A stretch of 64,000 nt of DNA, from positions 4,229,626 through 4,293,625 of the forward strand of contig NC_057752.1 in the NCBI RefSeq assembly GCF_004010195.1, written 5' to 3'. This document shows, one piece after another, positions 1-64,000 of the stretch (position 1 is its first letter; each line of letters opens with the position of its first letter). The notes beneath the pieces were generated by a model. That model searched no databases. It saw nothing but the letters and a program-made list of their open reading frames with translations, and was not told where the DNA came from. Source of the stretch: Chiloscyllium plagiosum (lineage: Eukaryota). The position numbers and the translations under genes are program-made.

Positions 1-467
1 GGTTCAAAAAAGATTTACAAGGATGTTGCCAGGGTTGGAGGATTTGAGCTATAGGGAGAAGTTGAATAGGCTTGGGCTGTTTTCCCTGGAGTGTCAGAGG
101 CTGAGGGGTGACTTTATAGAGGTTTATAAAATCATGAGAGGCATGGATAGGATAAATAGACAAAGTCTTTTCCCTGCGATGGGGGAGTCCAGAACTAGAG
201 GGCATAGGTTCAGGGTGAGACAGGAAAGATATAAAAGAGACCGAAGGGGCAACCTTTACATGCAGAGGGTGGTATGGAATGAGCCGCCAGAGGAAATGGT
301 GGAGGCTGGTACAATTGCAACATTTAAGAGGCATTTGGATGGGTATATGAATAGGAAGGGTTTGGAGGGATATGGGCCAGGTGCTGGCAGGTGGGACTAG
401 ATTGGGTTGAGATATCTGGTCGGCATGGAGGAGCTGGACTGAAGGGTTTGTTTCCTTGCTGTACATC
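1..467 (+). mobile_element. CR1-clade LINE, 3' end (ORF2 C-terminus and tail)
   Basis: ORF 23-400 'LSYREKLNRLGLFSLE..RLRGDFIEVYKIMRG..TRGH' is the typical CR1 ORF2 C-terminus; near-identical tails at 14640-15135 and 60422-60751. Confidence 0.9.
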
Positions 468-1883
468 ATGGTTCGTGAGATGAGAGAATTGAGTTGTATG
501 TGTGAGAGTGTATCAGACATGGCAGCCATGGGTAGAGTGGCTTTGTGGCTGCTGTGCCATTAAACTGGTGATGTGGAGAAATGCCAGATCTCCAATTCTT
601 GTCCAAGTGCACAACAGGCTTTTGAAGATGACGCGGAGACAAGCAATGTTGGTCTTATTGTGGATATTGGCATATTCTGGGAACAGTACGTGATAAGATG
701 GGGAAAGAATGGGACATTAGGGGTGCCATTGGGCAGGGTGGTTAGTTAATGAGGTGTATTTAATAAAATAAACTGAGAAATCCCGCTTTACCTTGTGGCA
801 AGAGTCCATCCAAAGCTAGCCAAAGGAACATAAGATTTAGCTCTAAATTTTTATTACTTACAAAATGCTTGACATTGAGTTATAATGGAGAAAGCCCGAC
901 TTCAAAGAGCTATTTTCAGCTCTAATGCTGACTGTTTGTTATCTGAAGGGCATTTCACTCTTTAATTCATTAAATATTCCATTGTATTAATATTAATAAG
1001 AATATGCATGATTTGTCTTCCAACAAGCATTGAATTAAATAATTTGAAATAATACAGAATAATCCTGTGAAGTTAATGAATTTGAATTATGCATTCTCAT
1101 CTATTCAATTTGATCTGCCAGATAGAAAGATTTGCTTTCGCTGGGTGGGGATACCTCAGCTGCAAAGTGAGTTCCACCCAGTTCACCAATGCACTGACAA
1201 AGGGTGTGTCAAAGTTTTGCTATATTTATCAAACTTTCCATCATTTCTCATTCCAATTCCTAATTCCTGAATAACTCATCACACAAAAAGAAGCCAATTA
1301 TGACTTGAAAATGGGGTTGTTAATAGCCTCAGAATGGATTGGGTAATGGATTTATATTGGGCTCAGGAATAGCATCAAAATAAGGTTGATACTTACTTGA
1401 AAAATGGCCTCAGAATTTGGTCATCAGCCTGACAGCTCTATTAATGCCAACAAGAGGAGGTTTTGAAAATGTCCCACTGTTGGGTGCCCAAAACATATGT
1501 TTATCTCAAGATGTAAGTCATTGTCAATATCCAAATTTAGATTTGAGACACCAACATCCTGTATTTCCGGTCATTGTAGGTATAAGGTAGATAGTACCTG
1601 TTCTACGAACATGGAATAATATGGATTAGATGCTGTGGTAGGCCTCTTGGGACTGCTCTGCTATTTCATAATGTAATGGCTGATCTGAATATTCCACATT
1701 CCTGACTACCCAAAATACTCTTGCTCATAAAGAATCTATCTACCTTTGCATTAGAAACACTCAAAGAAACATAAACTAGGAGCAAGATTCGGCCATTTAG
1801 CTCTTTGAGTCTGCTGCACTATTCAATACATTTATGACTGAGCATTCAACTGTTTCCGCTTTCTCTTGATACCCTTTGATCCT

Positions 1884-2118
1884 TGTAGTGATCGTAACGA
1901 GGTCAGCCAGGTAGATCTCATAGAACACAAGTTCCTTGATTGGAGATGTTAACCTGGTCCACTAGAGAAGCCCTGGGCTGACACATTTGGAAGGGAGTGT
2001 GAAAGGTTCTGTTCACTCTGAGACCTGGCTCTGAGGAAGCCAGATCAGTGTCAAGGACCATGCGACTGTTAATAAAAAGTGGCTTGGTGACAGGATACCA
2101 GCCTCTGGAGTTATTTCA
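1884..2118 (+). repeat. 5' LTR of Gypsy copy 1 (uninterrupted)
   Basis: tgtagtgatcgtaacgagg...ggagttatttca; aligns by eye with the other three LTRs; contains aataaa. Confidence 0.85.
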
Positions 2119-4735
2119 GTGGCAATGAGAGCAAAAATACACTCCTGAAGAAATTTGCTCACAACAGTCATCTTTTAGTTGGAGTAAGCATTTTTGGCAT
2201 CATGTCGTTATTTGGGAAGCTTGATTCATTTGATCCTGCCATTGAACACTGGGCACAGTATGTGGAAAGAATGTGTTATTTTTCTCCCAGGCAAATGACA
2301 TTGGGGCAGACAAGAACAAAGAACAAAGAAAATTACAGCACAGGAACAGGCCCTTCAGCCCTCCAAGCCTGCGCTGATCCATTTACTGTATCTAAACCTG
2401 TCGCCTATTTTCTCAGGATCTGTATCCCTATGCTCCCTGCCCATTCATGTATCTGTCTAGATACATCTTAAATGACACTATTGTGCCTGCCTCTACCACC
2501 TCTGCTGGCATCGTGTTCCAGGTACCCACCACCCTCTGCGTAAAGAACTTTCCACGCATATCCCCCTTAAACTCTTCCCCTCTCACCTTGAAGTCATGAC
2601 CCCTAGTAATTGACTCGTCCACTCTGGGAAAAAGCTTCTTGCTATCCACCCTGTCTATATCTCTCATGATTTTGTAGACTTCAATCAGGTCCCCCCTCAA
2701 CCTCTGGCTTTCTGATGAAAATAATCCTAATCTACTACATCCATACCAGGCAACATTCTGGTGAACCTCCTCTGCACCCTCTCCAAAGCATCCACATCCT
2801 TTTGGTAGTGTGGCAACCAGAACTGCGCGCAGTACTCCAAATGTAGCTGAACCAAAATCCTATACAACTATAACATGACTTACCAACTCTTGTACTCAAT
2901 ACCTCGTCTGATGAAGGAAAGCCTTCATGACTACTTTGTTGACCTGCGTTGTCACCTTCGGGGTACACTGGACCTGAACCCCCAGATCTCTCTGTACATA
3001 AATTTTCCCCAGGGCTTTTCCATTTACTGTATAGCTCCCTCTTGAATTAGATCTTCCAAAATGCATCACCTTGCATTTGCCCGATTGAATTCCATCTGCT
3101 ATTTCTCTGCTCAACTCTCCAAGCTATCTATATTCTGTTGCATTCCCCTTCACTATCTGCTACTTCACTAATCTTAATGTCATCTGCAAACTTGCTTACC
3201 AGACCACCTATACCTTCCTCCAGATCATTTGTGTATATCACAAACAGTGGTCCCAGCAAGGATCCCTATGGAACACCACTGGTCACACTTCTCCATTTTG
3301 AGAAACTTCCTTCCATTACTACTCTGTCTCCTGCTGCCCAGCCAGTTCTCTATCCATCTCGCTAGTACACTCTTCACCCCATTTGACTTCACTTTCTCTA
3401 TCAGCCTACCATGGGGAACCTTATCAAATGCCTTACTGAAGTCCATGTATATGACATCTACAGCCCTTCCCTCAATCAACTTTGCCACTTCCTTGAAGAA
3501 TTCTATTAAGTTGGTAAGACATGACCTTCCCTGCAGAAAACCATGTTACCTGTCACTGATAAGCCAATTTTCTTCCAAATATACATAGTTCCTATCCCCC
3601 AGTATCTTCTCCAACAGCTTCCCGACCACTGACATCCTGCTCACCAGTCTATAATTACCTGGATTATCCCTGCTACCCTTCTTCAACAAGGGGACAACAT
3701 TAGCAATTCTCCAGTCCTCCAGGAGCTCACCCATGTTCAAGGATACTGCCAAGTTATCTGTTGAGGCCCCAGCTATTTCCTCTGTCTTTTCCCTTAGTAA
3801 CCTGTGATAGATCCCATCAGAACCTGGGGTCTTGTCCTTAATGGCTTTTAGAATACCCAATACTTCTCCCTCCTTATGCCAACTTGACCTAGAGTAATCG
3901 AACATCTATCCCTAACCTCAACATCTGCCATGTCCCTCTCCTCGGTGAATACTGATGCAAAGTATTAATTAAGAATCTCACCCATTTTCTCTGACTCCAC
4001 ACATATCTTTCCTCCTTCATCCTTAAGTGGGCCAACCCTTTCTCTAGTTATCCTCTTGCTCTTTATATATGAATAAAAGGCTTTGGGATTTTCCTTAAAC
4101 CGGTTTGCTAAAGATATTTCATGATCGCTTTTAGCCCTCTTAATTCCTCATTTCATATTGGTCCGACTTTCCTGATATTCTTCCAAAGCTTCGTCGTTTT
4201 CAGTTGCTGAGACCTTATGCATGCTTCCTTTTTCCTCTTAGCTAGTCTCATAATTTCACCTGTCATCCATGGTTTCCTAATCTTGCCATTTCTATCCCTC
4301 ATTCTCACAGGGACATATCTGTCCTGCACTCTAATCAACCTTTCTCTAAAAGCCTTTCACATATCAAGTGTGGATTTACCTTCAAACAGCTGCTCTTAAT
4401 CCACATTCCCCAGCTCCTGCCGAATTTTGCTATAGTTGTCTTTCCCCCAATTTAGCACCACTCTCATCTTTGTCCATGAGTATTCCAAAACTTATGGAAT
4501 TGTGATCACTATTCCCAAAGTTATCCCCTACTGAAACTACAAACACCTGGCTCGGCTCATTCCCCAACACTAGGTCCAGTATGGCCCCTTCCCAGTTGGA
4601 GTTTTACTGCTCTGTAAAACCCTCCTGGATGCTTCTTACAAATTGTGCTCCATCTAGACCTTGAACACTAAGTGAATCCCAGTCAATGTTGGGAAAATTA
4701 AAATCTCCTACATCTTTCCATAATGTGTTTACATA

Positions 4736-5720
4736 TAGAAAATACAACATTACAGCGCAGTCCTTCGGCCCTCAATGTTTCGCTGACCTGTGGAAACGAT
4801 CTGAAGCCCATCTATCCTACAGTATTCCATTTTCATCCAAATGTTTATCCAATGACTAATCGCCCTTAAAGTTACCAAACGAGTCTACTACTGTTGCAGG
4901 CAGTGAGTTCGAAGCCCCTACTACTCTCGGAGTAAATAAACTACTTCTGACATCTATCCGATAACTATCACCCCTCAATTTAAAGCTGTGTCCCCTCATG
5001 CTAGTCATCACTATCCGAGGAAAGAGGCTCTCACTGTCCACCCTAACTAACCTCTGACTTTCTTATATGTCTCAACTAAGTCACCTCTCAACCTTCTTCT
5101 CTCCAACGAAAATACCCTCAAGTCCCTCAACCTTTCCTCATAAGACCTTCCCTCCATACCAGGCAACATCCTAGTAAATCTCCTCTAAACCCTTTCCAAA
5201 GTTTCCACATCTTCCTATAATGCGGCGACCAGAACTGTACGCAATACTCCGAGTGTGGCCGCATCAGAGTTTTGTACAGCTGCACCATGATCTCATGGTT
5301 CTGAAACTCAGTCCCTCTCCCAATAAAAGCTAACACACCATATGCCTTCTTAACAACCTTATCAAACTGGGTGACAACTTTCAGGGATCTATGTACCTGG
5401 ACACCGAGATCTTTCTGCTCATCCACACTACCAAGAACCTTACCAATAGCCCAGTCCTCTGCATTCCTTTTACTCCTTCCAAAGTGAATCACCTCACACT
5501 TTTCTGCATTAAACGTCAATTGCCAACTCTCAGCCCAGCTCTGCAGCTTATCCATGAACATCTGTAACCTACAACATCCTTCAGCATTATCCGCAACTCC
5601 ACCGACCTTAATGTCATCAGCAAATTTACTAACCCGTCCTTCTACGCCCTCATCTACATCATTTATAAAAATGACAAACAACAGTGGCGCCAAAACAGAT
5701 CCTTGCGGTTCACCACTAGT
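4736..5720 (-). mobile_element. Second 5'-truncated CR1 LINE nested in the first
   Basis: ORF 5127-5753 PQGSVLAPLLFVIFIND..SKFADD..EYCVQFWSP duplicates RT sequence already present at 2700-3300; it has its own 3' tail near 4740. Confidence 0.82.
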
Positions 5721-5724
5721 ATTT

Positions 5725-5928
5725 GTGTTGAGAGTTTGGTGCTGGAAAAGCACAGCAGGTCAGGCAGCATCCAAGGAGCAGGAGAATCCATGTTTCGGGC
5801 ATAAACCCTTCATCACAAGCTCAAAACGTGGATTCTGCTGCTCCTCGGATGCTGCCTGACCCACTGTGCTTTTCCAACACCACATTCTCGACTCTGATCT
5901 CCAGCATCTGCAGTTCTCACTTTCTCCT
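5725..5928. mobile_element. Penelope-like (PLE) terminal-repeat hairpin insertion
   Basis: Inverted arms gctggaaaagcacagcaggtcaggcagcatcc / ggatgctgcctgacccactgtgcttttcc; 13-bp TSD accactagtattt at 5712-5724 and 5929-5941. Confidence 0.75.
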
Positions 5929-8421
5929 ACCACTAGTATTTATACCTTTATCTCAATCTCATTGTTGGGAGACCTGTAGTACAGTCCCAACCCAGTTACC
6001 CTTTCTGTTTCTGAACTCTGATATTGCCTCACTGCTCGAGTCCTCCATAGTGCCCTCCTTCAACACAGCTGTAATATATTCTTTTACCAGTAATGCAACT
6101 CCTCCACCACTTTTACCTCCTTCTCTATCCTGCCTGAAGCATCTATGTCCTGGGATATTTAGTTGCCAATTTTGCCCTTCCCTCAACCAAGTCTCAGTAA
6201 TAGCAATAACATCATATTCCCAGGTACTAATCCAAGCCCTAAGTTTGTCTGCCTTACCTACTACACTTCTTGCATTAAAACAAATGCACTTCAGACCACC
6301 TGTCCCTTTGCATTCATTATCTGCTCCCTACTTACTCTTCCCCTTAATCATTATCTTCATTATCTAGTTCCTTCAGGTTTTAGTTACTACCACCTTACTG
6401 TCCTCTAACCTCATTTGGTTCCCATCCCCTGCCATATTAGTTTAAAACCTCCCCAACACCATTAGCAAAAGCACCCGCGATGATATTGTTTCCAGTCCAG
6501 CCTAGGCATAGACCGTCCAATTTGTAATAGTCCCACCTCCCCCAGAACCAGTCCCAATATCCCAAACATCTGCCCAAATGTATTGGTTCACTCACCTTCC
6601 CAGAGGGCAATTCAACCGCTCCCACTCAGCTCCTTGTTCTCACTGCTCCTGCTGCAAAATGGAGGCCACTGAGTCCACGAGGTATTTAAATAGGACATTT
6701 ACCTTCCCAGCCACCCCCTGCCCCTTGCTCTTGTCCCTTCCGTTGCTGCTGAAAGTGGAGGCCGCTGACTCTCGAGGTAAGTCCTTTTATAGGGAAATGT
6801 ATCTTCCTGGCAGCCCCCTAAACCTTGATCTCATTGCTCCTGCTGAAAATGAAGCAATGAGTAATTCTCCTGCCAGCTTGTGGACCCACAGCTCTTTCGT
6901 TCATTTGGAGCCTAACTCTCCCTGAGGCATCAGATACAAAAACCTTTCAAGAATTGACAGATTTAGTGAAGCAATATTACAACCCAAGTCTCCTGCAATG
7001 CTCAGACACAAAAGTTTTACTCAACTGTTTGAATCCCCATATCGGGATTTTTGACAAGGTTAAGATGACTGGCAGAGGCATGTGACTTTAGTTTAACTCT
7101 TAAAGTGATGTTGAGAGACCATTTGGTAGGTGGGATTAATGATGTAACCATGCAAAAATGTCTACTTATGCCTACAAAATGAAGCTCAACTGGACTTCAA
7201 ACAGGCACTACAACTGGCTTTGTCACTAGAAAATGCAGATGTAAGGGTGCCAGGGATGGAGGCCAGGTTATGTATGAACTCTCCGTAATAATCAATAAAT
7301 AAAGTGAGGCATATGAGTTACAGGGTATGCCAATGGAAGTGGACACCCTCACCAGGCTGACTGAGCTTTGGGGACACCACTTGAGTGAAGGCAATTGCAT
7401 AGCCTCACTCAGGACATATCCTGAACAGGCTAGCCCACAGCAAAACCCCAAAACAAAGCCAAGCCTCGGCCAAGCAGTTAACATTTTCTTCAGGATCTGG
7501 ATTGGCAAACCATTGTGGTTGCTGCCGGTATGCGGACTCGAGACAGAAAATGAGACTTAAAAATGGAGTAAGAGAATTCATAAACTGGTATCCAGGAGAG
7601 TGCACATCCTGGAAAGCCCACCTACATCTGGTTTGGAACAGTTAAATTGCTTAGCAACATTCAAATCAGAACCAATCTGGTTAAGTGGTCACCTGGTTCT
7701 AGTGGAGATTGATACCAGTGCAGCTGTTTGAGTAATCGCAGAACAGGGGTTTTTAACAAAATTTGCTCTGGATTGCAACCCTTAAGTTTGAGTGAGACCT
7801 CGACTAGACTGATAACCTATACCAAGGAGCCTTTACAGATTAATGGTAGAACTTCAGTTCCATTTTCGAATGAGAAGCAGCTGGTTCATGTAGCACTGAT
7901 TGTAGTAAAAGGCTCAGGCCCAAGCCTGATGAGGTGAAATTGATTGAGAAAGATTCACCTTGATTGGCTCCACATTTTCCAATTAGAAAATGGCAGTCTG
8001 AGTGAGGTCCTAATTAAATATCCGAAAGTTTTTCAGGAAGGTCGAGGGGCTATCAGAGAAGTCAAGGCCACCTTGCATGTTGACCAGGAAATAGTTCCAC
8101 GATTTTGTAAGGCCCACCCAGTGCCATTTTCCTGACATGCAAAATATGAGGCAGAAATCAGGAGACTGAAAAGCAAAGAAATCATTAAACCAGTATGTTT
8201 TGTGAATTGGGCAGCACCAGTTATACCGATTGTGAAGCATGATGGGTCAGTTCGCCTTTGTGGGGATTTTAAACAAATGGTAAACCGTTCTCAAGGTTGG
8301 ATAAATACCCAGTCCTATGCATTGAGGATTTGTAAGCAAAGCTGGCAGGGGGTTGTTCTTCATGAAACTGGAATTTTGCCATGTCTACCTGCAATTGCAA
8401 TTAATACCCGTAAGAGTTTGT

Positions 8422-8636
8422 CAAAAAGTGTGGCGCTGGAAAAGCACATCAGTTCAGCATCCGAGGAGCAGGAGAGTCGACACTTTGGACATGAGCCCTT
8501 TGTCAGGCATGTGGATGTAAGGGCTTTTGCCTGAAGCATTGATTCTCCTGCTCCTCGGATACTGCCTGACCTGCTGTGCTTTTCCAGCACCACACTTTTC
8601 AACTCTGATGTCCAGCATCTACAGTCCTCACTTTTT
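8422..8636. mobile_element. PLE terminal-repeat hairpin insertion in Gypsy RT
   Basis: Same inverted-arm family; 15-bp TSD cccgtaagagtttgt (8407-8421) / cccataagggtttgt (8637-8651). Confidence 0.75.
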
Positions 8637-10506
8637 CCCATAAGGGTTTGTACCAATATACGAGACAGCTATTTGGGGCATCATCAGCCTGTGCCATTGT
8701 TCAGAGGACAGTGGAGAATACAAGGTCTACCCCAAGTCGCTATTTACTTAGGTGAGGTGCTCATAACGCAGAAGACCAATAAAGACCACTTGGAGAACTT
8801 GGACATTATCCTTAGAACTTTCTCCATGGCAGGCATTCACCTTGAAGGGAAAAATATGTGTTCCAAGCAGCCCAAGTGACCTACTTGGGTTAGAGTTGAC
8901 CAGGCCGGGTTACAACCTTTGGAAGATAAAATGAGAACAATCAAAGGTACCCCAGCTCCCACGGCTGTACTGGAGCTTAGATCTTTCCTTGGATTGGCGA
9001 ATTATTACAGAGAGTTCATGCATAACTTGGCCTCCACCCTGGCACCCTTACATGTGCTATTGATAAAGGATCAGTCTTGGAAATGGTCTCGTAGCCAAGA
9101 TGTAGCCTTTAGAGAAGTGCAGAAGCAGCTGTCATTGCCAACGTGTTGACACACTCTGATCCCAAGTGAGATCTGGTGCTGACATGCGATGCCTCCCCGT
9201 ATGGTATTGGGGTACTGCTGGCTCACAGATGACCCACTGGAGAAGAACGCCCAATACTGTATGCTTCCTGGACTTTGGCTAATGCAGAACACAAATACAG
9301 CCAAATAAAAAAGGAAGGTATGACGGTCATCTTTGGTGTGAGAACGTTCCACCAGTACCCTTACAGATATAAATTTGTAACAGTAACAGACCACAAACCC
9401 GCGAGAGTTACTCAAAGAGGACAAGGTCGTGCTGCCCATAGCTTCAGGTTGAATTCAGCAGTGGGCTCTCATTCTGTGCACATACAATTACACACCAGAA
9501 CACCGTCCAGGAGGACAAGTAGCAAATGGGCATGCCTTGAGCCCCTCCCACTGGGCACCGGTAGTGCCTTTCCTGGAACAGTCCATTCTGGTTTTAAACT
9601 TTCTGGACACCCTTCTAGTCACCACTGACAATATCTGCCTGTGGGCGCAAAGAGATCTGGTCCTGACAAAACTAAAACAGCTGGTGCTGATAGGGTAAAC
9701 AAAAGGGCCATAACAACCAGAACTGAAACTTTTCTGGACACGGCGAGGCCAGGTCGCCGTGGAGGACAGCATATTATTATGGGGAGCAAGAGTGATTCCC
9801 AAGCAAAAGCCACTGCCAGATACAGGCTAAACTCCTCCAGGGTCATCTGGGGTGTCCAAAATGGCAAGAAGTTATGTCTGGTGGCCAGGATTGGATGCAG
9901 GCATAGCTGTGCCCAGAGTGCCAACAAGGACACAAATTACTGCCAGCAGCTCCCCCACATTCATGGGAATGGCCAGGTAAACCTGAACTTGGTTACACAT
10001 TGACTATGCCAGCCCTGTCATGGACTCAATGCTCTTCGTCATTGTGGATGTCCAAAGTGGTTGGATATTCATAAACATGGGGACGATGATAGAAACCTGC
10101 GAGCATCTTATGCAATACTTGGACTCTCCGAGGTGTTGGTCATACACAATGGGCCATCATTTACCAGCAGGGAATTTGAGTCTTTCCAAAAGTCAAATGA
10201 CATTCCGCATGTAAGGACAGCTCCATACCATCCATCATCCAATGGGCTGGCAGAAAGAACAGTTCAAACTTTGAAGGCAGGTTTAAAGAAATAGCCTACA
10301 GCTTCACTTAATACCAAACTGTCCCAGTTCCTATTTGATTATCAGAGCACCCACCCCGCCATGTAACTACAGGGATAGCTTTAGCAGAGTTGCTAATGGG
10401 GAGAATACTCTGCACCAGGTTAAATCTGATCTTTCTGGAAATGAAGGGGACAATGAAATGTCATCAGGAATGCCAATGCTGAACACAGGACTCCTCTAAG
10501 CAACTA

Positions 10507-10726
10507 GGAGAAAGTGAGGACTGCAGATGCTGGAGATCAGAGCTGAAAATGTGTTGCTGGAAAAGCGCAGCAGGTCAGGCAGCATCCAAGGAACAGGAGA
10601 ATCGACGTTTCGGGCATAAGCCCTTCTTCAGGAATGAATTCCTGAAGAAGGGTTATGCCCGAAACGTCGATTCTCCTGTTCCTTGGATGCTGCCTGACCT
10701 GCGCTTTTCTAGCAACACATTTTCAG
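10507..10726. mobile_element. PLE terminal-repeat palindrome with hammerhead cores on both strands
   Basis: Near-perfect ~100-bp inverted arms centred near 10636; perfect 16-bp TSD ctcctctaagcaacta at 10491-10506 and 10727-10742; CTGAAGA-A-stem-GAAAC-GTC at 10642-10668. Confidence 0.8.
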
Positions 10727-11226
10727 CTCCTCTAAGCAACTAAGACAGTTTACTTCAGGGGATGAAGTTTGGTGCCAAAAGAATGGAAATGGCCTTGCAT
10801 GGGTAAGAGGCATGATCGATGCGAAGTCAGGTCCCATCATGTGCAAAGTTTGGGTAGGTGAGGCGGTCCTGAACAAGCACGTGGACCACATGAAAAGTGC
10901 AAACTCATAAACGGGACAGAAGCAAAATGTATCCAGCCCCTTAGAACAACTGGAAAGGCTATCTAACCTGTGGGGTTTCCCCCTCTGTCTAGCTTTGAAG
11001 AAACCACAAAGTCTGAGATGGACATGGCAGATGTCATAGCCTTGATGACTTGACAACCTGAAGAAGAGACTGAATTTCTTCTGAGACGCTCTGGGTGCAA
11101 GAGGCAGGCTATGGTCTGGGACAAGCTGCCCGTATCTGAAGCTATTTGGAGGACCTGGTGCAAAAACTCTCCAGGAGAGACTACAAGAAAAAGAACAGAC
11201 CTATGTCGCCAGACACAGGAGCGGGA

Positions 11227-11941
11227 TGCAATGATTGTAATGAGGTCAGCTGGGTGGATATTATGGAATATGAGTTCCCTGATTGGGGCAGTTAATCTGA
11301 TCCCATCAGGGACCCCTGGCTGACAGATAAAAAACAGGAGTGTCAGGTCCAGGCAACGGGCCATGGAGGGTGTCATTAGGGCCGATTGCCTGCCCCTCTT
11401 CCATGGTTAGGTTCGAGCCTAGGTGTCCCTGGAGAAGGAGCATGTTGTGTCCACCTACACTCTTGAGCTGTTCAGGGATAGGAGGGCACTGCAGGGAGTG
11501 GAGTGCTTTATTTCCCCCTCCAACTCTATTTTGATCTAATCCCTGCCCTCCCTTTCACTTTTTGATCATGCAGCATTGTCCTTTGTCAGGAAGGGTATTG
11601 CTTGTCACTGGCCACTCTGGTGTTTCCTTTCTTCCTGGTGGTGGAATATAAATGAAGATTTACAAACTTTTTGTTCTTCACTGTGTCCTACACCTGCACA
11701 TATACAACATGGGTGCTAGGGAAAAATAAGCACTACCACTGTTAGGCGGTAGTCTGGGGGAACATTTAAAGAAAGAAAAAAAAACAGGGGTGTCAGGGTT
11801 CTGTTAAAAAAAAACAGGAGCGTTAGAGGTTCTGTTCACTCTAAGCGCTGGCTCTGAGGGAGCTGGACCAGTGTCAGCTACCATGCACATGTAAATAAAG
11901 GGTGACCTGCTGACAGGATACCGGCCTCTGGAGTTATTCCA
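11227..11941 (+). repeat. 3' LTR of Gypsy copy 1, interrupted by Tx1
   Basis: Purine-rich tract caggagcggga precedes tgcaatgattgtaatgagg; ends ggagttattcca; split at aaaacaggagtgtcag. Confidence 0.85.
11348..11780 (+). mobile_element. Tx1-clade LINE 3' fragment (family A) inside the LTR
   Basis: Homologous to 44101-44545 and 63410-64000; encodes a degenerate ORF2 end; 3' UTR and A-tail; flanked by aaaacaggagtgtcagg / aaaacaggggtgtcagg. Confidence 0.78.
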
Positions 11942-12991
11942 ATTTCCCTCTTCCACGTCCCTATAGCATTCTGCTTGGAAGCATTCCTATTGGAAGCTTG
12001 TGCTTGTCATGCTCAGTTGATGACAAGTGCAAGGCTTGCACCAACTAAGAGGGGGAATTGCTTGGTGACTGCTCTCTATGCTTGTTTAAAACTTATCTTT
12101 GATTTCTTTCTTTTGCTTTTGTAGTCCTCACTACTGAATGAACTGCTAGACCACTTCAGGGACCATTGAGAATTAACCACAGCAGATTAATACAAGAAAT
12201 AGGAGCATGTGTAGGCTATTAAGCCCTCTAAGTATGGCTAATCTATTTGTGGCCTTAGCTCCTTTTTCCAATCTGCAACTCATGACCCATGACTCCCTTG
12301 TTAATTAAAAATCTATGTAATCTATCTTTGAATATATTCAAAGACCCAGACTCTACTGGTCTTTGGAAAAGGAAGTTCCACAGACTAATGACCACCTAAG
12401 GGACAACAAATTCTTGGTCTGAAATAGGAGATCCATCATCTATAAACCATTTTCCCCTAGTTATGGAGGCAACATCCTCTCAGCATCTCCTTTGTCAATA
12501 TCTCTCAGGATCATACATGTTTCAATAAAACCACCTCTGCTTCTCATAAATTCCGTTGGGTCTCAACCAATTCAGCTTTCTTAAAAATACATCATCCTAG
12601 GTATCAGTCTAAACCGTTTCTAATGTAATTATATCCATTCTTAAGATAAACGACCAAAGCTCTACACTATTTCCTCTTGACAAATTCCTTTCTGACCTAT
12701 TTAAACGTCATTTGGTGCCCGACTAAAGTCAAATGTTTGCCTATGTACTCTTGACCCATTTCTATAAGACTTATACAAATGTACAGTAAATTGCTTGTGA
12801 ACTACTGAAATACTGAGAAAAAAATCTGACTGGATAGGTATATTTGGCCAATTTGATAAATTGCCCCATTTTAAAATAATCTGAGAAGTCAGTAGTTAAC
12901 ATTTACTAAAAGCCAGTTCTGCAATGATCTGTGGTCAGACTTATACATAGACTGCCTGAGCATATTTTGAAGAGCTGGCATTTATGTGGCA

Positions 12992-13363
12992 TCTTTGGTC
13001 TGCCTGAAATGTGTTGGTCTTACAGAGCAAGGAGTTGACTTGACTGAGTGTTGCAGTCTGATACAGACCAAGGTCAAGGACTACATGCCAAGGGATGCAC
13101 TAAAGCTTGGGGCATCTGCCACCAAGGCGCAGAGGGGAAAGCCCACCATCTAAGATTTTTCTGCCGAAGTTAAACAGGGGTTTATTCAGTTATCAGACCC
13201 TCCCAATGCCTGTAAATGTATGTAAATATAGTCTTGTATAAGTAAGAAATGCCTTGGGTTTCGTTCTCCATATTTAAAGACTGTACAGGATTAAACTGCT
13301 CTTGTGACTACATATGTATATAAAGTCTTTTATGAATAAATTATATTTTTGAAATTTAAAAAA
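12992..13363 (+). mobile_element. Tx1-clade LINE 3' fragment (family B)
   Basis: Degenerate translation ..TECCSLIQTKVKDYMPRDALKLGASATKAQRGKPTI* resembles a Tx1-type ORF2 C-terminus (from memory), followed by an AT-rich UTR, aataaa and an A-tail. Confidence 0.6.
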
Positions 13364-13730
13364 TCTTTCAAACTGATTGGCAAATTGAATGGAGATATGA
13401 TCCAATCTGGTATGGCCTGTGTGACAATCTGTGGTGCAGATCATCCCGTCCCATTCACAGAGTAACTTTTAATAATTTGACTGAACTGCACAAGCTGGTT
13501 TTCAACAAATTACTGGGGGGGGTGAAACCTGACATTGTTCTTCTCATTGATCTCATTCCAAATCAGGCAAACATCTCCACCCAACATAGCAATGACAGAG
13601 CTAGCCCTACCTTGAAATGTCTGAATACCAAACTACAGGAAATCTCAAAACAATCTCTTATCCATTTATGATCTCTGTGCCACGCAGGCCAACCTATTTA
13701 GTTGAAGGTTGTCACTTGCCCTGTTTTGCT

Positions 13731-14230
13731 TCAGCTGGAGTATTGTGTCCATCTCTGGTATTCATGCTTTAGAAAGGAGGTGAAGACTTCAGCGAGGGTA
13801 CAAGAAAGATTTATGAGTGTGTTCTGGAGATGAGGGAATTCAGCTACATGGATAGATTGGAGACGCTGGGGCTTTTCTCTCCTTAGGAAAGTGAAGATTA
13901 AGGAGAAAGATTTATAGAACTGTTCAAAGTAATGAAGGGAGGATCTGGACAGAGTAGATAAGGAGAAACTGTTCTCATTGTGGAAGCATCCAAAACCAGA
14001 GGACACTGATTTAAGAAATAGCAGAGGTTTTCAGCATCCACAGTATTTTGTGTTTCTGAAATGGACTTAAGATGGACAAAAGAAGCAACAGCAATATGAG
14101 GAAAATACTGCATGGTTAGGGTCTAGAGTTCACTGCCTGAGTGTCTGATGGAGGCACAATCAATGGAAGCATTCAAAAGCATGAACAAGATTAGTCTCTT
14201 TCTTTGCTGTAATCATACTAAGATTATTGG
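13731..14230 (+). mobile_element. Old CR1 LINE 3' fragment
   Basis: cagctggagtattgtgtccatctctgg (LEYCV..W) through a degenerate 3' tail. Confidence 0.7.
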
Positions 14231-14291
14231 ATTTTATAAGTACCACTCCAGAGCCTTGAGCGCTGTCATTTAGGCTGCGTTTCAGTTGAAC

Positions 14292-15135
14292 AGATAGACG
14301 AGGAGTGGCAGATGGAGTTTAATTTAGATAAATGTGAAGTGCTGCATTTGGGAAAGGCCAGTCAAGGCAGGTCTTATACACATAATGGTAAGGTCCTGTG
14401 GGGTGTTGCTGGACAAAGAGACCTTGGAATGCAGGTTGATAGTTTCTTGAAAGTGGAGTTGCAGGTAGATAAGATAGTGAAGAAGGCATTTGATAAGCTT
14501 GCCTTTATTGGTCAGTGCACTGAGTGTAGGGGTTGGGAGGTAATGTTGCAGCTGTACAGGACATTGGTTAGGCCACCTTTGGAATACTGCGTTCAGTTCT
14601 GGTCTCTCTGTTACAGAAAGGATGTTGTGAAACTTAAAAGCATTCTGAAAAGATTTACAAGCGTGTTTCCAGGGTTGGAGTGTTTGAGCTATAGGGAGAG
14701 GCTGAATAGGCTGGGGCTGTTTCTCCTGGAGCGTCGGAAGCTGAGGGTGACCTTATAGAGGTTTATAAAATCATGATGGGCATGGATAGGGTAAATAATC
14801 AAGGTCTTTTTCCCAGGGTAGGGGAGTCCAAAGCTAGAGGGCATAGATTTATGGTGAGGGGGGGGGGGGGGGGGGAAATATAAAAGGGACCTAAGGGGCA
14901 ACGTTTTCACATAGAGGGTGGTGCGTGTATGGAATGAGCTGCCAGAGGAAGTGGTGGAGGCTGGTACAATTACAACATTTAAAAGGCATCTGGATGGGTA
15001 TATGAATAGGAAGGGTTTAGAGGCATATGGGCCAAGTGCTGGCAAACGGGACTAGATTAAATTAGGATATCTGGCCAGCATGGATGAGTTGACCGAAGGG
15101 TCTGTTTCTGTACTGTGTAGCCCTATGGCTCTGTG
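14292..15135 (+). mobile_element. CR1 LINE 3' fragment
   Basis: ORF 14312-14758 MEFNLDKCEVLH..RDLG..LYRTLVRPPLEYCVQFWS; tail matches 1-467; contains a G-run at ~14858-14875. Confidence 0.9.
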
Positions 15136-16696
15136 ACTTTGTCTGGCGACCTCCATAGGCTGCCAGATTCAGCACAATTAGTATCTGAATATGTGTACAT
15201 TCTTGCAATTCATTGTGCTACCCATTGGTGCCAGCAAGATGATGTTGACCTCACTCCAGTGGCCTCCTTCCTCACATGAAGACAGGGCAGTGGCAATAGG
15301 TACCCAACCAGAGGAGGAACCAGATATGGACCCCTAGAGGCTCCTCTTAAGGCATTCCATAGGAGACTGAGCCATCCACCTCGATCCTTGCTGCTGCCTA
15401 TACTCCTATGGGAGTTGATGCCAAGGAGGTCACACCTATCTCTGAGTAGGAGGCACTCAGCATGTCTGGGTCCTCTACCCACAGACGCTGGGGTCACCTG
15501 ACAAAACCTCCAAGGCCGATGGGCTCCACTCTAGGGCAGGCTCCCTCCACCCCAACTGAGGACCCCAGGACTGCAGCGAGGTATAGTGGGAGGGAAAGCA
15601 AGAAGGACAGTAAATAGGTAGTTCAGGTCACACATCACTATAAATATGTTCACTTTTCTTCATCGGCTGTGTGACTAAATGTCTGCGTATCTGCAGCTAC
15701 AAATTTGAAGGTACTGAGCCTAGCCATCCTTATTGCTACACAATATTCTGACTGATCTGTGTACAGGATCTGACTGACTTCTTGTGACTTCCAGGGCTGG
15801 TTACACTGGACTCACAGGGCTGACCAAGGCCCACTCCTCAGACTGTAGAGGTGCAGAACCCCTAGCTCTGACTACCCCAAGCAGCCACATGGCTGTGCTC
15901 AACCCACAGAATGGTTTTGGACAATGCCCTTGGATTACTGTGTTGGGACCCCTGACTGAGGGGTATCGTCCTTAACTTGACTGAGGACTACTCCCCTTAG
16001 ACATGGCCATTTGATTGCAACATATGCAGTGTGTCTCATGGCAAACGGAGTAAGTGAGAGATTGATATAGCTCGATGCTCTACAGTAACATGTCACTTCC
16101 TTTATTGATGACTGCTGACAACCATGATAGGCTGTTTGGCTTTTTATCTGCACTAAAAGACATGTTGAGACAGAAGTACTGTGAGCCTTTAAGGTGCTGT
16201 GAGCATTGAAAACGTTGCAAAGTTAGCGAGTACTAAGAGAGCAAGTGAGGACCCCTGGGATGCCCCCAGGTTGAATCTATAAAATAGGTCCTCATACCTT
16301 GCAGCAGCATTCCAATGATAGGTGATGCAGCACTCCAAAGTGTAACATGGAAGTGCAGAACTACCTTGCAAATGTGGAGATGTTCCATGAGGGTGCAGTG
16401 AAGCCAGCATCTGTCAAATGCCACTATTCATGAACGGTGAGTGTGCGTGATTGTTGCCCTTGGAGTGTGCCCTGGGATGTTGGTGACTGTCATAGGTCCA
16501 AAGGAGCAAGCAGCAAGCTGTAGTTGCCAGGTAGCTGACTTCTGTCTCTGGAATTGTTGGCGTCTCGACTGTATCTGGTGGATAAGAGGAGGGAAACTGC
16601 ATATAAATGAGGTGAGATTAACTAATAATGTGATATTAACAGATAGAAATAGGATTCTTGCTGCTCACTACTGGTGGTGAACTGCTTTCTTCAATT

Positions 16697-18005
16697 AGGT
16701 AAAAACAATGACTGCAGATGTTGGAAACCAGATTTTGGATTAGTGGTGCTGGAAGAGCACAGTAGTTCAGGCAGCATCTGAGGAGCAGCAAAATCGACAT
16801 TTCGGGCAAAAGCCCTTCATTAGGAATAAAGGCAGAGAGCCTGAAGCGTGGAGAGATAAGCTAGAGGAGGGGGGGGGTGGGGAGAAAGTAGCATGGAGTA
16901 CNNNNNNNNNNNNNNNNNNNNNNNNNNNNNNNNNNNNNNNNNNNNNNNNNNNNNNNNNNNNNNNNNNNNNNNNNNNNNNNNNNNNNNNNNNNNNNNNNNN
17001 NNNNNNNNNNNNNNNNNNNNNNNNNNNNNNNNNNNNNNNNNNNNNNNNNNNNNNNNNNNNNNNNNNNNNNNNNNNNNNNNNNNNNNNNNNNNNNNNNNNN
17101 NNNNNNNNNNNNNNNNNNNNNNNNNNNNNNNNNNNNNNNNNNNNNNNNNNNNNNNNNNNNNNNNNNNNNNNNNNNNNNNNNNNNNNNNNNNNNNNNNNNN
17201 NNNNNNNNNNNNNNNNNNNNNNNNNNNNNNNNNNNNNNNNNNNNNNNNNNNNNNNNNNNNNNNNNNNNNNNNNNNNNNNNNNNNNNNNNNNNNNNNNNNN
17301 NNNNNNNNNNNNNNNNNNNNNNNNNNNNNNNNNNNNNNNNNNNNNNNNNNNNNNNNNNNNNNNNNNNNNNNNNNNNNNNNNNNNNNNNNNNNNNNNNNNN
17401 NNNNNNNNNNNNNNNNNNNNNNTCCTTGTTACGGTTGGAGGGGTGGGGTCTGAGGGCGGAGGTGCGGGATGTGGACGAGATGCATTGGAGGGCATCTTTA
17501 ACCACGTGGGAAGGGAAATTGCGGTCTCTAAAGAAGGAGGCCATCTGGTGTGTTCTGTGGTGGAACTTGTCCTCCTGGGAGCAGATCCCGCGGAGGCGGA
17601 GGAATTGGGAATACGGGATGGCATTTTTGCAAGAGGTAGGGTGGGAAGAGGTGTAATCCAGGTAGCTGTGGGAGTCGGTGGGTTTGTAAAAAATGTCAGT
17701 GTGAAGTCGGTGGTCATTAATGGAGATGGAGAGGTCCAGGAAGGGGAGGGAGATGTCAGAGATGGTCCAGGTAAATTTAAGGTCAGGGTGGAATGTGTTG
17801 GTGAAGTTGATGAATTGCTCAACCTCCTCGCGGGAGCACGAGGTGGCGCCAATGCAGTCATCAATATAGCGGAGGAAGAGGTGGGGAGTGGTGCCGATGT
17901 AATTACGGAAGATCGACTGTTCTATGTAGCCAACAAAGAGACAGGCATAGCTGGTGCCCATACGTGTGCCCATGGCTACCCCTTTGATCTGGAGGAAGTG
18001 GGAGG
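16697..18005 (-). mobile_element. Penelope-like element: RT core plus terminal repeat (spans the N-gap 16902-17422)
   Basis: HFLQIKGVAMGTRMG..YACLFVGY..FLRYIDD..LPFLDL..FYKPTDSHSYLDYTSSHP..KNAIPYSQFLRLR is the PLE RT and thumb signature; terminal repeat 16697-16901 belongs to the hairpin family above. Confidence 0.9.
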
Positions 18006-19931
18006 ATTGCTGTAGTCCATGTGTTGTCAGTACACCCACAGGTCAGGTAGGGAGTTCCAGGATTTTGACCGAATGATGGGGAAAAACACAAAATGAGCCT
18101 GCAGTTTGAGACATAATCCGCAGAGAGTGGCTTGAACATGGGGTCATCAGCCCTTTATTACCTTTGTAACCACAAGAGATCACAATCCAGTCTGCTTTGA
18201 CTTGCCTCTTCCCCCTTCGAAGGGTTGTTGTTTGACGTTCTCTTCACATGGTGTGACATTCCGTGTGGCTTTTTCATCAGAAAACCAGTTAATTTAAACA
18301 AGCAGCCATTATTGGCTGTATCAGCCTCTTAAAAAGAACACATTGGAATTACAAGTTAAAAATGGCCCTAGTACTTTGGAGTTTTGACCTGTGGTCATGA
18401 CACTGGAAAGAATTGGCTAAAAGGAATCTTGTAGAGGTTTTTCAAGTTTGTATGTTGTTCAATATTAGTTGGATATGGGGGAAAAAAAAACTCCAGTTGC
18501 AAATAAATCCAGAACAAGGACACATAAATATTCAATAGTCAAAAGCTGACAAAAATAAAGGATTTTAGAAGGAATTTATTCATGGAGAGTGGTGAAAATG
18601 TGGATCTCATTGCTATGTGGAGATGGATTTAAGGGGACGTATGGAAGAAAGGAATAGAGTTACAAGTGCAGGATAGGAAGAAGCTTGTATGTGGTATAAA
18701 CACTTATTTTAGGACCTTTCATACCTTCTCTTATCCTATTACTTCTACCTTAAGATAGTTGCTTTTGTTCAGAATTGAATTTATTCCTCCTACCTCAGAA
18801 CAAGTTTGAAGGATTATCTAATTAAAATGTATCTGGGTCATGCAACTTTTGCATTACCTTAAAACTTACCCAACCAGTTTTATGTTCTTTCTTATAATTG
18901 CAACACATTTGTATTGAAGTAAATTACTGATGTTGTCAAGTATCCAAGAAGATTAATTACTCACCTTTAGGCCTTACTTGCCCATGGAATTGTCTAATGC
19001 AAATATTAGTGGATGAGCATGCAACACATTCATATGGAATTCTTTCATCTTTTATTTTAATGGCTGAGATAGGCCATTTGAATGCATCAGGAAAATGCCT
19101 CTTTTGAAATAATGAACAAGGAAATTATTAGTTATGTCTGTGTGCGGATCACCGTGTTGCTCCTTCTGACTCCATCTTAAAATCCCTCAAAAAACTATAT
19201 TCAACTTTTTATTGATGCCTTCTCCCTAGGCTGCACCCATGCTAGCTCTATTTAAGACAGCCCAATTGCCTGAAGGGGTCCTAAAGTGGATGTTACACCA
19301 CTTGTTTACAAGGGCAAGGGGCCTGTTCCAATCCAGTAAGCCAGGTAGTGAAAGGTAGAACTGGAGTTAATCTTAACACATTTTTATAAACTCCTACTTG
19401 CAGGAATAAAAATGCAGCTCCTCACTTATCCACTCAGTTTAAGTCTATTATTTATAGGAGTACATGTAAATATCCAGGTCATGTCCACCAACTTCAAGTA
19501 CATAAACACAATCATACAATTAACAGCACCTAGCCCTGTAACTTTCCTAAGTGTCTTCTTGGCCTTGGATATTTTACAGACAGATTTAGTACAGCAAAAC
19601 TCGTCATGTTTGCCACCATTTTCTATCTACTTAACAATGATGACCAATTTGCATTATATACTCTGCCCCACGAGGCGAGTGTCTTGGAATATATTGATTT
19701 TGTTTTTTCTCAGGGTGACAAAAGAAATCAGTTCATGTGTTATGGCAGGCAACTTGTTCCCAGCAAAGTCATGCATGGCAAATATTTCTAATTATAACTG
19801 TGGAATGTGTCCATTATGCATTCAGCCAAGCCTTCAGTGTGCTGGTGGCATAACGACATTCCACACAACTCCCTGAAGAACGGATCTTCCTGACAAACGT
19901 GCAGTACAACTTGAAGCAGGTTATCATTATA

Positions 19932-19937
19932 TATAAA
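19932..19937 (+). promoter_or_regulatory. TATA box of keratin gene 1
   Basis: TATAAA(GGG) 94 bp upstream of the ATG at 20026, consistent with a short 5' UTR. Confidence 0.7.
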
Positions 19938-20025
19938 GGGCACTCAGACTAGTCGATCCTAACCAGATTTTGGCAAACTTTGATTCAGAAGGGTTCCAGC
20001 TGACTATCAGCAAAAAAAAGCCGAA

Positions 20026-20283
20026 ATGAGATCAATGAAGAAAACAGAGTTCTCTAGTAGCAGTGGAGGCAGCTCCCAGATTAGAAGAATCGATTTAGGA
20101 GGTGCTGTGAACACAGTCACATCCATCAGAAAGAGTACTACTGAGCAGTTTGTTTCTCCATCTTACAGAAGCACCTCCACTACTTTCAAGCAGGAGCTGG
20201 ATCCTGTCTTGCAGGCGACTCGACGAGATGAGAAAAATCAGATCCAGTTGCTCAATGACAAGTTTGCAAGCTTCATTAGCAAG
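20026..20283 (+). CDS. Keratin 1 exon 1 (head, start of coil 1A)
   Basis: [35 protein letters not shown]; donor aag|gtaact. Confidence 0.93.
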
Positions 20284-23200
20284 GTAACTGAATAAAATAA
20301 CTTCTGTCAGTGCTGCATAGAAGATGTTTTGGATTTATTCTCCGCATTAGAATAAAGATTGAGGGGAAGTTTCTGTCATTTTGTTTACTTGTTTTGAATT
20401 TGATAAATGTACAGAACGGCCTTCTGCTTGTTGCTTTTAGTTTGGATGCTGCATGTTCTCTTTACCCTCCCTGTACTTTTGAACTCTTCCAGGTCCGTAA
20501 CCTTGAGCAAGAAAATAAAATGTTGGAGACCAAATGGTCCCTCTTGCAACGTCAGGGAGATTACAGTTCCAACAATGAGGACCTTTACAAAGCATATGTC
20601 AATGCCCTCACCCGACAGCTGGAAAGTTTTAAACAGGACAAGATACGCTTGGATAGCGAACTGCAGCAAATGCACGGCACAGTGAATGGGCTCAAGGTCC
20701 AGTATGTATCAAATCAACTTCTGTTCTTTTAAGTTCTTATTAAAAAGCTGATGTAAGCATCGGCATCAAAGAAGTTTTCAGAAGTTCATGATCGGGCCCA
20801 TTATGTCACACAGTCTCTTTCTCTATCTCCCTCTCCTCAATGCCTTTTTTCCCACTCCCCCAGTAACTTGTTTTTCCAAGACCAGTGGTTGGTGAGGCCA
20901 ACTGCACGGACTCACCCGGTCTGTAAAGGCAAAGGAATGGGCTTGGGAACTCTCAAAGCCACTCTCTGAGAGGCACAGCTCAATTGCTTCAATAGAGTCT
21001 GCTCCTGCTGAACTGAAGGTATAACTTGATGTTTGCATCGAGTTAAAGGGATATTGGTTTAACTAGTTTTGTTGAGCGGGGTGTGGGAGCACTGTTCTAA
21101 TTTAGGGTTTCAACTATAAGTCTGACAGAGTACCTGCACTTCCACTTTAAAAATACCAAAAATAATTTTAAATTTCAGCTTGCTCCACTTCGTCAAGCAA
21201 TTGTTCCAGTTAAGGAAAAGAATTGGTCAATATAAAATTTGAACTTTTCTTCTGTACTAAATATTTATTGGACAGACAACTCCACTGTTTAACAAACTAA
21301 ACTTGAGAAGCAGCAAAATTGCTTAATGCTGCAACAAAGAAACTTTCAACATGCACACCTCTTTCTCTCATTGTTTCCCAGAAGAGAATGAATTAACTAT
21401 ATGTTGTGATTTTTGCCCTGCCTTGTTAGTTTAAACACTAGGCTAAGTGCCTTCGATGTTTCTTAACTGTGGGGAATATTTGTTTTTATGCAGTCAAATT
21501 TAAATAAAAACTGGACCTGTGGTGGGTCAGAAACATTGAAACATTCCCAAGGGAACTGTTGTACAAGGTTGTATAACAACTATAAAAACAAGCTCAACTA
21601 CTTTAGTTTCCTCCCTGCTTAGTACACGCAGGAGTGACAAACATTGTAACTATTTACTGGTTTAAAGCTAAACCTTTCAACTGCTTCCAATTCCAGGAAT
21701 TTCTTGATGTTGAGGTGCCATGCTGAGGGAGTCCTACATTGTTAGAGGTGCTGATTTAAGACATTAAACCAAATACCCATTTACCCTCTAAGATGGATTA
21801 ATAGATCTCAAAATACCATTCATGCTCAGTAGGAAGCATCATTTAAAACTATAAATAACAAGAAAAGGTAAATATGGAATATTAATTTATTTAAAATTGG
21901 GTGAATAGGACAACAGAGCATGATTTCAAGATGATAAAGATAAGTTTAGAACCAACAACAGAAAATTCTGTTCACAAAGTGGTCAGTATATGAATGTAAC
22001 TCCAGGGGCTATAATTTCATGATGCAATGACAAATGCTGTAATCAGAGCCAGTGTGCTGAAAGCACAAGATATGACTAATTATTGGGGGATAAAACACTG
22101 ATTTATCCTGTCTGTGGAGATCCATTTTCCTACATTTTCTGAAGAAAGCATCCCCACCATTGTATGGTGGCACAGAATGTCTATTCACCCAAGAGCTGTA
22201 GCTGTTAGACATTGAAACAAAGGAAGATTTGGAGCACAGAAGGAGACCAATCAGCATAAGTCTGTACATTCCAGTATTGATGCCACTGTGTGGAGACTGA
22301 GCACCTCCCATACTGTCTGACCAAATGAGTTGCCAGCAGTTCACCATCTCCTACTCTAAATCATTCTTTACCAAACCAAAATCCATTCTTTGAGACAAAA
22401 CAGAGTAGCTTCTTCCTTCCCTAAGTCTTCCGTCCTCATCCAATTGCAAGATTTTAAAAACCAAGGTTCTTATCATCTGACGACTGCATCCTTAAATGTC
22501 TTTGCTTCTGTCTTACAATGGTCAAACTTGCTGGTTTTCTGACACGAGTGATTAAAGAATTATGTCTTCAGTCTGGATATAGTCATGTTATGTGTAATAT
22601 TCACACATTTTAAGATAATTAATGTTACTTTTTCTAAAAAGATATGAAGACGAACTGAATAATCGTGCAGGAATGGAAAATGATTTTGTTACCTTGAAGA
22701 AGGTATGTTTCAATGGCATTTTGTTATTGAATAATTGTCCCATACACTGCCATAGTAGCATTAAATATAAATTGTTTGTTCTTATTTAGAGCGTTGATGA
22801 TTCATACCTGACAAAACATCAACTTGGTGATAAACTGGATGGGCTTGTTAGCGAACTTGACTTCCTGAGACAGGTCTATGATGAGGTAAAATTATATTAG
22901 AATATTTTGCTTGTACAATGTAACAGAACGGTGTTAAACTGTAGACAGAAACTATGTGGGCCTTCTGAAGATAGGTATTCCCTCCCCGTTAATACATTAA
23001 AAATGTTCTTTTTCAAAAACTTTTCAACTTTTCTTTCTTTTTTAGCAGCTGAACGGTCCAGGGTTTGAGATAAAATTTCAAACATAGTAATTTGATTAAA
23101 TCTTTCCTGTGAAATTATTTCTTGTGGATTTGAATACCTTGATTAATGGCTTTTACTTTGAGGCCTCAGCCTCTTTCAGAAACTTGGGCTGAGATATTTT

Positions 23201-26200
23201 CCCTAGAAACATCATATTTATGCCTGAAGTTTGTATTTTACCACAGAATGAAATGCAAAGTAGAATAGATTGATTTTTCAGTGCAACTGTCGAAAGCATT
23301 TTTTAGCCGAGGTATTTATGACATTATTTTACAAAACAATTTGAAAACCAACTGAGAGATGATTCTTAGAATTTTTTTTAAAAGGTTAAGTTTCACAGGA
23401 AAACTATCACCCTACCTTTTGTTCTACCTCGGAGAGATGACAGAGAAAGAGGGACAGAGGAAGGCAGGGAGGGTTATTTGAATTTTACTTTCTTTTTACT
23501 GAAAATCTGAAAATGGATTGTTTATAAAAAGATTTAATTATCCAGCTACAGTTGATGCAATCATTTCTTTGGTCCCTTTAAAAAAAATTAAAAACATAAC
23601 TTCTTTGTCTCAGGCAAATATCCTAACTGTTTCTTTCCTAATTATTTTACTGAGGCTGTGAATAGTTCCTAACATTGCACCCCCTACCTTCCTCCAACAC
23701 AGTGTTTGCCTCCATGAAATGACTCTGGAATTGGGAGCGGAGACCTGGTGTGGACTTTGGTTTGAGGTGATATCAGCTCAATTAAAAGATGAGCTTAAAC
23801 CTGGGACAATATACTTAGACACATACTTGGTCTGATTAGAGTACTCTATTTTAGGTTGGTTCTTGCATTTGATTTCTTCATTCCTAATCAATGTATTTCC
23901 TTTCAACAATAAATAAGGAACTCCATGAGCTGCAAGCACAAGTTAAGGATATTGCTGTCACTGTTGAAGTTGATAATACCCGTGATCTGGACCTCCAAGA
24001 GCTTGTCACTAACATGAAGGAACAGTATGATATTTTGGCAATCAAGAATCGTGATGAAACTCAGGCTGTATACAAAGGCAAGGTAAAGAAGAATTGAGGA
24101 AAAATCTTGACCTTTCTCCTCTGGCACCTGAGTTCAACGCTCCTCAGGCTGTTAGAAGAAAGTCACCTCTGTGGGTTATTAGGGCATTTGGTAAAAAAAT
24201 TGGCACTTGCATTCAAAGAGTGAACAGTTGTTGTAGGAAGTGGGTAAGTGCCAAATCGATCCAATTGGCACACTGTTCTTCTGAGTTTGAGGCTGATGGG
24301 CATGATGGGTGTTTACTCTCCGTTTTACTACGCAACCCATAACCCTAAATTGTACTAGACCACGGTAGTGCCGATAATCTGATGGCAAGTACTTGACACA
24401 CTGGGACTGGGTCCCTGAAAATTTGGATTATGTGCCCTTGAATGTTTAAAGTTTCAATGTGCTCAAGGTACCCAAAGCATCATGTTCAGATGCTGAGCAG
24501 AAAGTATTGCTTCTATTAGATGAGACACTCACTCTATGCGAAAAGCTGGAGTATCTGATCTAAACTGTGGTCCATTTGGGTGAGTTGTAGAAGAGGAGGC
24601 CAAGTGAAAAAAATACTCACAAACATTATCTGCCTGTTACTCTCCTTGGAAGCTGTATCACAGCATTCAAGCATCACTATCCATGTTCCTCTCGTCCTCA
24701 ATGCTAGAAAGTATCTTGGCACACAGTTGGGCAATCACTTGCTGGTGGTTTCTGACAAACTGGCCCTCCCACTCTCAGCAATGGGAGAATTATGGAAATT
24801 AATTGGTTTTAGGCTTTCGGGTGAGATTAGCTGATTTGTGCTTTGGCAAATGCAACACCTATATCAGCAATGAGGCAAATCTCCAACTCACCCTCATGAA
24901 ATTAGTTCTAGTAAGTTTAACTTTATCTCCTCAAAAAAATCCTTTAGACTGAATCTTATAGAGGCCTGAAAGACTTGGGCTATCGTGAGAAATGCAGTAG
25001 CATCACCCAAGAAGTCCAGTGTTGCCTACTTGACGTCATGAATAACTTGCTGCATCTTTTAAGCAAGTTCCAGGCTTCACGTTCCTTATTAAGGGGGAGT
25101 ATTTCTTGTTATTGACTTTATTAATTGTATATATTGCCTCATTAATACGCAAGTTCCTATCTTGCCACTTGCCACGGGCAAACCAGATGCTGAGAATTCT
25201 CAACACGAAGGTCAAACCAGGTACCTGGTGACTTTGGCTCACTATTTGCTGCAAAAGACCTTAATGTAGGACACCAAGGACCAATACCTCAGGGCATACT
25301 GCATGGGCACCAGCCGCAAGCACCCTGCATCCATGGGCAGTGTCATCTGACACATGCCAGGGCACATCTCTGATTCACTTAGAGAGAAACAGCAACTATC
25401 ATTGTAATGCTGTAGTAAGTGCACTTTATGCACAGGGACATACTCTCAGCTCATGAACTGGAGCAAGCTGCATCTCCGGGTTGCTTGCTTGCTCTCGGAG
25501 CACTCACTCACTCTGACCCTAGCTTGACGATCACAGCAACCCTGCTTGCTTTGCCTTTTTGCTATTCTCTCCTTCAACCAGAGATCCATGGTCCACCGTA
25601 CTTCTTCCTTGATTTGCCATTTAGCACAGACTCAAAACCAAGAAGCTAGTCGTGGTTGACAGCAGTCCTTGATCAAATGAGATGGGCAGCAGCAAGTGCA
25701 GGAAGATTCGTGGGCAAGAGTGAGAGTGATAGAGCATGAGCCTGTGTGGGAAGTGGATACAGGAGCAGAGAGACAGTGAGCGTGAGGCATTGGAGAGAAG
25801 GTGGTGGCACTTACCCTGGTGGAGTAGGGAAGGTCACTGCCCTTCTTCCTACAGCGTTGGGTATTCCTTCAGATGCTGAGGCTGCATGACTACACTGACC
25901 CAGGTGGCAGCTTTGGACCATGCTGGCATAGTCTGGTGTTGTGGTCTCCACTGCTGGTCCTGGGGGAAGATCCTCTGCACCAACCTGTCCAGTACTGTCT
26001 TCAGATTCCTGCCCGCAAAGCGAGCCACCAGTTTTCCCCTGTCTGCCACATTCAAGGTAAATGTCAGGAACAGCACGTGGCAGCTCCAGACTCAGTGCTT
26101 ATCTGGGTTCACAGTGGCCTTTTATAGGTGCTGGCCAGGGATGACAATCAATTCTAGAATATCCTGCTGGTGACAAGTTTTTCTGAGATCAACCATGCTA

Positions 26201-29200
26201 AGATGGAGTAACTATTGGAAGAGAAGGGGCAGAGTAGGTGGTTAATGAGGTGAGTTGGTAAGATACAGTGAAAGATATCACTAAACCTTGCAGTGAGAAG
26301 TCAGCCAAGAAACTGACACCTAGCCAATAAAGTATAATTCAGCCCAATGTATTTATTCACCATCCTGGGTCGTAGACATTGTGGCAGAATAAATAGCATT
26401 TGATGTCTTCCTTATTTATATATCCTCAACGTTGCAGAGAGATTGTTTCCCTTTGTGGAAGAGTCTATGATCAGAGGAGATAACCTCAGAATAAGGTGTC
26501 ACACATTTAAGACAGAAATGAGGAGGATTTTCTTCTCTGAAGGTATTGAACCTGTGGCATTCTTTACCACAGAGGGCAGTCGAAGCTGGGCCATTGAGTC
26601 AATTCAAGGCTGAGATAGACAGATTTTTAATCAGTAGAGAAACCAAAAATTTTGAAGGAAAGGCAAAGAATTGGAGTTGAGAGTTACCATATCAGTGATT
26701 GTCTCATTGAATGCAGAGCAGACTTGCTGGGCTGAATGGCCTACTTCTGTTCCTCTGCGTTATGGTCTTCTGCACAAGGCCAACATCTAACGTCTATCCA
26801 TAATTGCCCATGGAAAGATGGTGGGGAGCCACTTTCTTGAACAGTTCCATCTGGTGTAAGTAGACCCACAGTGATGTTAGGGAGGGGGTTCCAGAATTTC
26901 GACCCAGCAACAGTAAAGGAACAGCTGATATATATTCAAGTCAAGATGGTATGTGGCTTGGAAGGGAAATTGGTGTTGTTCCTCCATGTCTGCTGCCTTT
27001 CTAGGTAGAGAGTTCAGGTTTGGAAGGTGCTGTCTCATTTGGGTTTATTAGAGGTAACAAAACTGATGGGCTGAACAATGTTTCTAATTTCCTATTACCT
27101 TCTCTTATGCTTTTGATGTTTCTTTCATTTCAGTTCAATCAACTGGCTCAGTCTGCTGGAAAATATGATGATGATATGCGCCTCATCAAAAATGAAATCA
27201 TGGAATCAACCAGGAGAATCACAAAACTTAACTCTGAAATCGATGCTCTTAAGGGTCAGGTAATCATGTCCACACCAATTCATATTAACATTTGTTGCTC
27301 CTTTTCCAATTGTTTTCCTTCAACTTCCAGAAGGCCTTATCACCTTTCCGATGGCACAGCCTGCAACCACTCTCTAGTACCTTGGCCAATTATCTGTTAT
27401 CTTCACTGATTGCACTGGAAACTTATTCAACTAAAGAGTGTTGCCAAAGCCAATTCTGTCCACACATGCACTTTTCCAATGCCAGTCATTATGTCAGGAG
27501 TGGAATCCCATCTGCTTCTCTCCCTCTCTATCATAGTAAATTTGGGGCAGTTGCTGGAGTCTGAGAAGTGAATCTGACTAATTTTGCCTCACCTCCCTGA
27601 TAGTAATTTGGAGTGAATTTCTGTGGGGGTTTGAGGAGACCTGAAGTTCTAACTGTCCCATGAAAGTCTGGTACAGATAACAAAGCAAATGGGGCCAAAG
27701 AAGTAGCAGCACCCAACTTATTTCCCACTGCTCGTTCCTCTTCTGCCTTATAATACCAAAGGACAGTGTGAGGGTACAATGGAAATGGTGTACAGAGGGC
27801 TGTCAGAGCAAAAGATTGCATCTCCACTGTTGGAAACCCCCAATACTTTTATGCCCTCAACTTTGTTTGGCCTCTTCTGCTGCCCCTCTTCAACAAAACA
27901 ATTGCTTTGTGGTGATACAATTTTGCTCTGTCTCTCTCTCCACCTCATCCCCAATCCGTTCACGAATGGGCACCAGGATGCTGGAGTGCATCAAAAGCAA
28001 AATAACACAGAATCCAGAAATCTGAAATATAAACAGAAAATGCCGGAAACATACTGCAGAGGGTCAAACAGCACACTGGAGAGAGACAGAGAAAAAAAGA
28101 GTTAACAAAGTGATATTTTGTCTTAACTGGAAAATGTTAGGCTATGTGGACATTACAACAATGTTAATTAAACTTCCATGCTTAGTGTTCAGGATAATTG
28201 GATAGCAGCATGCTGAGCACAGCTGCCAGTGGCGTGAGAGTGGAGAGGTTTCCTTGGCTGTTAATGGCACCACACATGCACATATGGGTGGAGTCAATGC
28301 CAGCTTCTGGTTCCAAGTGCATCTTGACAATGTCAGCAGTGCTGACTTTCTCTGCCACTTGCAAGAGATGATCGCATTTTAAATTTGGATATAGGAATTT
28401 AAAATCTGATACAATGTGGCAGAGCTCTTGGAAAGCAGCGGTTTAATTGGACAGAGTCAGCATGGATTTACAAAAGGGAAATCATGCTTGACGAATCTAC
28501 TGGAATTCTTCAAGGATGTAACTAATAGAGTTGATGAGAAGGAGCCAATAGATGTGATTTATTTGGAATTTCAGAAGGGCTTCTGACAAAGTGCCACATA
28601 GGAGATTACATATAAAATTAAAAAGCATAGGATTGAGTGTGCTGTATTGAGATGCAGAGGAAACTGGTTGGCAAACAGGAAACTAAGAACAGGAATAAGC
28701 AGTTCTTTTTCTAAGTGGCAGGCAGTGAGTAGTACACAGCAGAAATCAGTGCTCAAATCCCAGCTATTCACAATACATATTAATGATTTAAATGTAACGT
28801 TTCCAAATTTGCAGATGACACAAAGCTGTATGGGAGGGTCAGCTGTGATGAGGATGCAGAGAAGCTGCAGTGCAATTTGGACATGCTGAGTGAGAGGGCA
28901 AATGCATGGTACATGCAGGAGAATGTGAGGTTATCCATTTTGGTAGCAAAAACAGGATGGTAGATTATTGTCTGAATCATACAATCTTAGAATTTTAACA
29001 TAGACAGAAGCCATTCGAATCATCATGTCTGTACCATTGTATGATTTCAATAAGGAGTTGAATGTCGTAGTTGAGGTTAAAGGGATCAAAGGCCATGAGA
29101 GAAAAGCAGGAACAGGCTACCTAGTTGGATATTTCGCCAAGATTGTAATGAATGTTGAAGCAGGCTTGAAGGGCCAAATGTCCTACTCCTCTTATTTTCT

Positions 29201-32200
29201 ATTTATATATTTCTACTCCAAAAATAAGAAACAAGGTTTGACCTGCATGCTGACACCAGAAGTGACCATGGATATTACAAGATTAATTCTGTTGTTCAAG
29301 ATCAAAAAGTTGGCAAAGTTATCATTGTGTTAATACTGCATCATGGTCCATCATCACAGGCTCATCAGGGCAACTTAATTGTTCATTGTTATGTGAGCCT
29401 GACCATACACCCCACTCTTGCTCATTATGTGGCCAGTGACAATGATTACATATGTCACTGGTTCAGAACAGATGTGCTGGCAAATTCAATGCCAACTTAT
29501 ATAAAGACTTTCAGTTCAACTACCCGCAGTTCTCATAATTCCCATGACTGGTCACCAGTACCTTTCTGGACGCACATAAGCAGGCACATCGTATGTACTG
29601 AAGGCTTTTCCATATAGAAACATATGAAATTATGAAGGAAATAGATAAGATAGAGGTAGAGAGGATGTTTCCACTGGTGGGTGAAACTGGGACAAGAGGA
29701 AATAGCCTCAAAATTAGGGGGAGTAGATATAGAACTGAATTGAAAAGGAACTTCTTCACCCAGAGGGTTGTGAATCTATAGAATTCTCTGCCCAGTGAAG
29801 TGGTTGAGGTTTCCTCAGTAAATGTTTTTAGAGCTAATGTAATTTTTTGAACAGGAAAGGAATTAAAGGTTTTGGTGAGAGTACAGGTAAGTGGAGCTGA
29901 GGCCACAAAAAGACGAGCCATGATCTTATTGAGTGGTGGAGCGGGCTCAAAGGGCCTGATGGTCTACTCCTGCTCCTTGTTCTTATGTTCTTATAAGTTC
30001 AGATCATGGAGCCCATTACAGCTGAACTTAATTTTTACATGACACTTAGTGTTAAGAATTATTTCTGATTGCTATTTTTTATTTTTTAAAAGCATTTGTA
30101 AAGATTTAACTGTTTGAGTTCTCAAAAATATAGACTCAAGGGAATCTGTTGAATTCCTTGACAAGTCATGACCAGGTCTTTAAACAGCTGATTTACTCAC
30201 TGGCTAGGGTCACTGCATAGAATAAAAACCGTGCTGACTTTTCAGAGGGATCACTGCCCAGTTGATATCAAGTAAGTCAGCACCCAGACCAGAAATTGGA
30301 TTTTGAATTGCCTCAGTATTATAATATAGTCCATTCATCCATTCCACATTTAGCAGCGTTGAGGTTGGGGGGAGGTGTGGTTATTTTTTAAGTAGTAAAA
30401 GATTCTTAAGATACAATATGATTCACTTCTGGATATTTCTGTATAGAATTAAACAGTTTAAGAGCAGCTATTGAAAATGTCATTTTCTTTGCTAACATTT
30501 CACTTTTTAAATAAACACACATTTAGCGCCCTGGGTTGGATGCAGCAATTACTGAAGCAGAGGAACGTGGAGAAATAAATGTGAGAAAAATAAGGGCAGA
30601 GATTACTGAACGAGAGAATGAGATATACCAAGCCAAGCAGGCTGTAGCTCGGAAATTACGGGATTATCAAGAGCTACTGAACATCAAGATTGCCCTAGAT
30701 TTTGAAATTGCCACCTACAGGAAAATGCTGGAGGGAGAGGAGATCAGGTACAGAACGTTTTTGGATAACAATATTTTTATTTGGTCATGGGACGTGAGCT
30801 TGCTGATGGGGCAATCCTAATGAAGATTGTCTAAAAACATGTTTCACCCTAAGAAAACTTTGTATAAGCAAATTGTAAATGTGTTTATAAAGTACGTGCT
30901 TATTGTTTAGTTGCAAATGACATGCTATTAAATGCATTCTTATCAGTGTTTTAAATCTATCTTATTTCTTCAAGCAATCATTATTAAATATTTCATATGA
31001 TTTCATGTTTAGCAGGCAAATTCAGATCTCCAAAAAAAGGTGTGACTAGTGTACATTCCAAAACTACCTAATGTATCCCTCAACTTTTTCTTTTGGATTT
31101 TTTTTAATCCAAGTTATATGAATTTTAGACATTACGTAAAATGAAACTTTGCTGAGTGTAGAGCTATTCGAGGATGCAGACTCAGAGGATAGCAACACTG
31201 ATACTACTTCAGGCTCAACCTAAATAGCTTGCTTGAGTTGCATCACATCCAGCACAAAAGGAGCAAAGGCCTTTGAAGGTAAGGGGATGCAGAATATTGA
31301 TGTCACTCTGAAATAGTACACAGGGTCTGACCAGCCAAGACAGCTCATTTAGTAAGATTCCTTATGTTATTGTGAGTCACTGAGATAAGAGGCTGATTGC
31401 AGGCAAAAATTAGTTTAGGTCATAGTCTCACCTGCCTTACATATCTAATTTTGACCTAAAAGACTATGGACGCTCAATCCCTAAGTATAATTCAAGACAG
31501 AGAGTAATAGATTTTTGGGCACTAAGACAATAAAAGGATGTAGGGAGAGGGTGGGAAAGGGGAGATGAGCTAGATCAGCCATTACCATACTGAATAGCAG
31601 AGCAGGCCTGAGGACCCTGCTCCTATACTTATGTTCTTGCAATCTTGTAGTCTCTACCAGTGGATTAGGGGCAAAAGAATGGTTAAATTGGCAGATTTTA
31701 AAAAAGCTGAAAATGTGTTGCTGGAAAAGCGCAGCAGGTCAGGCAGCATCCAAGGAGCAGGAGAATCGATGTTTCGGGCATGAGCCCTTCTTCAGGAATG
31801 AGGAAAGTGTGCCCAGCAGGCTAAGATAAAAGGTAGGGAGGAGGGACTTGGGGGAGGAGTGTTGGAAATGCGATAGGTGGAAGGAGTGAAGGTTTGTAGC
31901 TCAGGTTGAGGTTTAGGGTGTAGGTTTGCTCGCTGAGCTGTAGGTTTGATATCCAGACGTTTCATTACCTGGCTAGGTAACATCATCAGTGGCGACCTCC
32001 AAGTGAAGCGAAGCTGTTATCTCCTGTTTTCTATTTATATCTTTCTCCTGGATGGGGTTCCTGGGGTTTGTGGTGATGTCATTTCCTGTTCGTTTTCTGA
32101 GGGGTTGATAGATGGCATCTAGATCTATGTGCTTGTTTATGGCATTGTGGTTGGAGTGCCATAAAAAACATCTGGATTTAGTATATAAATAGGAAGGGTT

Positions 32201-35200
32201 CAGAGGGATATGGGGAAGTGTTGGCAAAATTGACAAGATTAGGTTAGGGAATCAGGTCGACATGGACAAGTTGAACCAGAGGGTCCGTTTCCGTGCAGTA
32301 CATCTCTATGAATCTATGTCTATATAATGAAGGGCATCAAGTGAAACACCTTCATAACCGCCCTGTCTATATATGAAGAAAACTTCAAAGAATTATGCAT
32401 GAAACCCTAGGTTGCTCCGTTCTACAACACTACTAATGGCTCAACATTTAATTATATATGTGTTTTTTTTAAGAGAAAGTGAGGACTGCAGATGATGGAG
32501 AACAGAGCTGAAAATGTCCCCCCACCTTGTCTCAGTCCCAACCCTCGGACTCAGCACCACCTTCCTAACCTGCAGTCTTCTTCCTGACTTCTCTGCCCCC
32601 ATCCCCACTCCGGCCTATCACCCTAATCTTATCACCCTCACCTTAACCTTCTTCCACCTATCGCATTTCCAACGCCCCTCCCCCAAGTCCCTCCTCCCTA
32701 CCTTTTATCTTAGTCTGCTTGGCACACTTTCCTCATTCCTGAAGAAGGGCTCATACCCGAAACGTCAATTCCCCTGCTCCTTGGATGCTGCCTGACCTGC
32801 TGCGCTTTTCCAGCAACATATTTTCAGCTCTGATCTCCAGCATCTGCAGCCCTCACTTTCTCCTCGAAGATTAAAAAAAAACAGTCAAACTCCACACAAG
32901 TCACTTAAACTTCATTAGTTGAGGTAATGATACAAACATCCTGTTTAAAGAGGGGTGTGAAATATTGGATAAAATAGGCATAATGAGAAGGGAAGTACTG
33001 GAGGACCTGACCTCCTTGAAGATGGATGAATCAGCAGAGCCAGATGAATTATATCCTCCGCTGTTAGATGAAACCAGAGCAGAAATAGCGGATCCTCTGA
33101 GGATCACTTTCCAATCCTGACTGGATGCAGTTTAGGTGGCTGAGGGTTGGAGGGGTGAATGTTATACTATTTTTCAGAAATGGTACGAGGGATAGACCAA
33201 CTAATTATAGGCCAGTCAGTCTGACCTGAGTGGTGAGCAAATTACTGGAACCAATATTGAAAGATAGCATTAACTGCTACTTGGAAAGACAAAGATTGAT
33301 CAAGTATAGTCAGCATGAATTTGTTATGGGAAGGTATGGCTTCCTAACTTTAATTTTTTGAGGAAGTAGCATGGGGTGGTGTAGAAGGTTCGGCATGGAA
33401 TACAGGGAATGTGATGAGTTGGATCCAAATTGGCTTAGTGACAGGAAACAAAGTGTATTGGGCAGTAAATATTTTTGCAAATGGAAAGCAGTTTCCAGCA
33501 GTGTCCCACAGGGTTCAATATTAGTTCTCACGCTGTTTGTCTTATATATTGATGTTTTAAACTTAATTCTGACAGGCATGAGTGGGACATTTGCAGACAG
33601 TGCAAATATTGGTCAGGTAATTGATAGTGATGAAGATGGCTTTCAACTGAAGCAATATATTAATGGCTTGGTTGAATGGGAGCATATTGAATTCATCCTG
33701 AAGAAGTATGAAGTAATATATTTGGGGAGGGAAAAGCAAAACAATAATCACTAAACGAGATGGTATTGAGAGGGGTAGAGGAAGTGCGAGATTTTGGAGA
33801 GTGCATGCCCACATTTCTGAAGGTGGCAGGGTAGGTGGATAAGGTGGTAAGGAAGACATATGGGATGCCTTCTTTCATTGGATGAGGTATTGAATACAAA
33901 AATAGGGGTGTAATGCTGGTACTATATGAGACACTGGTTGGACCACTGCTGGAGTTTTGTGTACATTTCTGGACACCAGGTTATAGGAAGGACATCATTG
34001 TGCAAGAGGGGATTTACAAGAATGTTGCCAGGACGTGAAAGTTGCGACTATGCGGGAACATTGGATAGGTGGGGGTCATTTTCCTCAGAACAGAGGAGGC
34101 TGATGGGTGGCTTTAATTGACATGTACAAAATAACAAGGGGCTTGGATAGAGTGGGCAAGGAAGACCTGTTTTCCCCTAGTGGAGAGATCAATGACTAGG
34201 GTCACTGATTTAAGATGATTGGTAAGACATTAGAGGCAGCATGAGGAAAAACCTATTCACCCAGAGGGTAATGAGTGACTGGAATTAGCTGCTCAGTTAA
34301 TTGAGGTGGAAGCTCTCAACTCATTTTACACAAACCTGGATATTCCCCTGAAGCTCTAGAATCTGCAAAGGTACAGAACAGCTGCTCGTCCGTGGGATTA
34401 GAACAGGCAGCTACTTTATTCAGCTGACACAGAGACAATATGCTGAACAGCTTTTTTCTGTGCTGTAACATTTCTTTACCTTGTGTATCTGTGCAAGCAG
34501 GATATTTTCAGATCATTATCTTTTACACAAACAATGCCATATCATTGAATCACTTTGCAAGACAGAAATATATTTGAGTGCATGTTTGAGAAATTTAACA
34601 GCAGTCAGGAGAATTTTATCGAACAAAAATATTGTTTGATTACATGGTTCCATTCAACATGTTGGATTTTTTTTTGCCTCTATTTATTTATTTACTTATT
34701 TATGTGATTAAACATTAATTTGCAGGATTGGTCAGCAGCAGAAGGCAATTGTTCATATTAACACCCCACCAGTATCTGGTAAGTTGTTCTACCACATGCT
34801 AGAATTCAGCTCACTTAGCTCTTTGATTAAATTATGTCAAGGCTGGCATAGTACTGAGCCAAGCAGTTCAAAGGCTAACGAACTATTCCGTATTTTAAGG
34901 ATTGTCGCACATTTCAATTATGAGACCTGGGAGGATTCAGGGGATGGGAAGGGATTGGGAAATGCTTGTGACCAGAAGAGAGGGGCCTGATGGGGGGTTC
35001 TGGGTTCTGTGATAGTGGGCTGGAAGGGGTCTTAGGTGACCATAACATCAAAGGCACAAGGAGATGCCTGGCTCAGTTTCCCACAGACAATCCTAGAATA
35101 AGGGACACAAAGGTATCCCCTGAGAACTATGGAATACTGTCTAGTGAGAGAGTCTGTGTGTGCAGAGGGAAAATCAAAGGATGGAAAAAATTTTGATTGT

Positions 35201-35598
35201 TCTGAGTGTCACTTGATGACTGGCTATGGGATAGGGAGGGTTGGCATTGCCAAGAGTCTGTGAATAGCTCGCATTTTTCAGCATCAAGTGTCAGAACAGG
35301 TAAATAAAGTAAAAGGCATTCATGTATAATAGACAAAACAAAAACAGTGCCTTCATAACAGTGACACAGCAATATTTATTTTTCTGCCGAGAGAGATTTC
35401 TGCATGTACAATCCTTTTTTTGTTTTATTTCCGCTTGACCATGCAGGTGCTACTTTGGCATATTCCAGAAGTTATTCTACTGAACACCAGGATTCCTTCA
35501 TGAATGCAGGCAGTGCTCAAGATGCCTTTGGAGGCTCGAGTGTTAAGAAAGCTGTGATGGTCAAGACTGTTCAGTCAAGTAGCAGAAATGTGGTCTAA
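20026..35598 (+). CDS. Type II (basic/neutral) keratin, 9 exons, 446 aa; join(20026..20283,20493..20701,22642..22702,22790..22885,23918..24082,27134..27259,30527..30747,34726..34778,35447..35598)
   Basis: All introns are GT-AG and the frame is continuous (1341 nt). Rod exon sizes 209/61/96/165/126/221 are the canonical type II keratin pattern. Helix initiation [26 protein letters not shown]; helix termination [13 protein letters not shown]. Confidence 0.95.
20493..20701 (+). CDS. Keratin 1 exon 2 (209 nt)
   Basis: Acceptor cttccag|; [19 protein letters not shown]..; donor ca|gtatgt. Confidence 0.95.
21720..21822 (+). mobile_element. Deu-domain SINE remnant (SacSINE1/AmnSINE1-like); related pieces at ~44715-44790 and ~53195-53290
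   Basis: tgagggagtcctacattgttagaggtgc...acattaaacc matches tgagggaatgctgcactgtcataggtgccatc (~44724) and my recollection of the Deu-domain consensus. Confidence 0.5.
22642..22702 (+). CDS. Keratin 1 exon 3 (61 nt)
   Basis: [20 protein letters not shown]; acceptor ttctaaaaag|, donor |gtatgt. Confidence 0.95.
22790..22885 (+). CDS. Keratin 1 exon 4 (96 nt)
   Basis: [32 protein letters not shown]; follows an 87-nt intron. Confidence 0.95.
23918..24082 (+). CDS. Keratin 1 exon 5 (165 nt, L12 linker)
   Basis: [35 protein letters not shown]; donor |gtaaag. Confidence 0.95.
25780..26130 (-). mobile_element. Decayed Myb/SANT-like ORF remnant, probably from a PIF/Harbinger DNA transposon
   Basis: ORF 25849-26076 ([25 protein letters not shown]) followed out of frame by ..RCRKK..DL resembles the Harbinger Myb/SANT protein; degenerate. 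Confidence 0.45.
26430..26770 (+). mobile_element. CR1-group LINE 3' tail (intron 5)
   Basis: gaaatgaggaggattttcttctct..ttcaaggctgagatagacagattt..ggctgaatggcctacttctgttcc; similar to 29610-29995 and 53290-53500. Confidence 0.7.
27134..27259 (+). CDS. Keratin 1 exon 6 (126 nt)
   Basis: [42 protein letters not shown]; acceptor tttcag|, donor |gtaatc. Confidence 0.95.
28400..29200 (+). mobile_element. Internally deleted CR1 LINE (intron 6)
   Basis: [29 protein letters not shown].. plus FADDTKL-like and tail sequence. Confidence 0.8.
29610..29995 (+). mobile_element. CR1 LINE 3' end (intron 6)
   Basis: [26 protein letters not shown]; tail ttcttatgttctta. Confidence 0.8.
30527..30747 (+). CDS. 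Keratin 1 exon 7 (221 nt, end of coil 2)
   Basis: [47 protein letters not shown]. Confidence 0.96.
31704..31890 (-). mobile_element. PLE terminal repeat (family A)
   Basis: Reverse complement of ~32660-32830. Confidence 0.75.
31891..32161 (-). mobile_element. PLE 3' end (family B; C-terminus [21 protein letters not shown] plus terminal repeat)
   Basis: Homologous to 38750-38959 and 39767-39816, and to the hairpin at 36523-36634. Confidence 0.75.
31953..31992 (-). ncRNA. Minimal type I hammerhead ribozyme motif (PLE-associated)
   Basis: Minus strand: cca-CUGAUGA-U-GUUACCU(agcc)AGGUAAU-GAAAC-GUC-ugg, giving an intact core, 7-bp stem II, palindromic ACGU stem III and 3-bp stem I. Confidence 0.75.
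32471..32865 (+). mobile_element. PLE terminal repeat with inverted 5' stub (family A)
   Basis: gagaaagtgaggactgcagatg.. inverted relative to ..catctgcagccctcactttctcc; hammerhead-like cctgaagaagggctcatacccgaaacgtc near 32740-32767. Confidence 0.75.
32935..34470 (+). mobile_element. Degenerate CR1 LINE RT and tail (intron 7)
   Basis: [31 protein letters not shown] and NLFTQRV-like fragments. Confidence 0.82.
34726..34778 (+). CDS. Keratin 1 exon 8 (53 nt)
   Basis: Acceptor tttgcag|g, [17 protein letters not shown], donor g|gtaagt; phases 2 and 1 fit exons 7 and 9. Confidence 0.85.
35447..35598 (+). CDS. Keratin 1 exon 9, coding part (tail)
   Basis: Pyrimidine tract then atgcag|gt; [31 protein letters not shown], resembling the K8-type 'AVVVKKIE' tail motif. 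Confidence 0.87.
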
Positions 35599-35734
35599 AA
35601 GAAGTCTGACAAAAACTGAAGGAAGAAAAGAAGCCTGATGGTTCTCTGCCTTATTATCTCTCAAGTTCATATCTATTTTGCATCAAATGGGCAGCAAGAA
35701 GTTTTTTTTATTATATCAGTCAGGCCAACTCATT

Positions 35735-35758
35735 CTCTCTCTCTCTCTCTCTCTCTCT
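35735..35758 (+). repeat. (CT)12 microsatellite in the keratin 1 3' UTR
   Basis: Read directly from the sequence. Confidence 0.9.
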
Positions 35759-36294
35759 GTGTTAATTACTGTGAGCTACGTCTATGCTCAGAGCCTTTAT
35801 GTATTCAATTCTGAGTGAACAATTGAAGCCCTCTGTAAATTCATTCTCCAGCGTCATGATGTATGTATGTCATCAAAGTAATAATAGTCATGCTATAGGT
35901 CAGGAAGAAGCATGTATCAGAAAAATACTGTGTTTCAAAATAAGTGAGCATGTAGTTCTCGACACAAGACATCAAGAATAGAGTGTCTCCAGTTAACTCC
36001 CAGCATTAAAAGAAAAATGAAAGACATGATTTAAAGCATTGACTTCACCACCATATGCATGTGAATCGTTATTGAAGGGAAACTCTTGTGTCAGTCGTAT
36101 TCATTCTTGCCAGCTGATGATGGGTTATGGGTAATGCTGTGGCTTTGTATTGTGATGTTTACCACTGCATAAAGTTGCAGCTTTGATTTGCAGTGAAGCA
36201 ACATGGAGAGGTAAAATATGCTCTCCATACTTTGTCTATTGCTACGACTATACTTCCGATATTGCATTCTATTTTTGACATCATTGTTAAACTC

Positions 36295-36300
36295 AATAAA
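36295..36300 (+). terminator. Candidate poly(A) signal of keratin 1 (alternative ATTAAA at 36005-36010)
   Basis: First AATAAA I found after the stop; usage unknown. Confidence 0.4.
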
Positions 36301-36522
36301 TAGCTTCACCCCAATTATGACTCTGCCATTCACTGAATCACAACTGCATGCAAGTAAGGGCAGGGTGGATCACACAGTGGGGTTAGGTTTATATCTAGGA
36401 CTCACACTAAACATTGATTTCTTCCAAGAAACAAACCCTTCCAGTTAGAAAGTTAAAGAAATGAGTAGTTGTCACATTAGGGGAACACACTTCCTTGATC
36501 TCTGGGCAACCAAAAACTTGAA

Positions 36523-36634
36523 TCTGGATGTAGGTTTGCTCGCTGAGCTGGAAGGTTAATTTTCTTCCAGCTCAGCGAGCAAACCTACATCCAGAACCTC
36601 AACCTGAGCTACAAATCTTCTCAAAACTCGCTAG
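36523..36634. mobile_element. PLE family B terminal stub forming a perfect 32-bp hairpin
   Basis: Arms 36523-36554 and 36564-36595 are exact reverse complements; TSD aaacttgaat at 36514-36523 and 36635-36644. Confidence 0.8.
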
Positions 36635-37322
36635 AAACTTGAATGTAAACTTTGGAAGAAAATTGCACATTAGTTATTTATTGTTGTGAAAACATATCTG
36701 TTGATCTTGCTAGTCAATGTCCTGTGGCCTAGTTCACAATTAGTGGAAAACTGGCGCTTGGCCATCTAAATCTTGAACATTGCTGAGAAGAGAGATGTGT
36801 TGTTGAAGCGTCTTATCTTGTACTCATCAGAACAAACACATAGATGGTGTAAATCACCATGGTATAAATTGCTGTATTGTTTGAACATTGGTGTTCTTGT
36901 GATTATCCTGATGAGTGCAAATCAAAGAGCTTCAGTCTCTCTTTCAGCAAGATTCAACTTAGTGGGAAGAAATGATGACTTCCCTCCAAAGCCCACTGAC
37001 ATATCTAGGGTCAGGTTGGTGTCATCACATTTACAAGTTCTCCACATAAAAGGAATGGGCAAAGCTTTGGCACCATCAAGATGAAGACTGATGGCCCCAT
37101 TCATCCCTTGATCTGCCTTCTTCCAAGACATTCTAGTTCATGATACTGGCCTGGATACTTTGGACCCACTTTTACCACATGAACCTGGGCACTAGGTTCT
37201 TTTCAGCACCCAGGTTGCTGGACAAAAGTGAGGCAGGAGCAATGAGGTGAAGATGCAGCTGCTAATACTAAAACTTACATCAACATAGTCATGTTAAAGG
37301 CAGATAGTGGCTCTGTCCACTT

Positions 37323-37578
37323 TGATTAGATAACTTACAGTCTGGAAACAGGCCCTTCGGCCCAATAACTCCACACCGACCCATTCCCCTACACCATGGG
37401 CAATTTAGCATGGCCAATTCACCTAACCTGCACATTTTTGTACTGTGGGAGGAAATCCACACAGACACGGGGAGAATGTGCAAACTCCACACAGTCAGTC
37501 GCCTGAGGTGGGAATTGAACTCAGGTCTCTGGTGCTATAAGGCAGCATTGCTAACCACTGTGCCACCATGCTGCCCAC
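37323..37578 (-). mobile_element. tRNA-derived HE1-like SINE
   Basis: Minus strand ggcagcatggtggcacagtggttagcaatgctgcc (A box) .. gagttcaattccc (B box), with a CR1-like 3' tail. Confidence 0.8.
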
Positions 37579-38749
37579 CAGTTGTGTCCAATTGAATGAG
37601 CTTCTCTAAGCAGAGACCCCCAACTTGTTTTTGGTTTTGAATCTTCTCTCTCTCAGAGGTGCCTTGGAGTGAGGACACAGGGTCCCTGAATGGATTACCA
37701 AGCATCCGCTTGCCAATCAGTCAGCACTTTCTTCTTCTACATTATAAATATTGGTTTTCATTTAAATTTCATAACTTGTAAATTGTTCTGATTAGTGCAA
37801 GGCAAAAGAACTTCAACAAAATGTGTCTTTTTGCAGCAACACTAACATTCTGTACTACCAAATGAATATTTGCGGGAAGAATATCCAATGGTGGTACACA
37901 TGAAGTTTGTAATCGTTCCCATTATACAGAGTTGGATTAAAAAAGTAATAAATGTAGAAGATGTAGTCAGAATATTCCTATATACGGTATTGATTTTATG
38001 TTAGGGAATGATCTGTTAGTTTAAAATTAATGGTATCACTGAGGCAGAGGAAACAATCAGTTGAAGTAAAAGAAACTGTGATGCTCTGGAGGGAAATCCT
38101 GGATTGTTCCCCGATTGTATTGTGACTAAATATCAGCCTCGTAGAATGGCAGAGCAATATCAAACAGTCTACTCAGAAATTGCATCAGAACTAATATCTG
38201 AGTGTTATTATTTAAAAGACAAAGTGCTATTGACAGAATAGCAACCACCTTGACTATAATGCAAAGAAGGATAGGCAATAGCCCATCAGGTGTTATTACT
38301 GTTTTGAGAATCATAGCATTGTTGTATGAATGGGTCATAAAATTCCAATGGCAGGTCACTTAAGTATTAAGAAAATTCAACCTAAAATACTGAAACATTT
38401 TTATTGATTAGGATTACATAAAGATGTGGTGCAATTTTGCCAGGCATACTCTTCATGTCAGCAGTTGGGGTTTCACCAACCATCAATTCAACCTGCACCC
38501 TTACTTGCAATACCAGCTTTTGAAGAACTGTTTAGTAGTGTTTTAATAGATTGTGCAGGGGGAGTCAGCATCTTTCAAAAGTTATACATGTTTTAACAGG
38601 ATTTCTTGTGGTACAAGTGGTGAGAAAGTTAGCCTAATTTTATACAAGATTTGGATTACCCAAATAAATACAATCAGTTGGGAGACATCCCTGAGTTTTC
38701 TACAGTTGCCTCACTTCAGAGTGTTTGCTACACACCCAGTAAAATTCAT

Positions 38750-40410
38750 TTTCAAAGTTTGTGAGAAGACTTGTAGCTCGGGTGCTCGTTGTTTTGGTTC
38801 TGTTCGCCGAGCTGGGAATTTGTGTTGCAGACGTTTCGTCCCCTGTCTAGGTGACATCCTCAGTGCTTGGGAGCCTCCTGTGAAGCGCTTCTGTGATCTT
38901 TCCTCCAGCATTTGTAGTGGTTTGAATCTGCCGCTTCAGGTTGTCAGTTCCAGCTGTCCNNNNNNNNNNNNNNNNNNNNNNNNNNNNNNNNNNNNNNNNN
39001 NNNNNNNNNNNNNNNNNNNNNNNNNNNNNNNNNNNNNNNNNNNNNNNNNNNNNNNNNNNNNNNNNNNNNNNNNNNNNNNNNNNNNNNNNNNNNNNNNNNN
39101 NNNNNNNNNNNNNNNNNNNNNNNNNNNNNNNNNNNNNNNNNNNNNNNNNNNNNNNNNNNNNNNNNNNNNNNNNNNNNNNNNNNNNNNNNNNNNNNNNNNN
39201 NNNNNNNNNNNNNNNNNNNNNNNNNNNNNNNNNNNNNNNNNNNNNNNNNNNNNNNNNNNNNNNNNNNNNNNNNNNNNNNNNNNNNNNNNNNNNNNNNNNN
39301 NNNNNNNNNNNNNNNNNNNNNNNNNNNNNNNNNNNNNNNNNNNNNNNNNNNNNNNNNNNNNNNNNNNNNNNNNNNNNNNNNNNNNNNNNNNNNNNNNNNN
39401 NNNNNNNNNNNNNNNNNNNNNNNNNNNNNNNNNNNNNNNNNNNNNNNNNNNNNNNNNNNNNNNNNNNNNNNNNNNNNNNNNNNNNNNNNNNNNNNNNNNN
39501 NNNNNNNNNNNNNNNNNNNNNNNNNNNNNNNNNNNNNNNNNNNNNNNNNNNNNNNNNNNNNNNNNNNNNNNNNNNNNNNNNNNNNNNNNNNNNNNNNNNN
39601 NNNNNNNNNNNNNNNNNNNNNNNNNNNNNNNNNNNNNNNNNNNNNNNNNNNNNNNNNNNNNNNNNNNNNNNNNNNNNNNNNNNNNNNNNNNNNNNNNNNN
39701 NNNNNNNNNNNNNNNNNNNNNNNNNNNNNNNNNNNNNNNNNNNNNNNNNNNNNNNNNNNNNNNNNNAGTGGCCGGTATATTGGGTCCAGGTCGATGTGCT
39801 TATTGATTGAATCTGTTTGAACGGTGCCGTTACATCAAATGAGGCCATGGTTTCTTCCTTGTCTATGTGTATATTTCTGATGTCCAAGAATTCCTGTGTT
39901 GATTGTATAGAGTGTCTGGATCCGCTGATCAGGTGTTTCAGTTTCTGCTGTAGTTCTTTAGCCAGTTTGTGTGATGGTGTCCCTGGTAGTGATACTATGG
40001 GTCTGAGTGGGATGTCTGGTTTGTGCACTTCAGGTAGTCCATAGAATCTGGGGCTGTTGTTGCTTTCAGGTTTCATTCTTTGTCGGTCAGCCCTGGTTAT
40101 CTATCTGTTTTTTTGTAGGTTCCTCAGTGTGTTGTTTATCCTATTGGTGAGCTGTGGGGTGGGGTCAAACTCCCTCTTTTGGTAGGTGTTGGTATCTGCA
40201 AGTAGTTGTTGTGCTTTTTGGATGTCGTCTGCTTTGTCCAGGGTGACCTTCATTCTGCCTTTGTCTGCTGGTAGTATAATTATGTTCTTATCGTTTCTTA
40301 GTGATTTTAGTGCTTCCCTCTCCTTGGTGTTGAGGTTATGTGTTTGTCTTTTCCTTGTTATCAGGGGTACGATACTTTGTCTCACTGTTTGTTGTGTCTC
40401 TTCTGTCACG
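38750..40410 (-). mobile_element. Penelope-like element (RT N-terminal part and 3' end; spans gap 38960-39766)
   Basis: ALKSLRNDKNIIILPADKG..DPT..PRFYGLPEVHKPDIPLRPIVS..SFDVTA is a PLE RT N-terminus. Confidence 0.9.
38827..38866 (-). ncRNA. Minimal hammerhead ribozyme motif (PLE-associated)
   Basis: Minus strand: gca-CUGAGGA-U-GUCacct(agac)aggGGAC-GAAAC-GUC-ugc. Confidence 0.72.
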
Positions 40411-41137
40411 ATAAGAACATAATCACTTTACGGGCTGGCACTTCAGTGTTAGGCATCTATTCAAAATGCCTCTTGCAGTTCCTATCAGCAACAAAGTTTG
40501 AAAGCAGTCATATTCTCCTGAATTTGGTTCAGAGATTAGGCAGAGAATTATTAATGACCAAGGCAGGGAAGTCTATACAGAGCTTGCAAAATTCTTTTAC
40601 TGATAATGCTCAACAAATAAGTTGAAACCAAACAGAATAGGAACAAATGAATATTGAAACAATGGGCAGGATTTTGGATTGAAACTCTGAAGTCAGAGTC
40701 AATTTTGGAGTCTTGACTCCACACTGATAAGTTCACTGTCTAATTGGGGAAGGCAGCTAGGCTATTGAATCTGGTAGGCTAGTTAGAAGACTTCCATTTG
40801 CACCACTTGGGCTGGAGAAACTGAGGTTTGATGTCAATCTGGATCAGCCCCTGATTCTTCCCCTATCCCCACCAATCAAATCTTGATTGATGCCTTTGTT
40901 CAGATATGGTTTTCCCCATGCTCCCAGACCACTCTCACACTTTCCATTCTCACATCTTTCACCTCAGCTAATTCAAACCTCTGCTGTCTATATCCTATCC
41001 TGCACCAATCCCTCTCACCCATCACCTGAGTCTATTTACCCAAATTGCCTCACTGTGAACAAACACCTCAACATGAGATAGTTACATTTTCATGTTTAAA
41101 TCTGTAATAACTCAGGAAGCCTGACTGAAAGGAACAT

Positions 41138-42490
41138 AGAGTCATTGATATCTCCAGCATGGAAACAGACCCTTCGGTCCAAAACGTCCATGCCGACCAG
41201 ATATCCCAACCCAATCTAGTCCCACCTGCCAGCACCCAGCCCATATCCCTCCAAACCCTTCCTATTCATATACCCATCCAAATGCCTCTTAAATGTTGCA
41301 ATTGTACCNNNNNNNNNNNNNNNNNNNNNNNNNNNNNNNNNNNNNNNNNNNNNNNNNNNNNNNNNNNNNNNNNNNNNNNNNNNNNNNNNNNNNNNNNNNN
41401 NNNNNNNNNNNNNNNNNNNNNNNNNNNNNNNNNNNNNNNNNNNNNNNNNNNNNNNNNNNNNNNNNNNNNNNNNNNNNNNNNNNNNNNNNNNNNNNNNNNN
41501 NNNNNNNNNNNNNNNNNNNNNNNNNNNNNNNNNNNNNNNNNNNNNNNNNNNNNNNNNNNNNNNNNNNNNNNNNNNNNNNNNNNNNNNNNNNNNNNNNNNN
41601 NNNNNNNNNNNNNNNNNNNNNNNNNNNNNNNNNNNNNNNNNNNNNNNNNNNNNNNNNNNNNNNNNNNNNNNNNNNNNNNNNNNNNNNNNNNNNNNNNNNN
41701 NNNNNNNNNNNNNNNNNNNNNNNNNNNNNNNNNNNNNNNNNNNNNNNNNNNNNNNNNNNNNNNNNNNNNNNNNNNNNNNNNNNNNNNNNNNNNNNNNNNN
41801 NNNNNNNNNNNNNNNNNNNNNNNNNNCTTCTCAGCCCATTGGCCCATCTGGTCAAGATCCTGTTGTAATCTGAGGTAACCCTCTTCGCTGTCCACTACAC
41901 CTCCAATTTTGGTGTCATCTGCAAACTTACTAACTGTACCTCTTATGCTCGCATCCAAATCATTTATGTAAATGACAAAAAATAGAGAGCCCAGCATCGA
42001 TCCTTGTGACACTCCACTGGTCACAGGCCTCCAGTCCGAAAAACAACCCTCCACCACCACCCTCTGTCTTCTACCTTTGAGCCAGTTCTGTATCCAAATG
42101 GCTAGTTCTCCCTGTATTCCATGAGATCTAACCTTGCTAATCAGTCTCCCATGGGGAACCTTGTCGAACACCTTACTGAAGTCCATATAGATCACATCTA
42201 CTGCTCTGCCCTCATCAATCTTCTTTGTTACTTCTTCAAAAAACTCAATCAAGTTTGTGAGACATGATTTCCCACGCACATAGCCATGTTGACTATCCCT
42301 AATCAGTCCTTGCCTTTTCAAATACATGTACATGCTGTTCCTCAGGATTTCTTCCAACAACTTGCCCACCATTGAGGTCAGGCTCACCAGTCTATAGTTC
42401 CCTGGCTTGTCTTTACCCTTCTTAAACAGTGGCACCACGTTTGCCAACCTCCAGTCTTCCGGCATCTCATCTGTGACTATCCATGATACA
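41138..42490 (-). mobile_element. Young CR1 LINE, RT and tail (spans gap 41309-41826)
   Basis: Open RT frame [47 protein letters not shown]. Confidence 0.92.
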
Positions 42491-43387
42491 AATAATTTAC
42501 TGTTGAACACCAGAATAGAGCCACTACTCGTGGCATGTATAGGCTAGCCCCGCAGACCCATCCCTTGCTATGCTTTATTTTTCTTTATATCCAGAAGTAC
42601 TTTTACACATGACTGAAATTATTTTTTGCCAACACCAAACACTGTTGACATTTTTGTTTTGATTAATAATCGCCACCAGTAAATCACTGGATGGGATTTG
42701 AACCTGGGCCTCCTAGTCCTGGGTATTGACACTACCATCGTGTCATAACAAGGTCCATGGGTCTGCTTTTATAAAAAGATTTAACCTACTTTCCTTCTGA
42801 CCAACCTACTCATAGATGTTATTGCATACCTCTGGAGCAGGTGGGACTTGAACCCAGGTTTCCTGAGACACCACTACAGCCCCTTAACAGTTTTAGCGGT
42901 GCTGTCCGTAGAATAGCAGCAAAGAGGCTCAGTTGGGTAGGCCACTGCCTTTTACCAAGCGAACTCATACTTAATGAGCTCCACAAGGAAATTAATTAAT
43001 GATTCCCCATGGGCCTTATCGGGTTATCACAAACTCCTTGCATTATTTTATTCCTATCTATTTCAAAATATCCATTCAGCCCAATAAAACAATTGAACTG
43101 TCTGTTCCTCTGATCTCCTATGTATTCCTGCTTTTCTTCATCCCATCATTGACAGATTTACATTCTGTTGACTCAAATGTGTGCTCTGACATTTCCTCCT
43201 TAAACCCCTTACTTAGCTTCAAAGGTTTTCTCTTGTCCTTTAAGACCCTTCGGAAAACCCATGAACCCAATTGTTCATCATTTATCTTTGCAGTTAAACA
43301 GGGCCAATTATCTTTCCCAGTTACATAGAACTAAAGCAACCATCATTGAGAATAATTGAAACTTAATTGACCTCATTTGCTTTCATC

Positions 43388-43850
43388 AATAAACTGATTA
43401 TTCTACTCCCTGCCCTCCCATTCACTGTTTGATCACGCAGCATTGCCCTTTGTCGAGAAGGGCGCTGCTTGTCACTGACCACTCTGGTGTTTCCTTTCTT
43501 CCTGGTGGTGAAATTTGAATGAAGATTTGTACACCTGCTGTCTTTCACTGGGTCTCACACCTGCACACACACAACATGGGTACTGGGGAAAATATGAGTT
43601 AGGCGGTAGTGTGGGGGTAAGGGAAAAAGAAAAATAATAAACTGGTTATTCTAATCCCTGCCCTCCCATTCACTTTTTGATCACGCCCTTTGTTGAGACG
43701 GGTACTGCTTGTCACTGACCACTCAAGTGTTTCCTTTCTTCCTGGTAGTGGAATATAAATAAAGATTTATGCACTTGCTGTTCTTCACTGTGTCTGACAC
43801 CTGCACACACACGACATGGGTCTGGGGGGAGAAAATAAACTGGTTATTCT
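43388..43850 (+). mobile_element. Two tandem Tx1 family A 3'-UTR fragments separated by a thrice-repeated 17-bp target
   Basis: aataaactg(a/g)ttattct at 43388-43404, 43636-43652 and 43834-43850. Confidence 0.78.
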
Positions 43851-44100
43851 CGGATTTCAAAATGAACATAGTTATTTCCATCTTCTTTATTGCTAAGCAG
43901 ATATGTATTGTCAGATGTGTGGACCTCACTGAACCACAAAATCTGATTTTACTAATTGATTTTCTATCAGCACATATACCTAAATGGCAGAAATGGACGT
44001 AACAGCATGTAGAATGTCCAGGTTCTGAGACAAAAGCTGGCTAACGAGCATGTGCCATATTGAGACCTACTGACACAGTTACAAATAGAAAAGCCTCTGC

Positions 44101-44615
44101 CCTGGCCAAACTGGCCATAAACAGGTCCAGGCAGCGGGCCGTGGAGGGGGTCATTATGGATGATTGCCTGCCCCTCTTCTGCAGTTTTGTCAGAGAAGGA
44201 GCATGCGGTGTCCACCAACACACTTGAGTTGTCAGGGAGAGGTGGGCACCGCAGGGAGTGGAGTGTATTATTTCCCCCTCCAACTCTATTTTGATTTAAT
44301 CCCTGCCCTCACATTCATTGTTTGATCACACAGCATTGCCCTTTGATGTGAAGGGCACTGCTTGTCACTGGCCAGTCGGGTGTTTCCTTTCTTCCTGTTG
44401 GTGGAAATTGAATAAAGATTTATAGACCTGTTGCCTTTCATTGAGTCTCACATCTGCACACACACAACATGGGTGCTGGGGAAAATATAAGCACTACTGC
44501 AGTTAGGCAGTAGTGTAGGGTGAAAAACAGAAAAAAGGAAAAAAATATATATATAACCAGGAGATTTAGAATTTCCTCAGTTTAGGGCACTGACTCTGTA
44601 AAAAAAAAGAAAACA
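44101..44615 (+). mobile_element. Tx1 family A 3' fragment with an 18-bp TSD
   Basis: LAKLAINRSRQRAVEG.. coding end, UTR and A-tail; TSD aaatagaaaagcc(t/c)ctgc at 44083-44100 and 44616-44633. Confidence 0.8.
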
Positions 44616-45729
44616 AAATAGAAAAGCCCCTGCACAGAATGTTATATGCAACAGTAAGCTCGATGGATCCACTCCCAAATTTGAGTCAGCGGATAACAGG
44701 TTCAGAGCATCAGGCACATACTCTGAGGGAATGCTGCACTGTCATAGGTGCCATCTTTTATATGAGTCATTAAAATGACGGCCCTTGCTATTGGATAACT
44801 TGTTTTACCTATGGCTGGAATTAAGTGTGATGACGAGTGTGTTTGATAACGGTAGCAGCGAACAGGGAGGAGCCTCAATAATTCCCATTCATCTTCCAGC
44901 TAGGTTGAAATAATTTAGTGAAACAAATTGACACCCACTTGAACATTTCAACTAAGGAAAGAATAACACATATTTGTTTTTTTATGTTGATAAAAATAAA
45001 CTACTGGGATTGCTATTGAGAAATGCTATCTAACTGTAGTGTAATAATTGAGTAGATTTACATATCCTATGTATGTAACTCGCTTGAAATTAAGTTTGAG
45101 AATTCAATATCTGATTTATTTATTTTTATAATCATTTTAGAGCTTCATTCCTTATTTTGATTTCTATGTTCCATAACATTTGAGTTCTGAATTGCTTTTG
45201 TCTTGCTTTGACAGAATTGATTAAGTGCAATGTTGTAAGACTAGGTATTAGACAACGGAAAAAGAACTCACGAATAAGTTTTTTTTAATATATATCTAAA
45301 CAGAAATGACTGGGAATTTTTTGAAACTCAATGAAGTGCCAAAAATGTAAAAATATGGTGATTATCATCATCAGGACAAGCCAGGACTTCTTTTTCATGC
45401 CTTGCACTCTTTGACCTGCCTGGAAGAGAGAAAATTAGATTGTTTTTCTGGCGATTGTAAACTGGCAATGTCACTGGTGCCTTTGGATGTCTGGAGAATA
45501 TTGATGTTTTACACTTAAGGGACTTAGAGAAAGCCTCAACACCTTTACTCTCCATCTTTGAACAGAGCAACAGTGTTGGAAATGTTGAAACAAAAAGTAA
45601 GATCAGTGTGTACTGGATGAGCTGAATGGCCTGCTTCCATCCTGTAGGGATTCTATGTTCTATGCAATAGATAAGGATGTCAATATGCGGAACACAATGA
45701 AAGAACAATTTTGAATTGCAGAAAACAAA

Positions 45730-45735
45730 TTTATT
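45730..45735 (-). terminator. Candidate poly(A) signal of keratin gene 2
   Basis: AATAAA on the minus strand ~600 nt after the stop, followed by T-rich downstream sequence. Confidence 0.6.
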
Positions 45736-46330
45736 CAGTATGTCACAGACTGTGATGAAAAGAAAATTATCTGGTACAAGAAGTTACACAACACGAAACA
45801 GTTCTGAACAGAAAACATTGGTGTCTTTCTTAACGAACCCAATAATTGTTGCCTGTTAAACCCAACGATGAGCCTTTTAGAAGTTGGATACCTTTCAAGA
45901 CTTTAGTCAGTGACAACAAAGAATTAGTGAGCCATTCCCACCAGTTAATTCCAAATTGTGCGCACACATGTGATTTTTCATGATGCAAAACTTATAATGT
46001 CAGGCAATGGGTAAAGTAACCAAAAATAATCTGAGAAACTGCAACTGACATCGCATGTCACAGTTATAAATAACTTGCTGTAAGTACATGGCAGATTGAT
46101 CAATATGGTTTGTGAAGGTGAATAGATTGGGGCAAATTCATCACTGACAAAGGCCTGAAGGCTGAAAAGGACTGTGGATTTGGAAGTTCACCAGTGTTAG
46201 TATTTTAAGAAGATACCCCAAACATGCAAAACTAGGATTATCAGAATTGAAATCAAAGGCTTGGATGACAGATGAAAATTATTTGTATTGAGACGTGAGA
46301 CAAATACTGGATAGAATGTTTTCCTCCCTG

Positions 46331-46503
46331 CTAGATCAAGGGAGTTACAGATGAAGAAACTGTCATTCCATCCACCACCTCAGTTTTCTTCACAAACAGA
46401 GGAGCTTTCAAGCTTGATGAAGAGGTCATGGAGGTTTCATATGCATTAGCACTCACAAATGGAGAAATTCCAGATGACGTGACACCAAATGATGAAAAAT
46501 CAC
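46331..46503 (-). CDS. Type II keratin gene 2 (KRT8-like), terminal coding exon
   Basis: Acceptor tttccttttgctttcag|gt; DFSSFGVTSSG..SSSSLKAPLFVKKTEVVDGMTVSSSVTPLI* resembles the K8 tail VVKKIETRDGKLVSESS. Confidence 0.8.
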
Positions 46504-46992
46504 CTGAAAGCAAAAGGAAACACTCGTCAATACATAACCGTTTACTCTGGTGTCAAAACTGATCATCTTCAGAAAATAGCTTTTAAACATCTACATTAGT
46601 TATTACAGTTAATCAAATTGAAGAACTATCAATAGAAATTGATACATGTATAAATATTAAATAATGATTTATCTTGTGACTTACCATAGAATCAGTATTG
46701 ACAAGTAAAATAAACTATTGTTTTAAAAGAACATTGTGGAAACACACAGCTAAACTAGCAGTCTTTGTGAATGGAGAAAGCTTGATTATGAGTTTGGGTG
46801 TACCTTTAATGCCTCTTCAGCAAACGTACACAAAGTGACAAAGGTCAAATTCGAAAAGGACAATTTATCTATTTGCATTTCCAGTTATGATGAGCTTCCA
46901 GCATCTGTTCCAGAATTTCCCAGTTTTCAATTAGATTTTAAGCTCTTCCCCAGAAATTATTTGATCAAAGGAGGAAAGGGCAATTCTCTTAC

Positions 46993-47042
46993 CTTGGCTC
47001 TGTACTTGCTGGATGTTGAGGGTTTTTACCCCAGTTGCCATC
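46993..47042 (-). CDS. Type II keratin gene 2, penultimate exon (50 nt)
   Basis: Acceptor tttcctttttcaacag|g, (R)MATGVKTLNIQQVQSQ(G), donor |gtaaga; same phases as exon 8 of gene 1; resembles the K8 post-rod segment. Confidence 0.8.
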
Positions 47043-47385
47043 CTGTTGAAAAAGGAAACATTCTCAGATTATAGCGGACAATGACATGAAATCACAGTCA
47101 GACTTCCCTCTGTTTCCTCAGGTATCTCCCTCTCCCAGGGACACTGACATCTCCAGGGCTACACTTCTGAATGGGCACAGTCAGGCTCCTTGCCCTCGGG
47201 CAAAGTGCCCAGTCGTTACTGTTGCCACAGGTAGTAGGTGACAGCAAGTAATTGGAGGGTGAGGAGTGGGGGTCCTGACCTTTCAGTGGAACCTGGAGGT
47301 CAGTCACTGATTGCAAAACCACCTTCACATTCACACTGCCTGTATTCCATCCCATTCCATTCTCAGGGATCACAGCTACCAGTCA

Positions 47386-47885
47386 NNNNNNNNNNNNNNN
47401 NNNNNNNNNNNNNNNNNNNNNNNNNNNNNNNNNNNNNNNNNNNNNNNNNNNNNNNNNNNNNNNNNNNNNNNNNNNNNNNNNNNNNNNNNNNNNNNNNNNN
47501 NNNNNNNNNNNNNNNNNNNNNNNNNNNNNNNNNNNNNNNNNNNNNNNNNNNNNNNNNNNNNNNNNNNNNNNNNNNNNNNNNNNNNNNNNNNNNNNNNNNN
47601 NNNNNNNNNNNNNNNNNNNNNNNNNNNNNNNNNNNNNNNNNNNNNNNNNNNNNNNNNNNNNNNNNNNNNNNNNNNNNNNNNNNNNNNNNNNNNNNNNNNN
47701 NNNNNNNNNNNNNNNNNNNNNNNNNNNNNNNNNNNNNNNNNNNNNNNNNNNNNNNNNNNNNNNNNNNNNNNNNNNNNNNNNNNNNNNNNNNNNNNNNNNN
47801 NNNNNNNNNNNNNNNNNNNNNNNNNNNNNNNNNNNNNNNNNNNNNNNNNNNNNNNNNNNNNNNNNNNNNNNNNNNNNNNNNNNNN
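47386..47885. other. Assembly gap of exactly 500 N (other gaps: 16902-17422, 38960-39766, 41309-41826, 60399-60421)
   Basis: Read directly; the round size suggests a placeholder of unknown true length. Confidence 0.95.
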
Positions 47886-48102
47886 GTCCACAGTGAAGCA
47901 AAGAGAGGAGTTTGCTGCTGTGTTGAATCCCTTTTTGCCCTTAACAAAGGTGTGGATTTGCCAGTTGGCTGTATGGTCCATATTTAAATTAGGTATATAT
48001 TTGACTTTCTGGGCTCTCTGGATCTAAAGGTCACCAAGTCACATGCCCTTCTTCAGCTATCCTCGACAGTAATTTCTGGGTTTTTTTCTTGCACCAGATG
48101 GG

Positions 48103-49018
48103 GAGATGCTGGTGCTGGACTGGAGTGTCCAAAGTTAAAAATCACACAATGCCAGGTTATAGTCCAACAGGTTTATTTGAAAATACCAGCTGTTGGAGCG
48201 CTGTCCCTTCGTCAGGTAGCTAGTGGAGCAGGATCATAAGACACAGAATTTATAGCACAAGATCATAGCGTCATGCAACTGAAATGATATATTGAACAAA
48301 CCTGGATCACTGTAAAGTCTTTCATCATTTAGAATGGGTTGCAGGTTTCCGTTCATTAATATGTAAATCCCAGAACTTCTTTCAAGTCATATTTCCAAGA
48401 TAACTTAAAGTTTTATTAAAAAAAGTGACGTCTCAGCTCAGACAATGCATTAAAGGTGTGAGGATTAGAGTCTGTCTGGATCCCAAACTTGAGTCAGATA
48501 GGTTCTATTTCCAAAGTAGGAATTTATAAAATGTTACATGGACTGACTGCCTGCAGGTTGTGTGCTTTTTGAGCAAAATAGAATGTATCTGCAAATACAA
48601 ATTCACCCCATAGGTGTATATGTGTGTGTGCGTGCATGTGAGGGAGACAAAGTGCGTGTGTGTGTGTGTGTGTGTAGGTGTGACCGAATATGTGACTGTG
48701 CGAGGGTGTGCATGCGGGTAAGTGTGGGCTTTTTAAAATAAAACCTTAAGTTATCTCGAGAATGTGCCTTGAAAGAAGTTCTGGGATTTGCATATTCATG
48801 AATCAAAACCTGCAACCCATTCTAAAAATGAAAGACTTAACAGCAATCTAGGTTTGTTCAATATATCATTTCAGTTGTATGATACTATGATCTTCTGCTA
48901 AATTGTATGTCCTATGATCCTGCCCCACTAGCTGCCTGATGAAGGCGCAGCACTCCAAAAGCTAATAATTCCAAATAAACCTGTTGGACTATAACCTGGT
49001 GTTGTGTGATTTTAAACT
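48103..49018. mobile_element. PLE-type element with ~285-bp inverted arms around a (TG)-rich centre
   Basis: ~48132-48418 is the reverse complement of ~48737-49018; degenerate hammerhead core cctgatgaaggcgcagcactccaaaagct near 48935. Confidence 0.65.
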
Positions 49019-49184
49019 GGTAACCAAGGCAGTGTTATCACTCATCATCCTAAAGCCCTCAGGGAGCTAAACCGGTCCAGCAACTTTACACAGGGAGTGG
49101 TATCCTCGCAATTGCTTCACTGTACCTACAATGAATATTGCTCCAAGCTGACACCACATCCACTCCACCCCCCCCCCCCCCAAC

Positions 49185-49555
49185 AACCTATGCACAGTAG
49201 CAGTAATGTGTACCATCTACAAGACACACTGCAACAACTCACTAAACCTCCTCAGACAGCACATTCCGAACGCATGACCACTTCCATCCAGAAAGACAAG
49301 GGCAACAGATACATAGGAACACTACCCCCTGCAAGTTTCCCTCCAAGCCACTTGCCTTGGAAATATATCACTGTTCCTTTAGTATAGTTAGGTCAAACTC
49401 CTGGCGCTCCCTCCCTAACAGCATTGTGGGTCTACCCACAACACATGGACTGTAGTGGTTCAAGAAGGCAGCTCATCCCCACCTTCTCAATGGGCAACTA
49501 GAAATGGGAAATAAATGCTGGCCCAGCCAGTGACCCCCATATCCTGTGCATGGAT
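49185..49555 (+). mobile_element. LINE 3' end (CR1/L2 group; reverse-complement relative at ~26775-27040)
   Basis: gtgtaccatctacaag..ggttcaagaaggcagctcat..ataaatgctggccc; the two regions match by eye. Confidence 0.55.
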
Positions 49556-49803
49556 TTAAGAGAGGAGATAAAAATAGAAATTTCTGGAAAAGCTCAGCAG
49601 GTCTGATAGCATCTGTGGGGAGAAATCAGAGTTAGCGTTTCGGGTCGAGTGATCCTCCCTCAGAACTCAAGCCCTTCCTCAGAATGTTAACTCTGAGTTT
49701 TGGATGGGATTAAGTTTTAAGGCGAATGATGGTAAAAAGTGAAAAGTGTTGTTTTGCAAACTGTACTGGCAGATCTTGCCATGCAATTGTGCAGAATACA
49801 GTG

Positions 49804-50510
49804 TTACAGCTGCAGAGAAGGTACAAAGACAGAGATCAGAAGGTTGCTTTGTGCGATGGACTGGCTTTGTTCGCAACTCTCTTTCTTATGGTCCTGAGCA
49901 GAACAGTTGCCATACAATGCTGTGATGCATCCGGATAGGATGCTTTCTATGGCACATCTGTAAAAATTGGTAAGAGTCCTTATGAACATGCTGAATTTCC
50001 ATAGCCTCCTGAGGGAGTAGAGACATTGTTGTGCTTTATTGCCCATCACATCAACGTGGGTGGACCAGGACAGATTGTTGGTGATCGTCACTCCCAGGGA
50101 CTTGATGCTGTCGACCCTCTCCATCTCAGCTCCATTGATGCAGACTGGGGCGTGCCCTCCACTCCCCTTCCTGAAGTCGATGACCAGCTCCTTCATTTTA
50201 CCGATATTGATGGAGAGATTGTTGTTGTTTTTACACCACGCCACTAAGCACGCAATCTCTTTTCATTGTTGTTTGAGATCCGACCTACAATGATGTTGTT
50301 GTTGCCGAACCTGGAAATGGAGTTGGGGTGAAATTTGGTCACAGAGTTGTGAGTGTATAAAGAGCACAGTAGGGGGCTGACGACATAGCCTTCCTGGGCA
50401 CTGGTGTTGAAGATTATGGTAGAGGAGGTGTTGTTGCCTATTTTTACTGATTACGGTCTATGTGTCAAGAAGTTGAGGATCCAGTTATGAACAGGGGAGC
50501 TGAGACATAG
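49804..50510 (-). mobile_element. Rex1/Babar-type LINE RT fragment
   Basis: AWCKNNNNLSINIGKMKELVIDFRK..LGVTITNNLSWSTH..KAQQCLYSLRRL..NFYRCAIESILSGCITA. Confidence 0.8.
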
Positions 50511-52251
50511 GTAAATATATGTGGATAATGTCCCAACTGCGGATGTATTTTTCAGTTTCTCCTTTCAAGAATATACAAGGACAGGGGTTAGAAGTCACTT
50601 TCAAATCTGTTGGTGCGTACAAATGAGCTGAGGTACTTGTGTGTGCTGGTGAGCTGAGTTGCTAATGCATAGTAGCCTGGGTTTGAGCACTAGTGTGCTG
50701 TGAGTGGCACAGCTGAAGAATCACTCACTAGTCACCCCTGCATTGCAGGTAAAAGTTATCCCTTGCTTCAAGTGTTAGAAGCCAAGTAGGCAGCATCAAA
50801 TGGAACCAGGACAAATAAATCTCAATCATCTTGCAAAGCCATGAATTTCAAAATTCACTGCTTAATTATCAACATTTCACTCTCTACTATTCACAGACAA
50901 TTCAGAGACTGATACATATATCTTTTGACTTGTATCGTGTTTATGGACCCACTTGCACATAGCATTATTATTTCTTCTCATGTCAAGGACTGATAAGCTC
51001 AGAAATCCTGGTTAAATTAGCTCCTTTTAAAAACATCAATCCATTGGTCCTGGAGAAAGGCATTCACAAGGGAAGGATCATTTCAAAATTAACATTCGTT
51101 GCATTATTCTCAACTGAGGTGACAGTGGGTGTGGGGGAGTGAATGAGGAAAGGGAGCCAGTTCATCTGTCTGTACCCTGAAGCTTAATTATTTGGGATAT
51201 CCCATCTAGACCCCTTGCCCAGCATCCCGTCATAACAAAATAGGGGCTTGTGACCGCACATTGCATCCACAGATGAAACCAATAAATTAGAGTGGGTGAG
51301 TTGTCTTTGGAAACCATTTTTAATAAACATACTGCAAAATGTTTACTTGAGTTTGTAGTGCTACAAAATGGAGATGTCCACATTTGATGTCAGTGCATTG
51401 CAGTAGGATTTATGGAAGTCACTCCTAAGGACTTCAAAATTCTGTCTGTCAAAACAGTTAAAAGATACAATGAGGCACTTGGGATTAGCATTTTGCCTGA
51501 GAGTCAGAAAACCTCATATTTTCAAATGGGTATCTAGTAGGATGCAGGTGGAAACAGGGGACGATGAAACCAAAAGAGTCATGGTAGAGAGCACCAGAAG
51601 TTAGAATTTCAAGAGAAAGCAAAGGTAAGGGTAAAAAAGAGCGAGAGAGAATGAAGAGAGAGAGAGAGGCAGGGGAAAGAGAGCAATGAGCAAAGAAAGA
51701 AGAAAAAGAATTTCCTGAAAAAAAGTTCAGGAAAGGGAATCTGAACTAAGACAGTGTCGGAGCAAATTACTGCGGATATTGGCTTTTGTACTGAAAACAA
51801 CAAATTCTGGTGATCACAGCAAGTCAGACAGCAGCCATGAGCTAAGACAGCACAAACTGAGGGCCAGGAATCCCACTATGCCCTAAGAAGAGACCATTGG
51901 CTCAGATCTAAGGATGAAAGCCACTCAATGTGGTCATTTAATTCCTAAGTTTAGGGGGTAGAGATGTATCCCTTTTGAGTAGCACACCAGTTAAAGTGGC
52001 CAATCCAGCCTTGGTCTTTATAATAGTGTAAGCTTCCAGGGAAAGAAGATGAGCTTTGCTCCCTCTTGCCTGAGAAAGCAACACTGATTATAAAGCAGTA
52101 AAAATGACTATCTTAAATTCATACCACGTAGTGTGGGAGGTGTACTGTCAGGAACCCTGTCCCCTCATGAAATGACCTGACCAGACAACTGAAATTTGAA
52201 AGGTTTAGGCAGCCTGCTTATGACCAGTGTCTATGGACACTTAAGTAAGAA

Positions 52252-52963
52252 CCCCACTGGTCCTCACCTACCACCCCACCAATCTCCATGTACAACGCAT
52301 CATCCGCCGTCACTTCCGCCACCTCCAAACAGACCCCAGCACCAAGGATATATTTCCCTCCCCTCCCCTATCAGCTTTCCGTAGAGACCACTCCATCCGT
52401 AGGGAGGTCCGTTGCTGGAGGCTGCGGATTTGTTGCAGGTACTGGTAGTCCTGGTTGGGTCCAAATTGTGTTGGTCGGAAGGTGATCTGGAGTCCATGGG
52501 GGATCAGTCGGTTCCGTAGGCTGGTGTTGAGAAAGGAGATATGGCTGTGGTAACGAGTCTGGTTCAGAATGTGGCTGAAGAGCTTCTGTGCAGAGGAGAT
52601 GACCTGGGGTGTGCAGTGAGAGAGGGACTCACTGAAATCTTTGTAGAGAGAGGCAGAGAGCTTCTTCAAGGAAGGCCTTCCTGACCTGCAGTCTTCTTCT
52701 TGACCTCTCCGCCTCCATCCTACTCCGACCTATCACCCTCACCTTGACCTCTTTCCACCTATCACATTTCCAACGCCCCTCCTCCAAGTCCCTCCTCCCT
52801 ACCTTTTATCTTCTCCTGCTGAACACTCTCTGCTCATTCCTGAAGAAGGGCCTGTGCCCGAAACATCGAATCTCCTGTTCCCTGGATGCTGCCTGACCTG
52901 CTGTGCTGTTCCAGCAATAAAGTTTCAACTTTGATCTCCAGCATCTGCAGACCTCACTTTCTC
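52252..52963. mobile_element. Rearranged PLE family A insertion (ORF pieces in both orientations plus terminal repeat)
   Basis: 14-bp TSD cacttaagtaagaa at 52238-52251 and 52964-52977; hammerhead motif attc-CTGAAGA-A-GGGC(ctgt)GCCC-GAAAC-ATC-gaat at 52836-52871. Confidence 0.8.
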
Positions 52964-54049
52964 CACTTAAGTAAGAAGCTACTTATGGAAACCTCTGCGA
53001 AAAAATTCTGCTGGAGGAGTTGAACAATGACCTCTCCTTCCCAACAGGAAGATCCCTGGAGGAACATTGAGGAACTGGCTCAGAGCAAGCTGCCACACTG
53101 GCGGATGATGATGGGGTATCCTGTCTGGAACTGCAATACATGGTGAATTTCACTGGGTTCCGTTAGTAACGCAGATGACACTCCGAAGCTGTGGGGAGAT
53201 AGTGCTGCACTGTCAGAGGAGCCATTCAATGTACAACTAGAATAAAAGCTCAGGAGATTTTTCTGATGTCCTGACTAACGTTTATTGAGCGAGAGGGGAG
53301 TCAATCTGTGGAATCCTTTGCTGCAGAAGGCTGTAGAGATTGAGTCAATAAGTATATTCAAGGCTGAGATAGATTCTTAATCAGGAAGGGAGTCAAGGGT
53401 AATGGGGAAAAGGTAGGAAAGTGATCAGATCAGCCATGACCTCATTACATGGTGGAGCAATGGACTGAATGGCCGATATTTGTTCCTTTGTCTTGAAATC
53501 TTAACTCTCAAGTGACATCATTAAACAGACATTATTTCTTTCTATCGAAAGAACACTGTGTAGCAAATATCATAAACAGCAATGTATAATTCTTTTTAAT
53601 TCAGATCTGGGGGGTAGTCTTTAAAATGTAAATAAACTTTAATACAAGAGGTGGAATGAATTGGTAGATATCATAACCAAATTGCTGTTCATTTAAAGGT
53701 AAACCCTGCCACCTGCAGGCCAATAGTGAATCTAACAATCACTGAGTCTCTCGATCCCTGTCTTGTTTCTGGAACAAGCAATTGCAGTTGGTTAATATCT
53801 TACTAATTCCTTTTGATTGCAAATATATGAGTTGAGGAAGAAGCCTCACAGTCTGCACACTTTGGAAAAGGTGACTGAAAATCAAGGAAAAATGTTTTAC
53901 ATCAATACAGCAGACTTCTCAAAGCACTTCACAGCCTATGAAGTAATATGTATCATAATAGCTAACCTCTGCACAGCAAGCTCTCATCATTGCCTGGCAT
54001 TTGTGTGGCATACATGTTACTTGTTACGTATTGGCAAAAACCTGGATAT

Positions 54050-55260
54050 CGTTCAGTGTTTACTGCATTTGAACATGGACTGCTTCAGTATCTGAGAAGT
54101 CGTGAATGATACTGGACATTGTGTAATCATTGGTGAACATCCCCACTTCTGACCTTGTGATGGAGGGAAGGTCATTGATGAAGCAGCTGAAGATGGTTGC
54201 CCCCTAGGATACTACCCTGAGGAACTCCTGCAGAGATGTCCTGGAGCTGAAATGACTGTCCTCCAGCAACCATGACCATCTTCTTATGAGTCATGTATGA
54301 CTCCAACCAGAGGAGAGTTTTTCCCTGATTCCCAGTGATTTCAGGTTTGCCAGGGCTCCTTGATGCCACACTTGGTCGAATACAGCCTTGATGTTAAGGG
54401 CTGTCACTCTCCCCTCCCCTCTGGAATTCAGCTCTTTTGTCCATGTTTGAACCAAGGCTGTAATGAGGTCAGGAGCTGAGTGACCCCGGTGGAACCCAAA
54501 CTGGGTGTCACTGAGCAGGTTATTGCTGAGCAGGTGCTGCTTGATAGCACAGTGGGTGACACCTTCCATCACTTTACTGATGATCGAGAGTAGACTGATG
54601 CGGTGGTAATTGATCAGGTTGGGTTTGTGTACCGGACATACCTGGGCAATTTCCCACATTGTCGGTTGGACGTCAGTGTTGTAACTGTACTGGACCAGCT
54701 TGGCTAGGGGAGCGGCAAGGTTGGGAGCACAAGCCTTCAGTACACTTGCTGGAATGTGGTCAGGGCCCTTAGCCTTTGCAGTATCCAGTGTCTCTGACCA
54801 TTTCTTGGCATCACATGGAGTGAATCAAATTGGTTGAAGACTGGTTTCTGTAATGGGGGGGGGGGGGAACCACTGGAGGAGGCTAAGATGGATCATCAAT
54901 TCAGCACTTCTGGCTGAAGATTGTACTAAATGGTTTAGCTTTGATGTGGCAGGACTGCAGATCTTAGATCTGATCCATTGGTTGTGGGATCGCTTATTTT
55001 TGTCTGTCATTTGCTGCTTATGCTATTTTGTCTTTTGCAACTTCACCAGGTTGACACCTCATCTTCAGGTATGCCTGGTGCTGCTCCTGGCATGCCCTCC
55101 CGCACTCTCCATTGAACCAGGGTTGGTCCCCTGGCTTGATGGTAATGGTTGAGTGGAGGATATGCCAGGCCATGTTACAGATTATGCTGGAGTACAGTTC
55201 TGCTGCTGTTGATGGCCCGCAGCACCTCATGGGATGTCCAGCTTTGAGCTGCTAGATTTG
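54050..55260 (-). mobile_element. CR1/L2-group LINE RT fragment (distinct family)
   Basis: WEIAQVCPVHK..NYHRISLLSIISKVMEG..QFGF..ALNIKAVFDQVWH..AGVPQGSILG. Confidence 0.8.
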
Positions 55261-56844
55261 TTTTCAGTTTTTTCATTAGGAACCTTCCAATGTGATGCGT
55301 TTTTGCTGGCGTGAACCTATGATCCCTCCACAGAATATTCTGGATCAATTTTTCCATCCCGCTAATGTTCTTGTCAGAGTTCTGTCATATCTCTTTTCCG
55401 TTCCTGTCTTTCCATGGCCCGCCCCCATTTCCTATATTTGCATATTGCTTTAATATTGTTCGAGGATTGGTGCATCATGTTGGACACCTACGTGCTTTGG
55501 CTAAATACATAAACAAAGAAACAAGTTCGAATTGTGTAATAAGCGAAATCAAAAGGTTGTGACTTCCTCAGCCAGCGCAGTGTTAAATAAACATGTCTCA
55601 TTTATGCTGGAGGATGGAAAGATAGCGCTCAGTCATTTTGCTCAATGGTGAGATGCACATGAAGTTTTAACAAGAGTTTTTTAAAAAAAATCAAATGAAA
55701 TCTGCTAAAAAGAACGTCAAATGCAGTTAAAATGATCTTTAGCTGTTGATTTGTGGAAACTCTTACATTGCCATCATTTTCATGAATTGCTTTGTGAATG
55801 CAAAGTCTCTGTCACATGATTGAATTGACAAATAGCAGCTCGTCATGATTAGCTGGGTGTTGGAAACGCCCCCACTGACTGCATGCAAATTCTGGGTGAG
55901 GCACCTATCTCCTTTGCCTGTCAGCCCGGTTTGGCGTGAGCAGAACGTTGTGCACTCCAAGGGGGAATTCAGATTGCAATCGGCCTTAACCCTGCCCCAG
56001 GTGGTCTGTGTGCTGCCCTACTCTAAACTGGGTCGAAAACATCACTTTGGTCGGAGTGGGATCTTTTCAGTTTGTGCTGAGAGTTGGTGTCTGGTATTCA
56101 ATATCAAGTTGATACAAAAACTCACGTCACAGGAGCAAAGGTTCAACTGGCAAACTCCTCCTCCTTCTGAGGCAATCCTTGGGATTAGGGATGACTTGGT
56201 TCTGCAGTATGATGGGTTCTGAGGTGCCTGATGAATACAATCTTCTCAAACAAATGGGAAGCAGTGTTCGAAGAGCTTGGTAGATGGGTTGTCCCCTCAA
56301 ATGAACCTTGGTTGGTCAGTCTCTCAGTCGCTGACCTCTTGAGTGGTCCTTTGAGAATCTCCCTTCGGTGGGTTCCACTTTCCTCCTGGGAATGTCCTGC
56401 TTTGTTTTGCAGTGCCTGTTGTCCACATTTCGGAGCACAGGGAACCCTATTTCCCAGTAAACCATTTCCATCGTCTGTGTAAACAATGCAGTGTCATCTT
56501 CCTTCATAAAGATTCAAGTTTAATCCAGATTGGCAGCATGTATGGAGAGAGAGAAACAGAGTTAACACTTTGATGATTTTTATGACTGAAGAGTTTCTGA
56601 AGATGAGCCATAACAGATCTGAAAAGTTTACTCTGATTCTCTCTCTCTCACACCTGACCTGCTGAGTTCCTCCAGCATTCTACATGTTTCTTTCAGATTT
56701 CCCAGCACCCGCAGGACTTGCTTTTATTCCAGTCTTGTAGTGATAGTTATGATATATCACTTCAATCAAAGATGTTGTTTTTGCCACAGAGAGGCAGTAT
56801 TGCTTAAGAAAACAGGGATATCAAATTGCTTTCCATTAATAGTT

Positions 56845-57372
56845 GTAGAGTCATACAGCACGGAAACAGACCCTTCGGCCCAACCAGTCCATGCCGACCA
56901 TGTTCCCAAACTAAACTCGTCCCACCTGCCTGCTCCTAGCCCACATCCCTCCAAACCTTTCTTATTCATGTACTTATCTAAACTGTACCCACGTCCACCA
57001 CTTCCTCAGCAAGTTCATTCCACACGCGAACCACCCTGTGTGTAAAAAGGTTGTCCCTCATGTCTTTTTAAAATCTCTCTCCTCTCACCTTAACAATGTG
57101 CCCCCTAGTCTTTCAATCCCCCATCCTAGGGAAAAGACACCATCTATACCTCTCATGATTTTATAAACCTCTATATGGTCACCTCTCAACCTCCTACGCT
57201 CCAGTCAAATACATTCCAACATGGACAGCCTTTCTCTATAACTCAAACCTTCCATACCTGGCAACATCCTGGTAATTCTCTTCTGAACCCTCTCCAGCTG
57301 AATAATATCCTTCCTATAACAGGGCGACCAGAACTGGACACAGTACTGCAGAAGAGGCCTCACCAATGTCCT
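56845..57372 (-). mobile_element. CR1 LINE 3' end
   Basis: LYRTLVRPLLQYCVQFWSPCYRKD..RVQKRITRMLPG plus tail. Confidence 0.85.
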
Positions 57373-57505
57373 GTACAACCTCATGTTTTTACCACTGAAA
57401 TAACTGCCGAGAGGGCAGTATCCCGTCACCAAATCCCCCTTTATTTACATGTGGAGAGTCCTGATCCAGCTCCCTCAGAGGCAGCTCTCCCTGGCCCTGC
57501 TGTTT

Positions 57506-57794
57506 ATTGTTTTTTCCCTGATTTTTAAAAATTTTATTAAACAATACACAGTTTACAAAAAAAGTGAACATTAACAGCTGTATACAGAGAAACAGAAATT
57601 TTACAAGGGAGAGGGGCGGCAAAGCCAGACCCCAAATCCTACTGCTCAACCAGTTTACAGGGAAATGAGGACAAACCTCAAATCCTACTTTCCATCATTA
57701 CAACACAGCAACAATTTGTACATATAAGACAGTCCAATGACATAAACAAACAGTACATACAACACAGACCTCCAGCAAGCCTGCTGTTCCCTCC
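57506..57794 (-). mobile_element. Poly(A)-tailed retroposed 3'-UTR-like insert inside the 3' LTR of copy 2
   Basis: T-rich UTR-like sequence ending ttaataaaatttttaaaaatcagggaaaaaac on minus; flanked by aaacaggagtg and a degenerate aaacagcagggccagg. Confidence 0.65.
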
Positions 57795-58162
57795 CACTCC
57801 TGTTTCTATCTGTCAGCTAGGGCTCCCTGAGTAGACCAGGTTAACAGCCCCAATCAGGGAACTCACAGTCAATGAGGTCCATCGGTTAACCTCATTACAA
57901 TCATGACATCCCTCCCCCTCTAAGTCCGGGCACATAGGCCTGTTCTTTTTCTTATAGCCTCTCCTGGGGCGTATTTGCAGCACATCTGGTTCCTCTGACT
58001 CAGACTCGGATACAGATGGTGATACTGGACTATAGCCCGCCTCTTGTGCTTGAAGCATCTCGGAAGAAATTCATCCTCTTCTTCAGGTGGTAAACTGGTC
58101 CAGGCAGTGGCATCCGCTGTGTCCATCTCAGATTCTGAGGTCTCTTTGGTATGAGAGAGAAC

Positions 58163-58484
58163 CCATCGAATCCTTACAGTGTGGAAACAGGCCCTTCAGC
58201 CCAACAAGTCCACACTGACCCTCCAAAGAGTAACCCACCCAGACCCATTCCTTGACCCTATTACTCTACATTTATCCCTGACTAATGCAGTTAACCTACA
58301 TAGCCCTGGACACTATCGGCAATTTATCTTGGCCATCATCCTAACTTGCACATCTTTGGACTGCGGGAGGAAACCTACACAGACACGGGGAGAATGTGCA
58401 AACTCCACACAGACAGTGGCCCAAGGAGGGAATCGGACCTGAGTCCCTGGCGCTGTGAGGCAACAGTGCTAATCACTGAGCCAC
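58163..58484 (-). mobile_element. HE1-like SINE nested in Gypsy copy 2
   Basis: Homologous to 37323-37578; head gtggctcagtgattagcactgttgcctcacagcgcc. Confidence 0.8.
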
Positions 58485-58985
58485 GATTTCTGACAGTCTT
58501 TCCGCTGTTCTGAGGGGCCAGGTATGTTTTGCTCTCACATCATTTGCAAGGTTGGACCTTTCATGTGATCCATGTGGTTGATCCGGACTGCCTCACCTGC
58601 CCAAAGTTTGTACATCACAGGACCTGGCCTCTCATTGATCATGCCTCTCACCCATTCAAGGCCATTTCCATGGTCCCTGCACCAAACATCATCCCCTGAA
58701 GTAAATTGTCTTTCTCACTTTGCGGAAACTTGTTTCTGGCGTTGGCATTCCTGATGCCATTTAATCCTCCCATGCCCAAGGTCTGGAAAGATCAGGTTTA
58801 ACCTGATGTGTAGTCTTCTTCCCATTAGCAGCTCAGCTGGAGCTCTCCCTGAAGTTACATGGCGGATGGTCCGATAATCAACTAGGAACTGGGACAGCTT
58901 GGCATTGAGAGAAGGCTGTTCCTTCACAACTGCCTTCAAAGTTTGGAATGTTCTTTTGATGGATGGTATATCCTTATATGATGAA

Positions 58986-59191
58986 TAGAGACAAAAACAG
59001 AACTGCAGATGCTGGTATCCAAGGTAGACAGGCAAGGAGGCTGGAAGAACACAGCAAGCCAGGCAGCATCGGGAGATGGAGAAGTCAACATTTCAGGTGT
59101 AACCCTTCTTCAGGACCCGAAACGCCGACTTCTCCACCTCCTGGTGTTACCTGGCTTGCTGTGTTCTTCCAGCCTCCTGCCTGTCCACTTC
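58986..59191. mobile_element. PLE-type hairpin insertion in integrase
   Basis: Inverted arms aggaggctggaagaacacagcaagccagg / cctggcttgctgtgttcttccagcctcct; TSD tatga(t/c)gaat; minus-strand gtc-CTGAAGA-A-GGGT(tac)ACCT-GAAAT-GTT-gac. Confidence 0.7.
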
Positions 59192-59829
59192 TATGACGAA
59201 TGCCAGTTGACTTTAGGAAATACTCAAAATCCCTGCTGGTAAGTGATGGCTGGCTATCTGTGAGCAACACTTCCGGGAGTCAGTGTATGGCAAAAGACGT
59301 CCGTAGTATTTTTCTATCGTTGTCCTTGTGTATGACAAATGAACTCTATGTCCAACCACTTTGAGTGGGCATCCACAATACTAAGAACATGGAGCCCACA
59401 AAAGGGCTGGCATAGTCAATGTGTAACTGAGGTAGGGTTTATCTGGCCATTGTCAGGAATATGGAGACTTTGTTGGCACTTTGGCAGTGCCACACCAATG
59501 CAGCCATGTCTGCATCTAATCCTGGCCACCGGGCATAACCTCTCGCCAATCTCTTCATTTCAGACAACCCTGGATCATCCTGCTGGAGTTCAGCCAGTAT
59601 CTGGCAGTGACCTTTACTTGGGATAATCACTCTTGCTCCCCATAATAATATGCTGTCCTCTACAGTGACCTGGTCTCACCGTGTCCATAAAGGTTTCATT
59701 TCTGGTTGTGATGGCCCTTTTGTTTCCTCCATCACCACCAGTTTCATCAGGACCGGACCCTTTTGCGCCCACAGGCAGATATTGTCAGCGGTGACCAGAA
59801 AGGTGTGCAGAAAATTTAAAAGCAGAATG

Positions 59830-60751
59830 GGGTGATGGTGGAGGGTTGTTTTTCAGAGTGGAGGCCTGTGACCAGTGGAGTGCCACAAGGATCGGTGCTG
59901 GGTCCACTACTTTTCATCATTTATATAAATGATTTGGATGTGAACATAGGAGGTATGGTTCGTAAGTTTGCAGATGAGTCCAACATTGGAGGTGTAGTGG
60001 ACAATGAAGAAGGTTACCTCAGGGTACAACAGGATCTTGATCAGATGGGCCAATGAGCTGAGAAGTGGCAGATGGAGTTTAATTTAGATAAATGTGAGGT
60101 GCTGCATTTTGGGAAAGCAAATCAGAGCAGGACTTATACACTTAATGGTAAGATCCTGGGGAGTGTTGCTGAACAAAGAGACCTTGGAGTGCAGGTTCAT
60201 AGCTCCTTGAAAGTAGAGTCGCAGGTAGATAGGATAGTGAAGAAGATGTTTGGTATGCTTTCCTTTATTGGTCAGAGTATTGAGTACATGAGTTGGGAGG
60301 TCATGTTGCGGCTGTACAAGGACATTGGTTCGGCCACTTTTGGAATATTGCATTCAATTCTGGTCTCCTTCCTATTAGAAGGATGTTGTGAAACCTGANN
60401 NNNNNNNNNNNNNNNNNNNNNAAATAGGCAAGGTCTTTTTCCTGGGGTGGGGGAGTCCAGAACTAGAGGGCATAGGTTTAGGGTGTGTGGGGAATAATTT
60501 AAAAGGATCTTAAGGGGCAACTTTTTCACACAGAGCGTGGTGCATGTATGGAATGAGCTGCCAGAGGAAGTGGTGGAGGCTGGTACAATTACAGCATTTA
60601 AAAGGCAGCTGGGTGGGTATATGAATAGGAAGGGTTTGGAGGGATATGGGCCGGGTGCTGGCAAATGGGACTAGATTAGGTTAGGATATCTGGTCAGCAT
60701 GGACGGTTTGACCCAAGGGTCTGTTTCCCGTGCTGTACATTTCTATGACTC
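59830..60751 (+). mobile_element. CR1 LINE 3' part inserted in pol of Gypsy copy 2
   Basis: VTSGVPQGSVLGPLLF..FADE..MEFNLDKCEVLHFG; Gypsy sequence resumes on both sides. Confidence 0.9.
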
Positions 60752-63409
60752 TTCCAGTGGCAGCACTACTGGTGGAGTATCTCCCAGTAGGAGGCTGCTC
60801 AACACATTCCCACTTGCTACTTGTCCTCCTGGACGGTGTTCTGGTGTGTAATTATATGTGCACAGAATGAGAGCCCACTGCTGAATTCAACCTGAAGCTA
60901 TGGGCAGCACGACCTTGTCCTCTTTGAGTCACTCTAGCGGGTTTGTGGTCTGTTACTGTTACAAATTTATATCTGTAAGGGTATTGGTGGAACTTTCTCA
61001 CACCAAAGATGACCATCAAACCTTCCTTCTCTACCTGGACATATTTATGTTCTGCATTAGCCAAAGTCCAGGAAGCATACAGTATTGGGCGTTCTTCTCC
61101 AGTGGGTCATCTGTGAGCCAGCAGTACCCCAATACCATATGGGGAGGCATCGCATGTCAGCACCAGATCTCACTTGGGATCAGAGTGTGTCAACACGTTG
61201 GCAATGACAGCTGCTTCTGCACTTCTCTAAAGGCTACATCTTGGCTACGAGACCATTTCCAAGACTGATCCTTTATCAATAGCACATGTAAGGGTGCCAG
61301 GGTGGAGGCCAAGTTATGTATGAACTCTCTGTAATAATTCGCCAATCCAAGGAAAGATCTAAGCTCCGGTACAGCCGTGGGAGCTGGGGTACCTTTGATT
61401 GTTCTCATTTTATCTTCCAAAGGTTGTAACCCGGTCTGGTCAACTCTAACCCAAGTAGGTCACTTGGTGTGCCTGGAACACATATATTTCCCTTTTAATG
61501 TGTATACCCGTCCTGGAGAAAGTTTTAAGGATCATGTCCAAGTTCTATAAGTGTTCCTTATTGGTCTTCCCTGTTATTTGCACGTCATCTAGAGAAATGG
61601 CAACCTGGGGTAGCCCTTGTAAAATGTTCTCCATTGTCAGCTGAAAAATTGCCCTTCCCCTGCCAGCTTTGCATATAAACCCTCTATGTGAGGGATTGGA
61701 TATTTATCCAGTTGTGATAAGTTGTTTACTGTTTGTATAAAATCCTCACAAAGGTGAACCAACCCATCGGGCTTCACAATCAGTACGCCTGGTGCTGCCC
61801 ATTCCTGGACTGGTTTGATGATTCCTTCCCTTTCCAGTCTCCCTGATTTCTGCCTCTACTTTTGCCCATAAGGCAAATGGCACTGGGTGGGCCTTAGAGA
61901 ATCATGGAACTGTGTCCTGGTCAACATGCAAGGTAGCCTTGGCTCCTTTAACAATCCCTAGACCTTCCTGAAAATCTTCCAGGTATTTAATTAGTTGTTC
62001 ACTCAGGCAGCCATTTTCTATTTGGAAAATGTTGAGCCAATCACAGTGAATCAGTTTTACCCACCAAGCTTGGGCCTGAGCCTTTTACTACACTCAGTGG
62101 GAACTGAACCAACTGCTTCTCATAAGAGACCGGAACAGAAACTGTACCATTTATCTGGTATAGGTTCTCAGTCTAGCCGAGGTCTTATGCAAACTTAAGG
62201 GTTGGAGTCCAGACTGAATCTTGTTGAAGACTGGTTTCACAAACCCTGATACAGCCACGCTGGTATCAACCTCTATTAGAACTGGGTGACCATTTAACCA
62301 GGTGTGTATTTTGATTGGTTCTGATTTGGATGTTGCTAAGCAATGTAACTGTTCCAAACCAGATGTAGATGGATTTTCCAGGGTGTGCACTCTCCTGGTT
62401 ACCAGCCTATTAGTTCTCTTACTCCATTTAGATCTCATGGGACTCTCTTGCTGTTTCGAGTCCACATACTGGCAGTAACTACAATGGTTTGTCGGCCTGG
62501 ATCCTGAAGAAAACTTTTACCGTTTGGCCGAGGCTTGGCTTTATTTTGGGGCTTTGCTGTGGGCTGGCCTAGAGCCCCTCTGTTCAGGATATATCCTGAG
62601 TGAGGCTACACAATTGCCTTCACTCAAGTGGCATTCCCCAAGTTCAGTCAGTGTGGCGAGGGTGCCCACCTCCATCGGAATAGCCTATAACTCATATACT
62701 CCACTTGCTGCATGTTCTAAAGCCAGTTTGAAGTCCAGATGGGCTTCAGCTAGTAGGTGCTTTTGCATGGTTACATCATTAATACCACATACCAAACGGT
62801 CTCTCAGCATCTCGTTCAGGGTTAAACCAAAGTCACATGCCTCTGCCAGGCATCTTAACTTGGTCAAAAATCCACAACACAGATTCCCCCGGTTCTCGAA
62901 CTGCTGAGTAAAACTGATAGTGTCTCAAAATTACAGGAGGCCTGGGGTTGTAATATTCCTTAACTAAATCTGTCAACCCTTGAAAGGTGTTTGTATCTGG
63001 TGCCTCAGGGAAAGTTAGGCTCTGAACAAGTGATAAAGCTATGGGTTCCTCAAGTTGTCGGGAGAATTACTCGTTACTTTTCAATCTGCCTCAATGTCAT
63101 TTGCCCAGAAAGAAATAACACATTCTTTCCACGCAGTGGGTCCAGTCACTGATAGCAGGATCGAATGAGCCAAGTTTCCCAAGTAATAACATGATGTCAG
63201 AAATGTTTACCCCAACTCAAAGATGACTGTTGCGAGTGATTTTCTTCAGGAGTGTATTTTCTTCTCTTGTCGCTGCAGAAATAACTCTATAGTGGCCTAT
63301 GTCCCGTCACCAAGTTCCCCTTTATTTACACGTGGAGAGTCTTCGACACTGATCCAGCTCCCTCAGAGTCAGCTTTCAGAGTGAGCAGAGCCTCTGACAC
63401 TCCTGTTTT

Positions 63410-64000
63410 ATTTTTCTTTTTTTTTAAGGATGTCTGATCCTCCTTTTTATTTGCCTTTTGTGTGTGTGTGCAGGTATGAGACACAGTGAAAGACACAAGG
63501 TGTACAAATCGTTATTCAATTTCCACCATCAGGGAGAAAGGAAACACCCGAGTGGCCAGTGACAAGCAGTGCCCTTCACATCAAAGGGCAATGCTGTCTG
63601 ATCAAAACAGTGAAGGGGAGGGTAGGGATCAAATCAACATAGAATTGGACGGGGAAATAATACACTCCACTCCCTGCGGTGCCCACCTCTCCCTGAACAA
63701 CTCCAGGGTGTTGGTCGACACCGCGTGCTCCTTCTCCAAGGACACCCGGGCTCTAACGTAACCGCGGAAGAGGGGCAGGCAGTCGGCCCTAACGACCCCC
63801 TCCACGGCCCGCTGCCTCGACCTGTTTATGGCCAGTTTGGCCAGACCCACGAGGAGGTCCTCAGACCTGCCCTCCCTCTTCCGTACCGGAGCTGAAGTGC
63901 AAGCAAAAGCAGAGAAGAAGGTTTTTAAGAAAGTCAAAAAGGGAGTGCAAACATCCATATCCCACATATACATGGTCCACAGACTCCACAGCGCCACACA
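63410..64000 (-). mobile_element. Tx1 family A 3' part inserted in the 5' LTR of Gypsy copy 2 (runs off the window)
   Basis: ORF 63629-63997 LLVGLAKLAINRSRQRAVEG..LFRGYVRARVSLEKEH..FRERWA resembles a Tx1 ORF2 C-terminus; UTR as in the other copies; A-tail abuts aaaacaggagtgtcagagg. Confidence 0.8.

Follow-up and report, generated by a model that had tools for sequence, protein, structure and literature searches.

The window, by which we mean the whole stretch of 64,000 nucleotides analyzed here, has a G+C content of 41% and contains five N gaps. Self-comparison revealed two collinear elements in opposite orientation, E1 (1884 to 11941, forward strand) and E2 (57396 to beyond the window end, reverse strand), which are 75 to 82% alike across most blocks. 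Their LTRs are 235 bases long, with ATTGG at +56 and AATAAA at +188. The elements and the sequences inserted into their LTRs are arranged as follows:

1884 to 2118, forward strand: LTR1, the 5' LTR of E1; uninterrupted, target word altered, with a PBS-like TGG behind it
2119 to 11226, forward strand: internal region of E1, decayed Gypsy sequence collinear with E2, with several unrelated inserts and many stops and frame changes
11227 to 11347, forward strand: left part of LTR2, with an inverted CCAAT (11282 to 11286), the TATA-like GATAAAA (11326 to 11332) and the left target copy (11329 to 11347)
11348 to 11778, forward strand: insert in LTR2, a 5'-truncated LINE assigned to the Tx1 clade, with the end of ORF2, 3' UTR and A-rich tail; the 5' junction has CAGG in common with the target
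11779 to 11836, forward strand: right target copy of LTR2 (11779 to 11797) and second duplication (11779 to 11805, 9 A, then 11809 to 11836)
11809 to 11941, forward strand: right part of LTR2, with AATAAA at 11894
57396 to 57505, reverse strand: right part of LTR3, the 3' LTR of E2; degenerate target copy (57489 to 57505), then 15 bases missing
57506 to 57788, reverse strand: insert in LTR3, 283 bases, ending in AATAAA and an A-rich tail
57789 to 57908, reverse strand: left part of LTR3, with the left target copy (57789 to 57805)
57909 to 63276, reverse strand: internal region of E2, decayed Gypsy sequence identified with Pfam
63277 to 63409, reverse strand: right part of LTR4, the 5' LTR of E2, starting at the target word
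63410 to 64000, reverse strand: insert in LTR4, a longer LINE piece assigned to the Tx1 clade, with the zinc-knuckle end of ORF2, 3' UTR and A tail; ends at the window edge

Judged by their sequence, E1 and E2 are badly decayed Gypsy elements with two LTRs, reverse transcriptase, RNase H and then pieces of integrase. When stops were read as X, Pfam detected RT_RNaseH in both E1 (E 1.7e-20) and E2 (E 8.8e-21), together with rve_3 in E1 (E 5e-4) and RVT_1 in E2 (E 2.5e-4), the latter two scoring below the Pfam cut-offs. The RNase H of both elements is of the LTR-retrotransposon type, and in E1 the weak integrase core lies behind it. PBS-like and purine-rich stretches occur at the places expected of Gypsy ends. 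For the target duplication of 4 to 6 bases expected around a Gypsy element, the flanks of E1 match at two of five positions; the other end of E2 lies beyond the window. In the right half of the LTRs, all five informative columns group LTR1 with LTR2 and LTR3 with LTR4, a pairing that is not visible from the overall LTR identity of 70 to 82%.

Two further observations concern the host elements. An 870-base block is 92.9% identical between E1 (8693 to 9555, forward strand) and E2 (60783 to 61652, reverse strand), compared with 75 to 82% in the neighboring blocks, and within it four stretches of 100 bases each reach 99%. There is an N gap at 60399 to 60421. The block hints at a recent gene conversion over 51 kb or at assembly mixing. 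Self-comparison also detected a family of palindromic repeats of about 170 to 220 bases, self-inverted at up to 94%, with several copies within the Gypsy elements, which may be MITE-like or consist of head-to-head SINE pieces:

5727 to 5929, 8424 to 8638, 10505 to 10729, 16692 to 16874, 31703 to 31893, 32560 to 32864, 52676 to 52964 and 59024 to 59188: palindromic repeats

Three of the four LTRs (LTR2, LTR3 and LTR4) are interrupted at the word AAACAGGAGTGTCAG by inserts with A tails, each in the same sense as its LTR, confirming an earlier note on this DNA that had described three such inserts at one LTR motif and in one orientation. When both strands were searched with up to three mismatches, this 15-base word was found at six places in the 64 kb, and all of these near-matches are insert junctions in LTR2, LTR3 or LTR4. 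The statement that LTR1 differs at the site and has no A-run was also borne out, and LTR1 is uninterrupted. By eye, a short inverted repeat, CAGAG ... CTCT(G/A) with a loop of about 10 bases, lies directly behind the target in the empty LTR. This repeat (11340 to 11361 region; visible at 11820 to 11845 and 63378 to 63400) overlaps with both the duplication's end and the 15 bases deleted in LTR3.

The duplication around the LTR2 insert is identical at 18 of 19 positions (11329 to 11347 and 11779 to 11797). A third target copy (11809 to 11836), missed in the earlier note, follows behind a run of 9 A; in the second duplication 24 of 27 paired letters are alike by eye, with one gap. This arrangement suggests that LTR2 was probably hit twice, with a poly(A)-only insertion at the same cut that came earlier or later than the LINE. 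Over 11690 to 12030, 35 gap letters were counted in the orthologous contig from organism C and 6 in that from organism B; the former may not contain the 30-base second duplication, and its absence would put a date on that event. In LTR4 the A tail of the LINE ends on the target word at 63409, while the left half of the LTR and the 5' junction lie beyond the window; the last 45 bases of the LINE 3' UTR are different in this copy. The LTR3 insert is unrelated to the LINE, as had been proposed, but it ends at 57788 and not at 57794. Within the window we found no likeness between this 283-base insert and the LINE or anything else and no second copy of it, and Rfam gave no match to the insert or to any other part of the window. 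Its duplication is degenerate (13 of 17) and is followed by the 15-base deletion. A cut 16 bases downstream would give a perfect 9-base duplication with no need for a deletion, but we rank this reading second because the right junction matches the target directly behind the tail (12 of 15, by eye). A blind scan of the window for A tails with duplications ranked LTR2 first (15 of 17) and recovered no further A-tailed insert that was convincing.

Likeness of the ORF2 C-terminus to Xenopus Tx1 places the LINE in the Tx1 clade and upholds the identity first proposed for the inserts. The LTR4 piece translates as the end of ORF2 with one frame change and is 57% identical to a relative, P0001, whose best informative full-length match is the Xenopus Tx1 149 kDa protein (YTX2_XENLA, P0013; 41% identity over 99% of P0001). 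Compared with Xenopus Tx1 directly, the LTR4 piece is 41% identical over 64 residues (E 2e-10). Pfam found nothing in the LINE piece of the window, and zf-RVT in P0001 scored below the cut-off. The window holds only the last 100 to 130 codons of ORF2 and no reverse transcriptase or endonuclease of this LINE family. Its copies do carry the hallmarks of LINEs, namely, an A-rich tail, 5' truncation and a target duplication. Named relatives of the piece are gene models from sawshark, sawfish, epaulette shark and whale shark, which points to a cartilaginous fish as the likely host.

The end of the LINE ORF2 itself holds a target-like word, ATAAACAGG (44117 to 44125 and 63821 to 63829), and the LTR2 copy is truncated exactly there, which self-insertion or microhomology could explain. 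Four shark or ray gene models annotated as golgin-like, FAM169B, pentraxin-like and CCDC68 (P0007, P0008, P0020 and P0050) include a piece of the LINE ORF2 end and are likely annotation artefacts or exonised repeats. A further protein, P0021, was rejected as a false match with no likeness to the window. Among viral contigs, a pattern scan with the LINE 3' UTR gave 0 matches and one with the LINE protein gave 18, of which 0 were confirmed; three matches to the LTR pattern among metagenome contigs were all rejected as chance, with likeness over only 22 to 25 bases. Other non-LTR reverse transcriptase pieces, at 3145 to 3887 and 41880 to 42480 (weak tblastn matches to P0013 to P0015), are probably of the L2 or CR1 type.

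Of the five LINE 3' ends in the window, a stretch selected because it shows the pattern, two lie in LTRs and three outside them:

43388 to 43850, forward strand: two short LINE 3' ends in tandem, no LTR, with three copies of a 17-base word between and around them
44102 to 44545, forward strand: LINE 3' end outside an LTR, with a duplication (44084 to 44101 and 44617 to 44634, 16 of 18)
44555 to 44598, forward strand: LTR-like tail of about 44 bases behind the A run of the 44102 copy, in register from the target word on and followed by a second A run

The two tandem copies are 87% alike. Their 17-base word begins ATAAACTG, like the start of the LTR target, and the duplication around the 44102 copy begins AATAGAAAAG. 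The resemblance of both to the LTR target start suggests a relaxed target word, but a loose form of this pattern has 18 matches in the window. The tail at 44555 to 44598 aligned to LTR2 with a score that 0 of 2,000 shuffles reached and to LTR4 with one that 25 of 2,000 reached, and scores of similar height were obtained at two other places in the window; this tail is likely a 3' transduction from a donor that sat inside an LTR. The copies at 43388 to 44633 had been offered as a caveat, making the LTR link a preference at most. That wording holds up, with three of the five ends outside LTRs, but the 44102 copy turns out to support the link to the LTR. A lone target-like word, ATAGAAAACAGGAG, lies behind a TATA-like run at 32016 to 32034 (reverse strand), with no LTR match around it.

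We estimated how readily such a concentration would arise by chance. For at least two of four to five LINE 3' ends to fall on three given sites, P is 4.5e-5 to 7.6e-5 with 1,088 AAAA sites and 1.2e-4 to 2e-4 with 663 AAAC sites; these figures are rough and post hoc, the site having been picked after the pattern was seen and with no correction for site choice. To look at other loci, three contig sets and one RNA run were aligned to 11131 to 12030 at 80% likeness. Both the LTR and the LINE are very abundant, their depths exceeding that of the unique flank by about four orders of magnitude, although depth is not a copy number. Between 155 and 166 contigs per run leave at 11333, mostly showing an uninterrupted site (agreement 0.52 to 0.55), and joints in the contig sets jump from 11327-11333 to 11812-11847. 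LINE depth peaks above LTR depth. Many LTRs must therefore be empty and many LINE copies must lie elsewhere. In run X2 the depth at the tail/target junction is 808, compared with 122,229 just upstream, but we did not take this as a fraction, since tail lengths vary and break alignments.

Among the 12 joint rows listed of 556, four represent stacks at other loci in organisms A and B, in which a LINE or LTR piece is followed by the target or a target-like word and then by a 5'-truncated LINE (X2 11788 to 11599, X9 11760 to 11559, X2 11867 to 11528 and X9 11874 to 11474). Three of these four rows have an A run among the letters between the units. In the X2 11867 to 11528 and X9 11874 to 11474 stacks, 55 to 60 bases of the right part of the LTR precede the A run, the same layout as at 44102; in our interpretation, they arose by 3' transduction from a donor located within an LTR. 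Searches with LINE queries gathered 86 proteins, 47 of which match the LTR4 piece at 55% identity or more. Six of the 47 also carry a Gypsy-family piece, all in the same sense, a count that is a lower bound from a biased sample. P0004, P0005, P0028, P0036 and P0040 have a Gypsy 3' end upstream, and P0050 has pol downstream; another repeat was found in 1 of the 47 (P0042), counting only the repeats present in the window. All six are separately named gene models of whale shark, and at 47 to 62% identity to the Gypsy pieces of the window they must represent other loci. They show adjacency and sense but not the exact site, because splicing hides the junctions.

Sister LTRs are identical when an element lands. 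Those of E1 and E2 carry different inserts or none, and the insertions are therefore later than the landing of the elements. Over their common core, the LTR2 and LTR4 copies of the LINE are 81% identical, within the range of 80 to 89% seen for all ten LINE pairs, and differ at both ends. Sister LTR contents, LINE identity and the different ends thus support the earlier view, and on this evidence the insertions in LTR2, LTR3 and LTR4 are independent events. In organisms B and C, contigs extend from the LTR2 tail across the LTR and on into the unique flank, with 20 and 11 differences, respectively, so the LTR2 insertion is old and is no assembly product. A contig of organism A spans the junction between the left part of the LTR and the LINE (11268 to 11489) with 40 differences and 1 gap letter, a divergence indicating a second locus with the same LINE truncation point.

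That second locus is an argument for an inherited position, in which a single ancestral LINE-filled LTR was copied by Gypsy, by gene conversion or by mis-assembly; the 92.9% block shared by E1 and E2, with its hint of conversion or assembly mixing, points the same way. Copying of a LINE-filled LTR is indeed a possible source of the shared truncation point, but the point coincides with CAGG microhomology beside a target-like word in the LINE and could recur. The unequal contents of sister LTRs, inserts that differ in length, 3' end and family, the divergence of the LINE copies and the presence of the LTR2 3' junction in organisms B and C all argue against inheritance, which we consider highly improbable. 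The earlier note had named descent from one ancestral event as the finding that would speak against its proposal, and for the window this explanation fails.

The reading we favor, with a probability of roughly 0.7, is that a Tx1-clade LINE inserted independently at the same site, showing a leaky preference for a single word in the Gypsy LTR. The LINE endonuclease likely prefers the target word and uses weaker look-alikes elsewhere. Target-primed reverse transcription would start at a bottom-strand nick in the T-run, duplicate 17 to 19 bases and rebuild the target behind each new tail. A rebuilt target could be hit again, as the third copy in LTR2 and the stacks at other loci suggest. The same enzyme may have placed passengers, namely, the 283-base insert in LTR3 and the lone A run in LTR2. 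Some donors would have resided inside LTRs, and their transcripts would have continued into the LTR before polyadenylation.

A general hot spot would require no dedicated family. Of the TTTT/A-type sites in a very abundant LTR, this one would simply be the most exposed, an L1/Tx1 site offered by open promoter chromatin or a bendable A-run and used by several unrelated retroposons. The LTR site does fit the plain TTTT/A rule of L1-type enzymes, and the unrelated insert and bare A run at the same position, the three LINE ends elsewhere and the empty state of LTR1, which is without the A-run, are all as this explanation predicts. Yet other A-runs, in the LTR AATAAA box and in 14 kb of internal sequence, are without any LINE copy, the off-LTR sites also begin ATA(G)AAA or ATAAACTG, and stacks at other loci have the target word between their units. 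We regard a general hot spot as unlikely. At the other extreme, the family might be strictly target specific, its outside copies being decayed LTR remnants, transductions or tandem by-products. One outside copy, at 44102, carries LTR sequence, and the other two form a tandem with a repeated target-like word. However, no LTR sequence flanks 43388 to 43850 or the duplication around 44102, the LINE exceeds the LTR in depth, many contigs pass through LTRs whose site is empty and the junction in LTR3 is degenerate; strict targeting is very doubtful.

Tx1 families preferring LTR retrotransposons were reported from crocodilians in 2015 (Kojima 2015, PMC4494074), and the earlier note therefore overstated the novelty of such targeting. 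What is new here are the probable double hit in LTR2, the LTR-like tail of the 44102 copy, the stacks and the six whale shark models. The crocodilian families Tx1-8_Crp and Tx1-4_AMi share the preference for LTR retrotransposons but belong to another host group, and the section of PMC4494074 on them gives no LTR class, position in the element or target word. PMC4494074 calls a family target specific when more than 20% of its copies genome-wide are flanked by one kind of repeat. The paper also describes Tx1-Mar and SINEU, which, like the LINE here, occupy a fixed site and orientation in an abundant old transposon, Mariner-N4_AMi, with tandem insertions around the duplication and passengers at the same site; their preference for it ranges from 13% to 90% (PMC4494074). 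Their target is a DNA transposon and not an LTR, and the passengers there carry U1/U2 heads (PMC4494074); for the LTR3 insert, Rfam gave no match. Tx1L of Xenopus laevis likewise inserts into another transposon (PMC4494074). The Tx1L target is the piggyBac-type Tx1D; here it is an LTR. Keno (U2 snRNA genes), Kibi and Koshi (microsatellites) are described in parts of PMC4494074 and PMC4640811 as target-choosing members of the Tx1 clade with an apurinic-type endonuclease, and the latter lists transposons among the known targets. Their targets differ from the LTR here, and the window contains no Rfam family. Among open-licence papers, a body of literature that does not include Repbase, none was found that deals with a shark Tx1 aimed at an LTR or a TATA box. 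The present case extends the set of Tx1 elements found inside other transposons to cartilaginous fish and specifies both the word and the position. With both partners very abundant, the site may have disrupted promoter regions in many LTRs, and the LINE/LTR pairs offer plentiful natural material for studying how the target of an apurinic-type endonuclease becomes wider or narrower.

Within the LTR, CCAAT, the TATA-like word and AATAAA follow one another as in a U3-R-U5 layout with a candidate promoter. The TATA-like GATAAAA starts at 11326 in LTR2, the first base of the insert lies 22 bases behind this start, and the duplication leaves CCAAT and TATA intact. Borrowing or disruption of the promoter by the LINE, as proposed in the earlier note, is a hypothesis. 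In its strongest form, which strikes us as rather unlikely, the LINE would be a promoter parasite of the Gypsy LTR, with LTR-resident copies as the active donors in several shark lineages. The LTR would then drive transcription of a full-length copy from very near the first base of that copy, the transcripts would read on towards the LTR poly(A) signal, hence the LTR tails, and the same launch pad would be handed to passenger RNAs. The insertions would gain in importance if donors relied on the LTR promoter, but even this would amount to a variation on an established strategy, since R2 is known to depend on transcription of its flanks and the same has been proposed for SINEU (PMC4494074). The RNA run, a poly(A) single-cell data set of which about 2 in 100 reads were read, had no place where many molecules begin; its reads came from other copies and speak neither for nor against a start, which would be expected about 25 to 30 bases behind the TATA-like word. 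It contributed 2,042 reads, 0 of them at 99% identity and mostly with the first mate on the minus strand, and 293 reads have a poly(A) end at 11760.
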